Shown: positions 1-64,000 of the stretch, piece by piece
Position numbering within the stretch: position 1 is the first letter of the stretch
Layout: the number at the start of each line of letters is the position of its first letter
Assembly: GCA_964566535.1 (NCBI GenBank)
Contig: CAZMIO010000001.1
Coordinates: 183,751-247,750 of the forward strand
Direction of reading: 5' to 3'
DNA: 64,000 bases
From: an uncultured Methanosarcinales archaeon
GTDB lineage: Archaea; Nanobdellota; Nanobdellia; Woesearchaeales; CAZOXR01
Program-made: the position numbers and the translations under genes
Notes under the pieces: generated by a model
The model's input: only the letters and a program-made list of their open reading frames with translations
What the model was told of the DNA's origin: nothing
The model's database searches: none

Positions 1-1
1 T

Positions 2-1882
2 TTTGATCCTAAGCTTAGTCAGGTTGAGATTGAGGAGATAAGCCTTGACTTTGGGTCGTATAAGCAGGCCCTTCGTACAGGAGATAATAAGATCTGGTTT
101 CATGGTGAAGTTTTTGATGAATTATCTGCTACGTTAAGTGCTCCTGATGAGATTGTTGAGCAGATTGAGAATCCTAATCTAAAGATATTGAATGTGTTGA
201 ACGTTAAGATAGAGGGTGGTGAGGGTGCTGGTACTGTTTTAGAGATGCCTTACGTACAAGATGATAAGATTGATGAGGCAAGTGTGGGAATTTATGTTAA
301 ATTGAACGAGAGCTGGGAACTGGTTGGTGGTAAAGTTGGAGGGGGAGTTGTAAAGGTGGCTGTAGAAGATATTAATCAGTACCTTAGTAGTGATGGTGAG
401 GCAGTATTTGCTACAATGGGTGCAATATGTGTTAATTGTGTTAATTCCTCATTTGAGATGGTCTATGAGCCTAATGTAAAAAGCAGAGAGGCAGTATTAT
501 TAGTTCATGGGTTTACTAGTACACCTCTAACTTATTCTGAGATGATTGATGATATCATACTGACTGAGCAGCCGTATCAGTTATGGGTTTATGGTTATCC
601 TTCAACCAGAAAGCTTGATTTGAGTATTACGGAACTTGCTGACTTTTTAGAAGCTAATTCTGCTAAGTTTGACAAGTTGACTATTGTTGCACATAGTTTG
701 GGCGGGTTAGTTGTTCAGCAAGCTCTTTATCTGAGTGAACAGAATCCTAATGAGTATAGTTATCTTGATAAGGTAAAGAAGTTGGTATTGATTGGGGTTC
801 CAAATGAAGGTGCTCCTGGAATTCAGAATCAAAAGGAGATATTTAATTATATTGCCAATTTAAGGACTAAGAATTTCTTTGATAGTGAGAATATTCTATT
901 TGATACTTTAGCTGAAGGGATTGTAACTCCTAAGATTGAAGGGATAAATTACTATGTTGTTGCCGGTGTTAAGCCCATCTCAGTTTCGCTACCATTCTTT
1001 AAAACCGATACTGGGGAAGTATTTGAGATTTATGAGAAGAATGATGGGATTGTAACAGTTTCTAGTGCTCAGAGAGTTGGTGATGAATATATTAATGATA
1101 TGTGCAATAATTATTGGGAGATAAATTTATCGCATATTGAGCAGATTCATGAGAAAGAAGGGAGAGAATTGGTTGAGAAGATATTATCTGAAGAATTGTT
1201 GAGTAGGGATGAGCAGACTTCTTTGTTAGGTAATAATCAATACTTTAAATTGAAGATTGCTGATTGTTCAGCTGAGGACCAGTATGTTGTGATGGGTAAG
1301 AAGATTCCTGCCCAAGAGGTTGAAGATCCAACTGGTTGTTCGTGCGGGAATGGTTTTTGTGGAGTTGGTGAGGATGAGTTTAGCTGTCCTTCTGATTGTG
1401 AAGTTAATATTGTAAAGAGTTCGATTCCAATATTACCTTATGTTCTTGGGGTTTTGATATTGATCTTTTCTGTTTATAGGCATGGTAGGATACAGAGGTT
1501 GAAACATATTGGAGTTAGGAAACTGTTGATTCTTATTAAAGGGAATTATGATATTTCGGTTGTTGAGGGTATTAGTTCGATTGAGCTAAAAAGGGAGCTT
1601 TCTGAGAAAGGGATATCGCATAGGTTCTTTGATGATGCCATTAAAGTTATCTATAATGATTTCTTGAAGAAGTATATTTCGCTTGAGGATGATGTTGAGA
1701 GTAGGATTAGTAAAGGTGCTTCTAAAGAGAAGGTTGTGAAGGAATTTATGAAGGACGGTTGGAGTTCAGGTATAATTGAGAAAGCTATTGATAAGGAAGT
1801 GATTCACATTAAGTTTAGGAAGAAGGTTGTTCGTGATGTTGTGGTTAAGAGTAAGGGTAAGTATTTTGGGGTGAGTTCGTGA
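2..1882 (+). CDS. Secreted/membrane-anchored alpha/beta-hydrolase (lipase/esterase-like). The reading frame is open to the window edge, so the gene is probably 5'-partial; the first ATG in the window is at 188.
   Basis: LLVHGFTSTP and GHSLGG (GxSxG nucleophile elbow) motifs; a Cys-rich stretch followed by a hydrophobic TM helix (IPILPYVLGVLILIFSVY) and then a cytoplasmic tail; the in-frame ORF has no stop back to position 2. Confidence 0.6.
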   Translation, partial: FDPKLSQVEIEEISLDFGSYKQALRTGDNKIWFHGEVFDELSATLSAPDEIVEQIENPNLKILNVLNVKIEGGEGAGTVLEMPYVQDDKIDEASVGIYVKLNESWELVGGKVGGGVVKVAVEDINQYLSSDGEAVFATMGAICVNCVNSSFEMVYEPNVKSREAVLLVHGFTSTPLTYSEMIDDIILTEQPYQLWVYGYPSTRKLDLSITELADFLEANSAKFDKLTIVAHSLGGLVVQQALYLSEQNPNEYSYLDKVKKLVLIGVPNEGAPGIQNQKEIFNYIANLRTKNFFDSENILFDTLAEGIVTPKIEGINYYVVAGVKPISVSLPFFKTDTGEVFEIYEKNDGIVTVSSAQRVGDEYINDMCNNYWEINLSHIEQIHEKEGRELVEKILSEELLSRDEQTSLLGNNQYFKLKIADCSAEDQYVVMGKKIPAQEVEDPTGCSCGNGFCGVGEDEFSCPSDCEVNIVKSSIPILPYVLGVLILIFSVYRHGRIQRLKHIGVRKLLILIKGNYDISVVEGISSIELKRELSEKGISHRFFDDAIKVIYNDFLKKYISLEDDVESRISKGASKEKVVKEFMKDGWSSGIIEKAIDKEVIHIKFRKKVVRDVVVKSKGKYFGVSS

Positions 1883-4266
1883 GGAAAGGGTATTTGATTT
1901 TGGTTCTGTTTTTGGTTATTAGTAGTTATCTTGTTATTGGCCTTGAGGGGAGTATTGCTCCGGGGGATGGTGGTGAGGTGCCTTCTGGGCCTAGTGATCA
2001 TGATTGGGATGGGGATGGTGTTTTGAATGATGATGATGTTTTTCCTCGGAATCCTAATGAATGGGCTGATGTTGATTTTGATGGGTTTGGGGATAATTGG
2101 GATGCTAAGTATTTAGAGGTTGGGAATAATGATGGGGCTGTGCAGAATGATGATTGGGATGGTGATGGTCTGACGAATATACGTGAGTTTGAGATAGGGA
2201 GTGATCCGAATAGTGTTGTTGTTGGTGGAAGTGGTGATGGTTCTTCAGGTGAGAGTGCTGAAACAACAACTCCTTCTCCAGTGAGTGAGTATAGGGAAAC
2301 TCCTGAAACTTCATGTGGCTGTCCCGATTTAGATGGTGATGGTGAAGTTACAATTTCTGATATGGTTATGGCTGCCGTTGATTTTGGGGAAGGTTATATT
2401 GGAGATTTGGTTTGTGTTGCAACTAGGTTTGGGGGAGAGGTTGAGTGTGGAGAACAAGTAGAGGTTGGTGATGGACAAGCTAGTGAAGTTGTTGATATAG
2501 ATGAAGCGTATCGTGATTTAAGAAGGGGATGGGAAATAGAATCTGGAGATGAGGTTCTTGAAATTAATCTTGAGGAGTATTCATTATCAGAGTTATTTAA
2601 CTCCCTTGGTGTCTCTGAGAGTGCAGTAGTTGAGGTAGGACCAGGGATAGACCCAGTTACTGTAGATATTAAAAAGTTTACAGCTTGGTTTTATGATTTG
2701 GGTATTAGATATAGAATAGATATGGTGCTGGAAATTTTAACATCAGTTGATAGACCTGGAATTGCACCGAGAGGTGTTCACGCAAATATATATGAATATG
2801 AGAATGAATATGGTATTATTGGTGAAGGCCAAATCTCATTAATATCTAAAAATGAAAATAAATACTATAGAGATTCCTTGGAAGGTTATCTAAACCAAAG
2901 AGGAAAATCTGTTAGTACTATTTTGAATGAACTTAAAGGGGATCTAAATAGGCCAAAAGATGAATTTAAACATAGGCAGTATATTGGTGTTGAGGAGGTA
3001 GAAGATTCCCATTTGTTTAGTATATCTGATTTAAGAAGTGGTAGTTTAACATTTATGAGAGGGTCTGCTTTAATAGAAGTAAATTCAGAAGAAGATGTTG
3101 AAGATTTTCCATTAGATGGAGAGATTTTTGAATATCAATTTGATGAAGAAACTGGAATATCAACAGTTACTAGGCATACTAAATATTTAGATTACAGTGG
3201 TGAAGGAGGGATTCAATATGCAGATACTGTAATTTGGGAGATAGGGTTGGAAGGAGAGTTAATCTCTAGAGTTGGTGGAAGAGACCCAATAGCTATACAA
3301 CAAGAATACCAAGAAGGTATTTTAGCAATAACTGCTGATGTTGTTGTTGGTGATGTAGTTGAACATGTACCAATTAAAGGAGGTCTTGAAAAAATAACTG
3401 GAAGAGGTTTTGTTATATCCTCTGGATCCGGTTCTCAAGATGAAACTGACCCACTATCTGAAGATGTATCAGATGGTGAAGACTCATTAGATAGGGTAAA
3501 TGAAAAAGAAGAGAAAGAAGGGAGAGAGGTTGTCACAAATGTAGAGGTTCTTCCAATAGAATCAAAACCAAATGTTGATGATGTAGGTGATGTTAAATTT
3601 CTATATGAGGTCAAGTACTCAACCAAGGATATATTATTACTTCAAATGGATGGGAGACTAGCAGATATTATTGACAATCATGTTCAAGGTATGTTTGAAG
3701 CTGGATATGCAGACAGCCTATATCTAGGTGATTTGTTTCATGGACATTTTTATTCTCTAGATCCACAATTTCATCTAAACTTCCCAGATCATCCAATATC
3801 CCTAGAGGACTGGACAGACATTTATTTGGATGGGGATATGGGGATTGTGTATCACACAAGAGAGGGCGAATATAATGATGTACCTTACACAGGGCCTGCT
3901 AGGAGTCTATTGGGTACATCTGATGGAGAGGTGCGTCCAATGGTACCTCAAAATGATGATGCAAGATTTGAAAATTATGGGACTGTATTTGGGGATGATC
4001 CTTTTTTAACATATGAATCTAATGTTGGAGGCGTGTACATCGGAGATCCTGAAGAACATGAGGGAGTAGGACATACTCAACCAGTTGATGCAACCTTTGA
4101 AGGTACTCATTCTGAGTATGGGATGATACTCTCTGATGATCCTTACAAATACGGCTTGTTCACAGTATTTATGGATGAAAATGGTAGGTACGATTTACCT
4201 AGTGGGGAAAGATATGATATTTTTTATTGGTTAGAAGAAAGGGATGCTGAAGATGATGATAAATAA
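1879..4266 (+). CDS. Large secreted protein with Ca-binding thrombospondin-type-3/dockerin-like Asp repeats
   Basis: N-terminal signal/TM (LILVLFLVISSYLVIG); repeated DWDGDG(V/L)(L/T)N and DLDGDGEVTISDM (dockerin-like) motifs; overlaps the upstream gene by 4 bp (GTGA), suggesting an operon. Confidence 0.55.
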   Translation: MRKGYLILVLFLVISSYLVIGLEGSIAPGDGGEVPSGPSDHDWDGDGVLNDDDVFPRNPNEWADVDFDGFGDNWDAKYLEVGNNDGAVQNDDWDGDGLTNIREFEIGSDPNSVVVGGSGDGSSGESAETTTPSPVSEYRETPETSCGCPDLDGDGEVTISDMVMAAVDFGEGYIGDLVCVATRFGGEVECGEQVEVGDGQASEVVDIDEAYRDLRRGWEIESGDEVLEINLEEYSLSELFNSLGVSESAVVEVGPGIDPVTVDIKKFTAWFYDLGIRYRIDMVLEILTSVDRPGIAPRGVHANIYEYENEYGIIGEGQISLISKNENKYYRDSLEGYLNQRGKSVSTILNELKGDLNRPKDEFKHRQYIGVEEVEDSHLFSISDLRSGSLTFMRGSALIEVNSEEDVEDFPLDGEIFEYQFDEETGISTVTRHTKYLDYSGEGGIQYADTVIWEIGLEGELISRVGGRDPIAIQQEYQEGILAITADVVVGDVVEHVPIKGGLEKITGRGFVISSGSGSQDETDPLSEDVSDGEDSLDRVNEKEEKEGREVVTNVEVLPIESKPNVDDVGDVKFLYEVKYSTKDILLLQMDGRLADIIDNHVQGMFEAGYADSLYLGDLFHGHFYSLDPQFHLNFPDHPISLEDWTDIYLDGDMGIVYHTREGEYNDVPYTGPARSLLGTSDGEVRPMVPQNDDARFENYGTVFGDDPFLTYESNVGGVYIGDPEEHEGVGHTQPVDATFEGTHSEYGMILSDDPYKYGLFTVFMDENGRYDLPSGERYDIFYWLEERDAEDDDK

Positions 4267-4425
4267 AATAATTGTTTTAATTGATGATAGTTAGTTTTGA
4301 GGTTAAGAGGAAGAGATGAACCAAGAAGATATTGGTTTGGAGTCATAATAAAGAAATACCGTTAAATTTATAAACTATAACTTCAATTATTAAGATATTC
4401 ATAAATTACAGTGTAAAAGAGGGTG

Positions 4426-5151
4426 ATGATTATGGCAGATGATGGATCATACGAGATTGTACCTTACAAAGAGATTGTTGAGCTGAAGAAGCAGATTGAA
4501 AAGCTGAAAGAAGGTGGAGGTGAGGCTCCGTCAAAGCAATTGTTGAATTCTATGAATGACCTTACAAGGAGTATGAACGGTATGTTGGGCTTATTTAAGT
4601 CTGCTACTGAGGAATTGAAGCTTGAAGAGAGGGAAGGTTCCTCTATCAACAAAAAACTAGATCCTTTATTGAAGAAATTAGATGAGGTTATCGATCAGAA
4701 TAAAGTTATTGCTGAGAGTATGGTTACAATTGTTGATGAGATGAAAGAAATGAAGGAGAAACATCCAGAAGCTCCGAAGAAGCATGAGCCTATGAGAAAG
4801 ATGCCTCCTCCGATGATGCAGCCACCTTTGAAGGTTGAGAGGATTGAACCAAACCATCCGATGGGTCATGGAATGGTCCCACCATTAAAGCCTATGCCTA
4901 TGGGACCTGGAATGGCTCCGCAAGCTCCCCCAATAATGCCTCCTCCTCCAAAAGCTCCACCGATGGGAGCTCCGATGCCGCCACCACGTGGTGGCCCAAT
5001 GCCTCCTCCGATGGGAGCGCCAATGCATCCGCCTCCAATGGGTGGGCCTATGCCTGGTGGACCAGGAGCTGGTGAACTTCCACCATTAGGACCTGCTCAT
5101 GAAGAACATCATAAAAAAGGATTATTTGATATGTTCAAAAAGAAGAAGTAG
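4426..5151 (+). CDS. Hypothetical protein with an N-terminal coiled-coil and a C-terminal Pro/Met/Gly-rich low-complexity tail
   Basis: ORF; GAGGG SD-like upstream; the tail reads PPMGAPMPPPRGGPMPPPMGAPMHPPPMGGPMPGGPG; the start at ATG 4426 rather than GTG 4423 is a guess. Confidence 0.45.
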   Translation: MIMADDGSYEIVPYKEIVELKKQIEKLKEGGGEAPSKQLLNSMNDLTRSMNGMLGLFKSATEELKLEEREGSSINKKLDPLLKKLDEVIDQNKVIAESMVTIVDEMKEMKEKHPEAPKKHEPMRKMPPPMMQPPLKVERIEPNHPMGHGMVPPLKPMPMGPGMAPQAPPIMPPPPKAPPMGAPMPPPRGGPMPPPMGAPMHPPPMGGPMPGGPGAGELPPLGPAHEEHHKKGLFDMFKKKK

Positions 5152-5154
5152 AGA

Positions 5155-5736
5155 ATGGAACAAACTACAATTTCTAAGCTTAGTACCCACAATCTTAAGA
5201 ATTTTGTAAGGCATCTATGCAGAGTTACAAAAAGACAAGAAGAGAAAGATATAGCTAAGTTACGGTTAAAACAGCAATTCCAGAATGTTAAACAAGTTAG
5301 TTTGGCAAAGAAGCCTAAAAGGTGGATTATTGATGAACAATTAAAGAGATTAGAGGATAGAACTACAGATGTTTTGGCAAAGGAGCTTGAGATATTAAGG
5401 ATGGGCAAAGCTGATTCTTCGGTTATTAAGAGTTTGAAAGACAAGATTTCGTCATTGGAAAGTCAGATTGAGCAAGAAAAGGATAAGAAAGATTTTGAGT
5501 CTCAAGAAAATAAGTTTAGAACTGAGAAATTAGCTCATGCTTTGAGTGAGATAAGGGATAAGGTTGGTAAGATTACAGATGAGCAAGATGAGAAAAGGGC
5601 CAAGAGAGACATGATTAAGGGTAAGATTAAGGATTTAGAGACAAAACATTCTGAGATGAAGAAAGGTGGTAAGTTTAGTAAAGAACATATTAATAGAATA
5701 GAAGATAAGATTTATTTATTGAAGCATAAAGTGTAG
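5155..5736 (+). CDS. Hypothetical K/E-rich coiled-coil protein
   Basis: ORF starting 4 bp after the previous gene; heptad-like charged sequence throughout. Confidence 0.4.
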   Translation: MEQTTISKLSTHNLKNFVRHLCRVTKRQEEKDIAKLRLKQQFQNVKQVSLAKKPKRWIIDEQLKRLEDRTTDVLAKELEILRMGKADSSVIKSLKDKISSLESQIEQEKDKKDFESQENKFRTEKLAHALSEIRDKVGKITDEQDEKRAKRDMIKGKIKDLETKHSEMKKGGKFSKEHINRIEDKIYLLKHKV

Positions 5737-5741
5737 ATTTC

Positions 5742-5936
5742 TTAGACGTCTTTTCCCATTATTGTATTTCTTCCGTTTGCTCTGGCTCTTTCGCATGATT
5801 TTTTAATCATATTTTCTACCTTTTTGCTTAATTCTACGAAAAAGTCGTTAGAAATGTTGATTACTTTGTTTTGGTCGTACTGCTCTGCAACATTTCTTAT
5901 TTGGGTTTTAACTATAATGTCTTTCATATAAATCAC
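5742..5936 (-). CDS. Histone-fold protein (short archaeal histone variant apparently lacking helix alpha-3)
   Basis: FFVELSKKVENMIKKSCERARANGRNTIMGKDV aligns to the archaeal histone alpha2-L2 region (..AKHAGRKTIKAEDI), but the ORF stops right after it. Confidence 0.5.
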   Translation of the reverse strand: MIYMKDIIVKTQIRNVAEQYDQNKVINISNDFFVELSKKVENMIKKSCERARANGRNTIMGKDV

Positions 5937-5962
5937 CTCAATATTTTTTCAGTATTTAATAT

Positions 5963-6074
5963 TTCTCTCCAATACGGTTAATTTGGTTTTCCAATGGTTT
6001 AAATTTTTTATTATTAAATAAAGACTGTTCTATGTTTGCAATTTCATTTGCCCAAATCTTGCAGTGAAATTGCG
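5963..6074. repeat. Interspersed intergenic element family 2, copy 1: a roughly 65-bp AT-rich core (CAATACGGTTAATTTGGTTTTCCAATGGTT.AAATTTTTTA.TATTAAATAAAGACTGT) plus a GCAATTTCA...TGAAATTGC hairpin
   Basis: Near-identical to 52137..52251; degenerate copies at 25540..25599 and 29322..29392. Confidence 0.7.
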
Positions 6075-6079
6075 ACTTA

Positions 6080-7762
6080 CTACTTGTGTGCGAACCAAAA
6101 AACTAATTTATTTCCTAACTTTTGATCTAGTCTTACGAAGCCGAATCTTTCGAACTGGATTACTTGACCTTCTGATAAGTCTTTTAATCCTCTTTCTCCT
6201 AGGCCTTTCTTTATTTTGTTGTCTGGCATTATGACTTCTACGTTTACTAAGTCTTTTTCTTTTGGGAGCCAGTGGATGATTAGGTTGCCTTGCTCTTTGA
6301 ATTTGTTGTAGTCTAAGGAGTCGAAAGTGAACTCTTTGCCTTCTTTCTTGAAGTTTAGGCAGTCCATCAGTCTGATTAGTTTGTTGTCTTTGATATTTTT
6401 ATGGTCTTCTTTTGTTAAATAGAATTTATCTGTTGTACTAAATTTTCTTCCTTTTTTTCTGTTGTTTGGGTGCAGGTCTAATTCTACGTTTTGCATTGGT
6501 GCGTTGCTTACTTTTATTTCAACTGGTGATTCTATGAAGAAGTATCTATGTGACTTAGAGTCAATTGCGTCTTTGTTGAATGCGTTGATTGCTTTGAAGA
6601 ATTCTTCTCCTGTTGTTGTTTTGTCGGTTTGGGAGATTCCAACGTCTAATGCATACTTGATGAATGCGTCCGGATGGTAGCCCCTACGCTTTAATGCTTC
6701 TAGGAAAGGTAGACGGATATCATCCCATCCTGTGTATGTTCCGTCTTCAATTAACGGTCTTGTTTTTGAGCAGCTGACTCTTAAGTCTTTGAAATTAATT
6801 CTACCGATGTAGAGATGTTCTGGCATCTTCCAACCCAAGTAATCGTAAAGGTATTTTTGACGCTTTTCGTTGTCCATGTGTTCTTTTGCCCTTATTGCAT
6901 GAGTGATTCCTAATTCGTGATCGTCGATTGTAACTGCGAAGTTCATCAGTGGCCAGACTCGGTATTTTGTTTTTTGTTTTGGATGAGAATTTAGGTTTAT
7001 TCTTAGTGCTGGCCAGTCCCTCATTGCAGGATTTTTATGAGTAATGTCTGTTTTTATTCTGACTACTGCGTCTCCTTCTTTGAATGTTGTTAGCATTTTT
7101 TCCCATCTTTCTACGTTGGCTTGCTTTCTAATGTGTCTGCATGGGCATGGGATGGACTTTAACATTGATTCTCGGAAGTCTTCTGCTTTGCAAGTACAAA
7201 CATAAGCATGTTCTTTTTTGATTAACTCTTCTGCGTATTTGTAGTATAGTTTTAATCTGTCTGATTGGATGATGATGTCGTTTACGTTGTTTTTTGTAAT
7301 CCATTCTGCGTCTATGGGGATTAATTTGTAGGCTTTTTCGTAGATGTTTTCAGGATTTGTGTCTGCGATTCGGATTATTAGTTTTCCTTTGTGTTTTCTA
7401 GCTAGCTCTGAGTTTAGGCTTAATGTGAATGCATGGCCTATGTGTAGGGGTCCTGACGGCGATGGTTCGAATCTCATTACAACTTTTTTTTCTTTGAAAG
7501 TTGGCAGTTCTTTCTTTTTTTCAACTTTCTTTTGTTTTTTTAGTAAGTCTGGTGCTAAGTCTTTTAGTTTTTCTTTTTGTTTGTCTAATGGTAGTGAGTT
7601 TACTTCTTTTACAATCTGCATTATGTCTTTGTTTACTTCTTTTGCTTTTGATTTTAGGTCTGGATTCTCACTTAGAACTTTTCCTATGATTGCGCCTGGA
7701 TTTGCTTTACCGTTGAACTTTACAGCGTTTTGTAGAGCGTATTTTAGGATTAATTGTTTCAT
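6080..7762 (-). CDS. gltX: Glutamyl-tRNA synthetase (archaeal GluRS/GlnRS-type class I)
   Basis: HIGH motif PSPSGPLHIGHA; length about 560 aa; class I GluRS-like sequence throughout. Confidence 0.8.
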   Translation of the reverse strand: MKQLILKYALQNAVKFNGKANPGAIIGKVLSENPDLKSKAKEVNKDIMQIVKEVNSLPLDKQKEKLKDLAPDLLKKQKKVEKKKELPTFKEKKVVMRFEPSPSGPLHIGHAFTLSLNSELARKHKGKLIIRIADTNPENIYEKAYKLIPIDAEWITKNNVNDIIIQSDRLKLYYKYAEELIKKEHAYVCTCKAEDFRESMLKSIPCPCRHIRKQANVERWEKMLTTFKEGDAVVRIKTDITHKNPAMRDWPALRINLNSHPKQKTKYRVWPLMNFAVTIDDHELGITHAIRAKEHMDNEKRQKYLYDYLGWKMPEHLYIGRINFKDLRVSCSKTRPLIEDGTYTGWDDIRLPFLEALKRRGYHPDAFIKYALDVGISQTDKTTTGEEFFKAINAFNKDAIDSKSHRYFFIESPVEIKVSNAPMQNVELDLHPNNRKKGRKFSTTDKFYLTKEDHKNIKDNKLIRLMDCLNFKKEGKEFTFDSLDYNKFKEQGNLIIHWLPKEKDLVNVEVIMPDNKIKKGLGERGLKDLSEGQVIQFERFGFVRLDQKLGNKLVFWFAHK

Positions 7763-7783
7763 GGTTTAGGTAATATTGAAGTG

Positions 7784-7841
7784 GGTATATAAAGTTTTTT
7801 GAAATGTTTCAAAATTTGTTAAAACCGAAAGGTATATAAAG
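7784..7841. promoter_or_regulatory. Divergent promoter region with two identical GGTATATAAAG TATA-box-like 11-mers (7784..7794 and 7831..7841)
   Basis: Exact duplicate 11-mers 47 bp apart between divergent gltX (start 7762) and the histone gene (start 7921); the first is about 22-32 bp upstream of the gltX ATG. Confidence 0.5.
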
Positions 7842-7920
7842 AAGTTATATCAATAAAATAGTTAACAAAGACTAAGGGGATTTTTTTATTATCTTTTTTT
7901 ATTTTTTTGTTGAGGTTAAA

Positions 7921-8142
7921 ATGGGGAGAAAAGTTACTACAATTCCTAAGGCGCCTATGGCGAGAATTCTGATTAATTCTGGTGCTAGTAGAGTGTCTGC
8001 TGAAGGTGCAGATGTTTTTGTTGAAGTTATTACAAAGATAACTGAAGAGATTGCTGTTAAGGCTGTTGCGATTTCTAAGCATTCTGGCAGAAAGACTGTT
8101 CACGAAGATGATGTAAAGATTGCTGAAAAGCAGATATCATAA
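7921..8142 (+). CDS. Archaeal histone (HMf-like) with a short basic N-terminal extension
   Basis: IPKAPMARILINSGASRVSAEGA...AISKHSGRKTVHEDDVKIA matches HMfB-type histones; an extra MGRKVTT precedes the fold. Confidence 0.85.
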   Translation: MGRKVTTIPKAPMARILINSGASRVSAEGADVFVEVITKITEEIAVKAVAISKHSGRKTVHEDDVKIAEKQIS

Positions 8143-8178
8143 AGATTTTTATACTATTTCTTGTTTGTTTAATTTTGT

Positions 8179-8270
8179 GGGCTGGTAGTTAAACCTGGTT
8201 ACAACGTCCGGCTGGCAGCCGGGTGGTCCGAGTTCAAATAAGATTAGCTTTGAAAGTCTCGGCCAGTCCA
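8179..8270 (+). tRNA. tRNA-Ala (anticodon GGC) with a roughly 18-nt non-canonical intron in the T-loop
   Basis: Acceptor GGGCUGG/CCAGUCC with the G3:U70 Ala identity pair; anticodon stem-loop UCCGG-CUGGCAG-CCGGG (U33, GGC, A37); T-stem CCGAG...CUCGG interrupted after TTCAAAT by AAGATTAGCTTTGAAAGT, whose TTTGAA can pair with exon TTCAAA (BHB-like). Confidence 0.65.
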
Positions 8271-8322
8271 TATTTATGTATATATAGAAACTCTTATAAA
8301 ATAGAAAGAGTTATTTCTTGCT

Positions 8323-9126
8323 ATGGCATACAAAATACTTTTTGTAACTGATTTGCATGGGAATAAGGAAGTTTATGAGCGATTAGTTGATTTTGCAAAC
8401 AAAGAGAAGGAGATTCAGGCGGTTGTTATTGGAGGGGATTTGTCTGCTGCTAGTAAAGGTGCTATGGAAGAGGGGGTAAGGATTGAGAAAGAGTTTCTAG
8501 TTGATTTTATGATTCCTGAGCTGAAGAAATGTTCTAAGGATATTTATTTGATGATGGGTAATGATGACTTTAAGGTAAATATGGAAGTTTTAGAGAAAGA
8601 ATCTAAGAAAGGAACTTTTAAGTTGATGCACAACAAAGTGAATAAACTTGGTAAGTGGAATATTGTAGGTTATAGTTTTGTTACGCAGATGCCTTTCTTA
8701 ATGAAAGATTGGGAGAAGATGGATGACTCTGATTCTAAAGCAATGACTGATGCTAAGCAGGAGATAAGGTCAGTTCCTAAGGAGAAAGGAACTATTAAAG
8801 AAGATATGGCTAAATTAAAGAAATTAAGTAATCCTAAGAAAACAATTTATGTTATGCATGCTCCGCCATTTGATACTTATTTAGATAGGATTTATGAGAA
8901 GAGGCATGTTGGGTCTAAGTCTATTAGAGAGTTTATTGAGAACGAGCAGCCATTCTTGACTTTGCATGGGCATATTCATGAGTCTGTAACAATGTCTGGT
9001 GAGTTTGCTGATAAGATTGGTTCGACAGTTTGTGCAAATCCAGGTAGTGAGTATCACGATGGTATATTGAATGCTGTTATAATTGATTTGGAGAATTTAG
9101 AAGATATGGAGCACGAGATGATTTAG
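8323..9126 (+). CDS. Calcineurin-like metallophosphoesterase
   Basis: Motifs DLHGN, GGDL, GNDD, HAPP, HGHIHE. Confidence 0.7.
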   Translation: MAYKILFVTDLHGNKEVYERLVDFANKEKEIQAVVIGGDLSAASKGAMEEGVRIEKEFLVDFMIPELKKCSKDIYLMMGNDDFKVNMEVLEKESKKGTFKLMHNKVNKLGKWNIVGYSFVTQMPFLMKDWEKMDDSDSKAMTDAKQEIRSVPKEKGTIKEDMAKLKKLSNPKKTIYVMHAPPFDTYLDRIYEKRHVGSKSIREFIENEQPFLTLHGHIHESVTMSGEFADKIGSTVCANPGSEYHDGILNAVIIDLENLEDMEHEMI

Positions 9127-9531
9127 ATGGAAGGTTGTTTATTTTGCAAGATAGTCGAAGGTGAGATACCTTGTGCTAAATTGTATGAGGATGAGAAGAT
9201 TTTATCTTTCTTAGATATTGCTCCTGCAAATAAAGGGCATGCTTTGGTTATGCCTAAAGAGCATTATGAGACATTACTTGATGTTCCTGATGATATTGAG
9301 CTGATGAAGGTTGTAAAGAAGGTTGTTCGTGCAATGTCGTCTGCTTTGGGGAACGAAGGATTTAATATTTTAGTTAATAATAAGAAGGTTGCTGGTCAAT
9401 TGGTTCCTCATTTGCATGTTCACATTATTCCTAGGTTTGCTGGCGATGGGATTAAGTTGAATTGGATGCCTAAACGGTATAGAGATAAAGAGATTGAAGA
9501 GTTTAAGGAAAAGATTAAAAGTTTTTTGTAA
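9127..9531 (+). CDS. HIT-family (histidine triad) nucleotide hydrolase/transferase
   Basis: HLHVHIIPR histidine-triad motif; start codon abuts the stop of the upstream phosphoesterase. Confidence 0.8.
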   Translation: MEGCLFCKIVEGEIPCAKLYEDEKILSFLDIAPANKGHALVMPKEHYETLLDVPDDIELMKVVKKVVRAMSSALGNEGFNILVNNKKVAGQLVPHLHVHIIPRFAGDGIKLNWMPKRYRDKEIEEFKEKIKSFL

Positions 9532-9644
9532 ATATTTTTATAAATTGATTCAATGACAATTCCATTAGATCCGGCTAGAAGTTTATATCGAGATATCACT
9601 AGGATGTTTGGTGCTAGTGGTGCTCGAAGAGAAGGTGAGTAAAA

Positions 9645-10970
9645 TTAATATGGTACTGTTAAGTTACCATCAACAAACTGAGTACCTAAAACTTCTACGG
9701 GTATTTGTGGTCTGTTAATTGGGTCTTTTGGAATTATATAAATGAAAACTGGATTTTCTTCTTCAAATGTGGTTGTGTAAAGATAAGTTCCTCCAAAATT
9801 TTCAACTATTTCTCTAGAGCCATATAAACCCATCCCACTAACTGGTCTATCGGGATTACCAGTCATATGTGCCATGTATGCGATTTGTGAAAGGTCTCTT
9901 AGTGTGAGATTATTCCAGGCAAAGTCATTATTCATCCATGCTAGAAATTTATCTCTTTGTTCAGGACTGCACCATGTTAGTTCTGATGGATCTTTCTCTT
10001 TCATTGCACGTCTTAAAGTTGATATCATTAAATCTATGCCTAGTGGCTCTCCTGTATCACTGAAAACTAAAGCAAAATAACCATCAGGTAGGTTGTAAGT
10101 TCCGATTGATGCTCTTCTTTCGCCGTCTAGGCTATCAATGTAGTGGGAGGTTGCTTCGCTAATAGGTATTCCGCCATCTTCTAGTTGGTTTACTGCTTCT
10201 ATTTGTTCATCGTCGAATTTTCTTAAGGAGTTTTTAGGGCCATTGTAGATTATACTTCCTATTGGCCCAGGATCCATGTGTACTTCAACAGCTTCACCGT
10301 GAATATAAATTGATCTTCTAAGAGGTGTATCAATTGGTTCCCTTACAACTCTTGCATCGAGTCTAGCTCCAAGTACTGCTGCAGTATCTTCAATTATACC
10401 ACTTAGATTTGTTCTAGGCATTTCTGGCTGTTCACCCAACCTTAGAGTTAGTAAATAATTGAAAAATTTCCAGGGGTTTGCATACATACGTGCAAGAGTT
10501 CTAGTTGAGTTGTCTAAATCTACATATTGTTGTCTAAAAAATTCTGGGTCTAATTGAAATTCTGCTGAGTCACGACGACTGTGATAATGTTGAAGTCTTT
10601 CGTCTGTAGTAACTTCTGACATTCGTGAGAGTCTGTTTCTTGGATCAACAAGAGAGTATGCTAAATGATTAATGTCGTGAGTTAGGTAACCTAAAAATTC
10701 CGTTCCAAAATGGGAGACGATTAATCTTTCAATACCTTCCTGGAAAGGGGATTCACCGATAATACTTAAGTTTATAGAACATGTTTCCGTTATCTCTCTT
10801 AGTTTTTCTACATGTTCCCTATCTAAAGGTTGTCTTTCTTCGAAAAGCATTTCGATTACTGCATCTACAGTACTGACTGTATGGCCAGGATAAGGTACAA
10901 ATTCACAACCTTCAAAATAAGCTATTTGTCTCTCTGTAAATTCTAGTAATGTTTGTAGGTCTTCTTTCAT
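9645..10970 (-). CDS. Hypothetical protein (GC-richer, R/D/E-rich composition)
   Basis: Long ORF with no recognisable motifs; codon and amino-acid usage differ from neighbouring AT-rich genes. Confidence 0.4.
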   Translation of the reverse strand: MKEDLQTLLEFTERQIAYFEGCEFVPYPGHTVSTVDAVIEMLFEERQPLDREHVEKLREITETCSINLSIIGESPFQEGIERLIVSHFGTEFLGYLTHDINHLAYSLVDPRNRLSRMSEVTTDERLQHYHSRRDSAEFQLDPEFFRQQYVDLDNSTRTLARMYANPWKFFNYLLTLRLGEQPEMPRTNLSGIIEDTAAVLGARLDARVVREPIDTPLRRSIYIHGEAVEVHMDPGPIGSIIYNGPKNSLRKFDDEQIEAVNQLEDGGIPISEATSHYIDSLDGERRASIGTYNLPDGYFALVFSDTGEPLGIDLMISTLRRAMKEKDPSELTWCSPEQRDKFLAWMNNDFAWNNLTLRDLSQIAYMAHMTGNPDRPVSGMGLYGSREIVENFGGTYLYTTTFEEENPVFIYIIPKDPINRPQIPVEVLGTQFVDGNLTVPY

Positions 10971-11083
10971 AAGAAAAAAGAGGCTGAAATAGTTTATAAA
11001 GGTTTTTATTATTACTACTATAAAGTAATTAGTTGATTATGTACACAACTTTTTTAAATAAGGTTCTTTTTCTATGGTAGTAT

Positions 11084-11205
11084 GCGGGTGTAACTCAGCC
11101 TGGTTAGAGTGCTAGACTCATATTTTTGAGTGATGAGGCGAAAGCCGATGAAAAAACTTAAACCGGGTTATCTAGAAGTCGTGATTTCGAATATCGCCAC
11201 CCGCA
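11084..11205 (+). tRNA. Elongator tRNA-Met (anticodon CAU) with a roughly 47-nt intron at canonical position 37/38
   Basis: Acceptor GCGGGUG/CACCCGC (G1-C72, so not the initiator); D-arm ACUC-AGCCUGGUUA-GAGU; anticodon stem CUAGA/UCUAG with loop CUCAUA; T-arm GUGAU-UUCGAAU-AUCGC; the intron contains GUGAUGA...GGCGAAAGCC...CGAUGA. Confidence 0.7.
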
Positions 11206-12042
11206 CTATTTTTTCTCTAATCTTTTCTTTTTCTCAGAAGTAATTAGGTAGTTATCATTAGAAATAACACTTTTGCCTAATCTTTGTTCAATGTCTTTTC
11301 TAGTAGAACCTGCAACTTCTCCGCCATCTCTTGCATCTTCTTTTAGTTTTGGAAAAACTTGGGAATCTCTTTCTTTTGTGAACCTTGTTGTAGTTGCTTC
11401 GCCCAGCATTGTTAATACTAATTCTATATCATCCATATGATCCCTTAAATTTTGGTTTTCTAGGCATTTATAATCTTTATACTCTTTTGGTGTTAAGTCA
11501 AATGTTGCCTTTGTTATCTCTGCTGTAAGGATTGAGTATTCTTTATTGGTCTTTACTCCTCTTTTATCCCATTCGTCTGTTAATTCGTCCCTTATTGCTA
11601 TTCCCCTAATCCTCTTTTCAATCCAATTATCAGAATAACCTTTGGATTTATAGAGCTCTTTCATTCGTTTTTGAGCTAATTCTGGGTCTTCTATTTCCTG
11701 AACTCTTTCGTATCCTACTTTTGCTAACCATCTTTTGAATGGTTCTGCTTTTTTTGAGGGGATGGATTGGATTATTCGAAACATGGATTTAGTGTGGGCA
11801 CAATCTGTTAAGTATCTCTTTCCATCTGCTGAGAGTAATTTCAGTTGTCGACAAAATGTCGATAACTCGGTTTCACTAGATTCGAACTCTCTTTTTTTCA
11901 AACGATACCAATAGTCTTTTGCATCGACACTATCTGTTAATGCTTCCACAATGTCAACCACTGAGAAATACCATTGTTCATTGTAATATATTCTCCTAAT
12001 GTTCTTTCCCTGGAATACAACTAATGCCTTGTTTTGGTCCAT
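11206..12042 (-). CDS. Bro-N domain protein (phage/mobile-element-associated family), paralog 1
   Basis: N-terminal MDQNKALVVFQGKNIRRIYYNEQWYFSVVDIVEALT has the Bro-N pattern; 278 aa; paralog of 39588..40424. Confidence 0.55.
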   Translation of the reverse strand: MDQNKALVVFQGKNIRRIYYNEQWYFSVVDIVEALTDSVDAKDYWYRLKKREFESSETELSTFCRQLKLLSADGKRYLTDCAHTKSMFRIIQSIPSKKAEPFKRWLAKVGYERVQEIEDPELAQKRMKELYKSKGYSDNWIEKRIRGIAIRDELTDEWDKRGVKTNKEYSILTAEITKATFDLTPKEYKDYKCLENQNLRDHMDDIELVLTMLGEATTTRFTKERDSQVFPKLKEDARDGGEVAGSTRKDIEQRLGKSVISNDNYLITSEKKKRLEKK

Positions 12043-12082
12043 TTTAAAGAATCTTAATCTAAGAATATGAGGAACATGGATA

Positions 12083-12148
12083 TTTATAAACTTTCCGAGG
12101 GTCCATGTCCAGTGGGTTGTGGTAAGAAATTATAATTTAATAGTTGAA
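12083..12148. promoter_or_regulatory. Family-1 upstream module, copy A (TATA TTTATAAA plus conserved box CTTTCCGAGGGTCCATGTCCAGTGGGTTGTGG plus AATTTAATAGTTGAA), 5' of the Bro-N gene
   Basis: Related copies at 20127..20215, 22519..22608 and 40464..40497, each directly upstream of a minus-strand gene. Confidence 0.65.
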
Positions 12149-12227
12149 TGTATCTTTTAGTGATATACAATAATGGACGAGACAAAAATAAAAAAGATTT
12201 AAATAAAATCGATTACTAGTTGATATT

Positions 12228-12701
12228 ATGAAAACTTTAGTTGTTTATTATTCAAGAACTGGAACAACAAAAAAGGTTGGTGAAGAGATTTCTAAGTTGT
12301 TGGAATGTGATAGTGAAGAGATTTCTGATATAAGGGGTAGAAAAGGCTTTATTGGCTATATTATGGCTGGGAAGGAAGCTAGTTTGAAGCAGCTTGGTAG
12401 GATTGAGAAGACTGTAAAAGATGCTAGTTCGTATGATCTGGTTGTTATTGGAACTCCTATTTGGAGTTTTAATATGAGCAGTCCGATTAGGAGATATTTA
12501 ACTCAAAATAAAGGTAAATTCAAGAAGGTTGCTTTTTTTTGTACTCATAAGGGTTCTGGTGGTGAGAAGGCTTTTTCTGAGATGGAAGAGGTGAGTGAGG
12601 TTAAATCAATAGGTAATTTGGTTCTTTCTACGAAGGAAGTTGTTGTTGATGGTTTTGTTGAGAAGGTTAAAGTGTTTGTTCGTAACATATCATCTGAATA
12701 G
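12228..12701 (+). CDS. Flavodoxin-like protein
   Basis: N-terminal KTLVVYYSRTGTTKKVGEEI (flavodoxin FMN-phosphate loop S/T-x-T-G-x-T). Confidence 0.6.
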   Translation: MKTLVVYYSRTGTTKKVGEEISKLLECDSEEISDIRGRKGFIGYIMAGKEASLKQLGRIEKTVKDASSYDLVVIGTPIWSFNMSSPIRRYLTQNKGKFKKVAFFCTHKGSGGEKAFSEMEEVSEVKSIGNLVLSTKEVVVDGFVEKVKVFVRNISSE

Positions 12702-12753
12702 ATATTTTTACCATTATTGAGTAATATAGATAGGTAAATTTATAAAATAAATA

Positions 12754-13836
12754 ATGTCTCTTTCTGCATCAGATAAAATGCCAAGGAATAAACCAGAGAT
12801 GGATTTAGAGGTAGTAAGAGAACTTCGAAGGAAGAGAAGAATAGCTCCTTTAGAGAAACGTCCAGTTAATGATGAATATAGGGTAGAGGTCAAAGGTCCA
12901 TTTGCTGAAGAACCAAAATATGATAGCTACCTTGAGAGAGTAAATGGGATTGCAAGCGATACAACTCCGATGAGTGAGGATTCTGAGCTTATGGGAATTT
13001 TAGATGCCACCAATCCTAAGTCTGGACTAGTTGCTCAGGTTGCAGGCCTAACAAGAGGACAGTTTGTGTTGGCCTTAGAGAATACTACAACAATCGAGTT
13101 ATCTGAAGGGTGCGGTCATCAATGCTTTTATTGTTGTACTGATTCATATACTAAGCTAGGTCAACAGATCCCATTTGATTTTTTAGAATATGTGTTGAAT
13201 AATCATGGAGATAGTCTCTATGATGATACTAACTTTGGAAGACAGACAGATTCATTAGATTATCGTAGATTGGTTGATTTCTTGAGATTATGGCTAGATG
13301 TTAAGGGAAAACCTTCTGGTTATGTGGTGACAAATGCGCATCTTGGAAGGAGAATTGGTGATATAAGAGAAATCCTCTCATTAGGGGTTGATGTCGTTAT
13401 GAGTAATCGGGATGAGCAGATGGAAAGGTTAGATCATGATGATGTTGAGGCATTAGAGGATGGAAATATAACTAAAGGTCATGGAAAACTCGACTTTTAT
13501 GATGTAGATGTTCAGAGCAGGCATGGGTTTTATGGATTACATGAGCATGATGGAGATGTTAGTGCAATTGAGCCTTATAGCTGTGGTGGATTTTTATATA
13601 TGAGGCCAAGTGGGTTTTATACGTCATTTGTAGTAGATGTTACTGAAGGGAATCCTCATGGAGTTGTGTATAAACCAATATCTCGTGATTTCTTTTTAAT
13701 CCCTAATATGGCACATGGAGTTGGGGGTGCACCAAATAAATTAGGGGATAAAACAGCCCTTGGATTTTTATATGAACATGAGGGTAGGATTGAAGGAGTT
13801 CCAAGGGATGGAGTAAGGGCAGTAAGGACTGGATAG
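12754..13836 (+). CDS. Hypothetical protein with a possible radical-SAM CX3CX(aromatic)C motif (GC-richer composition)
   Basis: SEGCGHQCFYCC fits CX3CXfC; immediately downstream of a flavodoxin; no other motifs recognised. Confidence 0.3.
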   Translation: MSLSASDKMPRNKPEMDLEVVRELRRKRRIAPLEKRPVNDEYRVEVKGPFAEEPKYDSYLERVNGIASDTTPMSEDSELMGILDATNPKSGLVAQVAGLTRGQFVLALENTTTIELSEGCGHQCFYCCTDSYTKLGQQIPFDFLEYVLNNHGDSLYDDTNFGRQTDSLDYRRLVDFLRLWLDVKGKPSGYVVTNAHLGRRIGDIREILSLGVDVVMSNRDEQMERLDHDDVEALEDGNITKGHGKLDFYDVDVQSRHGFYGLHEHDGDVSAIEPYSCGGFLYMRPSGFYTSFVVDVTEGNPHGVVYKPISRDFFLIPNMAHGVGGAPNKLGDKTALGFLYEHEGRIEGVPRDGVRAVRTG

Positions 13837-13892
13837 TAGATGTATTCCTAAAACAAACTTTTATATATGACTTTGTCTTCTAAATTTGGAAT

Positions 13893-14819
13893 ATGGTAAA
13901 AAAACAATTAACTAAAATATTTTTGTCTGGGAAGGACGTTTTTTCAGACATATTAGGGCAGGAAAAGGTAAAGCATGGCTTAAAGTCAGCTTTGTTGATG
14001 AACAGACACGTTATAATTGTTGGTCCTCCAGGGATTGGCAAGACAACATTAGCTAAGAATTTGGCTGGATTACTTCCGGGCAAGAATTTTGTTAGGATAC
14101 AAGGAAGTCCGGACTTAACTGTTGAGGACCTTCTTGGAGATATTGATCCAATTAAAGCTATGAAGTTTGGGCCTTTGAGTTTGGAGGCTTTTACTAAGGG
14201 TAAGATCTTTAAGGCTGACAAAGGGATATTATTCTTTGATGAGCTTAATAGATGTCCTGAGAAATTGCAGAATGCTTTATTGCAGGTTTTGGAAGAAGGT
14301 AAGGCTACAATTGGAAGCTATGATGTTGATTTTGATATTGATTTTATTTTCTTAGCTACGATGAATCCTGAAGATAGTTCTACTGAGAAATTATCTAATG
14401 TTTTGTTAGATAGATTTGATGTAATTTACATGGACTATCCTGAAAGCGTTGAGATTGAAGAGAAGATTGTTAACGAAAAGTCAGAGAAGGTTGATGTTAA
14501 ATTTCCCGAGGAATTGGTGAAGTTAAATGTTAATTTTATTAAGATATTAAGGGATGATGACAGATTGAGTAAGAAGCCATCTGTAAGAGCTTCTATTGGG
14601 CTTTATGAGAGGGCCCAGAGTAATGCTTTGCTTAAGGGTAAGAAAACAGTTGGTTTTGAGGATATACAGGAAGCAGTTATTTCGGTATTATCTCACAGAA
14701 TTGAGCTTAAGCCATCTGTTAAGTATTTGAAGAGTCCTGTTGAATTTATTGAAGAGGAATTTAAGAAAGTCTCCAGTGATTACGAAGAAATGGGCGAAAA
14801 AAGTGGTGAGGGTCCCTGA
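13893..14819 (+). CDS. AAA+ ATPase of the MoxR/ChlI (Mg-chelatase-like) family
   Basis: Walker A VGPPGIGKTT; Walker B ILFFDELNR; LLQVLEEGKATIG; LATMNPED (sensor). Confidence 0.7.
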   Translation: MVKKQLTKIFLSGKDVFSDILGQEKVKHGLKSALLMNRHVIIVGPPGIGKTTLAKNLAGLLPGKNFVRIQGSPDLTVEDLLGDIDPIKAMKFGPLSLEAFTKGKIFKADKGILFFDELNRCPEKLQNALLQVLEEGKATIGSYDVDFDIDFIFLATMNPEDSSTEKLSNVLLDRFDVIYMDYPESVEIEEKIVNEKSEKVDVKFPEELVKLNVNFIKILRDDDRLSKKPSVRASIGLYERAQSNALLKGKKTVGFEDIQEAVISVLSHRIELKPSVKYLKSPVEFIEEEFKKVSSDYEEMGEKSGEGP

Positions 14820-14859
14820 TGTTGACACACAAGTTAAGGGAACTACTGATATCGAGGAG

Positions 14860-15990
14860 ATGGATGGTAAGTTAACGAAGCAAGAAGAAAATAAATTAAT
14901 GAATTCTGTTTTGACTAACGATAAGGAAACTATAGATGATGGTAAGTTGTTGAAGGAAGCGCTTAATCAAGGTGTTAGTTCTTTTACTCCAGATTTGATG
15001 TATGAGCAGTTAGTGCATAATTATTCTATAACTAAGAAATTACTTGGGCCTGCTTTGATTAAGAGGCTTACTAGTTATGATCCTAAGTATTTAGAAAGGA
15101 ATGTAAGGATTCCTGAGTTTCACAAGATTTTGAAGGAGAAGTTAGATGAGAATATTGCGAAGTTGAAGGATGAAGGGTTAGTTGGGAAAGAAGGAGAGAT
15201 AACTGATAAAGGTGTTAAGTTGGCATCACTTATTCTTTATACTGAAGAGCTTGATAAGATGATACCTAAAGGTATACTTGGGGAGAAGGTTCATAAGAAG
15301 GAGTTTATTTACGGAGAGAAAGGGGATGTTAAGACTTATAAGAAAGGGGATAGGTACAGAGATATTGCGGTTAAGCGGTCTGCTAAATTGGCTATTAGAC
15401 GAGGTCATGATAAGTTACATAAGTCTGATTTGAAGATTTTTGAAAGACAGAGCAAAGGAAAGATTTCTTTGATTTATGCGCTTGATGCTTCTGGTTCGAT
15501 GAAAGGCAAGAAGTTAGAGGTTGCTAAGAAAGCTGGGATTGCACTTGCGTTTAAGGCAATTGATGAGAAGGATGAGGTTGGACTAATGGTGTTTGGTTCT
15601 GATGTTAAGTCTAGTGTTGCGCCTACTTCTGATTTTTCTAGGTTGCTTCTTGAGATTACTCAGATTAAGGCTAGTCGGGAGACAAATATTGCTTTAACGC
15701 TTAAGAAGGCAGTTGAATTGTTTCCTAATCGAGATATTACTAAGCATTTGATTTTGTTAACAGATGCTTTGCCTACGGTTGGTGATAAGCCTGAGGAAGA
15801 GACACTTGAGGCTGTTTCTTTGGCTAGGAGTAATGGAATTACAATTTCTATGATTGGTATTAATTTGGATAAGAAAGGAAAGGAGTTGGGTGAAAAGGTA
15901 GCTAGGCTTGGTGATGGTAAGTTTTATGTTGTTAGGGATTTGGATGAGGTTGATAAAGTGGTTCTTGAGGATTATTATAGTGTGCTTTGA
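14860..15990 (+). CDS. von Willebrand factor A (vWA) domain protein, ChlD-like partner of the upstream AAA+
   Basis: MIDAS motif LIYALDASGSMKG and LLTDALPTVG; the ORF opens at 14740 and overlaps the ATPase, so the start at Met-41 (14860) is more plausible. Confidence 0.6.
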   Translation: MDGKLTKQEENKLMNSVLTNDKETIDDGKLLKEALNQGVSSFTPDLMYEQLVHNYSITKKLLGPALIKRLTSYDPKYLERNVRIPEFHKILKEKLDENIAKLKDEGLVGKEGEITDKGVKLASLILYTEELDKMIPKGILGEKVHKKEFIYGEKGDVKTYKKGDRYRDIAVKRSAKLAIRRGHDKLHKSDLKIFERQSKGKISLIYALDASGSMKGKKLEVAKKAGIALAFKAIDEKDEVGLMVFGSDVKSSVAPTSDFSRLLLEITQIKASRETNIALTLKKAVELFPNRDITKHLILLTDALPTVGDKPEEETLEAVSLARSNGITISMIGINLDKKGKELGEKVARLGDGKFYVVRDLDEVDKVVLEDYYSVL

Positions 15991-16034
15991 TTATAACCCA
16001 TAATTTTATATATTAATTACATTTAATCTTCTTT

Positions 16035-16637
16035 ATGAAAATATTAGCATTTACTGATACGCATGGTTCGATGAAGGCTATGAAGGAGATAGCTGAGAAG
16101 GCTGTTAAGGAGAAAGTTGATCTATTAGTTTGTGCTGGGGATGTTTCTATTTTTGAGCAGGGTTTGGAGTATTTGCTTCAGAGATTTGATAAGATTGGGA
16201 TTCCTATGTTGATTATTCCAGGTAATCATGAGACTGAGGAAGAGTTAGAGAAGGTAAGTTCTAAGTTTGAGAATATTAATCATATTCAAGGGAAGCATTA
16301 TGAGAGAGATGATGTTTTGTTTTTTGGGTATGGTGGTGGAGGGTTTTCTATTGTTGATCCTGATTTTGTAAAGAAAGGTAAAGAGTTTGAGGAGAAGATC
16401 AAGAAGAGCGGAGTTAAGAAGGTTGTTTTGGTTACTCATGCTCCACCGCATAATACGAAGATAGATAGATTGAGTAAGGAGTCTGTTGGCAACAAATCAA
16501 TAAGGCAGTTTATTGACAAAGTTAAGCCTGTGCTAGTTATTTCAGGGCATCTGCATGAGAATGCTGGTAAGGAAGATAAAGTGGGGAAGACAAAAGTAAT
16601 TAATCCTGGTCCGTTTGGGAAGGTTTTAAATATCTGA
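16035..16637 (+). CDS. Calcineurin-like metallophosphoesterase (second copy)
   Basis: Motifs DTHGS, GDV, GNHE, THAPP, GHLHE. Confidence 0.7.
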   Translation: MKILAFTDTHGSMKAMKEIAEKAVKEKVDLLVCAGDVSIFEQGLEYLLQRFDKIGIPMLIIPGNHETEEELEKVSSKFENINHIQGKHYERDDVLFFGYGGGGFSIVDPDFVKKGKEFEEKIKKSGVKKVVLVTHAPPHNTKIDRLSKESVGNKSIRQFIDKVKPVLVISGHLHENAGKEDKVGKTKVINPGPFGKVLNI

Positions 16638-16644
16638 TATTCTT

Positions 16645-18885
16645 TTGAGTAGGTATAAGTGGAAGTGGTGTTGTAATATTGTAAGGCGCACAAAAAAGAG
16701 GGTAGGGAGATCTATTATTGACTGGCGTAAAAATAGGGCTAGGTCAAGGTCAGAAAGAGAGGAGATAGAAAGACGTCTTAAAGAGTACGAATCAGATGTT
16801 AAATCTGAGACAAAGAGTTTTAAGAGATTTTCTAGTCATCAAAGAGAAAAGCGTAAATTAGTAGTGGATATAAAACGATTGTGGAATAAAAAGTGGGAAA
16901 GAGCTGACCATGTGCTTAAACATGATTTGCCACGTATAATTCACTCTCAAATTCATTTTTTAACAGGATTAAATGAAAGTTTAGAGGATTCTTCTCTTAT
17001 TGTTAGAGAGGTTTTTCAAACTCCTAATTATTCTGATAGGGAGGTTTTCAATGAAGAGATGAGTGAAGGAGTTACAGCTGAGAAAGGTGTTGTTGCTCAT
17101 GAGATGGTTGTGGGTGGAAATGACGGCATTGTCTCGATGATAAATTATCATACTGCTCAGATAGTTGAAGAAATTAGGCAATTAAAAGAATTGTTAATGA
17201 GGGAGCTTGATGAACTAGAGAGACATACGTCTTGGGAGACAGTTGCTCAAGGAGATTTGATAACGCGCATTGATGAGCAAGATAATATAGTTAGTAATGT
17301 TAGAGAAGTATTGGGGAGATTAATTATAGACTCTCATGCATTGATATCGGAGGAGGAAGGTAGGAGAGAAGAGGAGAGAAAAAGAGTTGAAGAAGAGGAA
17401 AAGATAAGGAAACGTAGACAAGAACGAGATGATAAGGAACAGGCTATGTATAATAGGAATGAACAAGGCATGTTAGAGAGGTTTAAAAGAGATGCGTCAA
17501 TTGAATATAGAAAACTGAGGATAATTCATGAGTTAGAAGATATCCATGAAAATAGGGAACTTCGTAGAATATATTTAAGATATTTATCTATTATGAGAGA
17601 GCACAACATTGCTGCGTTGAGTTATTTTAATTCATTAGATACAAGGCAGGTTTTAAGGCAAATTCCTGAGCCTAAGCCCACTACTAGGGTACTCTGGGGT
17701 TTGAAGAGAGACGTTATTGCGAACCTAAACAATCAAAATGAGTGTATAGCTGCATTAACTACTCAAATTACCAACGGAAGATATTATTTTAAACAGCATC
17801 TTGTTGAAGAGCATGGTCATGATGAAGCTGCTGCTCATAGAGATACGCACCTTTCTGAAAGGTTATATCAACTAATAGATCTGATTGGTAGGGAATTTTA
17901 TGCTTATAAGAAAAAGTTTGCTAGGTTGTTGAAACGTCCTTTAGTATTTTCTGTTCCTTGTTCTATCACAGGAAGAGAGTTGCCTTATTATGATGAGAGA
18001 AGTATGGACAATCTAATCAATGATTTGTTTGGACGAATTAGTGGAAGTCATACACCTTATGCTGATTATATCACTGAAGAAGAGATATTATGCACAAGAG
18101 ATGAGTATGAGCAGTATGATGATGCAAGGAAGAACCGTATTGAAAGAGTTAGAAGGAAAGTATTCGAATTATTTAAGCAAGAACTTGAGATAAATCCACG
18201 TGGAGCTAATATTCTTTTTCATAATCAAGATTTTGATAGTGCAGCCGAAATTGTAAAAAGAGGCTGTATTTCCTCAGGTCATGAATTAATGCGAAATGAG
18301 GGGGCTAACCTTCGAAGAATGCCAGTTGGAGTAGGATCGGCAATCTGGTTGGATTTTAATAATCCTCAAAATATGGGTTTTGGTTGGAGTAAATTCCAAA
18401 ATGGAGGAGTAGCTTTTGCTGTACCTGTATCGAAGGCATTGCACAATCAGTATATCATTAGGGTAAATAATGTTAATGGTATTGTTTTGTATTTACACAA
18501 AGAATTAGGAGGGGAACATACTGATAAAGTAGATGCATTGAATACAAAGGTTTTCATGAGAGACTCAATTGCAATGATTCCTGTTTCACTATTTAATGAA
18601 TGGGAGGCTATTTTTAAGGCAATTAGTAATAGGCCATATGTAACAATCTATATTGATACTGGATCTAGAAGCCCCTCTCATAGATTTGAGTTTGATAGTG
18701 ATCTTGTGAAAGGTGCTCCTAATCGTGTTTTGGTTCCTTTTTTACGCTCTCTTAACATTCCATTTAATCCAGTTGCTGGACATGCTGTAGGGTTTAGAGA
18801 CCAAAATACTTGGGTAGAAGGTACATCTTATGATATTAGGGGTAATTGTACTGACTATAAGGTATTTAATCCTGGTGATGAATAA
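16645..18885 (+). CDS. Large hypothetical protein: N-terminal Arg/Glu-rich coiled-coil and a C-terminal globular domain of unknown function
   Basis: 746-aa ORF 8 bp after the phosphoesterase; GC-richer composition; no recognisable catalytic motif. Confidence 0.4.
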   Translation: MSRYKWKWCCNIVRRTKKRVGRSIIDWRKNRARSRSEREEIERRLKEYESDVKSETKSFKRFSSHQREKRKLVVDIKRLWNKKWERADHVLKHDLPRIIHSQIHFLTGLNESLEDSSLIVREVFQTPNYSDREVFNEEMSEGVTAEKGVVAHEMVVGGNDGIVSMINYHTAQIVEEIRQLKELLMRELDELERHTSWETVAQGDLITRIDEQDNIVSNVREVLGRLIIDSHALISEEEGRREEERKRVEEEEKIRKRRQERDDKEQAMYNRNEQGMLERFKRDASIEYRKLRIIHELEDIHENRELRRIYLRYLSIMREHNIAALSYFNSLDTRQVLRQIPEPKPTTRVLWGLKRDVIANLNNQNECIAALTTQITNGRYYFKQHLVEEHGHDEAAAHRDTHLSERLYQLIDLIGREFYAYKKKFARLLKRPLVFSVPCSITGRELPYYDERSMDNLINDLFGRISGSHTPYADYITEEEILCTRDEYEQYDDARKNRIERVRRKVFELFKQELEINPRGANILFHNQDFDSAAEIVKRGCISSGHELMRNEGANLRRMPVGVGSAIWLDFNNPQNMGFGWSKFQNGGVAFAVPVSKALHNQYIIRVNNVNGIVLYLHKELGGEHTDKVDALNTKVFMRDSIAMIPVSLFNEWEAIFKAISNRPYVTIYIDTGSRSPSHRFEFDSDLVKGAPNRVLVPFLRSLNIPFNPVAGHAVGFRDQNTWVEGTSYDIRGNCTDYKVFNPGDE

Positions 18886-18928
18886 GTTTATTCAAACTTC
18901 ATCTTTCTATCTTTAACATCTTCTTTTG

Positions 18929-20104
18929 CTAATAGAATAACTCTTGATTCATCTTGAGTTGATTATTAACAACCGTAAATGGTCTTCTTAAAACAACTCT
19001 CAATTTATGTTTGTTTACCATTCTATTTAAGATTGTAGACATTATCCCATATCTCATTTTTAATTTGATCATTAATTCTCTTTTTGTAATAGGGGAATCA
19101 CACAATGAATATACTCTATTTTCAATACTTGTTGGATTATAGGGTGTACTGTAACACTCTATCATTTTTGATAGTTGGTTTTTCTTTATTTCAGAGTTAA
19201 AGCCAATCTTTTCTTTATAATCCTTTAATGAGTATACAATAAGGGTAAATTTTGAAGATCTTATTTTAGTCTTATATCTTATATTTAGATTATCTAAAAC
19301 CATTTGTACCCTTTTAATTCTCCTTACCCCTTTAATGCTCTGCCTTAAAATAATAGTACCATGTATATCTACATGTCCATCAGCATCAAAGAAACCTTTG
19401 GCATATTCTGATTGAACTTTCTTAGAAGCTCCACCTAAAAAATAATCTAACTTTTCTTCAATATTATTGAATAAATCATTTATTTTACTTCCTCCTATAT
19501 GTAGGATAACAAAACCTTCTTTTCTTTGGCGCTTAGAATAACTGATTATTCTTTCATTATTGAATGTCTCCTTAACTTTATCTACTAGGGCTGATTTTAT
19601 AGAATATGTATAAATTGACCATTTATTACTTGTTTTAATTAATTCATCAGTTATTTCTTTATATCTTAATAGCAAATCAATTTCTTTAGGTGAAGAACAC
19701 GCAGCAATTATTGGATTAGCTTTAGAACCATCTCCATCTCTATAACCAAAATACCAAGCTAACTTTTCATTTAGAACAAAACTAGAAGGTAATTCATAAT
19801 GTCCATTGTATCCTTGTGAATTGAAACTTATGATATTATTCCATATTTGTTCAATATTTAAATTTAGATAACTGAGGATTTTTAATAAATCTTTGAATGT
19901 AGGTTTAGTAGCTCCTCTTCGCCAGCAATTTATTGAATTCTTTTGATATCCTAACTCTTTTGCTAAATCTTTTGCAGATGTTCCTGCTTTTTGGATAGCT
20001 TCATTAAAGAGATTAGTTCTAAATTCTTTTTCCAAATTTAACCTAATATTATGAGGTAAAAAATCTTTTATGTGTATTTTTTGATAATGATTATTTGTAT
20101 TCAA
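18929..20104 (-). CDS. Free-standing double-motif LAGLIDADG homing-endonuclease-like protein with an N-terminal HTH (paralog A)
   Basis: HTH-like SAKDLAKELGYQKNSINCWRRG; LAGLIDADG motif 1 LAWYFGYRDGDGS and motif 2 AKGFFDADGHVD about 120 aa apart; acidic residues retained; possible C-terminal wHTH. Confidence 0.6.
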   Translation of the reverse strand: MNTNNHYQKIHIKDFLPHNIRLNLEKEFRTNLFNEAIQKAGTSAKDLAKELGYQKNSINCWRRGATKPTFKDLLKILSYLNLNIEQIWNNIISFNSQGYNGHYELPSSFVLNEKLAWYFGYRDGDGSKANPIIAACSSPKEIDLLLRYKEITDELIKTSNKWSIYTYSIKSALVDKVKETFNNERIISYSKRQRKEGFVILHIGGSKINDLFNNIEEKLDYFLGGASKKVQSEYAKGFFDADGHVDIHGTIILRQSIKGVRRIKRVQMVLDNLNIRYKTKIRSSKFTLIVYSLKDYKEKIGFNSEIKKNQLSKMIECYSTPYNPTSIENRVYSLCDSPITKRELMIKLKMRYGIMSTILNRMVNKHKLRVVLRRPFTVVNNQLKMNQELFY

Positions 20105-20126
20105 TTTAAATCACCGAATTATCCTC

Positions 20127-20215
20127 AGTTGAAACTATGTAAATGATTTATATACTTTCCGGGGGTCCATGTCCAGTGGGTTGTGGATGTAGAAAATCAT
20201 AATTTAATAGTTGAA
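20127..20215. promoter_or_regulatory. Family-1 upstream module, copy B, 5' of LAGLIDADG paralog A
   Basis: TTGAAACTATGTAAATGATTTATATACTTTCCGGGGGTCCATGTCCAGTGGGTTGTGGATGTAGAAAATCATAATTTAATAGTTGAAA; 90-bp near-identity to 22519..22608. Confidence 0.7.
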
Positions 20216-20290
20216 ACACCGTATGAGTGATTTAAAGTGGCAAATAAGAATGATCAATAGTTACAACGAGGATTTTTATGTTCAATGATA

Positions 20291-21229
20291 TTAATAATTT
20301 AAGAATCTACTCTCGAAGTTGTCTTTCATTAATAATACCACCCTACTTTCCTTCTTGTCATCTACAATTTTAAAGTTGGTTAATGAAGATATTTTCTTAG
20401 CAAAGTCGATTATTTCACTATGTATTGGCATATTAGTTATTTCTAGCCTTTGTTTAGAGTGTCCTACCCAGACATAAGCTTTTGCTTCAATGAATTGTGG
20501 AGATGCTTGTTTTATTAATTCAGCGTACTTTTCTGGCTTAATTAGATTTACGTCTTTTGCTAATGTTAAGCGTAAAGTGTTTCTTTTGAATTTGTTCATT
20601 AGGTTTATTGATTCTAATATTTTTTCCCATTGGTTTTTTACTAAGGGTGAGCAGATGCGTTCGTAAGTTTGCTCGTCAGGTGCTGGGAGAGTTATGTATA
20701 ACTGAGTTGGTTGTTGGTTGATTAATTGTTTTAACATTTCTGGGTTTGTTCCGTTTGTAACTAGGAAAGATGAGATTTTTCTATTTTTTAGTTCTTTGAT
20801 AAACTCTGGAAGTTTTGGATATAATGTTGGTTCTCCGCTTAGAGAGATTGCGAAGTGTAGTGGGTGTTGGGCTTCTGCATATTTTTCTCTGTCTGATTTA
20901 TCGGTTCCGCCAAAACCTTGAATGTATTTGACGTGTTCTTTTATGCAGTTGTCGATGATTTCGGATGGTTCGTCAACTGGCCCCGCCCATTTTGGTTGTG
21001 TAAACTCGATATCTCGCCAACACCAGTTACATCTATTTGAGCAGAATTGTAAAGCTGGAGTCATCTGGACGCATCTATGTGAGTTAATATTGTAGAAGGT
21101 TTTTTTGTAGCAGACGTCCTCGCACCTGATTGCTTTTTTTGTCCATAAGCATACCTTGATACTGCTATGATTACCAACTACCCTATACCCCTGTTTATAA
21201 AGATCTTTGACCTTCTCTTTTGTTAACAT
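20291..21229 (-). CDS. taw1: tRNA 4-demethylwyosine synthase Taw1/TYW1 (radical SAM)
   Basis: HRCVQMTP...CSNRCNWCWR (CX3CX2C); AISLSGEPTLYP; PTQLYITLPA; VGHS; ESRVVLL; all collinear with archaeal Taw1. Confidence 0.8.
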   Translation of the reverse strand: MLTKEKVKDLYKQGYRVVGNHSSIKVCLWTKKAIRCEDVCYKKTFYNINSHRCVQMTPALQFCSNRCNWCWRDIEFTQPKWAGPVDEPSEIIDNCIKEHVKYIQGFGGTDKSDREKYAEAQHPLHFAISLSGEPTLYPKLPEFIKELKNRKISSFLVTNGTNPEMLKQLINQQPTQLYITLPAPDEQTYERICSPLVKNQWEKILESINLMNKFKRNTLRLTLAKDVNLIKPEKYAELIKQASPQFIEAKAYVWVGHSKQRLEITNMPIHSEIIDFAKKISSLTNFKIVDDKKESRVVLLMKDNFESRFLNY

Positions 21230-22494
21230 GAACTCACCTTTAGATTTTTTAATGTATTAAATATCTCAATATTCTCTTTTTTGAAACATTTTTTATAATG
21301 CCCGAGTCTATCCAATTCTTGAGTTATATCTCTGAAAGAATCGAAATTCTCTTTAAACCATCTTAAACCTTTTTCTGTTGGTAAATGTAAAAAAGGATCA
21401 GAACCCTGACCTGTTCCATCTCTTGATAATAATTTTTGTTTGACAAATTCGGCTGCTGTTGCACTAGCATTGGATGGATGTATCCTAAAACAGTTAGCAA
21501 ATCGATTTATTGTTAAATTAGGAAATAGTAAAAAACTTGAAAAATATAATATATCATGTTCCCTAATCCTGTTTCCTTTAATCAATCCTTCTACCTCTTC
21601 TTTTTTCTTATGCGAAGGTATAAACGTTAATATATTTTTACTAAAAATATTAAAATCAGATTCCCTATTTGACCGATTATAGCCAATACTTACAAAATTT
21701 ATATAAAATTTTGGATTTTTAAAATTTAAATCTTTGATTATGTTAAGGACCAGGTTGATCTCCTTTTGATCAGTCATCCCCCATTGTAGTTTATTGCTTC
21801 TTTTATCTGCTGTTCCTTCCGCTGAAAAAAATCCTGCTAAAAATCTAAATTTAAATTCTTTTGAGCTTTTCCTTAGAATAAAATCAAAATTTTCAAATAC
21901 CTTGGTTAAGATGGTAGATAAAGGTGTATTTGCTAATCTGATTATAGCTGTCAAACCATTTGCTCCTTCTGATAAGTTGTTTGTTTTGTTGGGCTTGAAT
22001 TTAATTTTATTAAGGCCTACTTTGATTAAATTTTCTTTTAAATCTTTAATTCTTGATTCTAAAACTAAATTTCCGTATTGGATTCTTATATCACATTTAT
22101 TTATATCTTGATTTAAGGATTTCAAATAATCTACAAAATATTTTATATTTTCTATATCATTATTTCCAAATCCAATATGTTTTATTATCTTACTTCTTTT
22201 ATCAATTGATGTCAGACCATCTCCAATCCATAAACCTAAAAAAACAGGGTCTAAAGTAAATTCTTTAGGTACTATATTTGAAAACTTATTTCCTTTTCCC
22301 TGTGACTCTATTTCAATGATATCTTCATTTTCTGAGATTATATTCCAAACATTCCCTCCTTGTTTTCTTTGTCTTTGTTTTTTTTGGTTTACTAATGATC
22401 TTATTATTCTTTCACTATTTATTATTGGGTATCCATTTGTAAAATTTAAGTTATTCTTAAAATCTTCAATTTGTAATTTTTGATTAGTTTTCAT
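21223..22494 (-). CDS. Free-standing double-motif LAGLIDADG homing-endonuclease-like protein with a C-terminal extension (paralog B)
   Basis: Motif 1 VFLGLWIGDGLTS and motif 2 FLAGFFSAEGTADK about 125 aa apart; its stop overlaps the taw1 start by 7 nt (co-transcribed). Confidence 0.55.
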   Translation of the reverse strand: MKTNQKLQIEDFKNNLNFTNGYPIINSERIIRSLVNQKKQRQRKQGGNVWNIISENEDIIEIESQGKGNKFSNIVPKEFTLDPVFLGLWIGDGLTSIDKRSKIIKHIGFGNNDIENIKYFVDYLKSLNQDINKCDIRIQYGNLVLESRIKDLKENLIKVGLNKIKFKPNKTNNLSEGANGLTAIIRLANTPLSTILTKVFENFDFILRKSSKEFKFRFLAGFFSAEGTADKRSNKLQWGMTDQKEINLVLNIIKDLNFKNPKFYINFVSIGYNRSNRESDFNIFSKNILTFIPSHKKKEEVEGLIKGNRIREHDILYFSSFLLFPNLTINRFANCFRIHPSNASATAAEFVKQKLLSRDGTGQGSDPFLHLPTEKGLRWFKENFDSFRDITQELDRLGHYKKCFKKENIEIFNTLKNLKVSSC

Positions 22495-22518
22495 TTCAAA
22501 TTACCTACTTGCTTCTTG

Positions 22519-22608
22519 GTTGAGACTATGTAAATGATTTATATACTTTCCGGGGGTCCGTGTCCAGTGGGTTGTGGGATAGAAAATCATAATTTGATAG
22601 TTGAAATA
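22519..22608. promoter_or_regulatory. Family-1 upstream module, copy C, 5' of LAGLIDADG paralog B
   Basis: Same 90-bp element as copy B with 4-5 substitutions. Confidence 0.7.
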
Positions 22609-22705
22609 TTGTTTAAGGTGATTTAGATATAAAGGAAATTATTATCAAAAAAATATTTTAGTTGAATAGTTTAAATGAGGATATTTAGTTCATTATAATA
22701 GGGAA

Positions 22706-23248
22706 ATGAAAATATATATAAATGTTGATGAAAAACATGAATTTATGTCAATTAAAACTGCTGTTGAGAAGCTTGAATCACATGCTGAGTTCTTGAAATG
22801 GAAGGAAGGTCACAAAGATGCTTATTTGTCATATGCTTTTACTGTTCTTGAAGATGATAAAGGAATTGAATGGCAGATTGGTTTTTTTAATTCGGCAAGC
22901 GATAAGATTACAGCATTCACATTTAAGGGAGACGATATAGTTATTTGTGCTGATGAAGATGCTTTCAAGAAAGAAGAGAGTAAGATTCTAGAATTGGATA
23001 TGAATAAGGTTAAGATTAATGTTGATAATGCAATTAATAATGCTGAAGAGTTTCAGAAGAAAAAATATCCTAATGAAGTTTCAACAAAAGCGATAGTGAT
23101 ATTACAGAATCTTGCAAAAGAGGGGCTTGTTTGGAATATAACTTACATTACTAAGAGCTTTAATACTTTGAATTTGAAGATTAATGCTGAAGATGGGAAA
23201 GTAGTTAGTGACAAATTGTCGTCGATATTGGACTTTCAGAAGAAATAG
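22706..23248 (+). CDS. Hypothetical protein
   Basis: 180-aa ORF; no motifs recognised. Confidence 0.35.
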   Translation: MKIYINVDEKHEFMSIKTAVEKLESHAEFLKWKEGHKDAYLSYAFTVLEDDKGIEWQIGFFNSASDKITAFTFKGDDIVICADEDAFKKEESKILELDMNKVKINVDNAINNAEEFQKKKYPNEVSTKAIVILQNLAKEGLVWNITYITKSFNTLNLKINAEDGKVVSDKLSSILDFQKK

Positions 23249-23310
23249 TTAGACTGATACATTTTCTAGATATCCGTAAAATATTTTTTAAAACTGTCAG
23301 AAATTTAAAT

Positions 23311-23331
23311 TTCTGAGCATGCTCAAAAACC
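23311..23331. promoter_or_regulatory. Palindromic operator-like 20-mer TTCTGAGCATGCTCAAAAAC (core TGAGCATGCTCA) upstream of dut
   Basis: Exact reverse-complement recurrence at 47367..47386 and a degenerate copy at 55117; flanked by the TCAGAAATTTAAATTTCTGA palindrome. Confidence 0.5.
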
Positions 23332-23435
23332 GGTAAATATTTTTTAATAATTGGTTTTTGACATATAGTTTTAATCTCACATGTATTTATATAGGAGTAC
23401 GGTTTACTTCATTCTAGATTTTTTGGGGTGTTGTC

Positions 23436-23870
23436 ATGATTACTGTTAAAATACAAAAGATAAAAGATAATGCTGTTGTTCCTTCTTATGCTCACAAGGG
23501 TGATGCTGGTGTCGATTTATATTCTACTGAAGATTATGTTTTAAGTCCGGGCAATAAGATTTTAGTTTCTACTGGTATTAAGATTGCTTTGCCAATCGGT
23601 TATGAAGCTCAGGTAAGACCTAAGTCAGGACTTGCTTTGAAGCATGGCTTAAGTATTGTTAACACTCCAGGAACTATTGATGCTGGATACAGGGGAGAAG
23701 TAGGTGTGATTGTTATTAACCATGGGCAAGATGAATATAAGATTGAGAAAGGAAATAAGATTGCCCAAATGGTTTTTAACAAAATAGAAGAAGTTAATTT
23801 TGAAGAGTCCGGAGATTTAGATGATACAAGTAGAGGAGAGGGCGGGTTTGGCTCTACAACACTGAAATAA
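23436..23870 (+). CDS. dut: dUTP diphosphatase (dUTPase)
   Basis: The five dUTPase motifs are present: AGVDL, RPKSGLALK, GTIDAGYRGE, NKIAQMVF, RGEGGFGSTT. Confidence 0.85.
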   Translation: MITVKIQKIKDNAVVPSYAHKGDAGVDLYSTEDYVLSPGNKILVSTGIKIALPIGYEAQVRPKSGLALKHGLSIVNTPGTIDAGYRGEVGVIVINHGQDEYKIEKGNKIAQMVFNKIEEVNFEESGDLDDTSRGEGGFGSTTLK

Positions 23871-23907
23871 TTATTAATTCCAACACCCCCACGTATTGGA
23901 TTAACGG

Positions 23908-23934
23908 CTATGGCCATCTGGCCATAGTTTTTTC
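23908..23934 (+). terminator. Hairpin plus oligo-T terminator-like element downstream of dut
   Basis: CTATGGCCA-TC-TGGCCATAG perfect 9-bp stem followed by TTTTTT. Confidence 0.45.
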
Positions 23935-24177
23935 ACAATCAAAAAAAAGAGGCGATTTACTTTGGAAAACAAACCAATAAGTTATAACACAATAAAAAAG
24001 AACAAGACTTTAGAGGGATTTTTTTCTAAGAAAGAGAAAGAAACGGATAAGGTTGAGAAGAAAGAGTAGTTGACAAAATATTTTTATAAGAATCTATGTT
24101 CCCTTCTGTTATGCTTAATAAGGAGGGGGAAGCTACTGTAATAATTGTTATAGTATTTCTAGTTTTTATTCTGATAT

Positions 24178-24585
24178 TTGGGTTACTTGGGATTAGGCAA
24201 AGAGAGTGTAGTGGGAACAGTGAATGTGGCGATACAGAGTACTGTGGTTCTGATTTTTAGCTGTCACGAATATCCAAATATCCAGGTTACTCAAGTAGAT
24301 TATGTAAAGCCTGCTTTAATTGTAGGATTTGCTATAATAATTGGTGTTCTGATATTGAAGTTTGTTGATGTTGGTAAGATCAAGGATAGATTTGGAAGGA
24401 AGAAGGAAGAGAAAAAAACTGAAGTGAAGGAAGAGGGGAAACCCGAAGGTGAAGTTGTTAGTAATGGTTCAAATGTAACTTATTTTAACTATCCCCCATT
24501 TCCTTATCAATATTCTTTAGGCGGAAAGAGTGAGGATTCTTATAAAGATTCAGATAAGCAGTATAGTGATGATGAAGTTGTTTAA
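24178..24585 (+). CDS. Small hypothetical membrane protein; the start (TTG at 24178?) is uncertain and it may be a remnant
   Basis: One TM helix ALIVGFAIIIGVLILKF; overlaps a 54-aa Cys-rich small ORF at 24096..24260 in another frame. Confidence 0.25.
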   Translation: MGYLGLGKESVVGTVNVAIQSTVVLIFSCHEYPNIQVTQVDYVKPALIVGFAIIIGVLILKFVDVGKIKDRFGRKKEEKKTEVKEEGKPEGEVVSNGSNVTYFNYPPFPYQYSLGGKSEDSYKDSDKQYSDDEVV

Positions 24586-25241
24586 GTTAAGAGAATGTCT
24601 ATTTCTTTTTTTATTTGATTGAAAACTTCTTCTTTTGTTTTGGAAGCGTCAATTATTTTTATGTTGTCGGTTATATGTTGTTTTAGTTCTAAGAAGTTTT
24701 TTCTTAGAGTTTGCATGAATTCTAATTGTTCGAATTTCTCTTTTTGTTTTCCCCTGTTTCCTATTCGTTCTAATGCTATTTCTGGCGGGAGGTCTAGGAT
24801 GAATGCTATATCTGGTTGTTTGAAGTCTTTATTTAGTTCGATTACTTTGTTTAGTTCTATTCCTTGAGTGTGTTGAAAGGCTATGGTTGAGTAATAATAT
24901 CTATCGCAGATTACTATGTTTATATTAGTAGCGGAGTTTAGGAATGGTAGGATTGTTTCTTTGAGGTGGTCTTCACGGTCTTTTATGTATAAGTCTAAGA
25001 AGTTTTCTGCGTTTGCTTTTGGGTCTTTTTCTGTTTTTAGGAGTTCTCTGATTTCTTTTCCGTATTTGCCTGATGATGGTTCACGGGTTGATAGAATTTT
25101 GTAATCTTTGCTTTTTGAGAATAAGTAGTTATGTAATCTATTTATCATCTCTCCCTTTCCTGAACCGTCTAATCCGTCAAGAACTATGAATATGTTTTTC
25201 ATGGGTTTTGTTATTTGAGGTGTGTTTATTAATTTTTTCAT
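24582..25241 (-). CDS. tmk: Thymidylate kinase
   Basis: P-loop GLDGSGKG; DRY motif (ICDRYYYS); about 200 aa. Confidence 0.8.
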   Translation of the reverse strand: MKKLINTPQITKPMKNIFIVLDGLDGSGKGEMINRLHNYLFSKSKDYKILSTREPSSGKYGKEIRELLKTEKDPKANAENFLDLYIKDREDHLKETILPFLNSATNINIVICDRYYYSTIAFQHTQGIELNKVIELNKDFKQPDIAFILDLPPEIALERIGNRGKQKEKFEQLEFMQTLRKNFLELKQHITDNIKIIDASKTKEEVFNQIKKEIDILLT

Positions 25242-25250
25242 TAAGTTTAA

Positions 25251-25493
25251 CTATTTGTCATTCTCAACAAGAATATGATCCATGTATGAAGGATGAATTC
25301 CGTATCTTGTATCATTGACTCTTACGTAATAGGGTCCATTTCTAAAAGGGTGGCTTATAATAGAAATATCTGCTCCGCCTAATACTCCCATCTCCATTAA
25401 TCTTATTCTAGCTGGTTTGTCTAAATCTAATGTAATTCTTGAGACGGAATAGTTTTCACCAAACACTGCTTCACTTAATGGGCATTCATTCAT
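25251..25493 (-). CDS. FeoA/DtxR-C-like SH3 domain protein
   Basis: ARIRLMEMGVLGGADISII resembles the FeoA domain. Confidence 0.35.
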   Translation of the reverse strand: MNECPLSEAVFGENYSVSRITLDLDKPARIRLMEMGVLGGADISIISHPFRNGPYYVRVNDTRYGIHPSYMDHILVENDK

Positions 25494-25539
25494 TTTTTTA
25501 ATTTGTTGGAGATGATAATTGTTATTTAAATATTTTTAA

Positions 25540-25599
25540 TCATTACGGTTAATTTTGTTAATCATTGGTTAAACTTTTTTAATTATTAAATAAAAACGG
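25540..25599. repeat. Interspersed intergenic element family 2, degenerate copy 4, in the divergent promoter region before rpl7ae
   Basis: TCATTACGGTTAATTTTGTTAATCATTGGTTAAACTTTTTTAATTATTAAATAAAAACGG. Confidence 0.5.
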
Positions 25600-25723
25600 A
25601 GGGATTAATTAAACGAAAGGTTTTTAAACGTATTAAAATCACTCATACTCACCAATGATTAGTATGGTATGAACCATACATGAGGTATACAAATTCTCAT
25701 GTTTGTTACCCGGGGAGGAAAAA

Positions 25724-26074
25724 ATGACTGAAGAACCATCAAAAGAAATTATTGATAATGTATTGGAAGCTATTGAGTTAGCTAAAACTACAGGAAAATT
25801 AAGAAAGGGTACTAATGAAACTACAAAAGCACTAGAGAAAGGTACAGCAAAGCTTGTTGTAACTGCTAAAGACATTAGTCCACCAGAGATTGTAATGCAT
25901 ATTCCATTACTAGCTGAAGAAAAGGAAATACCCTGTGTACAGATTCCAAACAAAGAAGATCTTGGAGCTGCTGCTGGTATTGATGTTGGAACCGCAAGTG
26001 TTGCAATTGTCCAGGAAGGCGAAGCAAAGGACCTTATTAAAAAGGTTAAGGCTAGCTTAGGTGGAAAGAAGTAA
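25724..26074 (+). CDS. rpl7ae: Ribosomal protein L7Ae (K-turn binding; also a C/D and H/ACA sRNP component)
   Basis: KGTNETTKALEKGTAKLVVTAKDISPPEIV...IPCVQIPNKEDLGAAAG; GGAGG SD 6 nt upstream of ATG 25724. Confidence 0.9.
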   Translation: MTEEPSKEIIDNVLEAIELAKTTGKLRKGTNETTKALEKGTAKLVVTAKDISPPEIVMHIPLLAEEKEIPCVQIPNKEDLGAAAGIDVGTASVAIVQEGEAKDLIKKVKASLGGKK

Positions 26075-26075
26075 A

Positions 26076-26393
26076 ATGGCTGAAGATAAGAAACCAGAAG
26101 GAGAGCAGAAGCCTAGAAAGAGAGATAATAAGGGTGCTCCTGCTGAAAAAAAATCAACAGCAATAAGATTTTCAATTGCTTATCCTGCTAGAGTTGAAGA
26201 AGTAAGTGGTAGAACTGGCACTAGGGGAGATGCAATTCAAGTAAGATGTAAGGTTTTAGATGGAAGAGATAAAAATAAAATTCTAAGAAGGAATGTTAAA
26301 GGTCCTGTTCAGAAAGGAGATATTTTAATGCTTAGAGAAACTGAGATTGAAGCTAGGCATCTAAGCAAAGCAGGAAGAGGTATGAGTGGTTAA
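26076..26393 (+). CDS. rps28e: Ribosomal protein S28e
   Basis: RVEEVSGRTGTRGDAIQVRCKVLDGRDKNKILRRNVKGPVQKGDILMLRETEIEARHL. Confidence 0.85.
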   Translation: MAEDKKPEGEQKPRKRDNKGAPAEKKSTAIRFSIAYPARVEEVSGRTGTRGDAIQVRCKVLDGRDKNKILRRNVKGPVQKGDILMLRETEIEARHLSKAGRGMSG

Positions 26394-26394
26394 A

Positions 26395-26568
26395 ATGGCA
26401 AAATGCACTTTTTGTGGAGACACACTTGAACCTGGAACAGGAAAGATGTTTGTTCAAGTAGATGGAAAGGTCTTATATTTCTGTAAAATGAAATGTGAAA
26501 AGAATATGATTAAACTAAAACGGAAGCCCATTACAACAAAATGGAGTGGGAGGTTTGAGAAGAAATAA
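26395..26568 (+). CDS. rpl24e: Ribosomal protein L24e
   Basis: MAKCTFCGDTLEPGTGKMFVQVDGKVLYFCKMKCEKN (C4 zinc ribbon). Confidence 0.85.
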   Translation: MAKCTFCGDTLEPGTGKMFVQVDGKVLYFCKMKCEKNMIKLKRKPITTKWSGRFEKK

Positions 26569-26569
26569 A

Positions 26570-27082
26570 ATGGCAGTTGAACAAACATTAGTTTTGATTA
26601 AACCTGACGGACTGATAAAATCGTTGACTGGGAACGTAATCACAAAGATGTCTGAGACTGAGTTGGTAATAGTGGGGTCTAAGATTGTTCAAGTAACTAA
26701 AGAGCTTGCTGAAGAACACTACCACCACCTTAAGGATGAGAAATTTTTTGGTGAACTACTCAAGTATATTATGGGTGAATACCATACCAGAAGGATTATG
26801 GCACTGGTTTATGAAGGAGAAGGTGCAATAGCTAAGGTTAGAAAGATTGTAGGTTCTACGCACCCTGAAGAAGCATCGCCTATATCAATAAGGGGTAAAT
26901 ATGGTAGAGTAACTGAGAAAGGTATTTTTGAGAATGTGGTTCATGCTTCAGAAAATAAGAATGAATCTGAAAGAGAAATTAAATTATGGTTTAGACCAGA
27001 TGAGATTGTTCATACCATTTATCCTACTGAATCAAAGGAAGTTCGGAGAACTGTCTTTTTCTGGAAAGAAGGTAAAAATTAA
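26570..27082 (+). CDS. ndk: Nucleoside diphosphate kinase
   Basis: TLVLIKPDG...NVVHASEN (NDK active-site His); conserved archaeal L7Ae-S28e-L24e-ndk gene order. Confidence 0.75.
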   Translation: MAVEQTLVLIKPDGLIKSLTGNVITKMSETELVIVGSKIVQVTKELAEEHYHHLKDEKFFGELLKYIMGEYHTRRIMALVYEGEGAIAKVRKIVGSTHPEEASPISIRGKYGRVTEKGIFENVVHASENKNESEREIKLWFRPDEIVHTIYPTESKEVRRTVFFWKEGKN

Positions 27083-27113
27083 ATGAAAATTATTTTTTGG
27101 GAGGTTTACTAAA

Positions 27114-29306
27114 ATGGGAGAAAAGATGTCTGATAAGGTACAGAGGATTATGAGGATACCTGCTCAGGTTAGGAATATTTGTACAAGTGCTCATATTGAT
27201 CACGGTAAAACTACATTCACAGATAACTTAGTATCTGGTGCTGGGATGATGTCACAGGACTTAGCTGGTAAGCAGTTAGTGATGGATTTTCATGAAGATG
27301 AACAGGAAAGAGGAATTACAATTGATACTGCTTCGGTTTCTATGGTTCATGAATTTGACAATAAAGAATATTTGATTAATATGTTGGATACACCAGGGCA
27401 CGTTGATTTTGGTGGAGATGTTACAAGAGCTATGAGAGCTGTTGATGGTACTATCATATTAGTTTGTGCTTCAGAAGGAGTTATGCCGCAGACAGAAACT
27501 GTTGTTAGGCAGGCTTTGAAGGAGAATGTTAAGCCTTCTTTATTTATTAATAAAGTTGATAGGTTAATGAAAGAGTTGAAGTTAACTCCTCAACAGATGC
27601 AGGAGAGATTTGTTAAGATAATTGCTAATGTTAATAAATTAATAAGAACTATTGCTCCTAAAGAATACAAAGAGATATGGCAAGTTAGTGTACAGGACGG
27701 AACAGTTGCATTTGGTTCTGCATTCCAGAATTGGGGAATGTCTGTTCCTTACATGAAGAGGAAAGAGATTTCATTCAAAGATATTGTTGATACTTACTCT
27801 GTTGATAATGATGTTGACAGAGAAGCTGCTGTAAAGGAACTAGCTAACAAAGCACCATTGCACGAAGTTGTTTTGGACATGGTGATTAAGCATTTGCCTG
27901 ATCCACTTGAAGCTCAGAAGTACAGAATCCCTAAGATTTGGCATGGAGACCTTGAAGGAGAAGATGGGAAGTCATTGTTGAGTTGTAATCCTGATGGTCC
28001 TTTGTTTTTTGTTATTACAAAGATTACTGTTGATCCTCAAGCTGGAGAGATTTCAGGAGGAAGGTTATTTTCAGGTACTGTTAAGAAAGGAATGTCAATT
28101 TATTTAAATGGTATGAGACAGGAATCAAAAGTTCAACAGGTTTTTATCTACAATGGAGCTAAGAGAGATATTGTTGATAATGTTCCATGCGGTAATATTA
28201 TTGGTATTGCGGGAGTTAAAGCATACTCTGGGGAAACAGTTACATTAAAGCAGTCAGAACCATTCGAACAGATAAAGCATATTTTTGAACCGGTTATCAC
28301 TAAGGCAATTGAGGCTAAGAGGCCTTCTGATCTGCCAAAGTTAATTGATGTTCTTCGTCAAGTTGGAAAAGAAGATCCAACTGTTGTTGTTGAGATTAAT
28401 GAAGAGACTGGAGAACACTTATTACATGGAATGGGAGAATTGCATTTAGAAGTTATTGAGAATAGAATCAAGACTGAGAAAGGTGTTGATGTTAAAACAT
28501 CTGATCCTATTGTTGTCTATAGGGAAACAGTTACTGGTGCTTCAGCAGAAGCTGAAGGGAAATCTCCTAACAAGCATAATAAGTTTTTCTTTAAAGTTGA
28601 GCCGCTTGAGGAAGCTGTTTATGCTGCAGTTAAAGAGAACAAGATTCCTGAGATTAGGATTAAGAAAAAAGATCCTGTGATTAGGGATGCTCTTGTTGAG
28701 GCTGGAATGGAGAGTAAGAAGGCTGTTAAAGTTAAGCAGATCTATAATGGAAATATGTTTATTGATGACACAAGAGGACAAGTTTATGGACAGGAAGTTA
28801 TGGAAATGGTCCTTGATATGTTTGAAGATGTTATGAAACAAGGTCCGTTAGCTAGAGAGCCAAGTGTTAAGGTTAAAGTTATACTAACTGATATGAAATT
28901 ACACGAGGATGCAATCCATAGAGGTCCTGCACAGGTTTATCCTGCAATTAGAGAAGGTATAAGGGCTGCTATGATGGGTGCTAGGCCTTTGATCTTTGAG
29001 CCATTACAGGTATTGCACATTGAAGCTCCTGTTGAATACATGGGAGAGATCTCAAAGTTAGTTGGTAATAAGAGAGGTCAGTTAATAGATATGCAGGAAG
29101 AGAATGCTCTTGTTGTTGTTAAGGCTAAACTGCCTGTTGGAGAGATGTTTGGATGGAGTTCTGAGTTACGTTCTTCAACTGGTGGTAGGGGAAGTTCTTC
29201 TTTGGTTGATCAGATGTTTGAGAAGCTGCCTGAAGAGTTGCAGCAGAAGGTTATTTCTGGGATAAAGCAAAGGAAAGGACTTACTGATGCTCATGTTGGT
29301 GGTTAG
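27114..29306 (+). CDS. Translation elongation factor 2 (aEF-2)
   Basis: G domain NICTSAHIDHGKTT and DTPGHVDF; 730 aa; diphthamide-site His in DAIHRGPAQV. Confidence 0.9.
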   Translation: MGEKMSDKVQRIMRIPAQVRNICTSAHIDHGKTTFTDNLVSGAGMMSQDLAGKQLVMDFHEDEQERGITIDTASVSMVHEFDNKEYLINMLDTPGHVDFGGDVTRAMRAVDGTIILVCASEGVMPQTETVVRQALKENVKPSLFINKVDRLMKELKLTPQQMQERFVKIIANVNKLIRTIAPKEYKEIWQVSVQDGTVAFGSAFQNWGMSVPYMKRKEISFKDIVDTYSVDNDVDREAAVKELANKAPLHEVVLDMVIKHLPDPLEAQKYRIPKIWHGDLEGEDGKSLLSCNPDGPLFFVITKITVDPQAGEISGGRLFSGTVKKGMSIYLNGMRQESKVQQVFIYNGAKRDIVDNVPCGNIIGIAGVKAYSGETVTLKQSEPFEQIKHIFEPVITKAIEAKRPSDLPKLIDVLRQVGKEDPTVVVEINEETGEHLLHGMGELHLEVIENRIKTEKGVDVKTSDPIVVYRETVTGASAEAEGKSPNKHNKFFFKVEPLEEAVYAAVKENKIPEIRIKKKDPVIRDALVEAGMESKKAVKVKQIYNGNMFIDDTRGQVYGQEVMEMVLDMFEDVMKQGPLAREPSVKVKVILTDMKLHEDAIHRGPAQVYPAIREGIRAAMMGARPLIFEPLQVLHIEAPVEYMGEISKLVGNKRGQLIDMQEENALVVVKAKLPVGEMFGWSSELRSSTGGRGSSSLVDQMFEKLPEELQQKVISGIKQRKGLTDAHVGG

Positions 29307-29321
29307 TTTTTTTATTCTTTT

Positions 29322-29392
29322 TTTCCATTACGGATTAGATTTTTCTCCAATGGTTAAAATTTTTAATAATTAAATAAAAACTAACAATATTT
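29322..29392. repeat. Interspersed intergenic element family 2, degenerate copy 3, between convergent aEF-2 and the 704-aa ORF
   Basis: TTCCATTACGGATTAGATTTTTCTCCAATGGTTAAAATTTTTAATAATTAAATAAAAACT. Confidence 0.5.
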
Positions 29393-31507
29393 CTATATCT
29401 GAATAGCCTCTGTTTGTGGTTGATAGAATTTATCTCCCCTGATTTCTAATTTACCTTCAGCGGCCCAGTCTTTCACTCTTTCATCATGAGTTCTAATTCC
29501 ATTTAATCTGAATGCTTGGAGTTCTTCTCCCTGATCATCATGAACTGTAACGAGACCTATATTTCTAAAATATCGCACATTTGCAGCTCTAGTTTTTGTT
29601 ATCCATTCTTGTGGGATTCCATCTACTGATCTCTTTAATTTTTTGAAATCTATACCTCTATCATCATACCATTGGTGCCTTTCACTCTTTGCTTCTTCGT
29701 CTTCTTGTTCAGGCGATTCAGCGTGAGCCCTTTTGTCTTGGTATTTTTTGATCTTATCTTTTAGATCAGCAACTTCTCCCCTTAAGATGGCTTTTGCTAA
29801 AGCTGGATCGTATTGCCTTTCCCCATTTGTAAATACATGAGTTTTATGTTCATTATATTGGTCTTTGGTTACCCATTCAATACCATATTCAAGAGAACAG
29901 ACTTCCCTTAATTCGTCATCTTGTGAAACTGCAGCCGTCATTACATCACCAACAGCTGAGTATAGATCTTGATTTCTTGTTCTGTTATCTTCTCCTGCAA
30001 ACCTTCCAGCATATTCTCTAGTCCATAAATAAGCAGAGAATAAATCTCTCTCAAGTTCATTTAAATCCATTTCATGATGTTCTGAGAACGATTTAAATCT
30101 ATATTTATCTGATAAAATATCTACTAATCTAGCATTATCACTTCTTTTTTCACTAACTCTAACATCACGTAAACTATGATAACCGTCTAATTCTTGAGGT
30201 GTTTTTATTGCTACTTCTACATCATGTTTGTCAGCTATTTTTTGGATATCGCGTGCTAGCTTTCCTGTTCTATCCTGGATAACATAACTTATTCCTCCAC
30301 CATATTCAATAAAATCTGCTAATTGTTTTCCGCTTCTGGTTCCTAGATGTTTGCCCGACTTCATATCTACTAAATCGTCTAATTCAAATGCTACTAACCT
30401 GCCTTGAGAATGATAGTCAGCTACTCTAAATGATCTAGCTGTATCAATCTTATATTGATGTTCAATATCTGGGTCTTCTAAAGCAAGTAAAATTCCACCA
30501 AAAAACTCAAAGATATATCCATATGAGAAGTGGAAAATTGGATCATTATTTTGTTCTCTTTTTGGAACTAAACTTCTGTATTGCTCTCTTAATTCTCTAA
30601 GTTCACTTTCTAATTTTAATTGTGCTTTGTCTTTTGGATTTGAGGGTTCTTTTAAAGATGTGTAGCTTGTTGTTTCTTCTGATTCATTGTTACTTTTGGA
30701 TCTTATATCTGGGAAAACTGAAGATAATAGTCCTTCTTTTCTTTGTTGGTCTATAGTCCCATCATCATTTGTTGCTTCTTCGTTTATCCAACTTAAAAAT
30801 GCTTGATAAAAGGCATTACCTCCTTCGACTTTCCTAATTGGTCCTCTTGAAAGGCCCTGCCATTCTGGATGATTATTATATTCTGCAACCCAATCATCTA
30901 TTGTTGTATAAGTTGACCAACCTTTATGTTTTGGTTTAAAAATTGTTTCAAAAAGTTCTCTTTTTCTTTCTTCATCAATAACTCCATCATCTGTGGCTTC
31001 TTCTATTACCCACCTCCTAAAAGCAAGATAGAATGCGTTTCCTCCTTCTACTTTTAATATTTCATTTGTAGATTGGCCATGCCAATTGGGATGATTGTTA
31101 TATTCTTTAACCCAGTCATCTAAAGAAGTATAAGTTGATCGGTCTTTATAAACAGGGTGGAAAATTGTCTCAATAAGTCTTCCCTTTGTAATATTATTAA
31201 CAACCCCATTTTCATCTGTAGCTTCTTTTAGTGTCCATTTATTAAATGCATCATAAAAATTCCTTCCTTTATTGTCTTTTTGAATTTGACTCGTACTTAG
31301 TTCAGCCCAATCTGTATGTAATTCACGGTAAAGAACAAAATCACCAATATCTTCAAGGAGTTTCCATCTTCTACTATTTTCAGGATGTTCATCTTCATGT
31401 TGGACAAATCCCCTAACTCTATCAATAGTGTCATGACTATAAAGATCTGGTTGACCTACAAGCATTGCATCTAATGTGTCTTCTAATCCCATCTTATTGT
31501 ATACCAA
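29393..31507 (-). CDS. Large hypothetical protein with three tandem roughly 70-aa repeats and a possible PD-(D/E)xK-like segment (GC-richer)
   Basis: Repeats of type YTSLDDWVKEYNNHPNWHGQ...KVEGGNAFY.AF..W..EEATD; central RLVAFELDDLVDMKSGK. Confidence 0.4.
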   Translation of the reverse strand: MVYNKMGLEDTLDAMLVGQPDLYSHDTIDRVRGFVQHEDEHPENSRRWKLLEDIGDFVLYRELHTDWAELSTSQIQKDNKGRNFYDAFNKWTLKEATDENGVVNNITKGRLIETIFHPVYKDRSTYTSLDDWVKEYNNHPNWHGQSTNEILKVEGGNAFYLAFRRWVIEEATDDGVIDEERKRELFETIFKPKHKGWSTYTTIDDWVAEYNNHPEWQGLSRGPIRKVEGGNAFYQAFLSWINEEATNDDGTIDQQRKEGLLSSVFPDIRSKSNNESEETTSYTSLKEPSNPKDKAQLKLESELRELREQYRSLVPKREQNNDPIFHFSYGYIFEFFGGILLALEDPDIEHQYKIDTARSFRVADYHSQGRLVAFELDDLVDMKSGKHLGTRSGKQLADFIEYGGGISYVIQDRTGKLARDIQKIADKHDVEVAIKTPQELDGYHSLRDVRVSEKRSDNARLVDILSDKYRFKSFSEHHEMDLNELERDLFSAYLWTREYAGRFAGEDNRTRNQDLYSAVGDVMTAAVSQDDELREVCSLEYGIEWVTKDQYNEHKTHVFTNGERQYDPALAKAILRGEVADLKDKIKKYQDKRAHAESPEQEDEEAKSERHQWYDDRGIDFKKLKRSVDGIPQEWITKTRAANVRYFRNIGLVTVHDDQGEELQAFRLNGIRTHDERVKDWAAEGKLEIRGDKFYQPQTEAIQI

Positions 31508-31638
31508 TGGCTATTCTCGCCTTGGTATGTGAGAATAAGCTGGTATTTGCCCTATATAAATCTTTCGTTTTGTTGTCACTTAATAGTGACAAATAGTTAA
31601 TAAACTAGCTGTGAAAACCTTTATAAATAACCTAAATA

Positions 31639-32334
31639 ATGAGTAAAATTATGAAAAAACCTTTGGTTGTTGGGCATAGAGGGGCTGCTTCTTATGAGCC
31701 GGAGAATACTCTTAGGTCATTTGATAAGGGGATTTCTTTAGGTGTTGGTGCGATTGAGTTTGATGTTCATTTGAGTTCTGATGGAGAAGTTGTTGTTATT
31801 CATGATGAGACGGTTGATCGGACAACTAATGGTAAAGGTGCTGTTAAAGATATGAGTTTTGATAGGTTGAGGAAGTTAGATGCTGGTGAGGGTGAGCAGA
31901 TACCTTCACTTCAAGAAGTTATTGATCTGTATAAGGATAAAGCGCTTATGTTGATTGAGTTGAAAGCTGAAGGTACTGCAAAACCTGTTGTTGATATATT
32001 AAATAAGAGTGAAGCTTGGGATAAGGTTATTGTTATTTCTTTTTTACACGATTTGGTTAAAGAAGTTAAGCAGTTAGACAAAAGGATCAAAACAGGAGTG
32101 TTGTTTGTTGGCAGACCGATTAATGCCAATAGACTTGCTAAAGATGTTAAGGCTGATGCTTTGGTTATGTTGTACAAGACTGTTGATAAAAGAATAGTTA
32201 GAGAAGCCCATAAAGAAGGGTTGAAAGTGTTTATTTGGAATATTGATGATAAATCTGAGGTTAAGGAGTATGTTAAGTTAGGTGTTGATGCAATTAGTTC
32301 TAACAAACCAGATATTGTTATTAAGAATTTATAG
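31639..32334 (+). CDS. Glycerophosphodiester phosphodiesterase
   Basis: VVGHRGAASYEPENTLRSF...IEFDVHLSSDGEVVVIHDETVDRTTNG. Confidence 0.8.
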   Translation: MSKIMKKPLVVGHRGAASYEPENTLRSFDKGISLGVGAIEFDVHLSSDGEVVVIHDETVDRTTNGKGAVKDMSFDRLRKLDAGEGEQIPSLQEVIDLYKDKALMLIELKAEGTAKPVVDILNKSEAWDKVIVISFLHDLVKEVKQLDKRIKTGVLFVGRPINANRLAKDVKADALVMLYKTVDKRIVREAHKEGLKVFIWNIDDKSEVKEYVKLGVDAISSNKPDIVIKNL

Positions 32335-32916
32335 TCCGCCTTCTTCTAATATGTTTCCTACTCTTATGTTTGCTCCTTGTTGTGCATACTCATTTGAGTT
32401 GAAGTATCTTATTAGCTGCTGAAGGTATTGTGCAACTTGTTCGGGATTGTCCACATATTCTATTGTGAATGTTTTTTCATTCATTGCGCTAAGTTCTAGA
32501 GTTATATGGCCTGTGTTTAGTAATCCGTTGATCAATCCGTCTGTATCGAAAGATATCCTTGCAATATTTTTATAATGTATTTCCTTTGAATCAAGGAGGA
32601 TAAAGAATGCCGTTACGTAGGAGATTAATTTATCCTGTAATAGTTCATACCTTATATTTTGTAGCAGCATATAATTGAAGACAAGTAGTCCAATATAGAC
32701 TAATACTACTCCACCAACCAAGAAGTAGATAATTTGAGTAGGATCAAATTCTATTCCTAATTCTAAACCTTGAAGTACGTCTGTAAAAACATCAAATCCA
32801 ATTTCGTTTTTAAAGAAAACTACAAGGAAGATTACAGTTGCAATTGCTAATGTAACTTTAGTGGCATTAACTATGAATATTTTTTTAAAATTAGGTCTTA
32901 TTGTGTAAGGTTGCAT
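32329..32916 (-). CDS. Hypothetical membrane protein (3 TM)
   Basis: Hydrophobic helices; no motifs recognised. Confidence 0.4.
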   Translation of the reverse strand: MQPYTIRPNFKKIFIVNATKVTLAIATVIFLVVFFKNEIGFDVFTDVLQGLELGIEFDPTQIIYFLVGGVVLVYIGLLVFNYMLLQNIRYELLQDKLISYVTAFFILLDSKEIHYKNIARISFDTDGLINGLLNTGHITLELSAMNEKTFTIEYVDNPEQVAQYLQQLIRYFNSNEYAQQGANIRVGNILEEGGL

Positions 32917-32993
32917 TGATGAATAATTGGTATGTAGGTTAATAAATCTTTCGAATAGTAATATATTTAATACGTTAAGTAAAACCTTTTATC

Positions 32994-34187
32994 ATGGGAT
33001 ATAAAGAAGTACTTGGGAAACTTTATGATCTTGAGAAGTTTGGATTAGAGTTAGGACTAGGTAGAGTTACTGAATTACTTAATAAATTGAGGAATCCTCA
33101 AAAAGATTTAAAGGTCATCCATGTAACGGGAACTAACGGGAAAGGTTCAACTTCTGCTATGATAAGTTCCATTTTGGTTTCTGCAGGCTACAAAGTTGGG
33201 ATGTACACTAGTCCACATCTTGTTAGTTTTAGAGAAAGGCTTATGATCAATTCTGAAGAGATATCTAAGGAAGATGTTGTCAGTTTGTTTAACCGAGTAG
33301 ATAAAGTAAGGACTGATCAAACTTTTTTTGAGGTTGTAACTGCAATGGCTTTTCTTTATTTTTTTGAGCAGAAGGTTGACTATTTGGTGCTGGAGGTGGG
33401 GTTAGGTGGAAGGTTAGATGCTACAAACGTTGTTGGGCCGCTTGTTTCTGTTATAACTAACATTGGACTAGAGCATACAAAGCATCTTGGGGAGACTATT
33501 GAGAAGATTGCTTTTGAGAAAGCTGGAATAATTAAAGAGGATGGATTAGTTGTGACTGGTTGTAGTGGGAATGCTTTGGATGTTATTAAGGGTGCTTGTG
33601 AAGAGAAAAAAAGTAGGCTTTATGTTGTTAGTGAGAAGTCTAAGTATGAGCTAGGTTTATTGGGGGAGTTTCAAAAGTATAATGCTGCTGTTGCTGTAAA
33701 GGTAATTGAGGTTCTTAAGGAAAATGGTGTTAAGGTTGGTGAAGATGATATTATTTCTGGTTTAGCGAATGTTAAATGGAGAGGAAGGTTAGAGTTTGTT
33801 AAAGAGAATGTGTTAGTTGATTGTGCTCATAATCCAATTGGGATGAAAGCTTTAAAGGAAGAGGTTTTGAAGGTGAAGGGTAAGTTTGATAAACTGATTT
33901 TGATTATTGGAGTTTTGAAGGACAAAGGATATAAGGATATGTTGAAGGCAATAACTCCTTTGGCTGATAAGGTAATTTTAACTAAGGTTAAGATTGATAG
34001 GGCTGCTCCGCCAAGTGTTCTTAAGAAATATGTTGATAAGGAAGTTATTATTAAAGATGATGTTAAAGAAGCTGTTAAGTATGGTCAAGAGATTGCTGGT
34101 GCTAATGATTTAGTTGTGGTTTGTGGAAGTATCTATGTAGTTGGAAATGCTTTGAGGGTTTTGGATTGCCAAAAACACCACCCTTAA
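32994..34187 (+). CDS. Mur-ligase family protein (FolC-like folylpolyglutamate/dihydrofolate synthase)
   Basis: IHVTGTNGKGSTSAMI P-loop; 397 aa. Confidence 0.65.
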   Translation: MGYKEVLGKLYDLEKFGLELGLGRVTELLNKLRNPQKDLKVIHVTGTNGKGSTSAMISSILVSAGYKVGMYTSPHLVSFRERLMINSEEISKEDVVSLFNRVDKVRTDQTFFEVVTAMAFLYFFEQKVDYLVLEVGLGGRLDATNVVGPLVSVITNIGLEHTKHLGETIEKIAFEKAGIIKEDGLVVTGCSGNALDVIKGACEEKKSRLYVVSEKSKYELGLLGEFQKYNAAVAVKVIEVLKENGVKVGEDDIISGLANVKWRGRLEFVKENVLVDCAHNPIGMKALKEEVLKVKGKFDKLILIIGVLKDKGYKDMLKAITPLADKVILTKVKIDRAAPPSVLKKYVDKEVIIKDDVKEAVKYGQEIAGANDLVVVCGSIYVVGNALRVLDCQKHHP

Positions 34188-34214
34188 AAAGGGCGGTCCC
34201 TTAATATAAACAAA

Positions 34215-35078
34215 ATGAACAAATACTTGAAAGGGAGTTTATTGATTGTTATGGCAATGGTTCTATTCGCAACCATTGGTATCTTTGTTAGACATATTGA
34301 TATGCCTAATCCTGTGATTATCTTCTTTACCTCTTTGTTTGCGTCAATAGTCTTATTGACCTATTTTGCTATTAAGGGTAGGTTGAAAGGATTAGTTGAT
34401 GTAGGACATAAGAAAACTCTTTTTGTTTCTGGTATATTGGTTTCGTTTACAATATTGCTTTATTTTATGGCTTACTCAAATACAACTCTTGCAAATGCTG
34501 TTTTGACTCATTATACTGCTCCAATATTTGCTGCATTACTTGCTCCATTTTATTTGAAGGAGAAATTGAGTAAAGTGACAATATTTGCTTTGGCGATTTC
34601 TTTTGCCGGTTTGATTGTGATTACTAGCGATAGTCTATCTTTTGGTAGCCCCGACCTTTTGGGTATTGTTTATGGAGTTTTCTCTGGATTGTTTTATGGT
34701 TTATTGATATTGGTTGATAAAAAATTGTTGAAGGATATCGATTCTAAAGTTGTTTTAGTCTATCAAGTGGTTATCCCTACGTTTTTTATGGCGCCATTCC
34801 TTTTTATCTTTGATTTTAGTTTGACTGCGTTTAATCTATCTTTGATTCTTGTTTATGTGTTTGCTCTTATCATTACTGGTACTCTTCTTTATTTTGCTGG
34901 GTTGAAGCATGTTAAGGCTCAGGATGCTGGAATAATATCTTATATTGAGCCGGTTACTGTTTTTATATTTGGGTTTTTGTTTTTTAATGAAATTCCTTCA
35001 ATTAGAACGTATATTGGTGGTGCTTTGATACTGTATTCTGGTTATTTGATTATTAAAACTGAGAGTGAGAGAAGGTAA
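34215..35078 (+). CDS. EamA/DMT-superfamily transporter (10 TM)
   Basis: Ten predicted TM helices in a duplicated 5+5 arrangement. Confidence 0.55.
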   Translation: MNKYLKGSLLIVMAMVLFATIGIFVRHIDMPNPVIIFFTSLFASIVLLTYFAIKGRLKGLVDVGHKKTLFVSGILVSFTILLYFMAYSNTTLANAVLTHYTAPIFAALLAPFYLKEKLSKVTIFALAISFAGLIVITSDSLSFGSPDLLGIVYGVFSGLFYGLLILVDKKLLKDIDSKVVLVYQVVIPTFFMAPFLFIFDFSLTAFNLSLILVYVFALIITGTLLYFAGLKHVKAQDAGIISYIEPVTVFIFGFLFFNEIPSIRTYIGGALILYSGYLIIKTESERR

Positions 35079-35115
35079 GGAAAAGTTTAATAAGGGATGA
35101 GTTTAAAGTTAGTTT

Positions 35116-35442
35116 ATGGGAATTATTGAGAAGTCAATTGCAGTTGTTATGCTGCCTTTGAGTATATTGATTATTTTAGAAGAAGCTGGGATTTTTTCTT
35201 TTGATTTGTTTGTTGACAAATTAGTTATTGGAGCAATACTTCTGATTGGGCTGCAGGTCGTTAGTTTAGTTTTTTCTGTTAAACATCAAGGTGGAGTTAG
35301 AGCGATGAATATTGTTATTGGTGTTGTTTTGATAATTCCTGCTTTGATATATTTAATTCCTGCTCTGAACTTTTTTGGAGAAAGTTTAAGTTTGATTTTA
35401 GGTACTATGATGTTTGTTGAGTCTGTTTATGCTTTTCATTAG
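35116..35442 (+). CDS. Small hypothetical membrane protein (3 TM)
   Basis: Hydrophobic ORF. Confidence 0.4.
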   Translation: MGIIEKSIAVVMLPLSILIILEEAGIFSFDLFVDKLVIGAILLIGLQVVSLVFSVKHQGGVRAMNIVIGVVLIIPALIYLIPALNFFGESLSLILGTMMFVESVYAFH

Positions 35443-35513
35443 CTTTAAATAGTTCTATAATAAAATTTTTAAGTGAGTATGGATTTCTATTTTTAACTAA
35501 TAGATGGAGGCGA

Positions 35514-36680
35514 TTGTTTATGGCTGGAAAACCAAGAGTTATTCCTGTAACTGCAGGAGGACATATTACTAGTTTTGAAGCTGCTATGTTAGCTTTGCAT
35601 AGGGATTTAAGTGATGATTATGATCTAGAAGCTCCGATTGGAGGAGTTAGAGGTCTTGAAGATGGAGATTTTGAACCGATTGATGTATCATTATTAAATA
35701 TAGATAGAGCTGGAGCCCCATTTGGCGCCGATAGAAATGTTGGAGATATTGAAAAAATTGCTAATAATGTTGATTCTGATGATATTATTGTTATGATGGG
35801 TGGAGATAATCACCTTAAGGTGGGGAAGGAGATGTCTGATGCTGGACTCAATGTTGTAGGGTACCCTAAAACTATGGATGGGGATACAAGTGCGTTTATA
35901 ACTTGCGGATGGGATTCTGCAGTAACTAACTATGCACAAGCTATTAGATTCCATCATACAACTGCAGCAACTTATAGTAGATTATTTTTTGTCCCTATGT
36001 TTGGAAGAGATAGAGATGGAGTAATGATTCCTGCTGCTGCTTATGGTGGAGCTGATATTGGGATTCCCTGTGAAGGTGGAAAATTAAGCTGGCAAGAACA
36101 GATTCTGCCAATGATCCAAGGGGCTTATGACAGAAATGGAGAGAGGTATGGTTATGAGGCAGTTAATAATCCCTTTGCTGTTATTGCAGTTGCCGAGGGT
36201 GCTGTTGTTGAGGAGATTCCTGAACCGCCTGAGCATTTACAAAGCAGAGATAGCCATGGAGAGATAAAGCTACAGCCTGAATGGGTTGCGATGAACCTTG
36301 TTCATCTTGCAAAACAATCTGGACTGGCAGCTGCTCAGCAAACTTATACATATAGTGGAAGGGACACGCCTCCGACTAACACAGATATCTTGCTGTCTCA
36401 GATGGCATGTTTAGAAATAGCTGATATGATTAGAGAAGGAGATTATGGGCAATGTGTAACGTTTGAGCCCCAAGGTACATTTTATAGGGCCTCAAGAGGA
36501 GATTTGGCTGAGGTTGGCCAAAAAAGAACTTTTGTGGATAGTGGGCTTTTTGATTATGAAGCATTGGTACCAAATATTGATGCATTGGAAGCCACTTATG
36601 GGAATTTATTCAGAGGTTCTCTTGGAGGGATTCCAAATAAAGATGATTTGGTATCAAGAACTATGTTAAGAGGAAGATAA
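35514..36680 (+). CDS. Divergent phosphofructokinase-like protein (PFK-A family) (GC-richer)
   Basis: VTAGGH (compare SGGDAPGMN); IVMMGGDNH (compare GGDGS); GYPKTMDGD (compare PKTIDND); VPMFGRD (compare MGR), all collinear with PFK. Confidence 0.4.
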   Translation: MFMAGKPRVIPVTAGGHITSFEAAMLALHRDLSDDYDLEAPIGGVRGLEDGDFEPIDVSLLNIDRAGAPFGADRNVGDIEKIANNVDSDDIIVMMGGDNHLKVGKEMSDAGLNVVGYPKTMDGDTSAFITCGWDSAVTNYAQAIRFHHTTAATYSRLFFVPMFGRDRDGVMIPAAAYGGADIGIPCEGGKLSWQEQILPMIQGAYDRNGERYGYEAVNNPFAVIAVAEGAVVEEIPEPPEHLQSRDSHGEIKLQPEWVAMNLVHLAKQSGLAAAQQTYTYSGRDTPPTNTDILLSQMACLEIADMIREGDYGQCVTFEPQGTFYRASRGDLAEVGQKRTFVDSGLFDYEALVPNIDALEATYGNLFRGSLGGIPNKDDLVSRTMLRGR

Positions 36681-36684
36681 TTTT

Positions 36685-37314
36685 TTATTTTATTTCTTCT
36701 AAATTTATTATTCCAACTTTATCTTCTATTATTCTAGGACAAGCAGTATTAACCCAAGCATCTATGAAAGGGAAGTTTTCTAATTGATTAATGTCTAAGG
36801 TGTCTGTTAGGAAGAGGTATACCGATTTATCTTTGAGTTTGTTCTTTAATGCTATTGCGTTGTTTAGTTGTGATTGGCCTTGTTTTGTTGTTACTAGGAT
36901 TCCTATGTTTTTTGCAGTTAGGAATTTTAGGTAAGCTCCTTTTCTTCTTTTTTTGTATGCTTCTACTTCATCTTTGCTTATTTTTGTTAGTGTTAATGAG
37001 ATGGGGTTTAGGATGAAGATTGGTTTGTTTATATCGAAAGCTAGACCTAATGGATGGAATTCTCCTGTGCCTATGAATAAGAAGCAGTCAACTTTGTTTT
37101 TGATCTTAGCTGCTTTTGAGAAATTGCATCCAATTATTTGTCCCCCTATAATGGCTGTCTTGTATTCTTTTGTTAACTGTCTTTTAATTGAAGGTAAGTT
37201 GTGTAGGAATTGGATAGTTGAGACTAAGCCTACTTTTTTTGGTAGTTTGCTTATTATTGAGCTGGTTAGTTTTACGATACCTTTGTGTTTTGCTTCTATG
37301 AATACTGTTTTCAT
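36685..37314 (-). CDS. dph2: Diphthamide synthesis protein Dph2 homolog, N-terminally truncated
   Basis: IIGCNFS; FIGTGEFHPLGLA; LENFPFIDAWVNTACPRI are collinear with archaeal Dph2 domains 2-3; the protein is about 209 aa versus about 340 aa for full-length Dph2. Confidence 0.6.
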   Translation of the reverse strand: MKTVFIEAKHKGIVKLTSSIISKLPKKVGLVSTIQFLHNLPSIKRQLTKEYKTAIIGGQIIGCNFSKAAKIKNKVDCFLFIGTGEFHPLGLAFDINKPIFILNPISLTLTKISKDEVEAYKKRRKGAYLKFLTAKNIGILVTTKQGQSQLNNAIALKNKLKDKSVYLFLTDTLDINQLENFPFIDAWVNTACPRIIEDKVGIINLEEIK

Positions 37315-37436
37315 GTTATGATAGATGTAATAAGAAGTATATAAGAATTTTGATATTTGAATAAGAACTAATCTTTTTGTTTGTTAATTCTGTTTTTAGG
37401 GAAAGTTTTTTAAAAACTATAAATAATAATCAAAAT

Positions 37437-37775
37437 ATGAGAGCAAGAAGTTACTTATTGGTTTATGCTTGTGCAATATCTGTTGTAGCTACTGTTTCCC
37501 TTGCCTCCATCTACTCCACCCTATGTGAAATTCGTGATGATGTTGCAGTAATACCAGAAATCTATGCCCACATTAATGGAATAGAGGATTCAGTAGATGA
37601 GATGGCAGGAATACCAAATGCTGTTAGTGGAATTAAGGCATCAGTAGATGAGATGGCAGGTAGGACAGATAGGATTGATGGTATGCTTGCTGATATTGTA
37701 GATCACAGAGAACAAAGAGTTGGTGAATTAGGAACAATAGTTGATGATGCGTACAAACCACCTGAAAACCAATAA
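37437..37775 (+). CDS. Small membrane-anchored protein with tandem SVDEMAG repeats
   Basis: TM LLVYACAISVVATVSLASI, then (D/A)SVDEMAG(I/R) twice; the ORF opens at TTG 37377 but ATG 37437 is the likely start. Confidence 0.35.
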   Translation: MRARSYLLVYACAISVVATVSLASIYSTLCEIRDDVAVIPEIYAHINGIEDSVDEMAGIPNAVSGIKASVDEMAGRTDRIDGMLADIVDHREQRVGELGTIVDDAYKPPENQ

Positions 37776-37838
37776 CTTCTTTAGAATGAAACTACAACAA
37801 GAATGAGAACAATTCTTTAACCTTAACTTCAACTCAAA

Positions 37839-39587
37839 TTGAAGTCTTCGCTAGGTATTTATATATGCTTATCTATACTGGTTCTTACAATGAAACAAAA
37901 CAAAATCATGGTCGGGATAATTGCTTTAATTGCTTTAGTTTTTTTTGTTAATCTGTTAGTGCCTAGTGGGAAAGTAGATAATTGGAAGTATAGTGGTGGT
38001 GGAGGCATGGATTCTTTTGGTACGGTTGTTCAGAGTATTGGTGGTGGGATAATGAGTAAAAGTGGTTCTTTTGCAGCAGAAGCTTCAATGGGTGGGAGTA
38101 TTGGTTTTTCAGCTGGCGGTGCTAAAGATATTAATAATTTCAGAGAGAATATTGAGAATGGTTATTTTCCAATGCTTACAGATATAACTTATGAAGGATT
38201 ATTCTATGATTACTACTTTGAAACTGGACAGGAAGATAAATGTGATGAGTTATTTTGTCCATCTTATTCGTATGCTATTTCAAAAGATCCATTTTCTGGT
38301 GAAGATGAATATTATTTGTCAGTTGGACTTAATTCTGGCATTAAAGAGAGTGATTTTGCTAGGAAGAAGTTGAACTTAATTGTTGTATTAGATATATCTG
38401 GTTCAATGACTTCTTCGTTTGATAGATATTACTATGATCAGTTTGGAAATGAAGTGATTAATGAAGAAGAAATGCGAAAAAGCAAGATGGAAGTTGCTAA
38501 GGAAGCAATTGTTGATCTATTAGGGCATTTAGAAGATGATGATAGGTTTGGGATGGTTTTATTTGATGACTCTGCATATCTTGCAAAGCCCATGTCTAAG
38601 GTTTCTGATACTGATATGGGTGCTATTGAAGACCATATCATGGAATTAAGTCCACAAGGTGGAACTAATATGGAATCCGGTATGAAGATGGGGACTCAGC
38701 AGTTTAAGGAGTTATTATTTGTTGATACAACTGAGTATGAGAACAGAATTATCTTTTTAACAGATGCTATGCCTAATACTGGGAGAGTTGATAAGGATAG
38801 TTTGATAGGAATGGCCAAGGATAATGCTGATGATAAGATATTTACAACTTTTATTGGTATTGGGGTTGACTTTAATACTGAACTTATTGAACATATGACT
38901 AAGATTAAGGGTGCTAACTATTACTCTGTGCATAACTCTAAAGAATTTAAAGAAAGAATGGATGAGGGTTTTGAGTATATGGTTACTCCTTTAGTGTTTG
39001 ATTTGAAGCTTGTGTTAGAAGCAGATGGTTATGAGATTGAAAAGGTGTATGGTAGTCCTGAAGCTGATGAAGCAACCGGGGAAATAATGAAAGTAAATAC
39101 CTTATTTCCTTCAAAATCAGAAGATGGTGAAGTTAAGGGTGGAATTGTTGTTTTGAAGCTGAAGAAAACTTCTGCTTCAGGTGAGTTGAAGTTGAAGGTG
39201 AGTTATGAAGATAGAGAAGGTAATAAGGAAAGTGATGAAAAGGAGGTTGAGTTTGGTGATTCGGATGCTGATTACTTTCAGAACAAAGGGATAAGGAAAG
39301 GTGTATTGTTAGCTAGGTACGCTAACTTGATGAAGAACTGGATCTATGATGAGAGGACAGAGAGAGTTGTCTTTAATCCAACTGTTAATAGTGATGATGG
39401 GATTGTTGTTCCTGAATTTAGTATGTTAGGCAGATGGGAAAGACAATCAGTTGATTTGAAAGTTTCAAACAGTTATGAGGAATTGTTTGAAGAGTTTATA
39501 GAATACTTTGAAGAAGAGATGGAAGAGATTGGAGGTGACAGTTTGAAGAAAGAGGTTGAGGTTATGGAGAGGTTGGTTGAGAATTGA
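37839..39587 (+). CDS. Secreted/membrane vWA domain protein
   Basis: N-terminal TM; MIDAS LIVVLDISGSMTS...FLTDAMPNTG. Confidence 0.6.
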   Translation: MKSSLGIYICLSILVLTMKQNKIMVGIIALIALVFFVNLLVPSGKVDNWKYSGGGGMDSFGTVVQSIGGGIMSKSGSFAAEASMGGSIGFSAGGAKDINNFRENIENGYFPMLTDITYEGLFYDYYFETGQEDKCDELFCPSYSYAISKDPFSGEDEYYLSVGLNSGIKESDFARKKLNLIVVLDISGSMTSSFDRYYYDQFGNEVINEEEMRKSKMEVAKEAIVDLLGHLEDDDRFGMVLFDDSAYLAKPMSKVSDTDMGAIEDHIMELSPQGGTNMESGMKMGTQQFKELLFVDTTEYENRIIFLTDAMPNTGRVDKDSLIGMAKDNADDKIFTTFIGIGVDFNTELIEHMTKIKGANYYSVHNSKEFKERMDEGFEYMVTPLVFDLKLVLEADGYEIEKVYGSPEADEATGEIMKVNTLFPSKSEDGEVKGGIVVLKLKKTSASGELKLKVSYEDREGNKESDEKEVEFGDSDADYFQNKGIRKGVLLARYANLMKNWIYDERTERVVFNPTVNSDDGIVVPEFSMLGRWERQSVDLKVSNSYEELFEEFIEYFEEEMEEIGGDSLKKEVEVMERLVEN

Positions 39588-40424
39588 TTAATTTTCAATT
39601 TCTTTTTTCTTTTTTTCAGTTAAGTGAAGATAATTTTCTTTTGAAGTTATGGATTTACCTGTCTTTTGCTCAATCTCCTTTCGTGTGTTTTTAGCTATCG
39701 TTCCTCCTTCAACAGCTGAGTGTTTACATTCACTAAATCCCTTGGAATCCTTTGAGACAGTGATATCAGTAGTTGCCTTTTCTCCAACCATTGTCAGTAT
39801 CAATTCCCAATCAGTCATATGGTCTCTTAGGTTTTGATTGTTGCGCTTTAAGCTTTTGAATTTCTTATATTCTTCAGTAGTCTTGTCAAATGTAGCTCTT
39901 GAAATCTCATTTGTGAGTATTGTGAATTCTTTTTGATTTTCTATATCTCTATTTTTCCATTCTTCAGTCAATTCCTGCCTTACTGCAATGCCCCTTAGCC
40001 TTTTATCAATCCAGTCTTTAGGGTAGCCTTTTAATTCATAGTATTCTTTTACTCTGTTTTGAGCTAACTCTGGGTTTTCTATCTCTTGGATTCTGTCATA
40101 ACCTACTTTTGCCAACCACCTTTTGAATGGTTCTGCTTTTGAAGACGGAATTGACTGAATTATACGAAATATGCCTTCTGTATTGGCACAATTCATGCTT
40201 TGAGATCCTCCAGAAGTAGGAATCGAAAGGGTATGTACAAATTGTACCCACCCTTTAGAAAGCTCTTCATCTCTTGTTCTCATTTTGCTAATATACTGCT
40301 TTGGGTCTTTGGAATCAGTAAGCACAAATACAATATCTTCTATTACAAACCACCACTCATCCTTAAACCAAGTTCTTCTAATATCTTTTCCTTGAAATAC
40401 AACTAATGCTTTGTTTTGGTCCAT
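39588..40424 (-). CDS. Bro-N domain protein, paralog 2
   Basis: MDQNKALVVFQGKDIRRTWFKDEWWFVIEDIVFVLT...RIIQSIPSSKAEPFKRWLAKVGYDRIQEIENPELAQ; the conserved stretches are near-identical to those of 11206..12042. Confidence 0.55.
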   Translation of the reverse strand: MDQNKALVVFQGKDIRRTWFKDEWWFVIEDIVFVLTDSKDPKQYISKMRTRDEELSKGWVQFVHTLSIPTSGGSQSMNCANTEGIFRIIQSIPSSKAEPFKRWLAKVGYDRIQEIENPELAQNRVKEYYELKGYPKDWIDKRLRGIAVRQELTEEWKNRDIENQKEFTILTNEISRATFDKTTEEYKKFKSLKRNNQNLRDHMTDWELILTMVGEKATTDITVSKDSKGFSECKHSAVEGGTIAKNTRKEIEQKTGKSITSKENYLHLTEKKKKEIEN

Positions 40425-40463
40425 TTTAAAGAAAACTAACTTAAGAATATGGGGAGTGTAGAT

Positions 40464-40497
40464 ATTTATAAATTTTCCGGGGGTGTTTGTCCAGTGG
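40464..40497. promoter_or_regulatory. Family-1 upstream module, copy D (degenerate), 5' of Bro-N paralog 2
   Basis: TATTTATAAATTTTCCGGGGGTGTTTGTCCAGTGG; the flanking ATG context is also shared with copy A. Confidence 0.55.
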
Positions 40498-40577
40498 TAT
40501 GCTTAAAATAACCCTTCTTCTGTTACTATAACAACAAATTTTATAAATATCTAGTAATTTTCCTTTATTAGTTATTA

Positions 40578-43214
40578 ATGGAGGGATTTACTATGACAAA
40601 GAAATACGTATACTCGTTTAAAGAAGGAAAGAAAGAGATGAAGGAAGAGTTGGGTGGTAAGGGTGCTAACCTTGCTGAGATGACTTCAATAGGTATTCCT
40701 GTACCTCCTGGATTTACAATTTCAACTGATGCGTGTGCTGAATATTATGAGAATGATAAGAAATATCCCGATAATCTACAAAAACAGGTAGATGATAAGT
40801 TAGAAGAGTTAGAAAAGGAGATGGATGCTAAGTTAGGGGATAATGAGAACCCACTTTTAGTTTCAGTTAGGTCAGGGGCTGCTGTATCAATGCCCGGTAT
40901 GATGGATACTGTACTTAATTTAGGTCTTAATGATAGTTCTGTTCAAGGTTTAATCAAGAAAACAGGCAATGAGCGGTTTGCTTGGGATTCATACAGAAGA
41001 TTCATCAACATGTTTGGAAATGTTGTTATGGATGTTCCTCACAAACACTTTGAAGAAGTTATAGAGAAAGCAAAAGCTACAAAAGGTGTTGAAGTTGATA
41101 CTGAGCTAGATGCTGAGGATTTGAAAAATGTTTGTGAAGGCTATAAAGAAGTTGTTCAGAAGCATGCTGGGGAAATGTTTCCTGAAGATCCTAGAGAACA
41201 GCTTAAAATGTCAATTGATGCTGTCTTTAATTCATGGAATTGCAAGAGGGCTATAATTTACAGAAAGATCAATAATATTACTGGGTTAAATGGAACTGCT
41301 GTTAATGTTCAGACAATGGTTTTTGGTAATATGGGAGAAACATCTGGAACTGGAGTTTGCTTTACGAGGGATCCTTCAACTGGAGAGAATAAGTTTTATG
41401 GTGAATTCTTAATGAATGCTCAGGGAGAGGATGTTGTAGCTGGAATTAGAACGCCTCAACCAATTATTGAACTTAAGGAGATTATGGATGAGAATTATGA
41501 AGAATTAGTGAAGATTAGAGAGAAGTTGGAGAAGCACTACAAGGATATGCAGGATATTGAGTTTACAATTCAAGATAAGAAGCTGTACATCTTACAGACA
41601 AGGAGTGGAAAGAGAACTGCTCAAGCAGCTATTAAGATGGCTATTGATATGGTTGAAGAGAAGTTAATAGACAAGGAAACTGCTTTACTTAGAATTGATC
41701 CAGAGCAGTTAAATCATTTACTTCACAAACAATTAGATCCTATCGGCAAAGAGAAAGCTGAGGTTATTGCAAAAGGACTTCCTGCTTCACCTGGAGCTGC
41801 TGTTGGAGTTGCTGCTTTTACAGCTGAGGATGCTGCTAGGTTTGCTGAAGAGGGTGAAAAGGTAATATTAGTAAGGAATGAAACTTCACCTGAAGATATT
41901 GAAGGTATGGATGCTTCTCAAGGTATTTTAACTGCTAAGGGTGGGATGACAAGTCATGCGGCTGTTGTAGCAAGAGGTATGGGAAAGTGCTGTGTAGCAG
42001 GATGTGCTGATATTATTGTTAATGAAAAGACTAAAGAATTTAGTGTTGATGGTACTATAGTTAAGGAAAAGGACTGGATAACACTTGATGGTTCAGCTGG
42101 AGAAGTTATGTTAGGACAAGTTCCAGTTACAGATCCAGAACTAAGTGGAGATTTTGGTGTACTAATGGAATGGGCTGATGAAGTCAGGAAATTAGGTATT
42201 AGAACAAATGCTGACACTCCTAAGGATTCTAAAGTTGCTCTGAAGTTTGGAGCTGAAGGAATTGGACTTTGTAGAACAGAACATATGTTCTTTGAAGGTG
42301 AAAGGATTAAAGCAGTTAGGGAAATGATCTTGTCTGATGATTTGGAAGGAAGGAAGAAGGCACTTGCTAAATTATTGCCATTCCAGAAAGCTGACTTTAA
42401 GGGATTGTTTGAGGTTATGGAAGGCAAACCAGTTAAGATTAGAACTTTGGATCCACCATTACATGAATTTTTGCCTAAGGAAGAGGCTGATATTAAAGAG
42501 ATTGCTGAAGAATTAGGTGTATCACTTGAAAAGTTGAAAGAGAAGATTGAAGGTTTACATGAATTTAATCCTATGTTAGGTCATAGAGGATGTAGATTAG
42601 GAATAACTTACCCAGAGATTACTGAGATGCAGGCTAGAGCGATAATTGAGGCGGCTTGTGAAGTAGTTTTGGAGAAGAAAATCAAGGTCTATCCTGAAAT
42701 AATGATTCCTTTGGTTGGAAATGTTAAAGAATTAGAGAATCAGAAGAAATTAGTTGTTAAGGTTGCTAAGGAAGTGATGAAAGAGAAGGGAGTTGAAATA
42801 GATTATGAAGTTGGAACTATGATTGAGATTCCTAGGGCTGCATTAACGGCTGATGAGATTGCTCTCGAAGCTGACTTCTTTTCATTTGGGACTAATGATC
42901 TTACGCAGATGGCATGTGGATTTTCAAGGGATGATTCAGGAACGTTCTTAGGCGAATATGTTGATATGGGAATCTATCCAAGAGATCCTTTCCAAGCTAT
43001 TGATCAGACTGGAGTTGGAGAATTGATGAAGATTTGTGTTGAGAAGGCTAGGAAAGTAAAGCCTAAGATGCATATTGGAATCTGTGGAGAACATGGTGGA
43101 GAGCCTTCTTCAGTAGAGTTTTGCCACAGAATCGGTCTTGATTATGTAAGCTGTAGTCCCTTTAGGGTTCCTATTGCTAGGTTAGCTGCTGCTCAGGCAG
43201 CTTTGCGTAAATAA
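40578..43214 (+). CDS. ppdK: Pyruvate, phosphate dikinase
   Basis: [20 protein letters not shown]; phospho-His domain [16 protein letters not shown]; 878 aa; the start may be Met-6 (40593). Confidence 0.85.
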
Positions 43215-43228
43215 ATTTGTCTTAATAG

Positions 43229-43933
43229 GTGAGGTGGTTTAGGATGGAAATGGAAGAGGAAAAAATAACTATTGCTGTAAATAAACAAACCTGGGATGAA
43301 TTTAAGGGCTATTGTACTAATAATGCGTTTAAGCTTTCTAAGAAGATTGAGTTAATGATGAGGGAAGAGATTGAGAGAGGTCCCAAGACTAAGAATTTGA
43401 TTGATGTCTTCAAGGAGATTCTTAATAAACAGAAGAATGTGATGAATAATCATAAATTAGTTGAGCCTGCTCATGAGCCTAAATCTGTTGATAGAGTTGA
43501 GGAAGATAAGTTGATTGCACAGAGAGCTAAAGAAGTTAAGGTACCGGAAATAAGACCTTATGGTGTTAGGCAAGAGGTTCCGGAAGAGGAGCCTGAGGAT
43601 GATTCCGAGGAAGGGGGAGAGGTTGAGAAAGAGAAACCTTCTGTTGCTAGGGCCATATTTGAGAAGTATGTTATGAAGAGGGAGGAGACTCCTCCAAAGA
43701 TTGTTCCTTACGATGATACCATAAATAATGATGATAAGCCGTTAAGTGGTTACACAGAAGGTCCAAGGATAACTAAGGCTACCCAGGAAGAAGAGCAGAC
43801 TGCTGTAAAGCCAATAACAAAAGATGTAATGCCTCCTGAAGAAGAGTCAGTTGAAGATGATAATCCTAAGATGATGGGCAATTATAGAGATGCTCCTACA
43901 ATAGATCAGTTGATGCAGAAAAGGAAGGGGTAA
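43229..43933 (+). CDS. Hypothetical acidic protein
   Basis: ORF; E/D/P-rich C-terminal half. Confidence 0.35.
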   Translation: MRWFRMEMEEEKITIAVNKQTWDEFKGYCTNNAFKLSKKIELMMREEIERGPKTKNLIDVFKEILNKQKNVMNNHKLVEPAHEPKSVDRVEEDKLIAQRAKEVKVPEIRPYGVRQEVPEEEPEDDSEEGGEVEKEKPSVARAIFEKYVMKREETPPKIVPYDDTINNDDKPLSGYTEGPRITKATQEEEQTAVKPITKDVMPPEEESVEDDNPKMMGNYRDAPTIDQLMQKRKG

Positions 43934-43936
43934 AAA

Positions 43937-44056
43937 CGCGCCGAGGAAGATTCGAACTCCCGACCTATAGCTTAGGAGGCTATCGCTCTTTTTGGCTTCG
44001 CCAAAATCTTCTCGAACTTTGGGTTCTTCGAAGTATCCAAGCTGAGCTACCGGCGC
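43937..44056 (-). tRNA. tRNA-Arg (anticodon CCU) with a roughly 44-nt non-canonical intron in the D-loop
   Basis: Minus strand: GCGCCGG-UA-GCUC-AGCUUGGAUA-[CUUCGAAG...UUUUGGCGAAGCCAAAAA]-GAGC-G-AUAGC-CUCCUAA-GCUAU-AGGUC-GGGAG-UUCGAAU-CUUCC-UCGGCGC-G. Confidence 0.55.
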
Positions 44057-44112
44057 ATAGGAATAGGGTCTTTGGGAAGGTTTTTATAAGTTTTTGTTTT
44101 CATATTCTAAAT

Positions 44113-45054
44113 ATGTATATTATTAAGCAGATTCCAGAGGATTTTGTAGTTAAGGAAGTAAGCAATATTGAGGTTAAGGAAGTAGGGGGCTATTCTTACT
44201 ACAGGTTGAAGAAGAAGGATTATACTACGGTTAAGGCTGTTGAGCTAGTTGGTAATAAGTTAAGGGTTCCTGTTAAGAATATTGGTTTTGCTGGTTCTAA
44301 GGATAGAAGGGCAGTTACTGAGCAGATGATTTCTATTAAGAATTGTAATATTAAGGAATTGGTGTTAGATGGAATTAAAATAGAATTTGTTGGGAGGGGG
44401 GATGTGCCGATCTCGTTAGGGGAATTAGAAGGTAATGAGTTTGAGATAGTTATTAGGGAAGTTGAGGAAAAACCTGAGAAACTAGATAAGTTTGTTAATT
44501 ATTTTGGAGATCAAAGGTTTTCTAAAAATAATGTTGAAATTGGTAAGTTAATTGTTAAGAAGAAGTTTAAGGATGCTGCTAAATTGTTGGTCGAGAATGA
44601 GACTAATGAGAAGTATAGCGAATATTTAGCTAAGAATCCAAATGATTCTATTGGAATGTTGAGGAAGATTCCTAAAAAGATTCTGATAATGTATGTTCAT
44701 GCGTTTCAATCTTATGTTTGGAATGAAAGTGTAAAGAAATTAGGGGGTAGTGTAGATAAAATACCCATTGTTGGATTTGGTACTGAGTTTGAAAATGGTG
44801 AAGTTGAAAGGGTTGTTGAAGATATTCTAGAAAAGGAAGATGTTAGTTTAAGGGATTTTATTATTAGGGAAATTCCAGAACTAAGTTCGGATGGGACTGA
44901 AAGGGATGTTTATGTTGAAATTAAGGATTTAGAGATTTCTGGACTAGAAGATGATGAACTTAACAAAGGAAAAAAGAAAGTAAAATTAAAGTTTAAGTTA
45001 AACAAGGGCTGTTATGCAACCGAGGTTGTTAAGGCATTATTTGAGAGCAACTAA
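44113..45054 (+). CDS. truD: tRNA pseudouridine synthase TruD/Pus7 family
   Basis: PEDFVVKEV; GFAGSKDRRAVTEQMIS (catalytic Asp motif). Confidence 0.75.
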   Translation: MYIIKQIPEDFVVKEVSNIEVKEVGGYSYYRLKKKDYTTVKAVELVGNKLRVPVKNIGFAGSKDRRAVTEQMISIKNCNIKELVLDGIKIEFVGRGDVPISLGELEGNEFEIVIREVEEKPEKLDKFVNYFGDQRFSKNNVEIGKLIVKKKFKDAAKLLVENETNEKYSEYLAKNPNDSIGMLRKIPKKILIMYVHAFQSYVWNESVKKLGGSVDKIPIVGFGTEFENGEVERVVEDILEKEDVSLRDFIIREIPELSSDGTERDVYVEIKDLEISGLEDDELNKGKKKVKLKFKLNKGCYATEVVKALFESN

Positions 45055-45654
45055 AACATCTTTGAATATGCCATCCAATGGTTTTTCTGTATCAACATCT
45101 TTGAGTAGCCCTTTTTCTTTGTAGAAGTCAATCAAAGGTTCGGTTTGTTGTTCATAGACTTCTAAGCGTTTCTTAATTGCTTTTGGTTGGTCGTCTGCTC
45201 TTTGGTAGAGTTCTCCACTGCATTTATCACATACTCCTTCGACATTTGGTGGGATGTTTTTTATATGGAAAATAGCGCGGCATTTCCTGCATGTTCTTCT
45301 GCCAGATAATCTCTGGATTATTGTTTCTTCATTTGCTAGGAAATGAATTACATGGTCAATTTCTGACAGAGCTTCTGCTTGCGGAACGGTTCTTGGGAAA
45401 CCATCAAGAATAAATCCTTTTTTACAGTCGTCTTCTTGTATCCTTTCTTTTAAGAAATTGATGATTAGTTCATCTGGAACTAATTGGCCAGAATCCATGT
45501 AGGATTTTGCTTGATTTCCCAACTCAGTATCTTGTTTTATTTCTTCTCTTAATAAATCTCCAGTAGAAATCTGAGGGATTTTCTTTTTTTCCATGACAAA
45601 TTTTGCCACTGTTCCCTTGCCAACTCCTGGTGGTCCTAAAAAAATTAAGTTCAT
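45037..45654 (-). CDS. adk: Adenylate kinase (with Zn-finger lid)
   Basis: GPPGVGKGT; ISTGDLLR; DGFPRT; CRKC...CDKC. Confidence 0.85.
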   Translation of the reverse strand: MNLIFLGPPGVGKGTVAKFVMEKKKIPQISTGDLLREEIKQDTELGNQAKSYMDSGQLVPDELIINFLKERIQEDDCKKGFILDGFPRTVPQAEALSEIDHVIHFLANEETIIQRLSGRRTCRKCRAIFHIKNIPPNVEGVCDKCSGELYQRADDQPKAIKKRLEVYEQQTEPLIDFYKEKGLLKDVDTEKPLDGIFKDVLVALK

Positions 45655-45680
45655 CTTGTCGCCTCCTTTAAATAAATAAA

Positions 45681-45768
45681 AGCCCCCGGGGAGAGTTGAA
45701 CTCCCGACCTGCTGATTGCTTGCTTTGTAGCTACAAGTCAGCCGCTATAGCCACTAAGCCACGGAGGC
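45681..45768 (-). tRNA. tRNA-Thr (anticodon UGU) with a roughly 15-nt intron at 37/38
   Basis: Minus strand: GCCUCCG-UG-GCUU...GCUGA-CUUGUA-[GCUACAAAGCAAGCA]-A-UCAGC-AGGUC-GGGAG-UUCAACU-CUCCC-CGGGGGC-U. Confidence 0.6.
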
Positions 45769-45814
45769 AATTAAATAGTTAAGAAGAAATAGTTCATTTA
45801 TAAAATTTACTATA

Positions 45815-46429
45815 CTACTTATCATAACCAGTAATTGGTCTCCAGAATGGCTCTGGTGTGGGTATGAATGTTCTCAAATTAAGAAATTGTTTAATTTTAG
45901 ACTGAAACTTATATGCTTCTCTCCAAAGTTCTTTTTCTCTTTTTTCTATTTCCTGGCTTAAAATCCTTTTGTTGTAAAGGTCTAGAAAATTTTTAAGGAA
46001 CCAATGGTTTTTCCACTCACCCTTGTAGTCTGCTTCGACAACTGGACGTATATGGAACTCAATTTCGCCTTTATTTAGGTTTACTTCTTTTCCTTGATGC
46101 ATTATCTTATGAGGAACCATATACATCACATGAAAGTCAAAATCTAGGCGGTAACGAAAATATCCACTATATTTTGATTCTGGCATCTTCATAGTTCGCC
46201 ACCAAACCCACATCTCCATTCCGCCCCTATGAAGTCCTTTTTGGATGTGTTTTTCTAAGTATAGGACCTCAGCATACCTATGGCCCTCTCCTGTACCGGT
46301 TATTTGGTCTTCATCTAGAAATCCTTCCTCAGCTAAATATTCATGGAACATTACGTAAAGATTCTTAATATGGAAAACGTCTGAGTATTTTACTTTAAAC
46401 TCTGGGATGTTTGAAACTACCTCTACCAT
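45815..46429 (-). CDS. Hypothetical protein
   Basis: 204-aa ORF; aromatic-rich; no motifs recognised. Confidence 0.35.
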   Translation of the reverse strand: MVEVVSNIPEFKVKYSDVFHIKNLYVMFHEYLAEEGFLDEDQITGTGEGHRYAEVLYLEKHIQKGLHRGGMEMWVWWRTMKMPESKYSGYFRYRLDFDFHVMYMVPHKIMHQGKEVNLNKGEIEFHIRPVVEADYKGEWKNHWFLKNFLDLYNKRILSQEIEKREKELWREAYKFQSKIKQFLNLRTFIPTPEPFWRPITGYDK

Positions 46430-46496
46430 AATCTCTTCTTTTGAATTATAATTTTATAAACTTTTCGGTATGGAGAATAAGTTAAGATAGTAATGA

Positions 46497-46880
46497 TTAT
46501 TTCTTTCCGTACTGTTTAAAGCTTTGAACTAGGTCAATCATGTATTTTCCTTCTTCTAGCTTAAATATTAATGGGTCTCCCTTGAACAGGTGGACTAGAT
46601 CAAATTCATATTTGCCTGGCTTGGTAACTCTAATTGCTTCTAAATCAAGAACAACTGGCTGGTCTTTATCTATTTCCTGCTCAACTAAGTCAAAAACATC
46701 TTTTTCTAATTGTTTCTTCTCTGCGTCATTAAGTTTAATAGTACCAGTTGCTTTTTTAACTTCTTCTAGCTTTTCTTTCTTAATGTAGAAAAAGAGTTTG
46801 CCACCACAAGAACAGCCTTTTATTATTTCACCTGCTCCATCATCGTAAAACGAACTGCATCTAACACATTGGTGAGGCAT
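46497..46880 (-). CDS. Zn-ribbon protein (conserved archaeal family co-located with the GTPase below; DUF2072-like)
   Basis: CVRCSS...CSCGG four-Cys ribbon at the N-terminus. Confidence 0.4.
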   Translation of the reverse strand: MPHQCVRCSSFYDDGAGEIIKGCSCGGKLFFYIKKEKLEEVKKATGTIKLNDAEKKQLEKDVFDLVEQEIDKDQPVVLDLEAIRVTKPGKYEFDLVHLFKGDPLIFKLEEGKYMIDLVQSFKQYGKK

Positions 46881-46881
46881 A

Positions 46882-47292
46882 TTATCTTCCTTTTTTTATT
46901 TTACCCTTCTTTGTCCTATTATTTGGACCTTCTTTGGTGAATAACTGAATTTTATCTGGATCTTTCTTGATTTCTTTGACGATTGCTGCTGGACCAACTA
47001 TGGTAAATCCTTGTCTGTCTCCAAGCAGAAAATTGACAAAATTTGTTCTTACTGCCTTAAAAAAAGGCTGGTCTTTTCTCTCAGGGTTTATTACTGCTAA
47101 TTCGATCCCTTTGAACTTTTGGTCGATTTCTTCCATTGCTATTGCAATTAGGTCTGCTTCTTCTTCTTTTTTAAGTCGTCCTTCGAGCAAAACTATTTTG
47201 TTGTCCTTCACTACATCAACAAGTTTCTTTACCTTTCTAGCTGGACCTAGGTCCTCTATTTCTCCGTATGGTATAAACTGCAGTGTTAACAT
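46882..47292 (-). CDS. Conserved archaeal hypothetical protein (DUF2073-like), in an operon with the Zn-ribbon gene
   Basis: ORF abutting the Zn-ribbon gene (stop and start 2 bp apart). Confidence 0.35.
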   Translation of the reverse strand: MLTLQFIPYGEIEDLGPARKVKKLVDVVKDNKIVLLEGRLKKEEEADLIAIAMEEIDQKFKGIELAVINPERKDQPFFKAVRTNFVNFLLGDRQGFTIVGPAAIVKEIKKDPDKIQLFTKEGPNNRTKKGKIKKGR

Positions 47293-47314
47293 TTTTACCT
47301 CTTTTTGTCAAAAA

Positions 47315-47411
47315 CCACCATACTAAAGCATGGTGGCGTGTTTCACATGCCACTAACATATAAGGTTGTTTTTGAGCATGCTCAGAATTCCTCCATTTTT
47401 AAGAATGGTGG
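47315..47411. promoter_or_regulatory. Dense operator region: two dyads of CC(A/T)CCAT-N8-ATGGTGG flanking the palindrome TTTTTGAGCATGCTCAGAA
   Basis: 47315..47336 CCACCATactaaagcATGGTGG; 47367..47386 is the exact reverse complement of the 20-mer at 23311; 47385..47416 GAATTCCTCCATttttaagaATGGTGGAATTC. Confidence 0.55.
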
Positions 47412-47422
47412 AATTCTGACAT

Positions 47423-48058
47423 TTAAGCTACTAGGGCAAATAGGCCTTCATAAAATTTATCTATGTTATCTCCACGCTTAGCAGAGATGCCAATTACCTC
47501 ATATTGAGGGAATGCGGATTGAATCTTTTTAATACTTGCCTTTTTTAGGTCAATTTTATTGGCAACTATCATGACTGGTATGTCTCTTGCCTGAAGATTT
47601 CCTATGATTGTGATGTTAACTTGTGAATAAGGGTCTTTTGTCGAGTCTAGAACAACAATGACTGTTTCCATCTCATCCAGCCACTTTATCGAGTCAATTA
47701 TTCCTTTTGTTGCTTCTTTTGCTCTTTTTTTTGCTTCTTTTTCCTTCATCCCAGTTTTTATGAAATCTTCATAATCTATTTTTGTAGCTATACCTGGAGT
47801 GTCAACGAGATTGAAAGAAAGTTCTTTTCCGTCTTCATTTTTGATGTTAATCTGCTCTTTTATCTGGATTTCTCTTGTTTCGTGAGCAACGTTACTTACA
47901 CTGCCCATGTCTTCTCCGAGCCAATCCTGGCAAATTTTATTTGCTAAAGTTGTTTTTCCGCCGTTTGGAGGACCATAGATTCCGAGCTTGACGTGTTTTT
48001 TTCCTTTGAAAATATTCTTAAAAACTTTGTCAATAAATCCTTTTATTATTTTAAACAT
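47423..48058 (-). CDS. Small GTP-binding protein (Era/EngB-like archaeal GTPase)
   Basis: G1 GPPNGGKTT; G3 DTPGI; G4 NKIDL. Confidence 0.65.
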   Translation of the reverse strand: MFKIIKGFIDKVFKNIFKGKKHVKLGIYGPPNGGKTTLANKICQDWLGEDMGSVSNVAHETREIQIKEQINIKNEDGKELSFNLVDTPGIATKIDYEDFIKTGMKEKEAKKRAKEATKGIIDSIKWLDEMETVIVVLDSTKDPYSQVNITIIGNLQARDIPVMIVANKIDLKKASIKKIQSAFPQYEVIGISAKRGDNIDKFYEGLFALVA

Positions 48059-48167
48059 TTATTACCACTCTAAAATCATTTAAGACTCCATTATATAAAT
48101 TTTTTGCTACTGCATAATATAGTATAATATGAGAGAGTTTATATAGTAATTTACTGTTTTAATTTCT

Positions 48168-49148
48168 ATGGGAAGATTACCATTTGAATACCTCTTAAGG
48201 AAGGAACTAGTTAGGAAAGATAGTAGGACTGATCCTAATTTTGGGTGTAAGCCAAAGGATAGGTCAGTTGAAGAGTTGATTAGTTATGGGATTGTGAATA
48301 TTGACAAACCTCCAGGTCCTACTTCTCATCAGGTTTCTGCTTATTTACAGGATATTTTAGGGATTGATAAGGGGGGGCATTCTGGAACACTTGATCCAAA
48401 TGTTACAGGTGTACTACCTACTGCTTTATGCAAGGGGACTAGGATTGTTCAGACATTATTGACTGCAGGTAAGGAGTATATTGCACTGATGCATCTGCAT
48501 AAGGAAGTGAAGGAGAAGAAGGTTAAGCAAATTATGAAAAGTTTTGTTGGGAAGATTATTCAGAAACCTCCTGTAAAGAGTGCTGTTAAGAGAGTTGAGC
48601 GAGAGAGGGAAATTTATTATATGGAGTTCATGGAGATGGATGGGCAAGACGTACTCTTTAGGGTTGGATGTGAGGCTGGGACTTATATTAGAAAATTGAT
48701 CTATGATATGGGGAAGAAGTTGAAAGTAGGTGCCCATATGGCTGAGTTAAGACGTACGAAAGCAGGGCCTTTTGATGAAAGTACGCTTTTTACATTACAT
48801 GATTTGGCTGATGCTTATCATTATTATAAATCTGAGGGGAATGAGAAGTACATTAGGAAAGTTGTTCAACCAATGGAGAATGGAGTTGAGCATTTAGCTA
48901 AGGTTTGGGTGGTGGATTCAAGTGTGAGTAGTTTAACCCATGGTTCTGACTTGAAGGTGCCGGGTATTGCTAAAGTTCATGATCAGATTGAGAAGGGAGA
49001 TAGAGTAGGAGTGTTTAGTCTGAAGAATGAGCTTATTTGTTTAGGTATTGCTAAGATGAAGACTAAGGATATGTTGAAAGATAAGGGTGTTGCTATAAAA
49101 ACTGAGAAAGTGTTTATGGCTGATGATAGGTATGAGATTAAGACTTAG
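48168..49148 (+). CDS. cbf5: H/ACA RNP pseudouridine synthase Cbf5 (TruB family) with a PUA domain
   Basis: IVNIDKPPGPTSHQV...HSGTLDPNVTGVLP (catalytic Asp); C-terminal PUA. Confidence 0.85.
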   Translation: MGRLPFEYLLRKELVRKDSRTDPNFGCKPKDRSVEELISYGIVNIDKPPGPTSHQVSAYLQDILGIDKGGHSGTLDPNVTGVLPTALCKGTRIVQTLLTAGKEYIALMHLHKEVKEKKVKQIMKSFVGKIIQKPPVKSAVKRVEREREIYYMEFMEMDGQDVLFRVGCEAGTYIRKLIYDMGKKLKVGAHMAELRRTKAGPFDESTLFTLHDLADAYHYYKSEGNEKYIRKVVQPMENGVEHLAKVWVVDSSVSSLTHGSDLKVPGIAKVHDQIEKGDRVGVFSLKNELICLGIAKMKTKDMLKDKGVAIKTEKVFMADDRYEIKT

Positions 49149-49425
49149 TAATTATATCGTTTTGTATTCTTTTTGATTCGTTGAAAATTGATAAGAACAC
49201 TTCTTCGACGAAACTTTCATCAAGGCCTTGTTCTTTTGCCATTGTTTGAAGTTTTTTCATGATTTGCTGTTCACGCTGTTCGTCAAAGATTGGGATGTCG
49301 TTTCCTTTTTTGTACTCTGCAATTTCTGGCATTAATGACATTCTTTCTGCTAGTGCAGTTATGATTACGACGTCTATTCTGTCAATGTGTTTTCTGACTT
49401 TTTTTATTAGTTCCATGTTTGCCAT
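49138..49425 (-). CDS. Chorismate mutase (AroQ-type), putative
   Basis: 95 aa, all-helical; IDRIDVVIITALAERMSLMPEIAEYKKGNDIPIFDEQREQQI resembles AroQ. Confidence 0.45.
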   Translation of the reverse strand: MANMELIKKVRKHIDRIDVVIITALAERMSLMPEIAEYKKGNDIPIFDEQREQQIMKKLQTMAKEQGLDESFVEEVFLSIFNESKRIQNDIITKS

Positions 49426-49559
49426 AGATTGTTAGATTTTGGTTGAGTATTTAAAGTTTTTGTTAAGAAATGGTTGTATATTATAGATTATCTCTTTCTT
49501 CTCTCTTTATTTTTCTCTCAATATAGATTCCAAACTCATGCTAAAGAACAACAACCAAT

Positions 49560-50438
49560 TTAATGCGGAACCATTCTCTCAGCAAATGTTTTTTGATCAC
49601 GTAAACTTACTGAAAATCTTTGTTCAACTTCTCTTAGAATTTCCCTCTCATCGTCAAGCATTTTTGTTAGAGCTTGCTCTTGGCCAGAAATAGATCCATA
49701 CACCAGATGTATTAACGTTCTCACATGTTGAGTGATTTCTCCCCTTTTCCTCCTTAATTCTTCAAAATATTTGAACAAATTCTCGGGGTCATTATCACTT
49801 AATAGATCATATAATCTGTTACAATTCTGAAGGACTCCTTTAAGTATACTCATAAATGTACCATTAATAATCCTAACTGTTTGTTGATCAAGTGATTCAT
49901 CTCTTATGTGTTTTAATTGACTCTCAAAAAATCCATAAACCTCAAGTTCATTTCGATCAAATCTTGGACGTTCAATAACCCCCCTTAAATCTGCTTTTAT
50001 ATCCTCCTCAATATGCAAATCAGCGGAAATTTCTCTCTCAAATTCTTTGGAAGCAGTTAAACCTCTTTCTGAAAAACGTTTCTCATCTCTAACCAGCTTT
50101 GCTAACTGATTAATTTGTTGTAATAAGGAATGAAGATAAAAAAATACTCCTTTTAGTCTTACAAGGGCTCTTTTTCTTAACTCTTCATCTAACTCAGGTT
50201 CATAATTATGTTCACCACGTCCCTCAAAATATCTCCTCCCACTTTTTGTTTCCAATTGATAATGTCTAGCCTGGTCCCATCTTGATTTATAAGCCTCCCT
50301 TCTATGAAAATTAACGTGTGATCGAAGATCTCTCTCACTTCCTAAAGTAGCTAATGGTTTTCTCAATTCATCTAAAGGATGAGCTTGTTTTATTCTATTA
50401 GTTATAATCTTAATTTGAACTCTAGCTCTATTGACCAA
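49560..50438 (-). CDS. Hypothetical protein (GC-richer, Arg/Glu-rich)
   Basis: ORF only. Confidence 0.35.
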   Translation of the reverse strand: MVNRARVQIKIITNRIKQAHPLDELRKPLATLGSERDLRSHVNFHRREAYKSRWDQARHYQLETKSGRRYFEGRGEHNYEPELDEELRKRALVRLKGVFFYLHSLLQQINQLAKLVRDEKRFSERGLTASKEFEREISADLHIEEDIKADLRGVIERPRFDRNELEVYGFFESQLKHIRDESLDQQTVRIINGTFMSILKGVLQNCNRLYDLLSDNDPENLFKYFEELRRKRGEITQHVRTLIHLVYGSISGQEQALTKMLDDEREILREVEQRFSVSLRDQKTFAERMVPH

Positions 50439-50464
50439 AACTGCAATCTTTTTTTCCTGATATA

Positions 50465-50692
50465 TTAATTGACAACTGATTCTTGATGAGCCTCTTCCGC
50501 TTTTCTTATTCCTTCTAACTCTGCTTCAAGTCTTTCAACATCAGCTTCAGCCCTCCTCTTATCAACTGCAATCTCACCTTTTTCTCTTCTTAATTCCGTA
50601 ACAGCTTCTCTTAATTCCTTAACTTCATCTCTTAAACCATCTATTGTAGAATCTTTTGCTGCAAGTGCTCTCTTGGTCTTTGGAAGTTGCAT
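50465..50692 (-). CDS. Small coiled-coil protein (GC-richer)
   Basis: ORF only; heptad E/R-rich. Confidence 0.3.
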   Translation of the reverse strand: MQLPKTKRALAAKDSTIDGLRDEVKELREAVTELRREKGEIAVDKRRAEADVERLEAELEGIRKAEEAHQESVVN

Positions 50693-50795
50693 ATTTATAC
50701 TTTCAATCTATTCATTTAAAAATATTCCTATTTTATAGAATTAACCTTACTCCAACCCATCAAGAACTATCATTCTGTTAGAATTCTGAATAAGT

Positions 50796-52127
50796 TCATA
50801 ATTTGTTAATTGCGGATTTGAACTTACTCTTTTCTTTATTCAAATTAGAGATTTCTTTAGTTAAGTGTTGTTTTATTTTATTTAGTCCTAAGTTTCCAGT
50901 TGCGCCTAAATGTTTCTTTTCTTTTATGTTCTTTATTGGGTTGGTAGTTTTTAGTTTGTCTAGGTTTAGTGCAACGTCTTTGTATGCAACTCGGAAGGGG
51001 ATTCCTTTCTTAACTAAATCTAATGCTTTGTCTGTTGCATAGAGCTCTTTTGTACAGGAAGCTATGCATTTTTCTTTGTTTACTTTTAGTTTGTTGATTG
51101 CCAAGTTCATTATGTTTAATGAAGATAATGCTAGGTTGAATCCTTTGATCAAAGGTTCTTTAGTTAGTTGGTAGTCGCGGTTGTAGCCAGAGAACTGGTT
51201 TTTGATTATGTTTTCAACTTGGAATTGGTATGACTGCATAACAGACACTTTTGCACGGATTAATTCTAATACATCTGGGTTTTGTTTTTGTGGCATGATT
51301 GAGGAGCCAGTGCAGATTTCTTTTGGTAAACTGATGTAGTCGAATTCTTTTGTTGAAAATAGGATTAAGTCGGTTGCTAATTTACCCAAGTCTAGCATAA
51401 CTTGTGTTAAAGCGTTTAGTATTATGCTTTCTACTTTGCCACGGCTGTTGCTGCAGTACAAAGTATTGTTTTGGACTTTATCGAAGCCTAACAGGTTGGA
51501 GACTAGTTTTCTGTCTATGTTTAAATTTACGCCATACCCTGCTGCTCCGCCTAATGGGGATTGGTTGTTTAATTTGTATGCTGTGTCTAGTAGTTGTAGA
51601 TTGTCCATTAATGATTCTAGGGATGCTGCTGACCATAAACCTACTGAAGAGGGCATTGCTTTTTGAGTGTGAGTATAGCCAGGCATTGGAATTTCTTTGT
51701 TGCTGTTGCTGAGATCTAGTAAAGATTCGCATAAACAAAGTAATGTTCCTTTTATGTTTAGTAATTGGTCTTTGCTGTATAGTCTTGTGTCCAATAATAC
51801 TTGATCATTTCTAGAACGTGCTGTGTGTATTTTCTTTCCTAAGTTTCCTAGCTTTTTTGTTAAGTGATTTTCAACTGCTGTATGTACGTCTTCGTCTTTT
51901 TGAGTTATTTTGAAGTTATTATTGGTTAGAATCTTTTTTAATTGTGTTTTTAGTTTTGTTAGTTCTTTACTGTTGATTACTTTAATTTTGTTTAGCATAG
52001 TTGCATGAGCTATAGAACCTAAGACGTCCCACTTTAATAGCTCTTTATCTAGCAGATAGTCGTTTCCGACTGTGAATTTTTCTATTTCTTTGTTTACGTT
52101 GTAGTTTTTTTGCCAGAGTTTTGTCAT
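50796..52127 (-). CDS. argH: Argininosuccinate lyase
   Basis: TARSRNDQV; GSSIMPQKQNPDVLELIRAK (fumarate-lyase signature, ASL-type); ASL-like N-terminus. Confidence 0.75.
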   Translation of the reverse strand: MTKLWQKNYNVNKEIEKFTVGNDYLLDKELLKWDVLGSIAHATMLNKIKVINSKELTKLKTQLKKILTNNNFKITQKDEDVHTAVENHLTKKLGNLGKKIHTARSRNDQVLLDTRLYSKDQLLNIKGTLLCLCESLLDLSNSNKEIPMPGYTHTQKAMPSSVGLWSAASLESLMDNLQLLDTAYKLNNQSPLGGAAGYGVNLNIDRKLVSNLLGFDKVQNNTLYCSNSRGKVESIILNALTQVMLDLGKLATDLILFSTKEFDYISLPKEICTGSSIMPQKQNPDVLELIRAKVSVMQSYQFQVENIIKNQFSGYNRDYQLTKEPLIKGFNLALSSLNIMNLAINKLKVNKEKCIASCTKELYATDKALDLVKKGIPFRVAYKDVALNLDKLKTTNPIKNIKEKKHLGATGNLGLNKIKQHLTKEISNLNKEKSKFKSAINKL

Positions 52128-52136
52128 CTTAATCTT

Positions 52137-52251
52137 TTATTCTCCAATACGGTTAATTTGGTTTTCCAATGGTTGAAATTTTTTAATATTAAATAAAGAC
52201 TGTGGTTCATTAGCAATTTCACTGCACCACTATCCTCAAATGAAATTGCGA
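52137..52251. repeat. Interspersed intergenic element family 2, copy 2 (core plus conserved-stem hairpin)
   Basis: Core about 95% identical to 5963..6028; hairpin GCAATTTCA-N20-TGAAATTGC has the same stem as copy 1 but a different loop. Confidence 0.7.
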
Positions 52252-52412
52252 ATGTGTCTCGTCTTTTTGATTTATATTTTAATTGTTTATTGGTAAGTTT
52301 TTATTAGATTATAATCTAGTATATTACTTTATAAACTTATTGACTTGTAGAAAACAGAAATGGACATTGATGTCTTATATAGAACAAATAGTGAGTAGAA
52401 TTGATATTTTTA

Positions 52413-53612
52413 TTATCTATAGTTATTTTGATGGTGTCTTACGATCTGACTAACGTCGCCAAGTACAGCTCGTGCTGTTGTTTCAGGACCTGCTCCTGGC
52501 CCTTGCATAATAAGTTCTTTGCCTGGTTCATCTAATTGAATCCTTAAGAGGTTTGTTGTGCCCTCTAACATCCCTAGTGGACCGTCAACTGGAACTTGTT
52601 CTAATCCAACGTCCACTTCAACTGTATGTTCTGCCCTATTATAAGACACTGTACCGCAATATCTGAATGTGTGCCCTTCAGAGACGTTTCCAAAATAATC
52701 TCCTAATACGGCATCGTGTTCTCTAATTGCTTCAACAAAATCATCCTTTCCAAGAGAAGATAGTTGACTAGCTACAGCTTGATAGTCAGCAGGACTAGAA
52801 AATGCCCCCTCAATAAATGAACGGTGGTTGACCATTACATCACCTGGATTGACACCAAAATGATAAGCAACTAACTCCCCTATAATTATCATCTTATTTC
52901 TCACGTCTTCACCTGAGAAGTCGGTCCATGGAGTTGGCTCTGTATACCCTTCCTCATTAGCAGCTCTTGCTATTTCGGAGAAGGCTTGTCCTTCTGGAAG
53001 TTGATTACATGCATATGCTAAAGTGCCACTGACGCAGCCTTCTGCTCTGAATTCAGATGGATGTTCTGTTGTTAATGTATGGATAACTCTTGTTGAGATT
53101 CCTATGTTAGCGCCAACTGTTGCACGAAGAGCTACCCTTCCTTCGAATGCCAGCTTAATCAGATCATACGCCATCTCTACTCCCCTTACTGTATCCTGAA
53201 CAAATGGATGTTTGTTGGCTGCTGCAGCGTACGCGCCTTCGTCAACGACTGCGTGATGAATGAGTGGAAGTGTGTCTTCTGAAGCAGTAACGTCTACAAT
53301 AGCAGTGTCCCTACTTGAATCAACAACGGCATCTAAAGATGCACTTGTGAATGGGCCTGGTGAATATCCAAGCGTTTGGCCAGTAGGGAATTGAGCTAAT
53401 CTATGTCCTGCCGATTTATGGTCTACAATTTGAAGTAGGGCATCGTCGCTAATTCCACCAGGACTATCATTATTAGAAGAAATAGATCCTCTACTATCGG
53501 CGATTGCGGCAACTCTGACTTTATCTCTATCGCGATATTCAGGAAGCATCTCGAGGACAGACAGTCCAACAGCTCCACTACCAATCATAACCAATTCAAT
53601 AGGTTTTGCCAT
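52413..53612 (-). CDS. hom: Homoserine dehydrogenase, putative (GC-richer)
   Basis: N-terminal Rossmann fold VMIGSGAVG; C-terminal QGPGAGPETTARAVLGDV resembles the Hom catalytic segment. Confidence 0.5.
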   Translation of the reverse strand: MAKPIELVMIGSGAVGLSVLEMLPEYRDRDKVRVAAIADSRGSISSNNDSPGGISDDALLQIVDHKSAGHRLAQFPTGQTLGYSPGPFTSASLDAVVDSSRDTAIVDVTASEDTLPLIHHAVVDEGAYAAAANKHPFVQDTVRGVEMAYDLIKLAFEGRVALRATVGANIGISTRVIHTLTTEHPSEFRAEGCVSGTLAYACNQLPEGQAFSEIARAANEEGYTEPTPWTDFSGEDVRNKMIIIGELVAYHFGVNPGDVMVNHRSFIEGAFSSPADYQAVASQLSSLGKDDFVEAIREHDAVLGDYFGNVSEGHTFRYCGTVSYNRAEHTVEVDVGLEQVPVDGPLGMLEGTTNLLRIQLDEPGKELIMQGPGAGPETTARAVLGDVSQIVRHHQNNYR

Positions 53613-53686
53613 ATTTTTGGGAAATCAAAATTTGTTTATAAATTTTATGTTACTATTGTTACAAATGAGATTATTCTATGGATAAG

Positions 53687-54298
53687 TTAAGAATTGGCCT
53701 TTCTGTACTCTATCAGATCTTTTATTGTGATCATCTCTAGATTATGCTTCTTTGCGAACTCTTCTAAGTCTTCTAATCTTGCCATTGAACCATCATCATT
53801 CATGATCTCTGCGATGATTGCTACTTGTGATAGGCCGGCTAGCTTACACAAATCTACTGCTGCTTCTGTATGGCCTGGTCTGTCTAGAACTCCGTTTCCA
53901 TTTGCTCTTAATGGGAACATGTGACCTGGTCGGACTAAGTCTTCCGGTTTTGAATCTTTATTTAGGATAACTTTTATTGTTTCTAATCTGTCTGAGACAG
54001 AGACTCCTGTTGTGGTGTTTCTTTTTGCATCAATTGAGACTGTAAAAGGAGTATTGAATTTGTCTGAGTTGTCCGATACCATTAGGGGGATTTTTAATTC
54101 GTCTAGTCTTTCTGCTGCTGTTGGCAGGCACATTATTCCTCTGGCGTGTTTAAGCATGTAGTTAATCTTTGAAGGAGTTGCTTTTTCTGCAGCTATAACT
54201 ATGTCTCCTTCGTTTTCTCTGTTTTCGTCGTCAACAACGATAAGGAATTTTCCTCTTTGCATTAACTTTATTGCTGACTCTATTTTTGTGAAATTCAT
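53687..54298 (-). CDS. ribB: 3,4-dihydroxy-2-butanone-4-phosphate synthase
   Basis: VVDDENRENEGDIVIAAEKAT signature. Confidence 0.8.
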   Translation of the reverse strand: MNFTKIESAIKLMQRGKFLIVVDDENRENEGDIVIAAEKATPSKINYMLKHARGIMCLPTAAERLDELKIPLMVSDNSDKFNTPFTVSIDAKRNTTTGVSVSDRLETIKVILNKDSKPEDLVRPGHMFPLRANGNGVLDRPGHTEAAVDLCKLAGLSQVAIIAEIMNDDGSMARLEDLEEFAKKHNLEMITIKDLIEYRKANS

Positions 54299-54343
54299 AT
54301 AAAAAAGGAAGTTTTGAGGTTTTAAAAAAGTATCTAATTTAGA

Positions 54344-54970
54344 TTAAAGGTTGGCTGTTGGTGGTGGTTCTGGTGTTGATGGAGGTTCTGGTTTGTAGTG
54401 TTCTGTGGCATAGCCCATTAGTTGTTCAGGTGTTAGTTCTGCTAGGGCTCCGATTATTCTTTTGTCGTATTTGTTTACGGCAATAAGGGCTTCCAGTAGT
54501 TCTCCTTCAAATCCAGCTTGCCCGAGGTAGTCTGCTATTCCGCTATCAACTTCTTCAGACATTGACAGAGCTTCTCCAAGTGCAGTATAAAATTCGAATT
54601 CTCCATTTCTGGCTTCTATGCCAAGTTCTGAAATATCAATTAGTGAAGAAGGGGTAGCTATAACGCTGGTAAGTCCTTGTCTTATGTCTCCTTGAAATTC
54701 ATCAATCGCTCTTTCAAGAACTGCTTTAGCTGCCCAACAATAATGAGCTGAGAAAAAAGGATTGTTCCATCTAGCCTTTCTCATTTCTGGGTCATGGTAT
54801 TTATATTCTCCATCCCCCCTAGTCATAAGTAAATGTCGATGCTCTTCAGAAAAATAGAATGTATCGTCGATGTTAGATGAGTCGTAACTACCTTCATCCC
54901 ATGGAGATTGTAGTAGACATCCAACTACTCGTTTCTGAAGAGTTCCATCTTTATTTTTTCTTCGTGTCAT
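54344..54970 (-). CDS. Hypothetical protein (GC-richer), Pro-rich C-terminus
   Basis: ORF only. Confidence 0.35.
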   Translation of the reverse strand: MTRRKNKDGTLQKRVVGCLLQSPWDEGSYDSSNIDDTFYFSEEHRHLLMTRGDGEYKYHDPEMRKARWNNPFFSAHYCWAAKAVLERAIDEFQGDIRQGLTSVIATPSSLIDISELGIEARNGEFEFYTALGEALSMSEEVDSGIADYLGQAGFEGELLEALIAVNKYDKRIIGALAELTPEQLMGYATEHYKPEPPSTPEPPPTANL

Positions 54971-55105
54971 ATCAAATGGAGGTCTTAAAATCCTTTTAAA
55001 GTTTGTGAAATTCCCAAATAGAACCGAAAAGTATATAAATATTAATATTAAGATTACTAATAATAGTATTAATATTATTAATATTAATATGTCGGAAATA
55101 TACTG

Positions 55106-55195
55106 CGAGTATATTTCTGAGCATGATCAAGAACCACTCAAAAATCATACCACCAGTCCATAGCAAAGGAACTGTGACTGGTGGTTCTTGACAAC
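55106..55195. promoter_or_regulatory. Structured upstream region: ATATACT-GCG-AGTATAT hairpin, degenerate TGAGCATGATCA box, and a nested long inverted repeat TCAAGAACCAC..CCACCAGTC / GACTGGTGGTTCTTGA
   Basis: Perfect 16-nt 3' arm complementary to a split 5' arm; lies upstream of the abrB-like gene. Confidence 0.45.
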
Positions 55196-55200
55196 AAAAA

Positions 55201-55410
55201 ATGGATCCGAAGTTTATAGGGAAGGCGAAGATTACGAAGCAGGGGCAGGTTACCATGCCATTTGAGGCGAGGGATGACCTCGAGATAGAGTTAAATTCAG
55301 AAGTTTATTGGTATGAAGTGGGTGATTTTTTGATTGTGCTTAAGGAACTGATAAATCCTAAGGATCTCGCTATTAAGTTGAACAAAAAGAAAGGAGTAAT
55401 TAAGAAGTAG
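55201..55410 (+). CDS. AbrB/SpoVT (MazE-like) family DNA-binding protein
   Basis: KITKQGQVTMPFEARDDLEIELNSEVYW swapped-hairpin pattern. Confidence 0.5.
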   Translation: MDPKFIGKAKITKQGQVTMPFEARDDLEIELNSEVYWYEVGDFLIVLKELINPKDLAIKLNKKKGVIKK

Positions 55411-55411
55411 T

Positions 55412-57229
55412 ATGGCATTCGATAATATAAGTGGATTGTGGTCGCTATTGGCATTAGTTCCATTTATAATAATATATCTCAGAAGGCCAAAGGTGCAGAA
55501 TAAGATTGTTCCCTCATTAATGTTTCTCGTAAAACAACAGAAGGTTGCAAAACAACATTCTTTCTTTAGGACGTTGACAAGAAATCTACTTTTCTTTCTG
55601 CAGTTATTTGCTATCCTCCTTATGGCATTTGCAATTGCGTTGCCCTACATTATTTTGTCCCATAGTATAACTGCTGAGAACACGGTCATTGTTCTGGATG
55701 TTAGTGCATCTATGCAAACCAAATATGGCGGAGGGACTAGATTTCAAAAAGCAGTTAATGAGGCTAGGCAATATCTAAGTGGGAGAGTAAGCTTATTGTT
55801 AGCTGAGAATACTCCTTTAATTGTCCTTGAGGATGGAGACAGCGAAACTGCTGCCGACCTACTAGGGAAGGTTAAGGCGAAAGCAACATCTACAAATTTA
55901 GGTGATGCAATGCTTCTCGGGAAGGAAATACTTGGTAATCGACCTGGAAGGGTTGTAGTAATAAGCGATTTTAGCTATAGTGATGGTATTGATGTTCACG
56001 TTGCAAAAAGAATATTATCATCTAATGAAATTGAAGTAGTTTTTGTTGATGTTTCAGGTAATGTAAAAAATGTAGGGATCATAGACATGGATGTTGATAA
56101 ATATACCACTAAAGTTTATGTCAAGAACTATAATGATAAAGAAGAGACGATTACGGTTAAGCTGGAGGGGGAGAAGGTTGGGAGGTCAGACCCAATTGAG
56201 ATATTACCTAAGTCTGTTGAGAGTTTTGAATTTAGAACTTCCCCTGGAGTGAGTGAGATTAGCATCGATGTAAAAGATGATTTTGAGCTTGACAATAAAC
56301 TCTATGTTAGTGCCCCTCTTAAAGATAAGGTAAAGGTTCTCTTAGTTACAGATGATGGAGGTAATAAATTAATTCCTGCACTTTTGGCTTCTGGAGATAT
56401 AGAAATTGAGACTAAATATTTTTCACCTGAAAGGTCATTGCTTCCAAATTATGACGTGATAATATTGAGTAAATTTCAATATGTTCCTGGAACTTTTGAA
56501 GATTTGTCCGACTATGCAAAAAAAGGAGGCAAAGTAATAATATCTGCGCAAGACGATATCGATCAGATGAGGATGGCTGACCTAGCGATGATTAAATCAC
56601 AAGGAGTCCAACAAAATAATGTTCAGGTTTGCGTTGATGTGTTTAATCAATTCACAAGATATTTTCAGAAGGACAGATGTTTTGCTGCAGTATCTAAATA
56701 TGTAAGCGGGACTGCTGAAGATAATACTCTTGTAATAGCGTCGACATCAGAAGGAAGTCCTTTGATTTCCCTTAAAGATATAGGCAAGGGTAGTGCACTT
56801 TACTATGGTATTTATGATGACAGCAGTGATTTCTGGCAGCTGCCTTCTTACCCAATCTTTTGGGATTCACTGATTAATTTTTTAATTGAGGCAGAAGACA
56901 TATCTTCTTTTAATTTCAAGGCTGGCAAAATAATCCAGGTTGAGAAGCAGAAGATTAAGACCCCCTCTACAACTACGGAAGCTTCAAGTCTTATTTTAGA
57001 TGAAGCTGGAATCTATCAATTCGATGGTAAAAGTGTAGCTGTAAATGTAGTTGATGAAAAGGAATCTGATGTTGGAAAGAATGAAAAATTCCAAAACGAT
57101 AAAAAGAATTTTAAGGTAACTAGTGAGAGTAGAAATAAACATCTCAATCTTGATGTGATATTAATTACAATTGGGTTGATCTTATTGATAATTGAACTTT
57201 ATGTTGTTAAAAGAAGGGGGGACCTATAA
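55412..57229 (+). CDS. BatA-like vWA protein with an N-terminal double-TM 'aerotolerance' domain
   Basis: LWSLLALVPFIIIYLRRP; MIDAS VIVLDVSASM. Confidence 0.65.
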   Translation: MAFDNISGLWSLLALVPFIIIYLRRPKVQNKIVPSLMFLVKQQKVAKQHSFFRTLTRNLLFFLQLFAILLMAFAIALPYIILSHSITAENTVIVLDVSASMQTKYGGGTRFQKAVNEARQYLSGRVSLLLAENTPLIVLEDGDSETAADLLGKVKAKATSTNLGDAMLLGKEILGNRPGRVVVISDFSYSDGIDVHVAKRILSSNEIEVVFVDVSGNVKNVGIIDMDVDKYTTKVYVKNYNDKEETITVKLEGEKVGRSDPIEILPKSVESFEFRTSPGVSEISIDVKDDFELDNKLYVSAPLKDKVKVLLVTDDGGNKLIPALLASGDIEIETKYFSPERSLLPNYDVIILSKFQYVPGTFEDLSDYAKKGGKVIISAQDDIDQMRMADLAMIKSQGVQQNNVQVCVDVFNQFTRYFQKDRCFAAVSKYVSGTAEDNTLVIASTSEGSPLISLKDIGKGSALYYGIYDDSSDFWQLPSYPIFWDSLINFLIEAEDISSFNFKAGKIIQVEKQKIKTPSTTTEASSLILDEAGIYQFDGKSVAVNVVDEKESDVGKNEKFQNDKKNFKVTSESRNKHLNLDVILITIGLILLIIELYVVKRRGDL

Positions 57230-57231
57230 CG

Positions 57232-59718
57232 ATGATGTTACTGCCATATTGTATTGGTCAAATCTGCTTTAAGTATAGTTACTTACTATGGTTAATCCCA
57301 TTACTGTTATTCATCATTCCTTTGATAATAAAGAAGAATCTTGTAAAGTTTAGGAGCGACCAAGAAGAAAAAGAATACAAGAAAGAGAAATACAATTTGA
57401 GAAAGATAATGATGATTACAAGGATTGTTATTTTTTCTGCGTTATTAATTGCTCTTGCGTCTCCATATATTTTAGAAGAGAAGATTGTTCCAGGAGACAT
57501 TTCACTGACAATACTAGTTGATAATTCATCTTCATTTGGTTTGTTTGATACTAGTCTAGTTGATGGAGTGTATAAGGAACTGAAGGATAGGATTCCTGTT
57601 GAAATGAGATCCATTGGAAGGGGAGATGTTTCTGCAATAGGTGATGGAATCCTGCAGAACATTCAAGGAGATGATAATGTATTGGTTGTCTCTGATGGAT
57701 ACAGTAATAAAGGTAAGTTGTTGGGAGATATGATCAGTTTTGCTAATGGTTTGAATTCTACAATCAATACGATAAGATTAAAGCCTGTTGAGAGTGATGT
57801 AGGAGTTGTGATTGAGGGGCCGTCTCAAACTATACTTGATGTTGAGGAGCTTTTTAATGTTGTTGTAAATAATGTTGGCGAAGAAATTTCATACCACATT
57901 ACAATACTTGTTGATGGTGAGGCAGTAAGAGATGAGGATGGAAGTGGAGCAAGTACTTATCCTGTATTGAAAAGTTTCTCTGATGGATATCATAGAATTG
58001 AAGTTAGGTTAACTAATGTTGGTGAAGGGGATTCCTTTTCAAGCAATAATAAATATTACAAAGCAGTTAAAGTTATCCAAAGGCCGCTAATCTTTCTTGC
58101 ATCTCAGAAAAGTTCTCCGTTGGAAGCATCCTTAAGGGAAATATATAACGTTGATGTTGGGACTGAGCTTCCTAGTAACTTAGGAAAATATTCTTCTGTG
58201 ATTATTAATGATATCCCTGCACAGGACATTGCTCCAAAAATTGATTTGTTGAATAATTATGTTTCTGATGGAAATGGACTTTTTGTTATTGGGGGGGAGA
58301 GGTCTTTTGACAGAGATGATAGCTTAAAAAGTTTAGATGGAGGAGTTCAGCTTTATCAATCACTGCTTCCTGTGAAGGTTGGAGCTGGTGAAGAGGGTGA
58401 GAAGAGTGATGTGAATATTATGGTTGTTATAGATGCTTCTTCAGGAACGGCTAGCCATATTGGCCTTGAGAAGGCATTGGCGATAAGCGTTATCGAAAGT
58501 TTGCATCCTGACAATAATGTAGGAGTGATTACATTCTATAGTGATGGGGCGAGCAGAAAAATTGGATTAGTAACTCCAATACTTCCCCTTAAGCAGCATA
58601 TCAATGAAACAAAAGATAAGATATCCAGACTATCATTTGGAGGGCAGTCGTATTTTGATTATGGGATCTTAAGTGCGCATGAATTATTGAAAAGTGTTTC
58701 TGGGAGTAAGAATATTATATTTATCAGCGACGGGTCTACAACTTATAGTAAGCTAAAAGAAGATACAAGACAAGCTGCACTTGATGTTGCGAATAGAGGT
58801 ACTAAAATTTATGTGGTGGGTGTTGGTTCTTCAATTGATGAGACTAAGGTTATTATTGGCGGCAGTTCTAAGAGGGATGATGAACTTTTATCCCAGATTG
58901 CATTATTTGGAAATGGTGCTTACTTCCCAACTGATGCTTCAAACAGACTGAATATATTATTTGGAAAACAAGATAAGAGTCAGAAGGAGACTGATTTTTT
59001 CAACAGCTTGTCGATATTAGAGAGTACCCATTTCATAACTTACAATTTAAGTTTGGGTGCAGTTGTTAGTGGGTACAATTTAGTAATACCTAAACCTGCT
59101 TCCCGGCTGTTAGTTACAACTAATAAAAATATTCCAATGGTTACTGTATGGAGATTTGGGATTGGGAGGGTTGCTACTTTGGCAACTGATGATGGTACAA
59201 AATGGGGCGGCGAGTTGTTGACAAAAAAGAATTCTAAATTGATAACGAAGATAGTAAATTGGGTTATAGGGGATATGAGTAGGAACAAGGAGTTTGATGT
59301 GAGTATTAGAGATACTGGTTTAGGGAGGGATACAGATATTAATGTAGTCTCGAATGAATTACCTAAGGCTAAGGGACTTACATTCTACAAGAGAGATGTC
59401 AATTTGTATTCAACGTCATATACTCCAAAAGAAACTGGATTTCATACTGTTTTAGGAGCTGAGTTTGCAGTAAACTATAATGATGAGTATGAAAATCTTG
59501 GTCTGAATCCAGAATTTTTAAAACTTGTTGAGAGTAGTGGCGGGGAAGTCTTTGAACCAGAAAATACTGATGATATTCTTTCGACAATAAAAAGAGTTTC
59601 AAAAAGAATAAAAGTACATTCAACTAACTATGCTTATGTTGTGATTATAGTTGCACTCATAACTTTTATTTATGAGATATTTTACAGGAGGATTAATGAA
59701 AAGAGTAAGGAATTATAG
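57232..59718 (+). CDS. Large membrane vWA protein (BatB-like), TM at both ends
   Basis: N-terminal TM helices; vWA-like ILVDNSSSFG and VVIDASSGTAS; C-terminal TM. Confidence 0.55.
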   Translation: MMLLPYCIGQICFKYSYLLWLIPLLLFIIPLIIKKNLVKFRSDQEEKEYKKEKYNLRKIMMITRIVIFSALLIALASPYILEEKIVPGDISLTILVDNSSSFGLFDTSLVDGVYKELKDRIPVEMRSIGRGDVSAIGDGILQNIQGDDNVLVVSDGYSNKGKLLGDMISFANGLNSTINTIRLKPVESDVGVVIEGPSQTILDVEELFNVVVNNVGEEISYHITILVDGEAVRDEDGSGASTYPVLKSFSDGYHRIEVRLTNVGEGDSFSSNNKYYKAVKVIQRPLIFLASQKSSPLEASLREIYNVDVGTELPSNLGKYSSVIINDIPAQDIAPKIDLLNNYVSDGNGLFVIGGERSFDRDDSLKSLDGGVQLYQSLLPVKVGAGEEGEKSDVNIMVVIDASSGTASHIGLEKALAISVIESLHPDNNVGVITFYSDGASRKIGLVTPILPLKQHINETKDKISRLSFGGQSYFDYGILSAHELLKSVSGSKNIIFISDGSTTYSKLKEDTRQAALDVANRGTKIYVVGVGSSIDETKVIIGGSSKRDDELLSQIALFGNGAYFPTDASNRLNILFGKQDKSQKETDFFNSLSILESTHFITYNLSLGAVVSGYNLVIPKPASRLLVTTNKNIPMVTVWRFGIGRVATLATDDGTKWGGELLTKKNSKLITKIVNWVIGDMSRNKEFDVSIRDTGLGRDTDINVVSNELPKAKGLTFYKRDVNLYSTSYTPKETGFHTVLGAEFAVNYNDEYENLGLNPEFLKLVESSGGEVFEPENTDDILSTIKRVSKRIKVHSTNYAYVVIIVALITFIYEIFYRRINEKSKEL

Positions 59719-59737
59719 TTTGTATTGAGGTGAGATT

Positions 59738-60214
59738 ATGGCTGTCATGAAAAGAGATGTTAACTTTGGGATGTTTGTTTTGATAATTGCGACTCTGCTT
59801 GTTTTTGCAGGTTTTACTGCTTATTATCAGACAACTTTTGAAAATCTAACTAGTGAGTATAGGGGTAAATTGGGTGAACTTAGTGATGTTACATCTAATT
59901 TACAGCAAGAGAAAATAAAACTGAACCAAACAAGTATCCAACTTCAGATAAAGGCTGAGAAAGAGAAGAGTTTAAATGAGAAATATGAAGAGATGGTGGC
60001 TTGGAAGGATAGAGAAGAAAAATCTAAGATAGAATTCCAAGGATTGTACACTGAAAGTCAGGGTTTTTTGGCGACTGCTGAACATGACAGAGATGCTTAT
60101 AAGGCTGAAAGGGATACATTTGAGGAGGAGAGAGATACGGAAAGATCATTAAAGGTTCAATACAAAGGTAAATGGGATAATTGCGAAGAGGAGTTAGATA
60201 CATACACTGGATAA
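59738..60214 (+). CDS. Membrane-anchored coiled-coil protein
   Basis: N-terminal TM then coiled-coil. Confidence 0.4.
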   Translation: MAVMKRDVNFGMFVLIIATLLVFAGFTAYYQTTFENLTSEYRGKLGELSDVTSNLQQEKIKLNQTSIQLQIKAEKEKSLNEKYEEMVAWKDREEKSKIEFQGLYTESQGFLATAEHDRDAYKAERDTFEEERDTERSLKVQYKGKWDNCEEELDTYTG

Positions 60215-60222
60215 GATAACCA

Positions 60223-61008
60223 TTGGAAAAAAGAAAGATGAAACAATTTAAGAAAGTACTAAATGAGATGAACTTTACATTAGATGGCATTCTAATTTTT
60301 GAAGAGTTGTTGAATGCTTTGTTAATCTTCTTAGTATTTTATCTATTGTTGACATTTTTCAATTTCTATCCTTTGGCTGCCCTTGGACCGTCAATTGCTT
60401 ATTTTGTTTTCTTCATTTATGTGAAGATGCAGAAAAAAGATAAAGCTAGATTGGTTGAATCACATTATGATTTATTAAAAGAAAAATTAAGGACAGCTAG
60501 AGATAATGCTGCAGTTGAGAATCCTATCGTTGATGAGCTTGAGAAAGAAGTGATAGGAGATATGAAACAAGTTAGAGTTTCTTCCTTTATTAACACAAAG
60601 GAAGTTTCTTGGAAGATTACAATAAGTATAGTCCTATGTTTCCTGATTGTCCTTATTGCTGTCTTGAATGTTGATATTGCTAGCTTATCTTCATCAATGA
60701 TGATGGAAAAATTAATGAATAGGACATTGTTAAAAGGCAAAGGTGATGTTTCAGTTGAACTGAATATAAGTGAGGATATTTATGGGGATGACTCTGTTGC
60801 ACAGCTGGGAGATAATGAACTTAGCATTAAGATCAGACCTTCGAATTATAAAGTTAGTGTGAGGGAGGGAGGGGATATTGAACGAAGGCAGTTTGATGAA
60901 ACGTTTCCCTCTGAAGTTTTTGTTGAGTCTTCTGTTGTTTATGAGGAGAACATCCCTAAAGAACAGCAGGAGCTTGTGAAGGCTTATTATGAGAAGTTGA
61001 AGGGATAA
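60223..61008 (+). CDS. Hypothetical membrane protein (3 TM)
   Basis: ORF between the vWA genes and moxR. Confidence 0.4.
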   Translation: MEKRKMKQFKKVLNEMNFTLDGILIFEELLNALLIFLVFYLLLTFFNFYPLAALGPSIAYFVFFIYVKMQKKDKARLVESHYDLLKEKLRTARDNAAVENPIVDELEKEVIGDMKQVRVSSFINTKEVSWKITISIVLCFLIVLIAVLNVDIASLSSSMMMEKLMNRTLLKGKGDVSVELNISEDIYGDDSVAQLGDNELSIKIRPSNYKVSVREGGDIERRQFDETFPSEVFVESSVVYEENIPKEQQELVKAYYEKLKG

Positions 61009-61098
61009 TAATTAGGATAAATAAAAATAAATAATAAAAAGATAGAAATAAAGGATGAATGGTGAAAATGATAAAACTAAAAAAACAAAATATGGGGT

Positions 61099-62043
61099 GT
61101 GATGAGAATGAAAAATTACAAAGAACTATTTGATGGGTTATTGAAAGAGATTGAAAGAGTCATAGTTGGGCAGAGGGAAATGCTTGAACATGTTATCATT
61201 GCTTTATTGTGTGATAGCAATGCATTGCTTGAAGGAAATCCTGGGCTGGCAAAGACCCTAGCTATCAAAACTTTGTCAGAGTTGATGGAATTGAAGTTTA
61301 ACAGGATTCAGAGTACTCCTGATCTAATGCCATCAGATATAACTGGGACATACATCATTACAGAGGAGAAGGGAAAGAGAGATTTCAAGTTTCAGCCAGG
61401 GCCAGTATTTGCAAATATTGTTTTAGCTGATGAGATTAATAGAGCGACTCCTAAAACACAATCTGCAATGTTAGAAGCGATGCAGGAGAAACAAGTTACG
61501 GTTGGGAATAATACATTTAAACTGGATCCGCCTTTTTTTGTTCTGGCAACACAGAATCCGATAGAGCAAGAAGGAACCTATCCGTTACCTGAGGCACAGG
61601 CTGACAGGTTCTTGTTGAAGGTAAAATTAGATTACCCTACACTGGATGAAGAGTTAAAGATTGTTGATGAATACTCTGGAGAGATTAAAAATAGAAGACT
61701 GAAGAATGCATTGACTAAGAATCAGCTTCTAACACTGCAGGGCCTTACAAGGCAAGTGCCTGTTGCAAATGACATCAAAAAAAGAGTTGTTAAAATGATT
61801 GCAGCTACAAGGACTAACAAACAATTAATCCAGTATGGGGCTTCACCAAGAGCATCAATTGGGCTTATATTGGCTGCTAAGGCGAGAGCATTGATGAAGG
61901 GAAGAAATCATGTAAGTAATGAGGATATTGATGCTATGGCTTTCCCAGTTCTTCGGCATAGGATTATATTAAACTTTGAAGCTGAGAGGAAGGGACTTAC
62001 AACTGATGATGCTATAAAAGAGCTAGTTACAAAACTAAAATGA
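61099..62043 (+). CDS. moxR: MoxR-family AAA+ ATPase
   Basis: VIVGQREMLEHVIIALL..NALLEGNPGLAKT; LADEINRATPKTQSAMLEAMQE; LATQNPIEQEGTYPLPEAQADRF. Confidence 0.85.
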   Translation: MMRMKNYKELFDGLLKEIERVIVGQREMLEHVIIALLCDSNALLEGNPGLAKTLAIKTLSELMELKFNRIQSTPDLMPSDITGTYIITEEKGKRDFKFQPGPVFANIVLADEINRATPKTQSAMLEAMQEKQVTVGNNTFKLDPPFFVLATQNPIEQEGTYPLPEAQADRFLLKVKLDYPTLDEELKIVDEYSGEIKNRRLKNALTKNQLLTLQGLTRQVPVANDIKKRVVKMIAATRTNKQLIQYGASPRASIGLILAAKARALMKGRNHVSNEDIDAMAFPVLRHRIILNFEAERKGLTTDDAIKELVTKLK

Positions 62044-62107
62044 TGATGTTGTGGTGATGATGGCAATGATTGTGGTGATGATGGAGATTAGAAGGTGAGA
62101 AAATCAA

Positions 62108-62956
62108 ATGATTGATACAAGTTATCTAAGTCAGCTGGCGAAGTTTAGTTTGGTCTTGAATAAAAGAGTTACCTCTAAATATTCAGGACCTAGAAAGTCG
62201 ATTGCACTTGGAAGAGGCATCATATTCAAGGATCATAGAGTCTATGCTCCAGGAGATGACTTTAGAGCAATTGATTGGAAGGTTTTTGCAAGAACAGATG
62301 ACTTAATGATTAAGACCTTTGAAGAAGAGAGGAGTTTAGTTGTGCATGTCATAATCGACAGCAGTGCAAGTATGAATTTTGGGAAACAAATTACTAAGTT
62401 TGACTATGCCTCTATGCTTGGTGTTGGTTTTGCGTATCTTGCTATGAAAGGTAATGAAAAGTTTATGTTTTCAACTTTTGCTGAAAGTCTTGAGGTATTT
62501 AGACCTAATCGGGGGATGTCTCAGCTTGCGTCAATGGTACACCATCTGAATAAATTAAAGACGGAGGGGACATCTAAAGTTTTAGAGGCCATAACTCAGT
62601 ACAGGAAGGTTATTGGAAGTAGAGCAATGATATTTTTGATATCCGATTTTCTTATCGATCCTAGTGAGGTTATTAAGGCAGTCCAATTGTTTGGAAGGAA
62701 TCAAGTTAAGGTTATCCAAGTTCTTGACCCTGTTGAGAAAGATCTTAAGTTTAGTGGAGACTTTAAGTTGGAAGACAGCGAAACGAAAGAGAAACTAAGG
62801 ACTTATATAAGTCAGAGATCCAGGATGGGTTACCAAAAAATGTTAGATGAACATATTTCTAAGATTGATGATGCGTGTACTAGTCTTGGAATAAATTTTT
62901 ATACAATTACAACTGACACCTCAATATTTGATGCGTTTTACAAAATATTGGGTTGA
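62108..62956 (+). CDS. DUF58 protein (MoxR-associated, vWA-like)
   Basis: DFRAIDWKVFARTDDLMIKTFEEE...VIIDSSASM. Confidence 0.7.
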   Translation: MIDTSYLSQLAKFSLVLNKRVTSKYSGPRKSIALGRGIIFKDHRVYAPGDDFRAIDWKVFARTDDLMIKTFEEERSLVVHVIIDSSASMNFGKQITKFDYASMLGVGFAYLAMKGNEKFMFSTFAESLEVFRPNRGMSQLASMVHHLNKLKTEGTSKVLEAITQYRKVIGSRAMIFLISDFLIDPSEVIKAVQLFGRNQVKVIQVLDPVEKDLKFSGDFKLEDSETKEKLRTYISQRSRMGYQKMLDEHISKIDDACTSLGINFYTITTDTSIFDAFYKILG

Positions 62957-63002
62957 TTAGGTGTAATTGAATGGTTGCTAAGGTTTTGGTTGGTTTAGTT
63001 GA

Positions 63003-63953
63003 TTAAATCCAACCTTTCTTCTTAAAGTAGAAATACATAAGCATTACTGAGAATACCATGAGTCCCAGCGAGAAGAAGTAACCATACTTCCACCCTAGTT
63101 CTGGCAGCCATTTGAAGTTCATACCGTAGATTCCTGAGATTAAAGTAGGAATAAGAATGAATGATGCCATAGCAGTCATCTTTTTAATTATGATATTTAG
63201 GTTGTTTGAAACTGAGGATAGATATATATCTAAACTGCCAGTTAAAATGTCTCTGTAGGTACTTTCCATGTCAATTAACTGGATTACATCATTGTAGAGT
63301 ATCTTAAACTGTTTGATGTCTCTCTTATTGACATGAGGGGAGTATTCTTTTTCTATGTATGAAATTACTTCCCTGTTAGCTGTTAGGGCTTTGTGGAAAT
63401 AGATTAAGATCTTTTTAGTCTCAAATATCTGTTCAACCACCTTTTTATCTGGCCTTTCTAAGACTCTGTCTTCAATTTTATCAATTGTTTCCTCAACATA
63501 ATCGAGTATTCTGAAATAACTCTCTAGAATGACGTCTAGAAGACGGTAGACGAAATAACTTAGGCCCTTTTCGAAGATGGCTGTTTTGTTATTCGCTAGT
63601 TCTTCTTTAATCTTTCTTATAGATTTTATCTCTTTTAATCTGATTGTTATGACGTTATTCTTATTTTTTGAGAGGAATATTGAGACTGGCGTTGTGGATA
63701 CCTCGCCATTGTTGAAGAAAGGCGCTCTGAAGATGATTAAAGAGTAATGATCTAAGTCAATAACTTTAGGACGCTCTTCTTTGTCTAGGGTTTCCTTTAG
63801 GTCGATTAAGGGGATTCCTGCTTTTAATGCTATTTGTTTAACCTCTTCTTGAGTCGGGTTAATTAAGTCTGCCCAGACGTGAGATTGACTAGAAAGGGTA
63901 TCGATACCGGTATTGCTGATTGTTCCATCATGGAATTTATAGATATCTATCAT
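63003..63953 (-). CDS. corA: CorA magnesium transporter
   Basis: C-terminal two TMs with the YGMNF signature. Confidence 0.8.
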   Translation of the reverse strand: MIDIYKFHDGTISNTGIDTLSSQSHVWADLINPTQEEVKQIALKAGIPLIDLKETLDKEERPKVIDLDHYSLIIFRAPFFNNGEVSTTPVSIFLSKNKNNVITIRLKEIKSIRKIKEELANNKTAIFEKGLSYFVYRLLDVILESYFRILDYVEETIDKIEDRVLERPDKKVVEQIFETKKILIYFHKALTANREVISYIEKEYSPHVNKRDIKQFKILYNDVIQLIDMESTYRDILTGSLDIYLSSVSNNLNIIIKKMTAMASFILIPTLISGIYGMNFKWLPELGWKYGYFFSLGLMVFSVMLMYFYFKKKGWI

Positions 63954-64000
63954 AACTGGGTATAGGTTTAAATCTTATTTAAATATTACGTTTGTCAAGA

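Follow-up and report, generated by a model that had tools for sequence, protein, structure and literature searches.

Does the segment at 8179–8270 of the window (the whole stretch of 64,000 nt analysed here) encode a working alanine tRNA, when 25 nt lie between its T-stem strands CCGAG and CUCGG and a usual T-loop has 7? A first-pass annotation had read it as a tRNA-Ala(GGC) with an intron at a non-canonical position inside the T-loop, and our analysis bears this out. The (+) strand encodes a 92-nt pre-tRNA-Ala(GGC), and we consider it very probable that this is a functional gene of a marine Woesearchaeota-type (DPANN) archaeon, with a single 18-nt protein-spliced intron of the bulge-helix-bulge (BHB) type at tRNA position 59/60 (Table 1).

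The identity of the tRNA follows from the G3:U70 pair (G8181:U8267), the discriminator A73 (A8270) and the alanine anticodon GGC. The acceptor stem with G3:U70 and the anticodon loop CUGGCAG, with U33 and A37 on either side of GGC, can be read in the sequence just as the first-pass annotation had described them. U8 and A9 are present, the D-arm contains an A13·C22 mismatch, and CCA is not encoded at the 3' end. After removal of the 18-nt insert, ARAGORN called a 74-nt tRNA-Ala(GGC) with the T-loop UUCAAAU. Upstream of the gene, the element TTTTTATA is, by its sequence, likely an archaeal promoter, and a TTTATA-like element is found at a similar upstream distance in the orthologous loci L015, L007 and L012. 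In the organism, this tRNA may serve the GCC and GCU alanine codons.

Table 1 Features of the pre-tRNA-Ala(GGC) gene in the window
Feature	Position	Strand	Sequence, pairing or basis
TATA-box-like element	8146–8153	+	TTTTTATA; 26–33 nt 5' of tRNA position 1; sequence reading
5' exon, tRNA positions 1–59	8179–8238	+	Sequence reading, partial Rfam match, ARAGORN call on the spliced sequence, covariation
Acceptor, 5' strand	8179–8185	+	Stem GGGCUGG/CCAGUCC
D-arm	8188–8205	+	GUUA-AACCUGGUUA-CAAC
Anticodon arm	8207–8223	+	UCCGG-CUGGCAG-CCGGG
Anticodon	8214–8216	+	GGC
Variable region	8224–8227	+	4 nt
T-stem, 5' strand	8228–8232	+	CCGAG
T-loop, U54–A59	8233–8238	+	
Intron, position 59/60	8239–8256	+	UAAGAUUAGCUUUGAAAG, 18 nt; BHB parse, deletion and ARAGORN
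Helix h (T-stem, 5 bp)	8228–8232 / 8258–8262	+	CCGAG/CUCGG; BHB parse
Central helix, 5' strand (exon)	8233–8236	+	UUCA (U54 U55 C56 A57); pairs with UGAA at 8251–8254
5' bulge (A58, A59, first intron base)	8237–8239	+	AAU; predicted cut 8238/8239
Helix h' (intron hairpin, 3 bp)	8240–8242 / 8248–8250	+	AAG/CUU; folding, BHB parse
Loop of h'	8243–8247	+	AUUAG
Central helix, 3' strand (intron)	8251–8254	+	UGAA; folding, BHB parse
3' bulge	8255–8257	+	AGU; predicted cut 8256/8257
3' exon, tRNA positions 60–73	8257–8270	+	Sequence reading, ARAGORN call on the spliced sequence, covariation
U60	8257	+	
T-stem, 3' strand	8258–8262	+	CUCGG
Acceptor, 3' strand	8263–8269	+	
Discriminator A73	8270	+	

Standard searches passed over the gene. 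ARAGORN called zero tRNAs in the 64-kb window by default, and with its intron options it called just two other genes and nothing at 8179–8270 (settings tried: default, -i, -i0,120, -io and a lowered score). The extra calls obtained at the lowered score had introns of hundreds to thousands of nucleotides and were rejected as implausible; 8179–8270 was still absent from them. Rfam at the gathering score found the same two other tRNA genes in the window and none at 8179–8270. A relaxed Rfam search of 8100–8350 gave a partial tRNA match of 19.3 bits at 8179–8236, in which a false 3' end was forced; the additional snoRNA and sRNA matches that appeared at the relaxed E-value threshold were set aside as chance. 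The intron-aware ARAGORN search that the first-pass annotation had proposed thus does not call the intact gene, and calls tRNA-Ala(GGC) once about 18 nt are deleted. The gene would escape automatic annotation.

ARAGORN accepted 47 different T-arm deletions when these were enumerated, so that the intron boundaries could not be fixed in this way and the BHB rule was required. The BHB geometry runs, from 5' to 3', as h, a 4-nt central strand, a 3-nt bulge, h', a loop, h', a 4-nt central strand, a 3-nt bulge and h, and cleavage takes place after the second base of each bulge. Applied to 8179–8270, this rule left one strong solution only. It cuts after A59 (8238) and after G8256, and the intron is therefore UAAGAUUAGCUUUGAAAG. 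Of the earlier description, the T-loop insert of about 18 nt stands, whereas its boundaries, given as AAGAUUAGCUUUGAAAGU at 60/61, have to be replaced by those at 59/60. The mature sequence is the same in both registers, because a single U is kept either way. To check the cut rule, we used the canonical intron of the window (45681–45768): the rule placed it exactly at 37/38 and yielded tRNA-Thr(UGU).

Folding of the exon–intron junctions, which the first-pass annotation had recommended, indeed gave a BHB. The motif is not merely "BHB-like", as had been stated there: the junction folds as a strict 3-4-3 hBHBh' motif, with two 3-nt bulges on opposite strands, a 4-bp helix between them and flanking helices h and h'. 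Since the intron is able to form this full motif, it does not fall into the relaxed hBH/HBh' class. The pairing of exon TTCAAA with intron TTTGAA noticed earlier is confirmed as an exon–intron pairing, of which only the 4 bp UUCA/UGAA belong to the central BHB helix. When both bulges are cut after their second base, a canonical cloverleaf is restored, and the product aligns with the intron-less orthologue L012. In the 35-nt T-arm, the strict BHB fold has −6.3 kcal/mol and the minimum free energy (MFE) fold −7.5 kcal/mol, a difference of 1.2 kcal/mol. The MFE fold lengthens the central helix to 6 bp (UUCAAA/UUUGAA) and loses the 5' bulge, and the enzyme would therefore need to capture a slightly less stable BHB conformer. 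The h' helix of this intron is short, with only 3 bp.

To see how often such a motif arises by chance, we scanned both strands of the window for every 4/4 central helix with an h of at least 2 bp, spliced each candidate and submitted it to ARAGORN. Among about 64,000 BHB-like candidates, 8179–8270 was the sole new tRNA and showed the best motif (h 5 bp, h' 3 bp), apart from a weak tRNA-Lys(UUU) call at 43936–44057, which had an h of 2 bp, no h' and a further intron of 21 nt placed by ARAGORN. The other junction-spanning calls, tRNA-Met(CAU) and tRNA-Thr, had both been found by Rfam already. Four block-shuffled windows gave one weak match altogether (h 2 bp, h' 0 bp, 138-nt "intron").

Six independent metagenome assemblies (L001–L006) contain the 92-nt precursor with 100% identity. 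By following the synteny of the glutamyl-tRNA synthetase (GluRS), histone and tRNA genes, we assembled a series of orthologues (Table 2), and all their BHB-spliced sequences were called tRNA-Ala(GGC) by ARAGORN. Every orthologue that bears the 59/60 intron retains UUCA in the exon, UGAA in the intron and the AG|U bulge, and UGAAAG|U is found in 5/5 of the GluRS-syntenic ones, while the interiors of these introns differ in length and sequence. The series provides a modest, dated record of how introns came and went at three sites within a single tRNA gene. Beside the GluRS genes of L008–L011, L013, L014, L018 and L020, no tRNA was found in a single-BHB and ARAGORN scan, which genes with two non-canonical introns would escape.

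Table 2 tRNA-Ala(GGC) genes of the GluRS-syntenic series
Locus	GluRS identity	Intron at 59/60	Other introns or inserts
Window	100%	18 nt, UAAGAUUAGCUUUGAAAG	None
L015	94%	19 nt, UAAGUAUUUGCUUUGAAAG	82-nt D-loop intron, strict BHB, h' 8 bp
L016	73%	46 nt	None
L017	71%	26 nt	12-nt anticodon-loop intron, hBH type
L007	70%	29 nt	12-nt anticodon-loop intron, hBH type
L019	68%	None, T-loop uninterrupted	~15-nt D-loop insert
L012	50%	None	No intron at all; Rfam 58 bits

The tRNA-Ala(GGC) genes of L007 (~1644–1760 (−)) and L017 (1017–1129 (−)) have the anticodon-loop introns UUUUUACCGAAU and UUUUUACCAAAC, respectively, which form a central helix and a 3' bulge without h'. The mature anticodon loop predicted from the BHB rule is UUGGCUA, with U37. 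This loop is the same as the uninterrupted one of L019, which lends independent support to the cut rule. ARAGORN miscalls the L007 tRNA as Phe(GAA), and the L019 orthologue as tRNA-Pro(GGG). In L019 (999–1089 (−)), the T-loop is intact and the roughly 15 extra D-loop nucleotides contain a GGACAAT direct repeat; no clean BHB was found for this insert, and its splicing in L019 is tentative. In L012 (3427–3619 (−)), the last ~20 nt of the intron-less tRNA-Ala(GGC) (TCAAATCCCGGCCAGTCCA) are repeated about 100 nt downstream, which resembles the att-type duplication that an integrating element leaves behind.

For the covariation analysis, we aligned eight sequences, namely the seven spliced or intron-less members of the series and a tRNA-Ala(GGC) (L089) from the metagenome scan described below. 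The cloverleaf fitted 98.8% of the cells of this alignment, compared with 84% after shuffling and 30–50% in slid registers. Compensatory changes on both sides were present in 11 of the 21 pairs, a number reached by none of 500 shuffles. Covariation was strong in all four cloverleaf stems, including two T-stem pairs around the intron, and G3:U70 was invariant (8/8 sequences).

These data also bear on how the insert is removed. Splicing through a relaxed hBH conformer, or in the 60/61 register, would give the same mature tRNA with a different excised intron and a different enzyme specificity. The MFE fold has an hBH-like shape, consisting of the 6-bp helix, a loop of 10 nt and AGU bulged out on the 3' side; the products of the two registers are identical; and hBH-type introns are used in this lineage, as the anticodon-loop introns of L007 and L017 show. 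We nevertheless regard this route as improbable, as the 5' cut site would lie inside the helix of the 6-bp conformer, the strict fold costs just 1.2 kcal/mol, and the helix is limited to 4 bp in L017 and L007, whose introns have 26 and 29 nt, so that the conserved feature is the 3-4-3 geometry. Rejection by standard tRNA finders would also be expected of a pseudogene, that is, of a tRNA-Ala inactivated by an 18-nt T-loop insertion and no longer in use. This is very unlikely, since the insertion makes a perfect BHB, relatives carry four other inserts of different length and sequence at exactly the same site with the splice core kept, the stems are maintained by compensatory changes around an invariant G3:U70, and the sequence does not vary across the six assemblies. 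That the insert is retained in an unspliced tRNA-like molecule with an extended T-arm, an idea with nothing specific in its favour, can practically be dismissed, because the insert sequesters U54–A57, which are needed for the T-loop/D-loop interaction, and because the orthologous inserts range in length from 18 to 46 nt and share the BHB core alone, the signature of a splice signal and not of a functional arm.

For the preferred reading, a strict BHB intron at 59/60 of a functional tRNA-Ala(GGC), a splicing pathway can be outlined. Archaeal splicing endonuclease (EndA) recognises the BHB at any tRNA position and generates 2',3'-cyclic phosphate and 5'-OH ends; the exons are ligated by RtcB, and the excised intron may circularise. 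Going by this established knowledge of archaeal tRNA splicing, the gene would be transcribed from the TATA-type promoter about 30 nt upstream. In the precursor, U54–A57 of the T-loop would pair with the intron UGAA, giving a 4-bp helix between the T-stem (h, 5 bp) and the hairpin (h', 3 bp), with two 3-nt bulges beside it, a 5' one of A58-A59-U and a 3' one of A-G-U60. EndA would cut after the second base of each bulge and an RtcB-type ligase would join A59 to U60; the resulting tRNA would have 74 nt and the usual T-loop UUCAAAU, and CCA would be added to it post-transcriptionally. As the intron sequesters U54–A57, T-loop modification and the contacts between T-loop and D-loop would be possible only after splicing.

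The first-pass annotation had implied that such an intron needs an endonuclease of relaxed specificity. The strict 3-4-3 motif does not by itself require one, and the window intron alone therefore does not imply such an enzyme. The α4 and α'2 types of EndA require the 3-4-3 motif, and typical α4 EndA has been described as acting at the canonical position (PMC3239211); since the motif is strict, even these enzymes should in principle accept the window intron. In DPANN lineages such as Woesearchaeota, EndA is reported to be of an α4 type with an L3 insertion, and this type reportedly goes with more disrupted tRNA genes (PMC5829648). The hBH-type 12-nt introns of L007 and L017 hint at a broadened EndA specificity in this lineage. 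A phmmer search with M. jannaschii EndA (PDB 1A79) found no EndA when run on every six-frame ORF of the window, where the best match had E = 0.2, or on fetched loci totalling 789 kb, no endonuclease domain was detected by a Pfam scan of 17 window ORFs, and the 64-kb window contained no ligase gene.

Introns of this kind are already known, and the gene implies no new splicing mechanism and leaves the knowledge of that mechanism unchanged. Position 59/60 is a listed non-canonical site of archaeal tRNA introns (PMC4090602, PMC3239211). A close comparison is the pre-tRNA-Pro(GGG) of ARMAN-2 (Candidatus Micrarchaeum acidiphilum), whose T-loop is interrupted by strict hBHBh' introns, one at 53/54 and the other at 59/60 (Fujishima et al. 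2011, PMC3239211). It likewise combines a DPANN host with a strict hBHBh' T-loop intron at 59/60, but it has two adjacent T-loop introns and an ε2 EndA, whereas the window gene, a tRNA-Ala(GGC) of a marine Woesearchaeota-type archaeon, is interrupted by one intron only. The tRNA-Cys of ARMAN-2 contains a 13-nt hBH intron, also at 59/60, which was cut in vitro by the ε2 EndA (PMC3239211), the sole case with in vitro cleavage among the systems compared here. That intron is of the relaxed hBH type and needs a broad-specificity enzyme, in contrast to the strict 3-4-3 motif with h' in the window. Non-canonical BHB introns of Crenarchaeota/Thermoproteales and Nanoarchaeota occur at 20/21, 45/46, 53/54, 56/57, 59/60 and other positions (PMC4090602). 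They belong to the same protein-spliced class at transplantable BHB sites, several can occur per gene, and there is evidence of their gain, loss and transposition, with which the L015 and L112 introns described below may be compared. Their hosts have an (αβ)2 EndA with a Crenarchaea-specific loop, whereas the enzyme reported for Woesearchaeota is α4 with the L3 insertion (PMC5829648). With the canonical 37/38 intron, represented in the window by tRNA-Thr(UGU), the tRNA-Ala intron shares an identical BHB geometry and the predicted enzymology; the canonical intron lies in the anticodon loop and is found by standard tools, unlike the one in the T-loop.

New DPANN tRNA sets, that of one Woesearchaeota genome included, could not be completed, and undiscovered disrupted genes were predicted (PMC5829648). 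The window gene fits this prediction, and hidden split genes like it help to explain such "incomplete" sets. It adds a clade-conserved strict-BHB intron at 59/60 to a lineage said to carry an α4-type endonuclease with an L3 insertion.

The first-pass annotation had called T-loop introns rare, which proved overstated: the 59/60 type is not rare in environmental archaea. We scanned a metagenome collection with the pattern CGAGTTCAAA-N{11,41}-TGAAAGTCTCG, which matched at least 118 stretches, and ARAGORN called at least 69 of them as tRNAs once the insert at 59/60 was removed. Among the matches listed, this T-arm and intron architecture occurs in tRNAs with at least 21 called anticodons, an approximate number because ARAGORN anticodon calls can err when an anticodon-loop intron is present, as seen in the window. 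Also among the matches listed, 59 distinct introns stand behind the 69 calls, and 41 of these 59 introns lie in genes that have an ARAGORN-called anticodon-loop intron as well. With the introns of the window, L015, L017 and L007 added, the set comprises 63 distinct introns of 17–46 nt, of which 65% form an h' of at least 3 bp (22% when shuffled) and 49% an h' of at least 4 bp (8% when shuffled). About 30 matches from soil, with a 47-nt insert beginning GATAAAGAGG, were rejected as tRNAs; they read as an open reading frame (EFKDKEDLFMQSLQYYLESL) and thus look protein-coding.

Some introns of this group may have moved between sites. The tRNA-Ala(GGC) of L015 has its 82-nt D-loop intron at 569–650 (−), and the corresponding region of the window (8192–8205) lacks it; at 94% GluRS identity, this points to a recent gain or loss. 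A tRNA-Glu(UUC) gene in L112 (3664–3868 (+)) carries two introns, one of 45 nt in the anticodon loop and one of 84 nt in the T-loop at 59/60 (3771–3854). Over its first 27 nt, this T-loop intron matches the start of the L015 D-loop intron with 96% identity, and related introns therefore occupy different positions in the tRNA-Ala of one organism and the tRNA-Glu of another. These two observations, the 12-nt intron gained or lost within the series and the spread over at least 21 called anticodons are hints that BHB introns are actively mobile in the marine Woesearchaeota clade, with 59/60 as a hot spot; we treat this as a conjecture that is more probably wrong than right by a good distance. If it were true, these closely related, abundant genomes would provide presence/absence pairs for tRNA intron transposition, and they could serve to test whether introns shield the region from the T-arm to the 3' end, which serves integrases as an attachment site. 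In connection with intron mobility, the intron element AACTGGTTACGCTCGGTTTACACGCAA may also be named.

The surroundings of the gene are archaeal, with genes for a histone, an archaeal-type GluRS, EF-2 and Taw1, and the GC content of the window is 35%. The tRNA-Ala(GGC) gene begins 37 nt downstream of the archaeal histone gene (7921–8142; Pfam CBFD_NFYB_HMF) and is followed by a metallophosphoesterase gene from 8323; the GluRS gene (6080–7762) is divergently transcribed, its start being 417 nt from the tRNA gene. The GluRS is 100% identical to a protein labelled Candidatus Woesearchaeota archaeon (NCBI), and the labels of its relatives with 48–73% identity are Woesearchaeota or Nanoarchaeota, apart from two records that wrongly carry the name Methanosarcinales. 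Identical contigs are present in several marine assemblies, a TARA sample among them.

Two further tRNA genes are encoded in the window. The one at 45681–45768 (−) is tRNA-Thr(UGU); its intron of 15 nt lies at 37/38 and forms a strict BHB, in which h has 5 bp and h' 2 bp. ARAGORN with -i gave this gene as tRNA-Ala(UGC) with an intron at gene position 36, which we rejected on the basis of the BHB placement and of C3–G70 and U73 in the acceptor stem; these two features show that it is not an alanine tRNA. The other, at 11084–11206 (+), is a tRNA with the anticodon CAU (Met or Ile2) and a 47-nt anticodon-loop intron (11123–11169). No clean BHB was found for this intron, an A·C mismatch falling in the would-be central helix. 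Its sequence includes a UGAG that is the complement of the anticodon region; after this come UGAUGA, a GGC-GAAA-GCC hairpin and GAUGA, and this K-turn or box-C-like layout recurs in tRNA-Met introns of L039, L068 and L116.

Elsewhere in the window, LAGLIDADG-like ORFs (two, one of them also with HTH) flank a radical-SAM Taw1/TYW1-like gene of wyosine formation (18929–20104, 20291–21229 and 21223–22494 (−)), and the end of the 423-aa ORF beside Taw1 reaches 7 nt into the start of the Taw1 ORF. Two paralogous 278-aa proteins with a Bro-N domain are encoded at 11206–12042 (−) and 39588–40424 (−); the former adjoins the 3' end of the tRNA-Met gene and may mark the remnant of a mobile element.

Follow-up and report, generated by a model that had tools for sequence, protein, structure and literature searches.

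A short element upstream of the BRE/TATA elements in promoters of Bro-N and HTH-LAGLIDADG genes as a putative regulatory site in Woesearchaeota and related DPANN archaea

Four minus-strand genes in the window (the whole 64-kb stretch of DNA analyzed here, which belongs to a Woesearchaeota (DPANN) MAG), two of them coding for Bro-N proteins and two for HTH-LAGLIDADG proteins, are each preceded, in gene orientation, by a copy of the same upstream module. Judged by the genome's own BRE/TATA pattern this module appears to be an archaeal promoter, and we consider it rather probable that it additionally carries a site for a sequence-specific regulator that would define a small regulon. The functional core of this putative site would be CCACTGGACA, often accompanied by a CCAC half-repeat 7 bp upstream. 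It is located past the BRE on the upstream side, with 13-15 bp between it and the TATA box, or approximately two helical turns from the TATA center. The reading is built on the recurrence of the module in the window, its agreement with local promoter architecture and the presence of the core at a constant distance from the TATA box in other DPANN genomes.

The original prediction had proposed that four copies of one upstream module precede two Bro-N and two LAGLIDADG genes, and this was confirmed by a degenerate scan combined with Pfam searches (Table 1). The degenerate minus-strand pattern CCACTGGACAnnnACCCnCGGAAA, built from the four copies, has four matches in 64 kb with none expected, and the 24-mer GGGTCCATGTCCAGTGGGTTGTGG occurs twice exactly and a third time with one mismatch, again with zero occurrences expected by chance. 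Across the 64-kb window no place beyond the four copies matches CCACTGGACA with up to one mismatch, and a looser scan of the window, allowing up to two mismatches with a nearby TATA-like hexamer, recovered just two extra weak matches, a number within chance. A further ~10 kb scanned past the end of the window, which brings the genome sequence covered to ~74 kb altogether, contained no additional copy. The predicted positions held for all four places, although the third TATA box begins 1 nt after the position originally given, at 22538; likewise, the spread irrespective of gene family or orientation by which a generic repeat was to be recognized was not observed in the sequence scanned. Three of the copies remain similar for ~26 nt further upstream.

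Table 1. Positions in the window of the module copies, their parts and the genes downstream of them
Feature	Position	Strand	Remarks
Bro-N/DinD-like gene 1	11206..12042	-	278 aa; PF02498 40.4 bits; PDC-S13 E 1e-115
HTH_3/double-LAGLIDADG/C-terminal wHTH-like gene	18929..20104	-	391 aa; LAGLIDADG_3 22.0 bits (cut-off 22.5)
Divergent member of the same LAGLIDADG family	21223..22494	-	423 aa; LAGLIDADG_3 31.4 bits
Bro-N/DinD-like gene 2	39588..40424	-	278 aa; PF02498 46.7 bits; PDC-S13 E 8e-107
Core box CCACTGGACA, copy 1	12106..12115	-	exact match; before Bro-N gene 11206-12042; 15 nt to TATA TTTATAAA
Core box, copy 2	20170..20179	-	upstream of HTH-LAGLIDADG gene 18929-20104
Core box, copy 3	22561..22570	-	upstream of LAGLIDADG gene 21223-22494
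Core box, copy 4	40488..40497	-	before Bro-N gene 39588-40424; subtype B
Degenerate pattern CCACTGGACAnnnACCCnCGGAAA	12092-12115, 20156-20179, 22547-22570, 40474-40497	-	
24-mer GGGTCCATGTCCAGTGGGTTGTGG	12099-12122, 20163-20186		exact
24-mer GGGTCCATGTCCAGTGGGTTGTGG	22554-22577		one mismatch
TATA box TTTATAAA, copy 1	12083..12090	-	begins 48 nt ahead of the ATG at 12042
TATA octamers, copies 2, 3 and 4	20147-20154, 22538-22545, 40465-40472		
Clade-specific GC box and BRE-like GGAAAG, copy 1, CCACAACCCACTGGACATGGACCCTCGGAAAG	12091..12122	-	
AT-rich upstream arm, copy 1, TTCAACTATTAAATTATAATTTCTTA	12123..12148	-	common to copies 2 and 3 and to L010
Upstream stretches similar to the copy 1 arm, copies 2 and 3	20187-20217, 22578-22606		
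Full LAGLIDADG-type module, copy 2	20102..20239	-	GC box 20155-20186; inverted repeat 20102-20114/20227-20239
Full LAGLIDADG-type module, copy 3	22490..22625	-	GC box 22546-22577; AT arm 22578-22606
Subtype-B box with BRE and TATA, copy 4, CCACTGGACAAACACCCCCGGAAAATTTATAAA	40465..40497	-	

The promoters of the window's own genes provide the frame in which the module can be read. In 12 of the 62 genes a TTTATAWA octamer is situated 30-34 nt before the start codon, with an A-rich BRE (AAAAnC) ahead of it, and this placement of the TATA box is the pattern of leaderless promoters. In the module, TTTATAAA or TATATAAA is preceded by GGAAAG or GGAAAA, in agreement with the TATA/BRE consensus of the window, so that the succession of GC box, BRE and TATA box originally read in gene orientation fits well. 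An A-rich BRE followed by a TTTATAWA TATA box would make up the promoter, and because the TATA octamers begin 46-51 nt ahead of the start codons (12042, 20104, 22494 and 40424), the predicted leader measures some 18-20 nt. The leaders of the LAGLIDADG copies contain a Shine-Dalgarno-like GGTGAT, and the divergent plus-strand genes beside copies 1, 3 and 4 have TATA boxes of their own. Measured by hand in 13 promoter copies, the gap between core and TATA box is 13-15 nt, with CATATAAA taken as the TATA octamer of locus L010, for which the automated scan gives 17 nt.

The decisive evidence, from beyond this genome, is provided by six DPANN loci that were fetched by protein identity alone rather than by the motif (L013, L016, L018, L086, L087 and L089). 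In each of these genomes (29-48% GC) the core, with at most one mismatch, is found 13-15 bp ahead of the TATA box of a Bro-N or HTH-LAGLIDADG homolog, and both the spacer and the flanks differ among the loci. The gene at L013 is a 63% ortholog of the 391-aa gene of the window and is again located immediately downstream of Taw1; its promoter displays CCACTGGACA followed after 13 nt by TATTTAAA, with the remainder of the GC box diverged. The Bro-N homologs at the other five loci (29-47% GC) are 68-78% identical to the window protein, and their promoters combine TTCCACTGGACACTGGACA with TTTATAAG at 13 nt (L016), TTCCACTGTCCACTGGACA with TTTATATT at 13 nt (L018), TTCCACTGGTCACTGGACA with TTATATAC at 14 nt (L086), GCACTGGACA with TATATAAA at 13 nt (L087) and CCACTTGACA with TTTATAAA at 15 nt (L089). 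When the core at up to one mismatch was required together with a TATA box 11-17 nt downstream, 176 kb of DPANN loci yielded nine matches against 0.05 expected, all except one immediately ahead of a Bro-N or LAGLIDADG gene. No match to this combination was recovered from 63 viral or bacterial Bro-N loci (222 kb), which were obtained by an alignment-based search and served as a negative control; a search for viral loci using a single protein as query had found none.

The core is nevertheless short, at 10 bp, and its distribution among homologs is incomplete. It is missing upstream of the Bro-N gene of L014, at 81% identity the closest homolog retrieved from another organism, upstream of the LAGLIDADG family member P0124 (L084), in L090 (labeled only 'archaeon') and upstream of a Methanoperedens homolog (L091); in L090 a variant of the core is present in inverted orientation just ahead of the ATG. 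Autoregulation by the Bro-N protein was judged unlikely in light of the L014 promoter. Three cores are present in the intergenic stretch that separates PolX from Bro-N in L087, and one of the three, in inverted orientation, is 12 nt away from the PolX TATA box. In another lineage, represented by L013 and L014, a different palindrome is common to the Bro-N and LAGLIDADG families, suggesting that co-regulation of the two families recurs. Scanning with the motif itself recovered five metagenome contigs, no viral contig and a single genome contig bearing a Gammaproteobacteria label, which is probably misbinned because it is identical to the archaeal-looking L009 and L011. The contigs recovered in this manner belong to related marine organisms, and in each of them the module precedes another gene coding for an HTH and LAGLIDADG protein; having been found through the motif itself, L010, L011 and L012 do not constitute independent tests.

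The sequence comparisons thus point to selection, across genomes of 29-48% GC, on a core kept at constant spacing from the TATA box, with the wide constraint limited to 10 bp, and the 28-bp GC box and the ~135-bp palindromic module being specific to the clade. Accordingly, the original suggestion of a dedicated factor site is supported by the recurrence of the core in the six other DPANN genomes, and is refined in that the GC box in its full length is not widely conserved. On our best reading the core is a new cis-regulatory site that adjoins the BRE on its upstream side and is of the same kind as the ara-box, EarA and Ptr2 sites. The ara-box, which is known from Sulfolobus solfataricus, and the sites of EarA, Ptr2 and TFB-RF1 in Euryarchaeota are likewise short conserved elements directly upstream of the BRE/TATA in several promoters, with a fixed spacing. 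Recruitment of TFB or TBP is the presumed mode of action of those elements, and a review describes the factor acting at the ara-box as unidentified (PMC5512572). The core differs from them in its sequence, its lineage (DPANN) and the set of genes it precedes; moreover, the conserved block of the window clade runs into the BRE, making repression equally possible. A protein bound at the core could either aid or impede the loading of TFB/TBP. An activator is slightly favored because of the position upstream of the BRE, where archaeal activator sites are typically found (PMC5512572), and a repressor blocking TFB might also be envisaged because the conserved block of the clade abuts the BRE. A literature search recovered no earlier description of the motif in an archaeal context.

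The identities of the downstream genes offer clues regarding the processes that such a site might serve. The Bro-N proteins of the window, which are 55% identical to each other, match PF02498 above its cut-off of 25.6 bits, and a PADLOC match to PDC-S13 spanning residues 1-275 marks the gene as a candidate defense or DNA-damage gene. The protein has more than 8000 homologs in DPANN, other archaea and bacteria, the best 120 of which are 68-81% identical to it, and several homologs (71-74%) are named 'DNA-damage-inducible protein D' by JGI. The C-terminal half displays weak similarity (E 1e-4) to an approximate E. coli DinD sequence, and the protein further matches a PHROG of unknown function. 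Its structure prediction (mean pLDDT 58.7) is confident in the N-terminal domain only, and a Foldseek search of the PDB with this model recovered nothing significant (best E 0.07). All four genes had been described as selfish-looking; for Bro-N this is not obviously the case, in view of the numerous homologs, the housekeeping neighbors and the PDC-S13 match.

From N- to C-terminus, the proteins encoded by the other two genes combine an XRE-type HTH, a pair of LAGLIDADG motifs (for the 391-aa protein, FGYRDGDGS and GFFDADGHV) and a wHTH-like domain. Both genes are free-standing ORFs and not part of an intron or intein. The acidic residues are present in all 16 of the aligned family members, with D125 invariant and the second site occupied by D or E; as the acidic residues of both motifs are kept, these proteins look like active free-standing nucleases and not like degenerate scaffolds of the WhiA type, in which a LAGLIDADG scaffold and an HTH are used in transcription control. 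The family is small and fast-evolving; 119 cluster representatives were obtained with the threshold at E <=1e-3, and 21 with E <=1e-10. Members of the family are 18-26% identical to one another. A homolog search with the 423-aa protein recovered only the protein itself, PDB sequence searches gave only weak matches to XRE-type HTH domains, and the predicted structure of the 391-aa protein (pLDDT 47.7) is unusable. The gene at 21223-22494 overlaps Taw1 (20291-21229) by 7 nt, and LAGLIDADG genes adjoin Taw1 in three genomes in three different arrangements, an association that is suggestive only. The surroundings are those of an ordinary chromosome, with genes for GluRS, histone, EF-2, PPDK, Taw1, dUTPase, kinases, pseudouridine synthases and OapB/OapC; among the ~50 ORFs of the window that were scanned there is no Orc1/Cdc6 and, apart from the HTH-LAGLIDADG genes, no obvious transcription-factor gene.

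Within the clade the module is conserved well beyond the core. The GC box of the clade reads CCACTGGACAnnnACCCyCGGAAA, with the core site embedded within it, and can be divided into subtype A (CCACAACCCACTGGACA(T/C)GGACCC(C/T)CGGAAAG; copies 1, 2, 3 and L010) and subtype B (ACCACTGGACAAACACCC(C/T)CGGAAA; copy 4, L011 and probably also L012), each of which is common to a Bro-N gene and a LAGLIDADG gene. Among the related loci, L008 and L010 carry subtype A (84-89% identity over 62-136 nt) and L001, L009 and L011 carry subtype B, the box of copy 4 being 89% identical over 36 nt to that before the LAGLIDADG gene in L011 and L001. Copy 2 is 87% identical to L010 over 119 nt, copy 3 is 84% identical to positions 2944-3076 of L010 over 136 nt, and copies 2 and 3 are 97% identical over 59 nt. 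The LAGLIDADG-type module measures ~135 nt and has an inverted repeat at either end (TTTAAATCAC/GTGATTTAAA); its AT-rich arms form an imperfect palindrome around the GC box. In copy 2 the left repeat is followed by the AT arm, the GC box, the TATA box, the GGTGAT leader and the right repeat, which abuts the TTG start. These terminal repeats (10-13 nt in copy 2 and L010) are 92% complementary over 13 nt in copy 2 and perfect over 12 nt in L010, imperfect in copy 3 and absent from the Bro-N copies. The promoter of copy 1 is, by its segment identities, a mosaic of a LAGLIDADG-type upstream half and a Bro-N-type leader: its upstream arm is 71-79% identical to the LAGLIDADG-type arms as against 53% to the paralogous copy 4, its GC box is 94-97% identical to the LAGLIDADG-type boxes, and its 5' leader resembles that of copy 4, its Bro-N paralog (77%). 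A mosaic between gene families points to promoter exchange or concerted evolution. Similarly, the LAGLIDADG-type modules share 84-97% identity over 59-136 nt while the proteins of the genes concerned are only ~20-25% identical, which implies that the 5' region evolved in concert or was exchanged, or else that it is very densely constrained; the long identity within the clade could stem from recombination rather than selection.

These features also form the case for a portable promoter cassette, as considered in the original prediction, i.e. a mobile or recombining 5' unit of ~60-135 bp that moves among selfish genes and owes its conservation to recent spread. The mosaic of copy 1 lends this some support, as do the inverted repeats bounding the LAGLIDADG-type module and the contrast between module and protein identity; furthermore, the blastn similarity of L010 to the window is confined to the module, and at the orthologous position in L013 the divergence far exceeds that of the non-orthologous L010 copy. 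However, recent spread leaves unexplained the 10-bp core at its fixed TATA distance in distant genomes with unrelated flanks. No target-site duplication was seen at the module boundaries, and the homology runs weakly into the first codons, implying that the unit is a promoter with its paralogous gene and not an independent insertion. While we regard such a cassette as a rather unlikely explanation for the whole, it is compatible with a regulated promoter, the two not being exclusive, and holds in part for the clade-specific extended module, as the mosaic and the inverted repeats show. A short palindromic multi-copy unit, with terminal inverted repeats around copy 2 and in L010, likewise recalls MITEs and promoter-carrying repeats, and the window does hold another interspersed repeat family (D3/D4). 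Nevertheless, every copy of the module is oriented with its downstream gene at the same distance from it, target-site duplications were not seen, viral contigs gave no match, and the core is kept at orthologous promoters in distant genomes. A structured small RNA fares no better, as folding z-scores range from -0.2 to +1.0 and no Rfam match was obtained at E up to 1, and we give hardly any credence to a non-functional repeat or a small RNA. A derivation from a tRNA fragment or an att site was rejected, there being no tRNA-like Rfam match and no likeness between the box and the adjacent tRNA.

Two further explanations would name the binding protein. A mimic of its homing site allows I-TevI to repress its own promoter, restriction systems have controller proteins, and LAGLIDADG recognition sites are typically 22-30 bp long; the GC box, which falls in this size range, could by analogy be an operator recognized by the HTH-LAGLIDADG nucleases or by their HTH domains. 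As with I-TevI and WhiA, a homing-endonuclease-type protein with an HTH is encoded beside a long conserved box in its own promoter, the proteins have an XRE-type HTH at the N-terminus as well as a wHTH-like domain at the C-terminus, and the box is found ahead of four different members of the family. Yet the box is the same before members that are just 18-26% identical, where specificity would be expected to diverge along with the protein, and, in a departure from I-TevI and WhiA, it is common to very divergent paralogs and to an unrelated gene family. The family member P0124 is devoid of it, and in five genomes it precedes Bro-N with no LAGLIDADG gene seen nearby. Furthermore, since both catalytic acidic residues are kept, a departure from WhiA, an uncleaved adjacent site would need protection, and on balance we hold an operator of this kind to be improbable. 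The alternative is an ORB-like site bound by an Orc1/Cdc6 paralog with a role in transcription regulation, comparable to that of Orc1-2 in the DNA-damage response of Sulfolobus. The genes concerned do have a DNA-metabolism flavor (DinD-like, nucleases, PolX). The core sequence CCACTGGA is also the center of the archaeal ORB and mini-ORB elements, TTCCACTGGAAAC (PMC4153887, Table 2; PMC1904270), and L016 and L086 read TTCCACTGG. In the window copies, however, the invariant TTCC and GAA are not kept (CCCACTGGAC/ACCACTGGAC); these copies read (C/A)CCACTGGAC, with the C/G run on the wrong strand, and the G-string has neither the strand nor the side that it has in ORBs. Each copy also occurs singly, neither clustered nor at an origin, and orc1/cdc6 is absent from the window ORFs scanned, so that we view an ORB-like site as highly improbable.

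The regulated promoter that we prefer would operate in Woesearchaeota and related DPANN, with a regulon made up of the Bro-N/DinD-like (PDC-S13) gene, the genes for free-standing HTH-LAGLIDADG nucleases and, in one genome, possibly PolX. In the LAGLIDADG genes the site would be contained in the ~135-bp palindromic 5' region, which would be exchanged or homogenized between genes. A theme of DNA damage or defense would derive entirely from the identities of the genes. The LexA regulon of bacteria includes E. coli dinD, and one putative operator common to DinD-like and DNA-metabolism genes is reminiscent of the SOS box; in the present case, though, the machinery is that of archaeal BRE/TATA promoters, no LexA is expected, and the operator does not take the form of a palindrome that overlaps the promoter. 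Taken further, we tentatively entertain the possibility of an inducible regulon specific to this DPANN lineage, responding to DNA damage or infection, in which CCACTGGACA would be the operator that co-regulates a DinD-like/defense gene, PolX and nucleases, and in which the nuclease genes would have captured a host promoter that they keep exchanging.

To our knowledge almost nothing has been established of gene regulation in DPANN, because nearly all of them are uncultivated, and this proposal, if true, would give an uncultivated lineage of the group its first defined operator and regulon. A short operator at a defined position could be scanned for in every Woesearchaeal genome in order to list the regulon, and it could serve as bait for the regulator among expressed candidate proteins or in extracts of enrichment cultures. 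The link of the widespread, uncharacterized Bro-N/DinD-like PDC-S13 protein to nucleases and a repair polymerase would provide a testable hint at its role. Finally, homing-endonuclease-like genes that share, and apparently swap, a regulated promoter of the host type may bear on how selfish genes are tamed and how their expression is timed.

The window contains leaderless, strongly phased promoters: across its whole length the octamer TTTATAWA begins exactly 30-31 nt ahead of the start codon in at least 11 genes. At the second Bro-N gene an inverted repeat (coordinates of this and the other features are tabulated below) provides mirror-image core promoters to the Bro-N gene and the divergent pyruvate phosphate dikinase gene.

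The CCACTGGACA core, the 10-bp box upstream of the TATA element in the Bro-N and HTH-LAGLIDADG promoters, recurs in additional copies at two DPANN Bro-N loci. In L087 a PolX gene and the Bro-N homologue diverge from a 110-bp intergenic region (9860-9960) that contains three cores, of which CCACTGAACA and TGTCCAGTGG constitute an inverted pair adjoining the PolX TATA box, while GCACTGGACA is situated 13 nt ahead of the Bro-N TATA box. L089 contains a second box-plus-TATA unit in a genome that also has a Bro-N copy; downstream of this unit there is nothing but an ORF of 28-44 codons or an unannotated RNA. A palindrome distinct from this core, TTTTAGAAATCAA(A/G)GATTTCTAAACC, is common to the promoter regions of the LAGLIDADG gene of L013, which encodes an ortholog of the 391-aa window protein, and the Bro-N gene of L014, which lacks the CCACTGGACA core. 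The likeness between these two promoter regions is confined to the 28 nt of the palindrome, and the palindrome was not found in the window. The subtype-B box is represented in L001 (PCBA01000034.1), a contig of 35% GC deposited as part of a gammaproteobacterial MAG; around the box it is identical to the archaeal-type contigs L009 and L011, and it is probably misbinned.

Coordinates of the features in the window and at related loci
Feature	Location	Strand	Remarks
tRNA gene, anticodon CAT	window 11084-11205	+	Rfam 50.9 bits
33-nt tRNA 3'-half-like stretch	window 43934-43966		compared with 45678-45710
18-nt inverted repeat AAAATTTATAAATATCTA	window 40459-40476 and 40536-40553		94% complementary
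OapC, OapB (origin-associated proteins) and small GTPase genes	window 46497-48058		grouped
HTH-LAGLIDADG flanking Taw1 on both sides	window 18929-22494
HTH-LAGLIDADG downstream of Taw1	L013 2202-4538
HTH-LAGLIDADG convergent and overlapping with Taw1	L083-L085 3001-5056
Second box-plus-TATA unit	L089 2488-2640		CCACTTGACA, 13 nt, TTTATAAA
Palindrome TTTTAGAAATCAA(A/G)GATTTCTAAACC	L013 3277-3302; L014 9898-9923; also L015
Second interspersed repeat, ~70 nt	window 5955-6046, 25526-25581, 29311-29402, 52130-52221		minus-strand reading CTTTATTTAATAATAAAAAATTTTAACCATTGGAAAACCAAATTAACCGTATTGGAGA

The copies of the second interspersed repeat of the window share 67-90% identity and are all intergenic, with one of them stopping 14 nt short of an argininosuccinate-lyase-like start codon. 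The CCATTGGAAAAC segment within this repeat is in its own right similar to the archaeal origin recognition box. The window also encodes origin-associated proteins; no orc1/cdc6 gene was present among the window ORFs scanned, nor did the cumulative GC skew turn at any point within the window.

The stop codon of one Bro-N gene is directly abutted by the tRNA(CAT) gene, which was missed by ARAGORN, though detected by Rfam, and possesses an intron of about 50 nt with an internal GTGATGA box-C-like motif. The tRNA-like stretch at 43934-43966 shares 79% identity with the 3' end of the tRNA located at 45681-45768 and was called as a tRNA by neither program; it could represent a tRNA that is split, interrupted by an intron or decayed.

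HTH-LAGLIDADG genes adjoin Taw1/TYW1 in three genomes, in three different arrangements. In the window the 423-aa LAGLIDADG gene and the start of Taw1 share 7 nt, and the region around the LAGLIDADG genes and Taw1 (18000-26000) has a GC content of 0.30-0.33, versus about 0.36 in the rest of the window, and a weaker GC skew than elsewhere. The 423-aa gene is missing from L013. Its absence there, together with the adjacency to Taw1 in three arrangements, suggests that the HTH-LAGLIDADG genes encode putative free-standing homing endonucleases aimed at the taw1 neighbourhood.

What the first reader, a model, noticed from the sequence alone, without database searches (positions are those of the whole stretch)
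12228..18885. Candidate multi-gene system: flavodoxin, radical-SAM-like, ChlI/MoxR AAA+, vWA, metallophosphoesterase and a 746-aa unknown
Six co-directional, tightly spaced genes on the plus strand. A flavodoxin is the usual reductant for radical-SAM enzymes. It is followed by a protein with a CX3CX(Y)C radical-SAM-like Cys motif, then a MoxR/ChlI-family AAA+ ATPase whose reading frame overlaps a vWA (MIDAS) protein, then a calcineurin-like phosphoesterase, then 8 bp later a large protein with a coiled-coil N-terminus and an uncharacterised C-terminal domain. AAA+(MoxR) plus vWA pairs coupled to variable effector-like proteins are the backbone of recently described NTP-dependent conflict and signalling systems. 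The unknown members have a GC-richer, Arg/Asp/Glu-rich composition, which suggests horizontal acquisition. The cluster could be a chelatase-type cofactor-maturation module or an undescribed defence or conflict system.
Basis: inference. Interest (0 to 1): 0.55.

Follow-up and report, generated by a model that had tools for sequence, protein, structure and literature searches.

The report
Conserved ATPase pair among strain-specific genes
The six neighbouring genes are real but are not one system: only the MoxR-type ATPase and its vWA partner stay together across the Woesearchaeota (small symbiotic archaea), while the flavodoxin, the radical-SAM-like gene and the 746-aa unknown occur only in this one marine population.

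Summary
Six co-directional ORFs lie at 12228-18885 with the stated domains, including a CX3CX2C motif and an AAA+/vWA overlap. The window comes from a marine Candidatus Woesearchaeota MAG.

The one-system interpretation fails. In 80 species-level Woesearchaeota loci the AAA+ and vWA genes are always adjacent. The 200-aa metallophosphoesterase follows on the same strand in 52 of 59 loci with enough downstream sequence, usually after variable DNA. None of these loci carries the flavodoxin, the 360-aa gene or the 746-aa gene. Those three fill variable slots of a conserved housekeeping block, next to Bro-N and LAGLIDADG genes.

The ATPase is closest to a solved MoxR protein. The vWA domain is closest to ArnB and BatB, not to chelatase subunit D.

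The 360-aa protein carries the radical-SAM cysteine motif, but its fold is unproven: Pfam E = 0.067, and similarity beyond the motif is marginal.

The 746-aa protein belongs to a small, fast-diverging family seen so far only in named Woesearchaeota genomes and unnamed metagenome contigs. It has a helical N-terminal half, an unassignable C-terminal domain and no recurrent neighbours.

The result is an ordinary mosaic containing two modestly interesting unknowns.

The parts
12228..12701 (+). Short flavodoxin-like protein (157 aa). Strain-specific accessory gene and possible reductant for the next gene.
   Evidence: Pfam Flavodoxin_4 E = 7e-10, Flavodoxin_5 and Flavodoxin_3 above cut-off. Absent from 80 related species loci. 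Lys-rich, native-like composition.
12754..13836 (+). 360-aa orphan with a CX3CX2C motif (C120, C124, C127, with Tyr before the third Cys). Candidate highly divergent radical-SAM enzyme; fold unproven.
   Evidence: Motif. Pfam Radical_SAM only E = 0.067, 13.8 bits against a cut-off of 29.5, aa 114-215 on profile positions 1-105. hhalign against a Taw1 profile scores 33.3, against 28.8 +/- 2.1 in 200 shuffles that keep the motif; 8 of 200 reach it. Only self-type hits among 5.8 billion clusters. AlphaFold2 single-sequence model pLDDT 31.5.
13893..14819 (+). MoxR-class AAA+ ATPase (308 aa), a core gene of the lineage.
   Evidence: AAA_5, AAA_3, AAA_lid_2. Best solved relative is the MoxR protein 2r44, E = 7e-20, against ChlI/BchI at about 1e-9 to 1e-10. 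Present directly upstream of vWA in 80 of 80 species loci. TATA-like TTTTATATAT about 27 nt upstream of the ATG.
14803..15990 (+). vWA (MIDAS) partner protein (395 aa) with a conserved ~200-aa N-terminal region of unknown fold. Overlaps the AAA+ stop by 17 nt.
   Evidence: VWA_2, VWA, VWA_3. 1628 homologues, the best 120 at 60-74% identity, all named ones from Woesearchaeota or Nanoarchaeota. MIDAS residues invariant in alignment A2 (D228, S230, S232, T294, D321). Best solved relatives are ArnB 8s05 and BatB; BchD only E = 0.05. The gene overlap is also present in L006-L008.
16035..16637 (+). YfcE-like calcineurin-type metallophosphoesterase (200 aa). A conserved syntenic housekeeping gene with its own TATA-like box.
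   Evidence: Metallophos E = 4e-22. On the same strand downstream of vWA in 52 of 59 loci with at least 4 kb of room, but with a median gap of 643 bp (range -3 to 2754) holding variable ORFs. TTTTATATAT about 25 nt upstream of the ATG.
16645..18885 (+). 746-aa member of a small, fast-diverging family; every member that carries a source name is from Woesearchaeota. Helical N-terminal ~430 aa plus an unassigned C-terminal alpha/beta domain. Strain-specific here.
   Evidence: Exhaustive HMMER over 1.84 billion representatives gives 10 proteins with E <= 0.001, of which four are clear homologues: P0123 1e-41, P0124 6e-21, P0125 4e-17, P0126 2.5e-10. Shared motifs are visible in alignment A1. Names. 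No Pfam, PDB or PHROG hit, even for the isolated domain. AlphaFold2: N-terminal pLDDT mostly 60-86, C-terminal 505-746 below 50. Foldseek finds nothing significant.
9645..12042 (-). Rest of the upstream variable slot: a 441-aa Arg-rich orphan (9645-10970, -), an intron-containing tRNA(CAU) (11084-11205, +) and a Bro-N mobile-type gene (11206-12042, -).
   Evidence: In the closest syntenic relative, L006, the same slot between HIT and AAA+ holds unrelated signalling genes. No tRNA is found in five relatives.
18929..20104 (-). HTH + LAGLIDADG protein. It fills the variable slot between the phosphoesterase and Taw1 together with the 746-aa gene.
   Evidence: HTH_3 E = 2.7e-7 (31 bits, cut-off 23); LAGLIDADG_3 E = 2e-4 (22.0 bits, just under its cut-off of 22.5). 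GC 0.27. Found only in L001-L005, which are the same population.

Best explanation
The region is a mosaic, not a single system.

(1) Conserved unit. A vertically inherited, translationally coupled pair is a core feature of the Woesearchaeota: a MoxR-class AAA+ ATPase and a vWA/MIDAS adaptor protein. By analogy with characterised MoxR/vWA pairs (RavA-ViaA, NorQ-NorD, CbbQ-CbbO, CoxD-CoxE), the vWA protein most likely binds a client through its MIDAS site. The AAA+ hexamer would then use ATP to remodel that client for assembly or metal insertion. The client is unknown.

(2) Syntenic neighbour. The 200-aa YfcE-like metallophosphoesterase belongs to the same long conserved housekeeping block (AAA+ - vWA - phosphoesterase - Taw1 - PepSY-like - dCTP deaminase). 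It has its own promoter-like box and is usually separated from vWA by variable DNA.

(3) Strain-specific fillers. The flavodoxin, the 360-aa CX3CX2C protein and the 746-aa protein are accessory genes dropped into the variable slots of that block, alongside Bro-N and LAGLIDADG genes and a tRNA. The flavodoxin and the 360-aa protein may form a two-gene reductant/radical-SAM-like module. The 746-aa protein is a stand-alone member of a small, rapidly diverging family.

Shown: the linkage pattern, the domain assignments and the orphan status. Inferred: the chaperone mechanism, the flavodoxin/radical-SAM coupling and independent transcription.
For: Organism and population copies.

vWA conservation:
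- 1628 homologues; the best 120 are 60-74% identical, and the named ones are from Woesearchaeota or Nanoarchaeota.
- 357 tblastn-confirmed stretches in the species-representative genome collection, of which 80 loci were kept.

Neighbourhood scan of those loci with the window's proteins:
- AAA+ directly upstream of vWA in 80 of 80 loci.
- Phosphoesterase downstream on the same strand in 52 of 59 loci with at least 4 kb of room. The gap has a median of 643 bp and ranges from -3 to 2754 bp.
- The gap from the phosphoesterase to Taw1 ranges from -7 to 4975 bp.
- No locus outside the window's own population (L001-L005) has a hit to the flavodoxin, the 360-aa, 746-aa or 441-aa ORFs, Bro-N or either LAGLIDADG gene.

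Other points:
- Called genes in L006-L008 show the same backbone with different fillers and a conserved AAA+/vWA overlap.
- Homologues of the 746-aa protein lie in unrelated contexts.
- The AAA+ is nearest to MoxR 2r44. The vWA domain is nearest to ArnB and BatB, not BchD.
- TATA-like boxes precede the 360-aa, AAA+ and phosphoesterase genes.
- CX3CX2C motif with a weak, in-register Radical_SAM hit.
Against: - The phosphoesterase follows vWA in 88% of loci and abuts it (gap of 60 bp or less) in 7 loci as well as in this window. A functional link between the pair and the phosphoesterase, for example loading of its dinuclear metal centre, is therefore not excluded.
- The 746-aa gene starts only 7 nt after the phosphoesterase stop, so it could be co-transcribed with it in this strain.
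- No transcript data were available. TATA-like strings are common in AT-rich DNA.
- The client and function of the AAA+/vWA pair rest entirely on analogy.
- The radical-SAM assignment is statistically marginal beyond the cysteine motif.
- The sampled relatives all share at least 54% vWA identity, so more distant lineages were not examined.
Confidence: 0.8

Rival explanations
1. The six genes form one strain-specific operon-like system. The MoxR/vWA chaperone pair would have been co-opted to mature or regulate newly acquired enzymes (the radical-SAM-like protein with its flavodoxin, and the 746-aa protein), acting as a defence/conflict or cofactor-maturation module.
For: Co-directional genes with tight spacing of 52, 56, -17, 44 and 7 nt. 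The bpMoxR Pfam model passes its cut-off at 40 bits against 27. The phosphoesterase matches the PADLOC candidate PDC-S10 at 3e-23, and the nearby Bro-N gene matches PDC-S13 at 1e-115.
Against: - No conserved linkage in 80 relatives.
- Homologues of the 746-aa protein never neighbour AAA+ or vWA genes.
- The vWA protein has no PADLOC hit and no C-terminal effector domain.
- The pair is universal and strongly conserved, unlike conflict systems as defined in PMC7159879.
- bpMoxR scores well below AAA_3 and AAA_5.
- The phosphoesterase is present in nearly all relatives, so it behaves as a housekeeping gene.
- Promoter-like boxes lie between the genes.
Confidence: 0.07
2. The AAA+/vWA pair is a split ChlD/CobT-type chelatase module that inserts a metal into a tetrapyrrole, and the flavodoxin and radical-SAM-like genes belong to the same cofactor pathway.
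For: The AAA+ hits TIGR02442 (putative cobaltochelatase subunit) at 75.7 bits and BchD-ChlD at 62.3 bits. The vWA protein hits the C-terminal part of TIGR02442 at 50.2 bits. The pair is therefore collinear with the two halves of D-type subunits. JGI annotates some homologues as 'Mg-chelatase subunit ChlD'.
Against: - The scores are about 10% of the curated cut-offs of 779 and 500 bits.
- The solved MoxR protein scores 74.5 bits against 40-42 bits for ChlI/BchI.
- The vWA profile matches BchD only at E = 0.05, against ArnB at 2e-14.
- No ChlH/CobN-like gene is called in any neighbourhood examined.
- Genomes of this archaeal group are generally described as lacking tetrapyrrole synthesis (my own knowledge, not tested here).
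Confidence: 0.05
3. The conserved functional unit has three parts, AAA+, vWA and the 200-aa metallophosphoesterase. The MoxR/vWA pair would load or activate the dinuclear metal centre of the phosphoesterase. The other three genes are irrelevant fillers.
For: The phosphoesterase lies on the same strand downstream in 52 of 59 loci. It directly abuts vWA in 7 loci as well as in this window. Characterised MoxR/vWA pairs commonly mature metal centres, for example NorQD (PMC9976466 and PMC13036017, listed).
Against: - The same loci equally conserve Taw1, a PepSY-like gene and dCTP deaminase downstream, so the synteny is generic for this block.
- The gap usually holds variable ORFs, often on the opposite strand.
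- Seven of 59 loci lack the phosphoesterase downstream.
- The phosphoesterase has its own TATA-like box.
Confidence: 0.12

Closest known systems
MoxR-class AAA+ / vWA chaperone pairs (RavA-ViaA, NorQ-NorD, CbbQ-CbbO, CoxD-CoxE; solved MoxR 2r44)
   Same: A short AAA+ protein with intact Walker A/B motifs and an AAA_lid_2 domain sits next to a MIDAS-bearing vWA protein, and their reading frames overlap. The best solved match for the ATPase is a MoxR protein.
   Different: There is no recognisable client gene. The pair is a core, highly conserved gene pair of a reduced-genome archaeal lineage. The vWA protein carries a lineage-specific ~200-aa N-terminal region with no solved relative.
Mg/Co chelatase ATPase subunits ChlI/BchI + ChlD/BchD (CobS/CobT)
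   Same: The same broad AAA+ group. The AAA+ followed by vWA is collinear with the two halves of D subunits.
   Different: Scores are far below the family cut-offs. The vWA domain is not BchD-like (E = 0.05). No ChlH/CobN partner appears in the neighbourhoods examined.
MoxR-vWA-centric ternary conflict systems (VMAP, iSTAND, FtsH, beta-propeller types; Kaur et al. 2020, PMC7159879)
   Same: A MoxR + vWA core. The bpMoxR model is weakly matched at 40 bits.
   Different: There is no conserved third component and no variable effector domain C-terminal to vWA. The pair is universal in the lineage and 54-74% identical, not sporadic and diversifying.
Radical-SAM enzymes with a flavodoxin reductant
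   Same: A CX3CX2C motif with an aromatic residue before the third Cys, directly downstream of a flavodoxin gene.
   Different: Pfam Radical_SAM is below threshold. There is no clear GGE motif. Similarity beyond the motif is marginal (8 of 200 shuffles reach it). No structure model was usable.
Archaeal vWA regulator ArnB (PDB 8s05; PMC12852372) and BatB-type vWA proteins
   Same: The closest solved vWA domains (E = 2e-14 and 1e-9).
   Different: Only the vWA domain matches. ArnB works with the FHA protein ArnA and kinases, not with a MoxR ATPase. Orthology is not implied.

Membership tests
MoxR AAA+ / vWA chaperone pair | AAA+ of the MoxR class with intact ATPase motifs | tested here: met
   AAA_3 77 bits and AAA_5 80.6 bits, both above cut-off. 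Walker A GPPGIGKT and Walker B FFDE are visible in the translation. Best PDB hit is MoxR 2r44, E = 7e-20.
MoxR AAA+ / vWA chaperone pair | Adjacent vWA protein with an intact MIDAS motif, with the linkage conserved across genomes | tested here: met
   DASGS...T...D is invariant in A2. AAA+ and vWA are adjacent in 80 of 80 loci. Overlapping frames are also seen in L006-L008.
MoxR AAA+ / vWA chaperone pair | A dedicated client complex that the pair matures | not testable with these tools
   No conserved client-like neighbour except the syntenic phosphoesterase. Needs interaction or genetic data.
MoxR-vWA ternary conflict systems (PMC7159879) | A conserved third component (VMAP, iSTAND, FtsH-type or beta-propeller protein) | tested here: not met
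   The 746-aa and 360-aa proteins have no Pfam hits at E <= 10. No third gene is linked in the 80 loci.
MoxR-vWA ternary conflict systems (PMC7159879) | Variable effector domains fused C-terminally to vWA, with sporadic, diversifying distribution | tested here: not met
   vWA is the C-terminal domain (aa 245-407 of the 416-aa TTG-start ORF). Homologues are of uniform length, 391-407 aa apart from one of 366 aa, and 54-74% identical across the lineage.
ChlI/ChlD (CobS/CobT) chelatase | Sequence membership in the I and D subunit families | tested here: not met
   TIGR02442 75.7 bits against a cut-off of 779. BchD-ChlD 62.3 against 499.55. BchI-ChlI 50.5 against 466.95. BchD vWA E = 0.05.
ChlI/ChlD (CobS/CobT) chelatase | Association with a ChlH/CobN porphyrin-binding subunit | tested here: inconclusive
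   None among the called genes of L001 and L006-L008. Whole genomes were not searched.
Radical SAM superfamily | CX3CX2C [4Fe-4S] motif | tested here: met
   C120-x3-C124-x2-C127 with Tyr126.
Radical SAM superfamily | Family profile match or partial TIM-barrel core beyond the motif | tested here: inconclusive
   Pfam 13.8 bits against a cut-off of 29.5. With the motif masked, hhalign gives P = 0.19 but stays in register, aligning VVTNAHL with LVTNGT. Eight of 200 motif-preserving shuffles reach the native score. The AlphaFold2 model is unusable.
Known anti-phage defence systems (PADLOC-DB 2.0) | System-level match of several components | tested here: not met
   Only generic AAA+ hits and the single-gene candidates PDC-S10 (phosphoesterase) and PDC-S13 (Bro-N). 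No hit for the vWA, 360-aa or 746-aa proteins.

The most novel reading that the evidence does not exclude
The 746-aa protein would represent a new Woesearchaeota-specific enzyme or effector family. It has a long coiled-coil stalk and a C-terminal catalytic-looking domain with conserved NILFHS...ISS, AHFGFG and GTKYD..GNC motifs. It might act in symbiont-host or virus interaction, and in this strain it may be co-transcribed with the phosphoesterase. Independently, the flavodoxin and the 360-aa protein could be an extremely divergent new radical-SAM module. Either would add a new protein family, but not a new six-gene system.
Probability: 0.15. Interest if true: 0.5.

Novelty: new member of a known kind. 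Interest (0 to 1): 0.25.

Why it matters
The result removes a false candidate from the list of new conflict systems. It also shows how the gene-order conservation of these reduced archaeal genomes, combined with variable insertion slots, can imitate an operon.

Two smaller points remain of interest. First, a MoxR/vWA pair is retained in every sampled Woesearchaeota species locus despite their small genomes, and its client is unknown. Second, a large family, seen so far only in named Woesearchaeota genomes and unnamed metagenome contigs, has no detectable relative among 1.84 billion representative proteins apart from four remote homologues.

Tried and rejected
- AlphaFold2 on the 360-aa protein as a single sequence gave pLDDT 31.5 and was unusable.
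- AlphaFold2 on the 746-aa protein with a 5-sequence alignment gave moderate confidence only for the N-terminal helices. The C-terminal domain stayed below 50.
- A Foldseek search of that model against the PDB returned only generic long-helix matches, none at E <= 0.001.
- Pfam at E <= 10 found nothing for the full-length proteins, for all five family members, or for the isolated C-terminal domains. Single-sequence and profile searches of the PDB also found nothing.
- PHROGs and PADLOC gave nothing for the unknowns.
- Pairwise BLAST showed that the Arg-rich orphans are unrelated to one another.
- The viral collection holds no relative of either unknown and no copy of the repeat.
- A metagenome scan with an alignment of 746-aa homologues found no confirmed relative. 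The five-sequence alignment was too diverse to give search patterns.
- tRNA-targeted integration was rejected, because no second copy of the tRNA 3' end exists in the window.
- The three-copy repeat shows no RNA structure signal, with z-scores between -0.9 and +0.25.
- The conserved 195-aa gene upstream of AAA+ in 43 relatives is a membrane protein. It is absent from the window and was rejected as a system component.
- I noticed from memory that the motif order His...Ser...Glu in the 746-aa family resembles ADP-ribosyltransferases. No tool result supports this, and the Glu is not conserved in the window's copy, so it is not claimed.

Full report
OBSERVATION

The six + strand ORFs are present exactly as described.
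- Flavodoxin, 12228-12701: Flavodoxin_4 E = 7e-10.
- 360-aa ORF, 12754-13836.
- AAA+ ATPase, 13893-14819: AAA_5 80.6 bits, AAA_3 77 bits, Mg_chelatase 68 bits, AAA_lid_2.
- vWA protein, 14803-15990: GTG start that overlaps the ATPase stop by 17 nt; VWA_2 E = 1e-13.
- Calcineurin-type metallophosphoesterase, 16035-16637: E = 4e-22.
- 746-aa ORF, 16645-18885, starting 7 nt after the phosphoesterase stop.

The 360-aa protein has CGHQCFYC at residues 120-127, and four of its five cysteines lie in that cluster. Neither the 360-aa nor the 746-aa protein matches any Pfam, NCBIfam, PADLOC, PHROG or PDB entry at significance.

Both unknowns are Arg-rich and Lys-poor, with R/(K+R) of 0.63 and 0.65 against about 0.2 in their neighbours. 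Their overall GC is only marginally higher and their GC3 is lower. Co-directionality carries little weight, because most genes in the window are on the + strand.

ORGANISM

An exact-sequence look-up places the window on a contig of a marine Candidatus Woesearchaeota MAG (GCA_030750365.1). Identical copies of the 746-aa gene occur in Tara Oceans and other marine assemblies. The flanking genes are archaeal housekeeping genes: a class-Ic aminoacyl-tRNA synthetase, a histone, HIT, Taw1, dCTP deaminase, thymidylate kinase, ribosomal proteins, NDK and EF-2.

COMPARATIVE TEST OF THE ONE-SYSTEM IDEA

A word-index search of 5.8 billion protein clusters returned only self-type hits for the 746-aa and 360-aa proteins. 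The vWA protein, in contrast, has 1628 homologues. The best 120 are 60-74% identical, and every named one is from Woesearchaeota or Nanoarchaeota.

Three relatives with long contigs (L006-L008) share one backbone: AAA+ - vWA (overlapping) - a variable ORF on the opposite strand - phosphoesterase - Taw1 - a PepSY-like gene - dCTP deaminase. None has a flavodoxin, a 360-aa homologue or a 746-aa homologue.

I extended this to 80 loci from species-representative genomes; 357 stretches were confirmed by tblastn. All their ORFs were scanned with the window's proteins.
- AAA+ lies directly upstream of vWA in 80 of 80 loci.
- The 200-aa phosphoesterase lies downstream on the same strand in 52 of 59 loci with at least 4 kb of room. 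The gap has a median of 643 bp and ranges from -3 to 2754 bp.
- The gap from the phosphoesterase to Taw1 ranges from -7 to 4975 bp.
- The flavodoxin, the 360-aa, 746-aa and 441-aa ORFs, Bro-N and both LAGLIDADG genes are found only in L001-L005, which are the window's own population.

In the closest syntenic relative, L006 (74% vWA identity), the slot between HIT and AAA+ holds HAMP, dCache and response-regulator genes. Here the same slot holds the 441-aa orphan, a tRNA, Bro-N, the flavodoxin and the 360-aa gene. In 43 other loci the gene upstream of AAA+ is a conserved 195-aa membrane protein that is absent from the window.

Only AAA+/vWA is therefore an invariant unit. The phosphoesterase is part of a long syntenic housekeeping block. 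The other three genes are strain-specific fillers of variable slots.

THE AAA+/vWA PAIR

The best solved relative of the ATPase is the MoxR protein 2r44 (E = 7e-20, 74.5 bits). Archaeal LonB (about 1e-13) and ChlI/BchI (about 1e-9 to 1e-10, 40-42 bits) score lower. NCBIfam chelatase models are hit at roughly a tenth of their cut-offs.

A 19-sequence profile of the vWA protein matches the archaeal regulator ArnB (8s05; identified in PMC12852372) at 2e-14 and BatB at 1e-9. It matches BchD's vWA domain only at E = 0.05. The first ~217 residues have no solved relative. The MIDAS residues are invariant.

The pair is therefore a MoxR-type chaperone/adaptor pair, not a chelatase I/D pair. Measured against the definition of MoxR-vWA ternary conflict systems (PMC7159879), it lacks the conserved third component and the C-terminal effector domains. 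It is universal and conserved rather than sporadic and diversifying. Its mechanism is inferred by analogy with NorQD and RavA-ViaA (papers listed): MIDAS-mediated client capture followed by ATP-driven remodelling. The client is unknown.

THE 360-aa PROTEIN

Pfam Radical_SAM matches only at E = 0.067 (13.8 bits, cut-off 29.5), but in the expected register, with aa 114-215 on profile positions 1-105. hhalign against a profile of 52 Taw1 radical-SAM proteins aligns three things: the cysteine motif, the segment around SLDY at the position of GEP, and VVTNAHL opposite LVTNGT (P = 6e-4).

Controls weaken this. With the motif replaced by alanines, the same register is recovered but P rises to 0.19. 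In 200 shuffles that keep the motif in place, the mean score is 28.8 +/- 2.1 against the native 33.3, and 8 of 200 reach it. AlphaFold2 without an alignment failed.

The conclusion is that the motif is present and the fold is unproven. A flavodoxin plus radical-SAM-like two-gene module is plausible, at roughly 0.4 probability, but it is an inference.

THE 746-aa PROTEIN

An exhaustive HMMER search of 1.84 billion representatives found 10 proteins with E <= 0.001. Four are clear remote homologues:
- P0123, 972 aa, E = 1e-41.
- P0124, 942 aa, E = 6e-21.
- P0125, 598 aa, E = 4e-17.
- P0126, 919 aa, E = 2.5e-10.

The two that carry names are from Candidatus Woesearchaeota. The alignment shows a shared helical N-terminal region, with a VWN..WK.A motif and an LP.L motif, and a shared C-terminal domain. 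The C-terminal motifs are NILFHS...ISS, AHFGFG, TKV..D.IA.I and GTKYD..GNCT.YK. An insert of ~250 aa is present only in the longer members.

AlphaFold2 with this alignment models long helices for residues 1-430, with pLDDT mostly 60-86, but fails on residues 505-746. Foldseek gives only generic helical matches. The homologues' neighbourhoods (L009, L090-L093) contain no AAA+, vWA or phosphoesterase gene. A TrmB regulator lies nearby in two of the four. No transmembrane segment is evident.

Its function remains unknown. The protein is a stand-alone member of a fast-diverging family, and it has no conserved linkage to the rest of the cluster.

TRANSCRIPTION HINTS

These are sequence reading only. 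TATA-like boxes (TTTTATATAT) lie about 25-27 nt upstream of the AAA+ and phosphoesterase start codons, and TTTATAAAA lies before the 360-aa gene. A T5 run follows the flavodoxin stop. Only the 746-aa gene has no intergenic room of its own. This fits several transcription units, but it is weak evidence in AT-rich DNA.

VERDICT

What is really there is a conserved MoxR/vWA pair inside a syntenic housekeeping block, flanked by strain-specific accessory genes. The pair is a new member of a known kind. Interest is low to moderate (0.25). The residual value lies in the unknown client of a universally retained chaperone pair in reduced genomes, and in one uncharacterised protein family.

Noticed in passing
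window 12064-12167, 20128-20234, 22519-22600: A ~75-105-nt sequence occurs three times. Its core is CTTTCCGGGGGTCCATGTCCAGTGGGTTGTGG, with 0-1 mismatch and none expected by chance. Each copy lies just upstream of a minus-strand mobile-type gene: Bro-N, HTH+LAGLIDADG and LAGLIDADG-423. On the minus strand it reads as an archaeal BRE/TATA-like promoter (CGGAAAGTATATAAAT) preceded by a GC-rich block. The two LAGLIDADG proteins are barely related, so this is not a simple gene duplication. There is no RNA structure signal. It is absent from 80 related species loci and from the viral collection.
   Followed up: partly
window 1879-4266, 9645-10970, 12754-13836, 16645-18885, 29393-31507 (also 35514-36680 and 52413-53612): A compositional class of genes is Arg-rich and Lys-poor (R/(K+R) of 0.5-0.78 against about 0.2 elsewhere), with raised GC1/GC2 and low GC3. 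Five are large orphans with no Pfam domain and no similarity to each other. Two are metabolic genes (PFK-like and homoserine dehydrogenase-like). This may reflect old transfers from a GC-richer donor whose silent sites have since drifted to the host composition, or a distinct protein class.
   Followed up: partly
window 11084-11205 (+): A 122-nt tRNA with a CAU anticodon and an intron of about 45 nt. Rfam detects it at 50.9 bits, but ARAGORN misses it. Its 3' end abuts the stop codon of the Bro-N gene. No partial duplicate of its 3' end exists in the window, and five related loci have no tRNA in the equivalent slot.
   Followed up: partly
window 11206-12042 (-): The Bro-N protein matches the PADLOC candidate PDC-S13 over its full length (E = 1e-115) and phrog_15286 (E = 1e-89). 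It is about 49% identical to proteins on small 'Bacteriophage sp.' contigs from human faeces. It looks like a widely travelled mobile gene now present in an archaeal symbiont.
   Followed up: partly
window 9645-10970 (-): The 441-aa orphan contains DTGEPLG and GMGLYGSREIVENFGG strings. From memory, these resemble the G1 and G2 boxes of histidine-kinase-type (GHKL) ATPases. No Pfam model matches even at E <= 10. The same slot in relative L006 holds HAMP, dCache and response-regulator genes.
   Followed up: no
window 1879-4266 (+): The 795-aa acidic orphan has an N-terminal hydrophobic segment and repeated D-x-D-x-D-G stretches that look calcium-binding. It is probably a secreted or surface protein.
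   Followed up: no
L014 (JAFCCF010000031.1) and many 'uncultured Methanosarcinales' binchicken MAG contigs (e.g. L012, L013, L016): Contigs labelled Aminicenantes bacterium or Methanosarcinales carry the full Woesearchaeota synteny (AAA+ - vWA - phosphoesterase - Taw1 - PepSY-like - dCTP deaminase) at 57-67% vWA identity. They are probably mis-binned or mislabelled records.
   Followed up: no
L007 5476-6066, L008 6445-7032 and 41 further loci: In most relatives a conserved ~195-aa polytopic membrane protein lies directly upstream of the AAA+ gene, preceded by a CCA-adding enzyme, a sugar-nucleotidyltransferase and a VTT-domain gene. The window has no copy of the membrane protein within its 64 kb.
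   Followed up: partly
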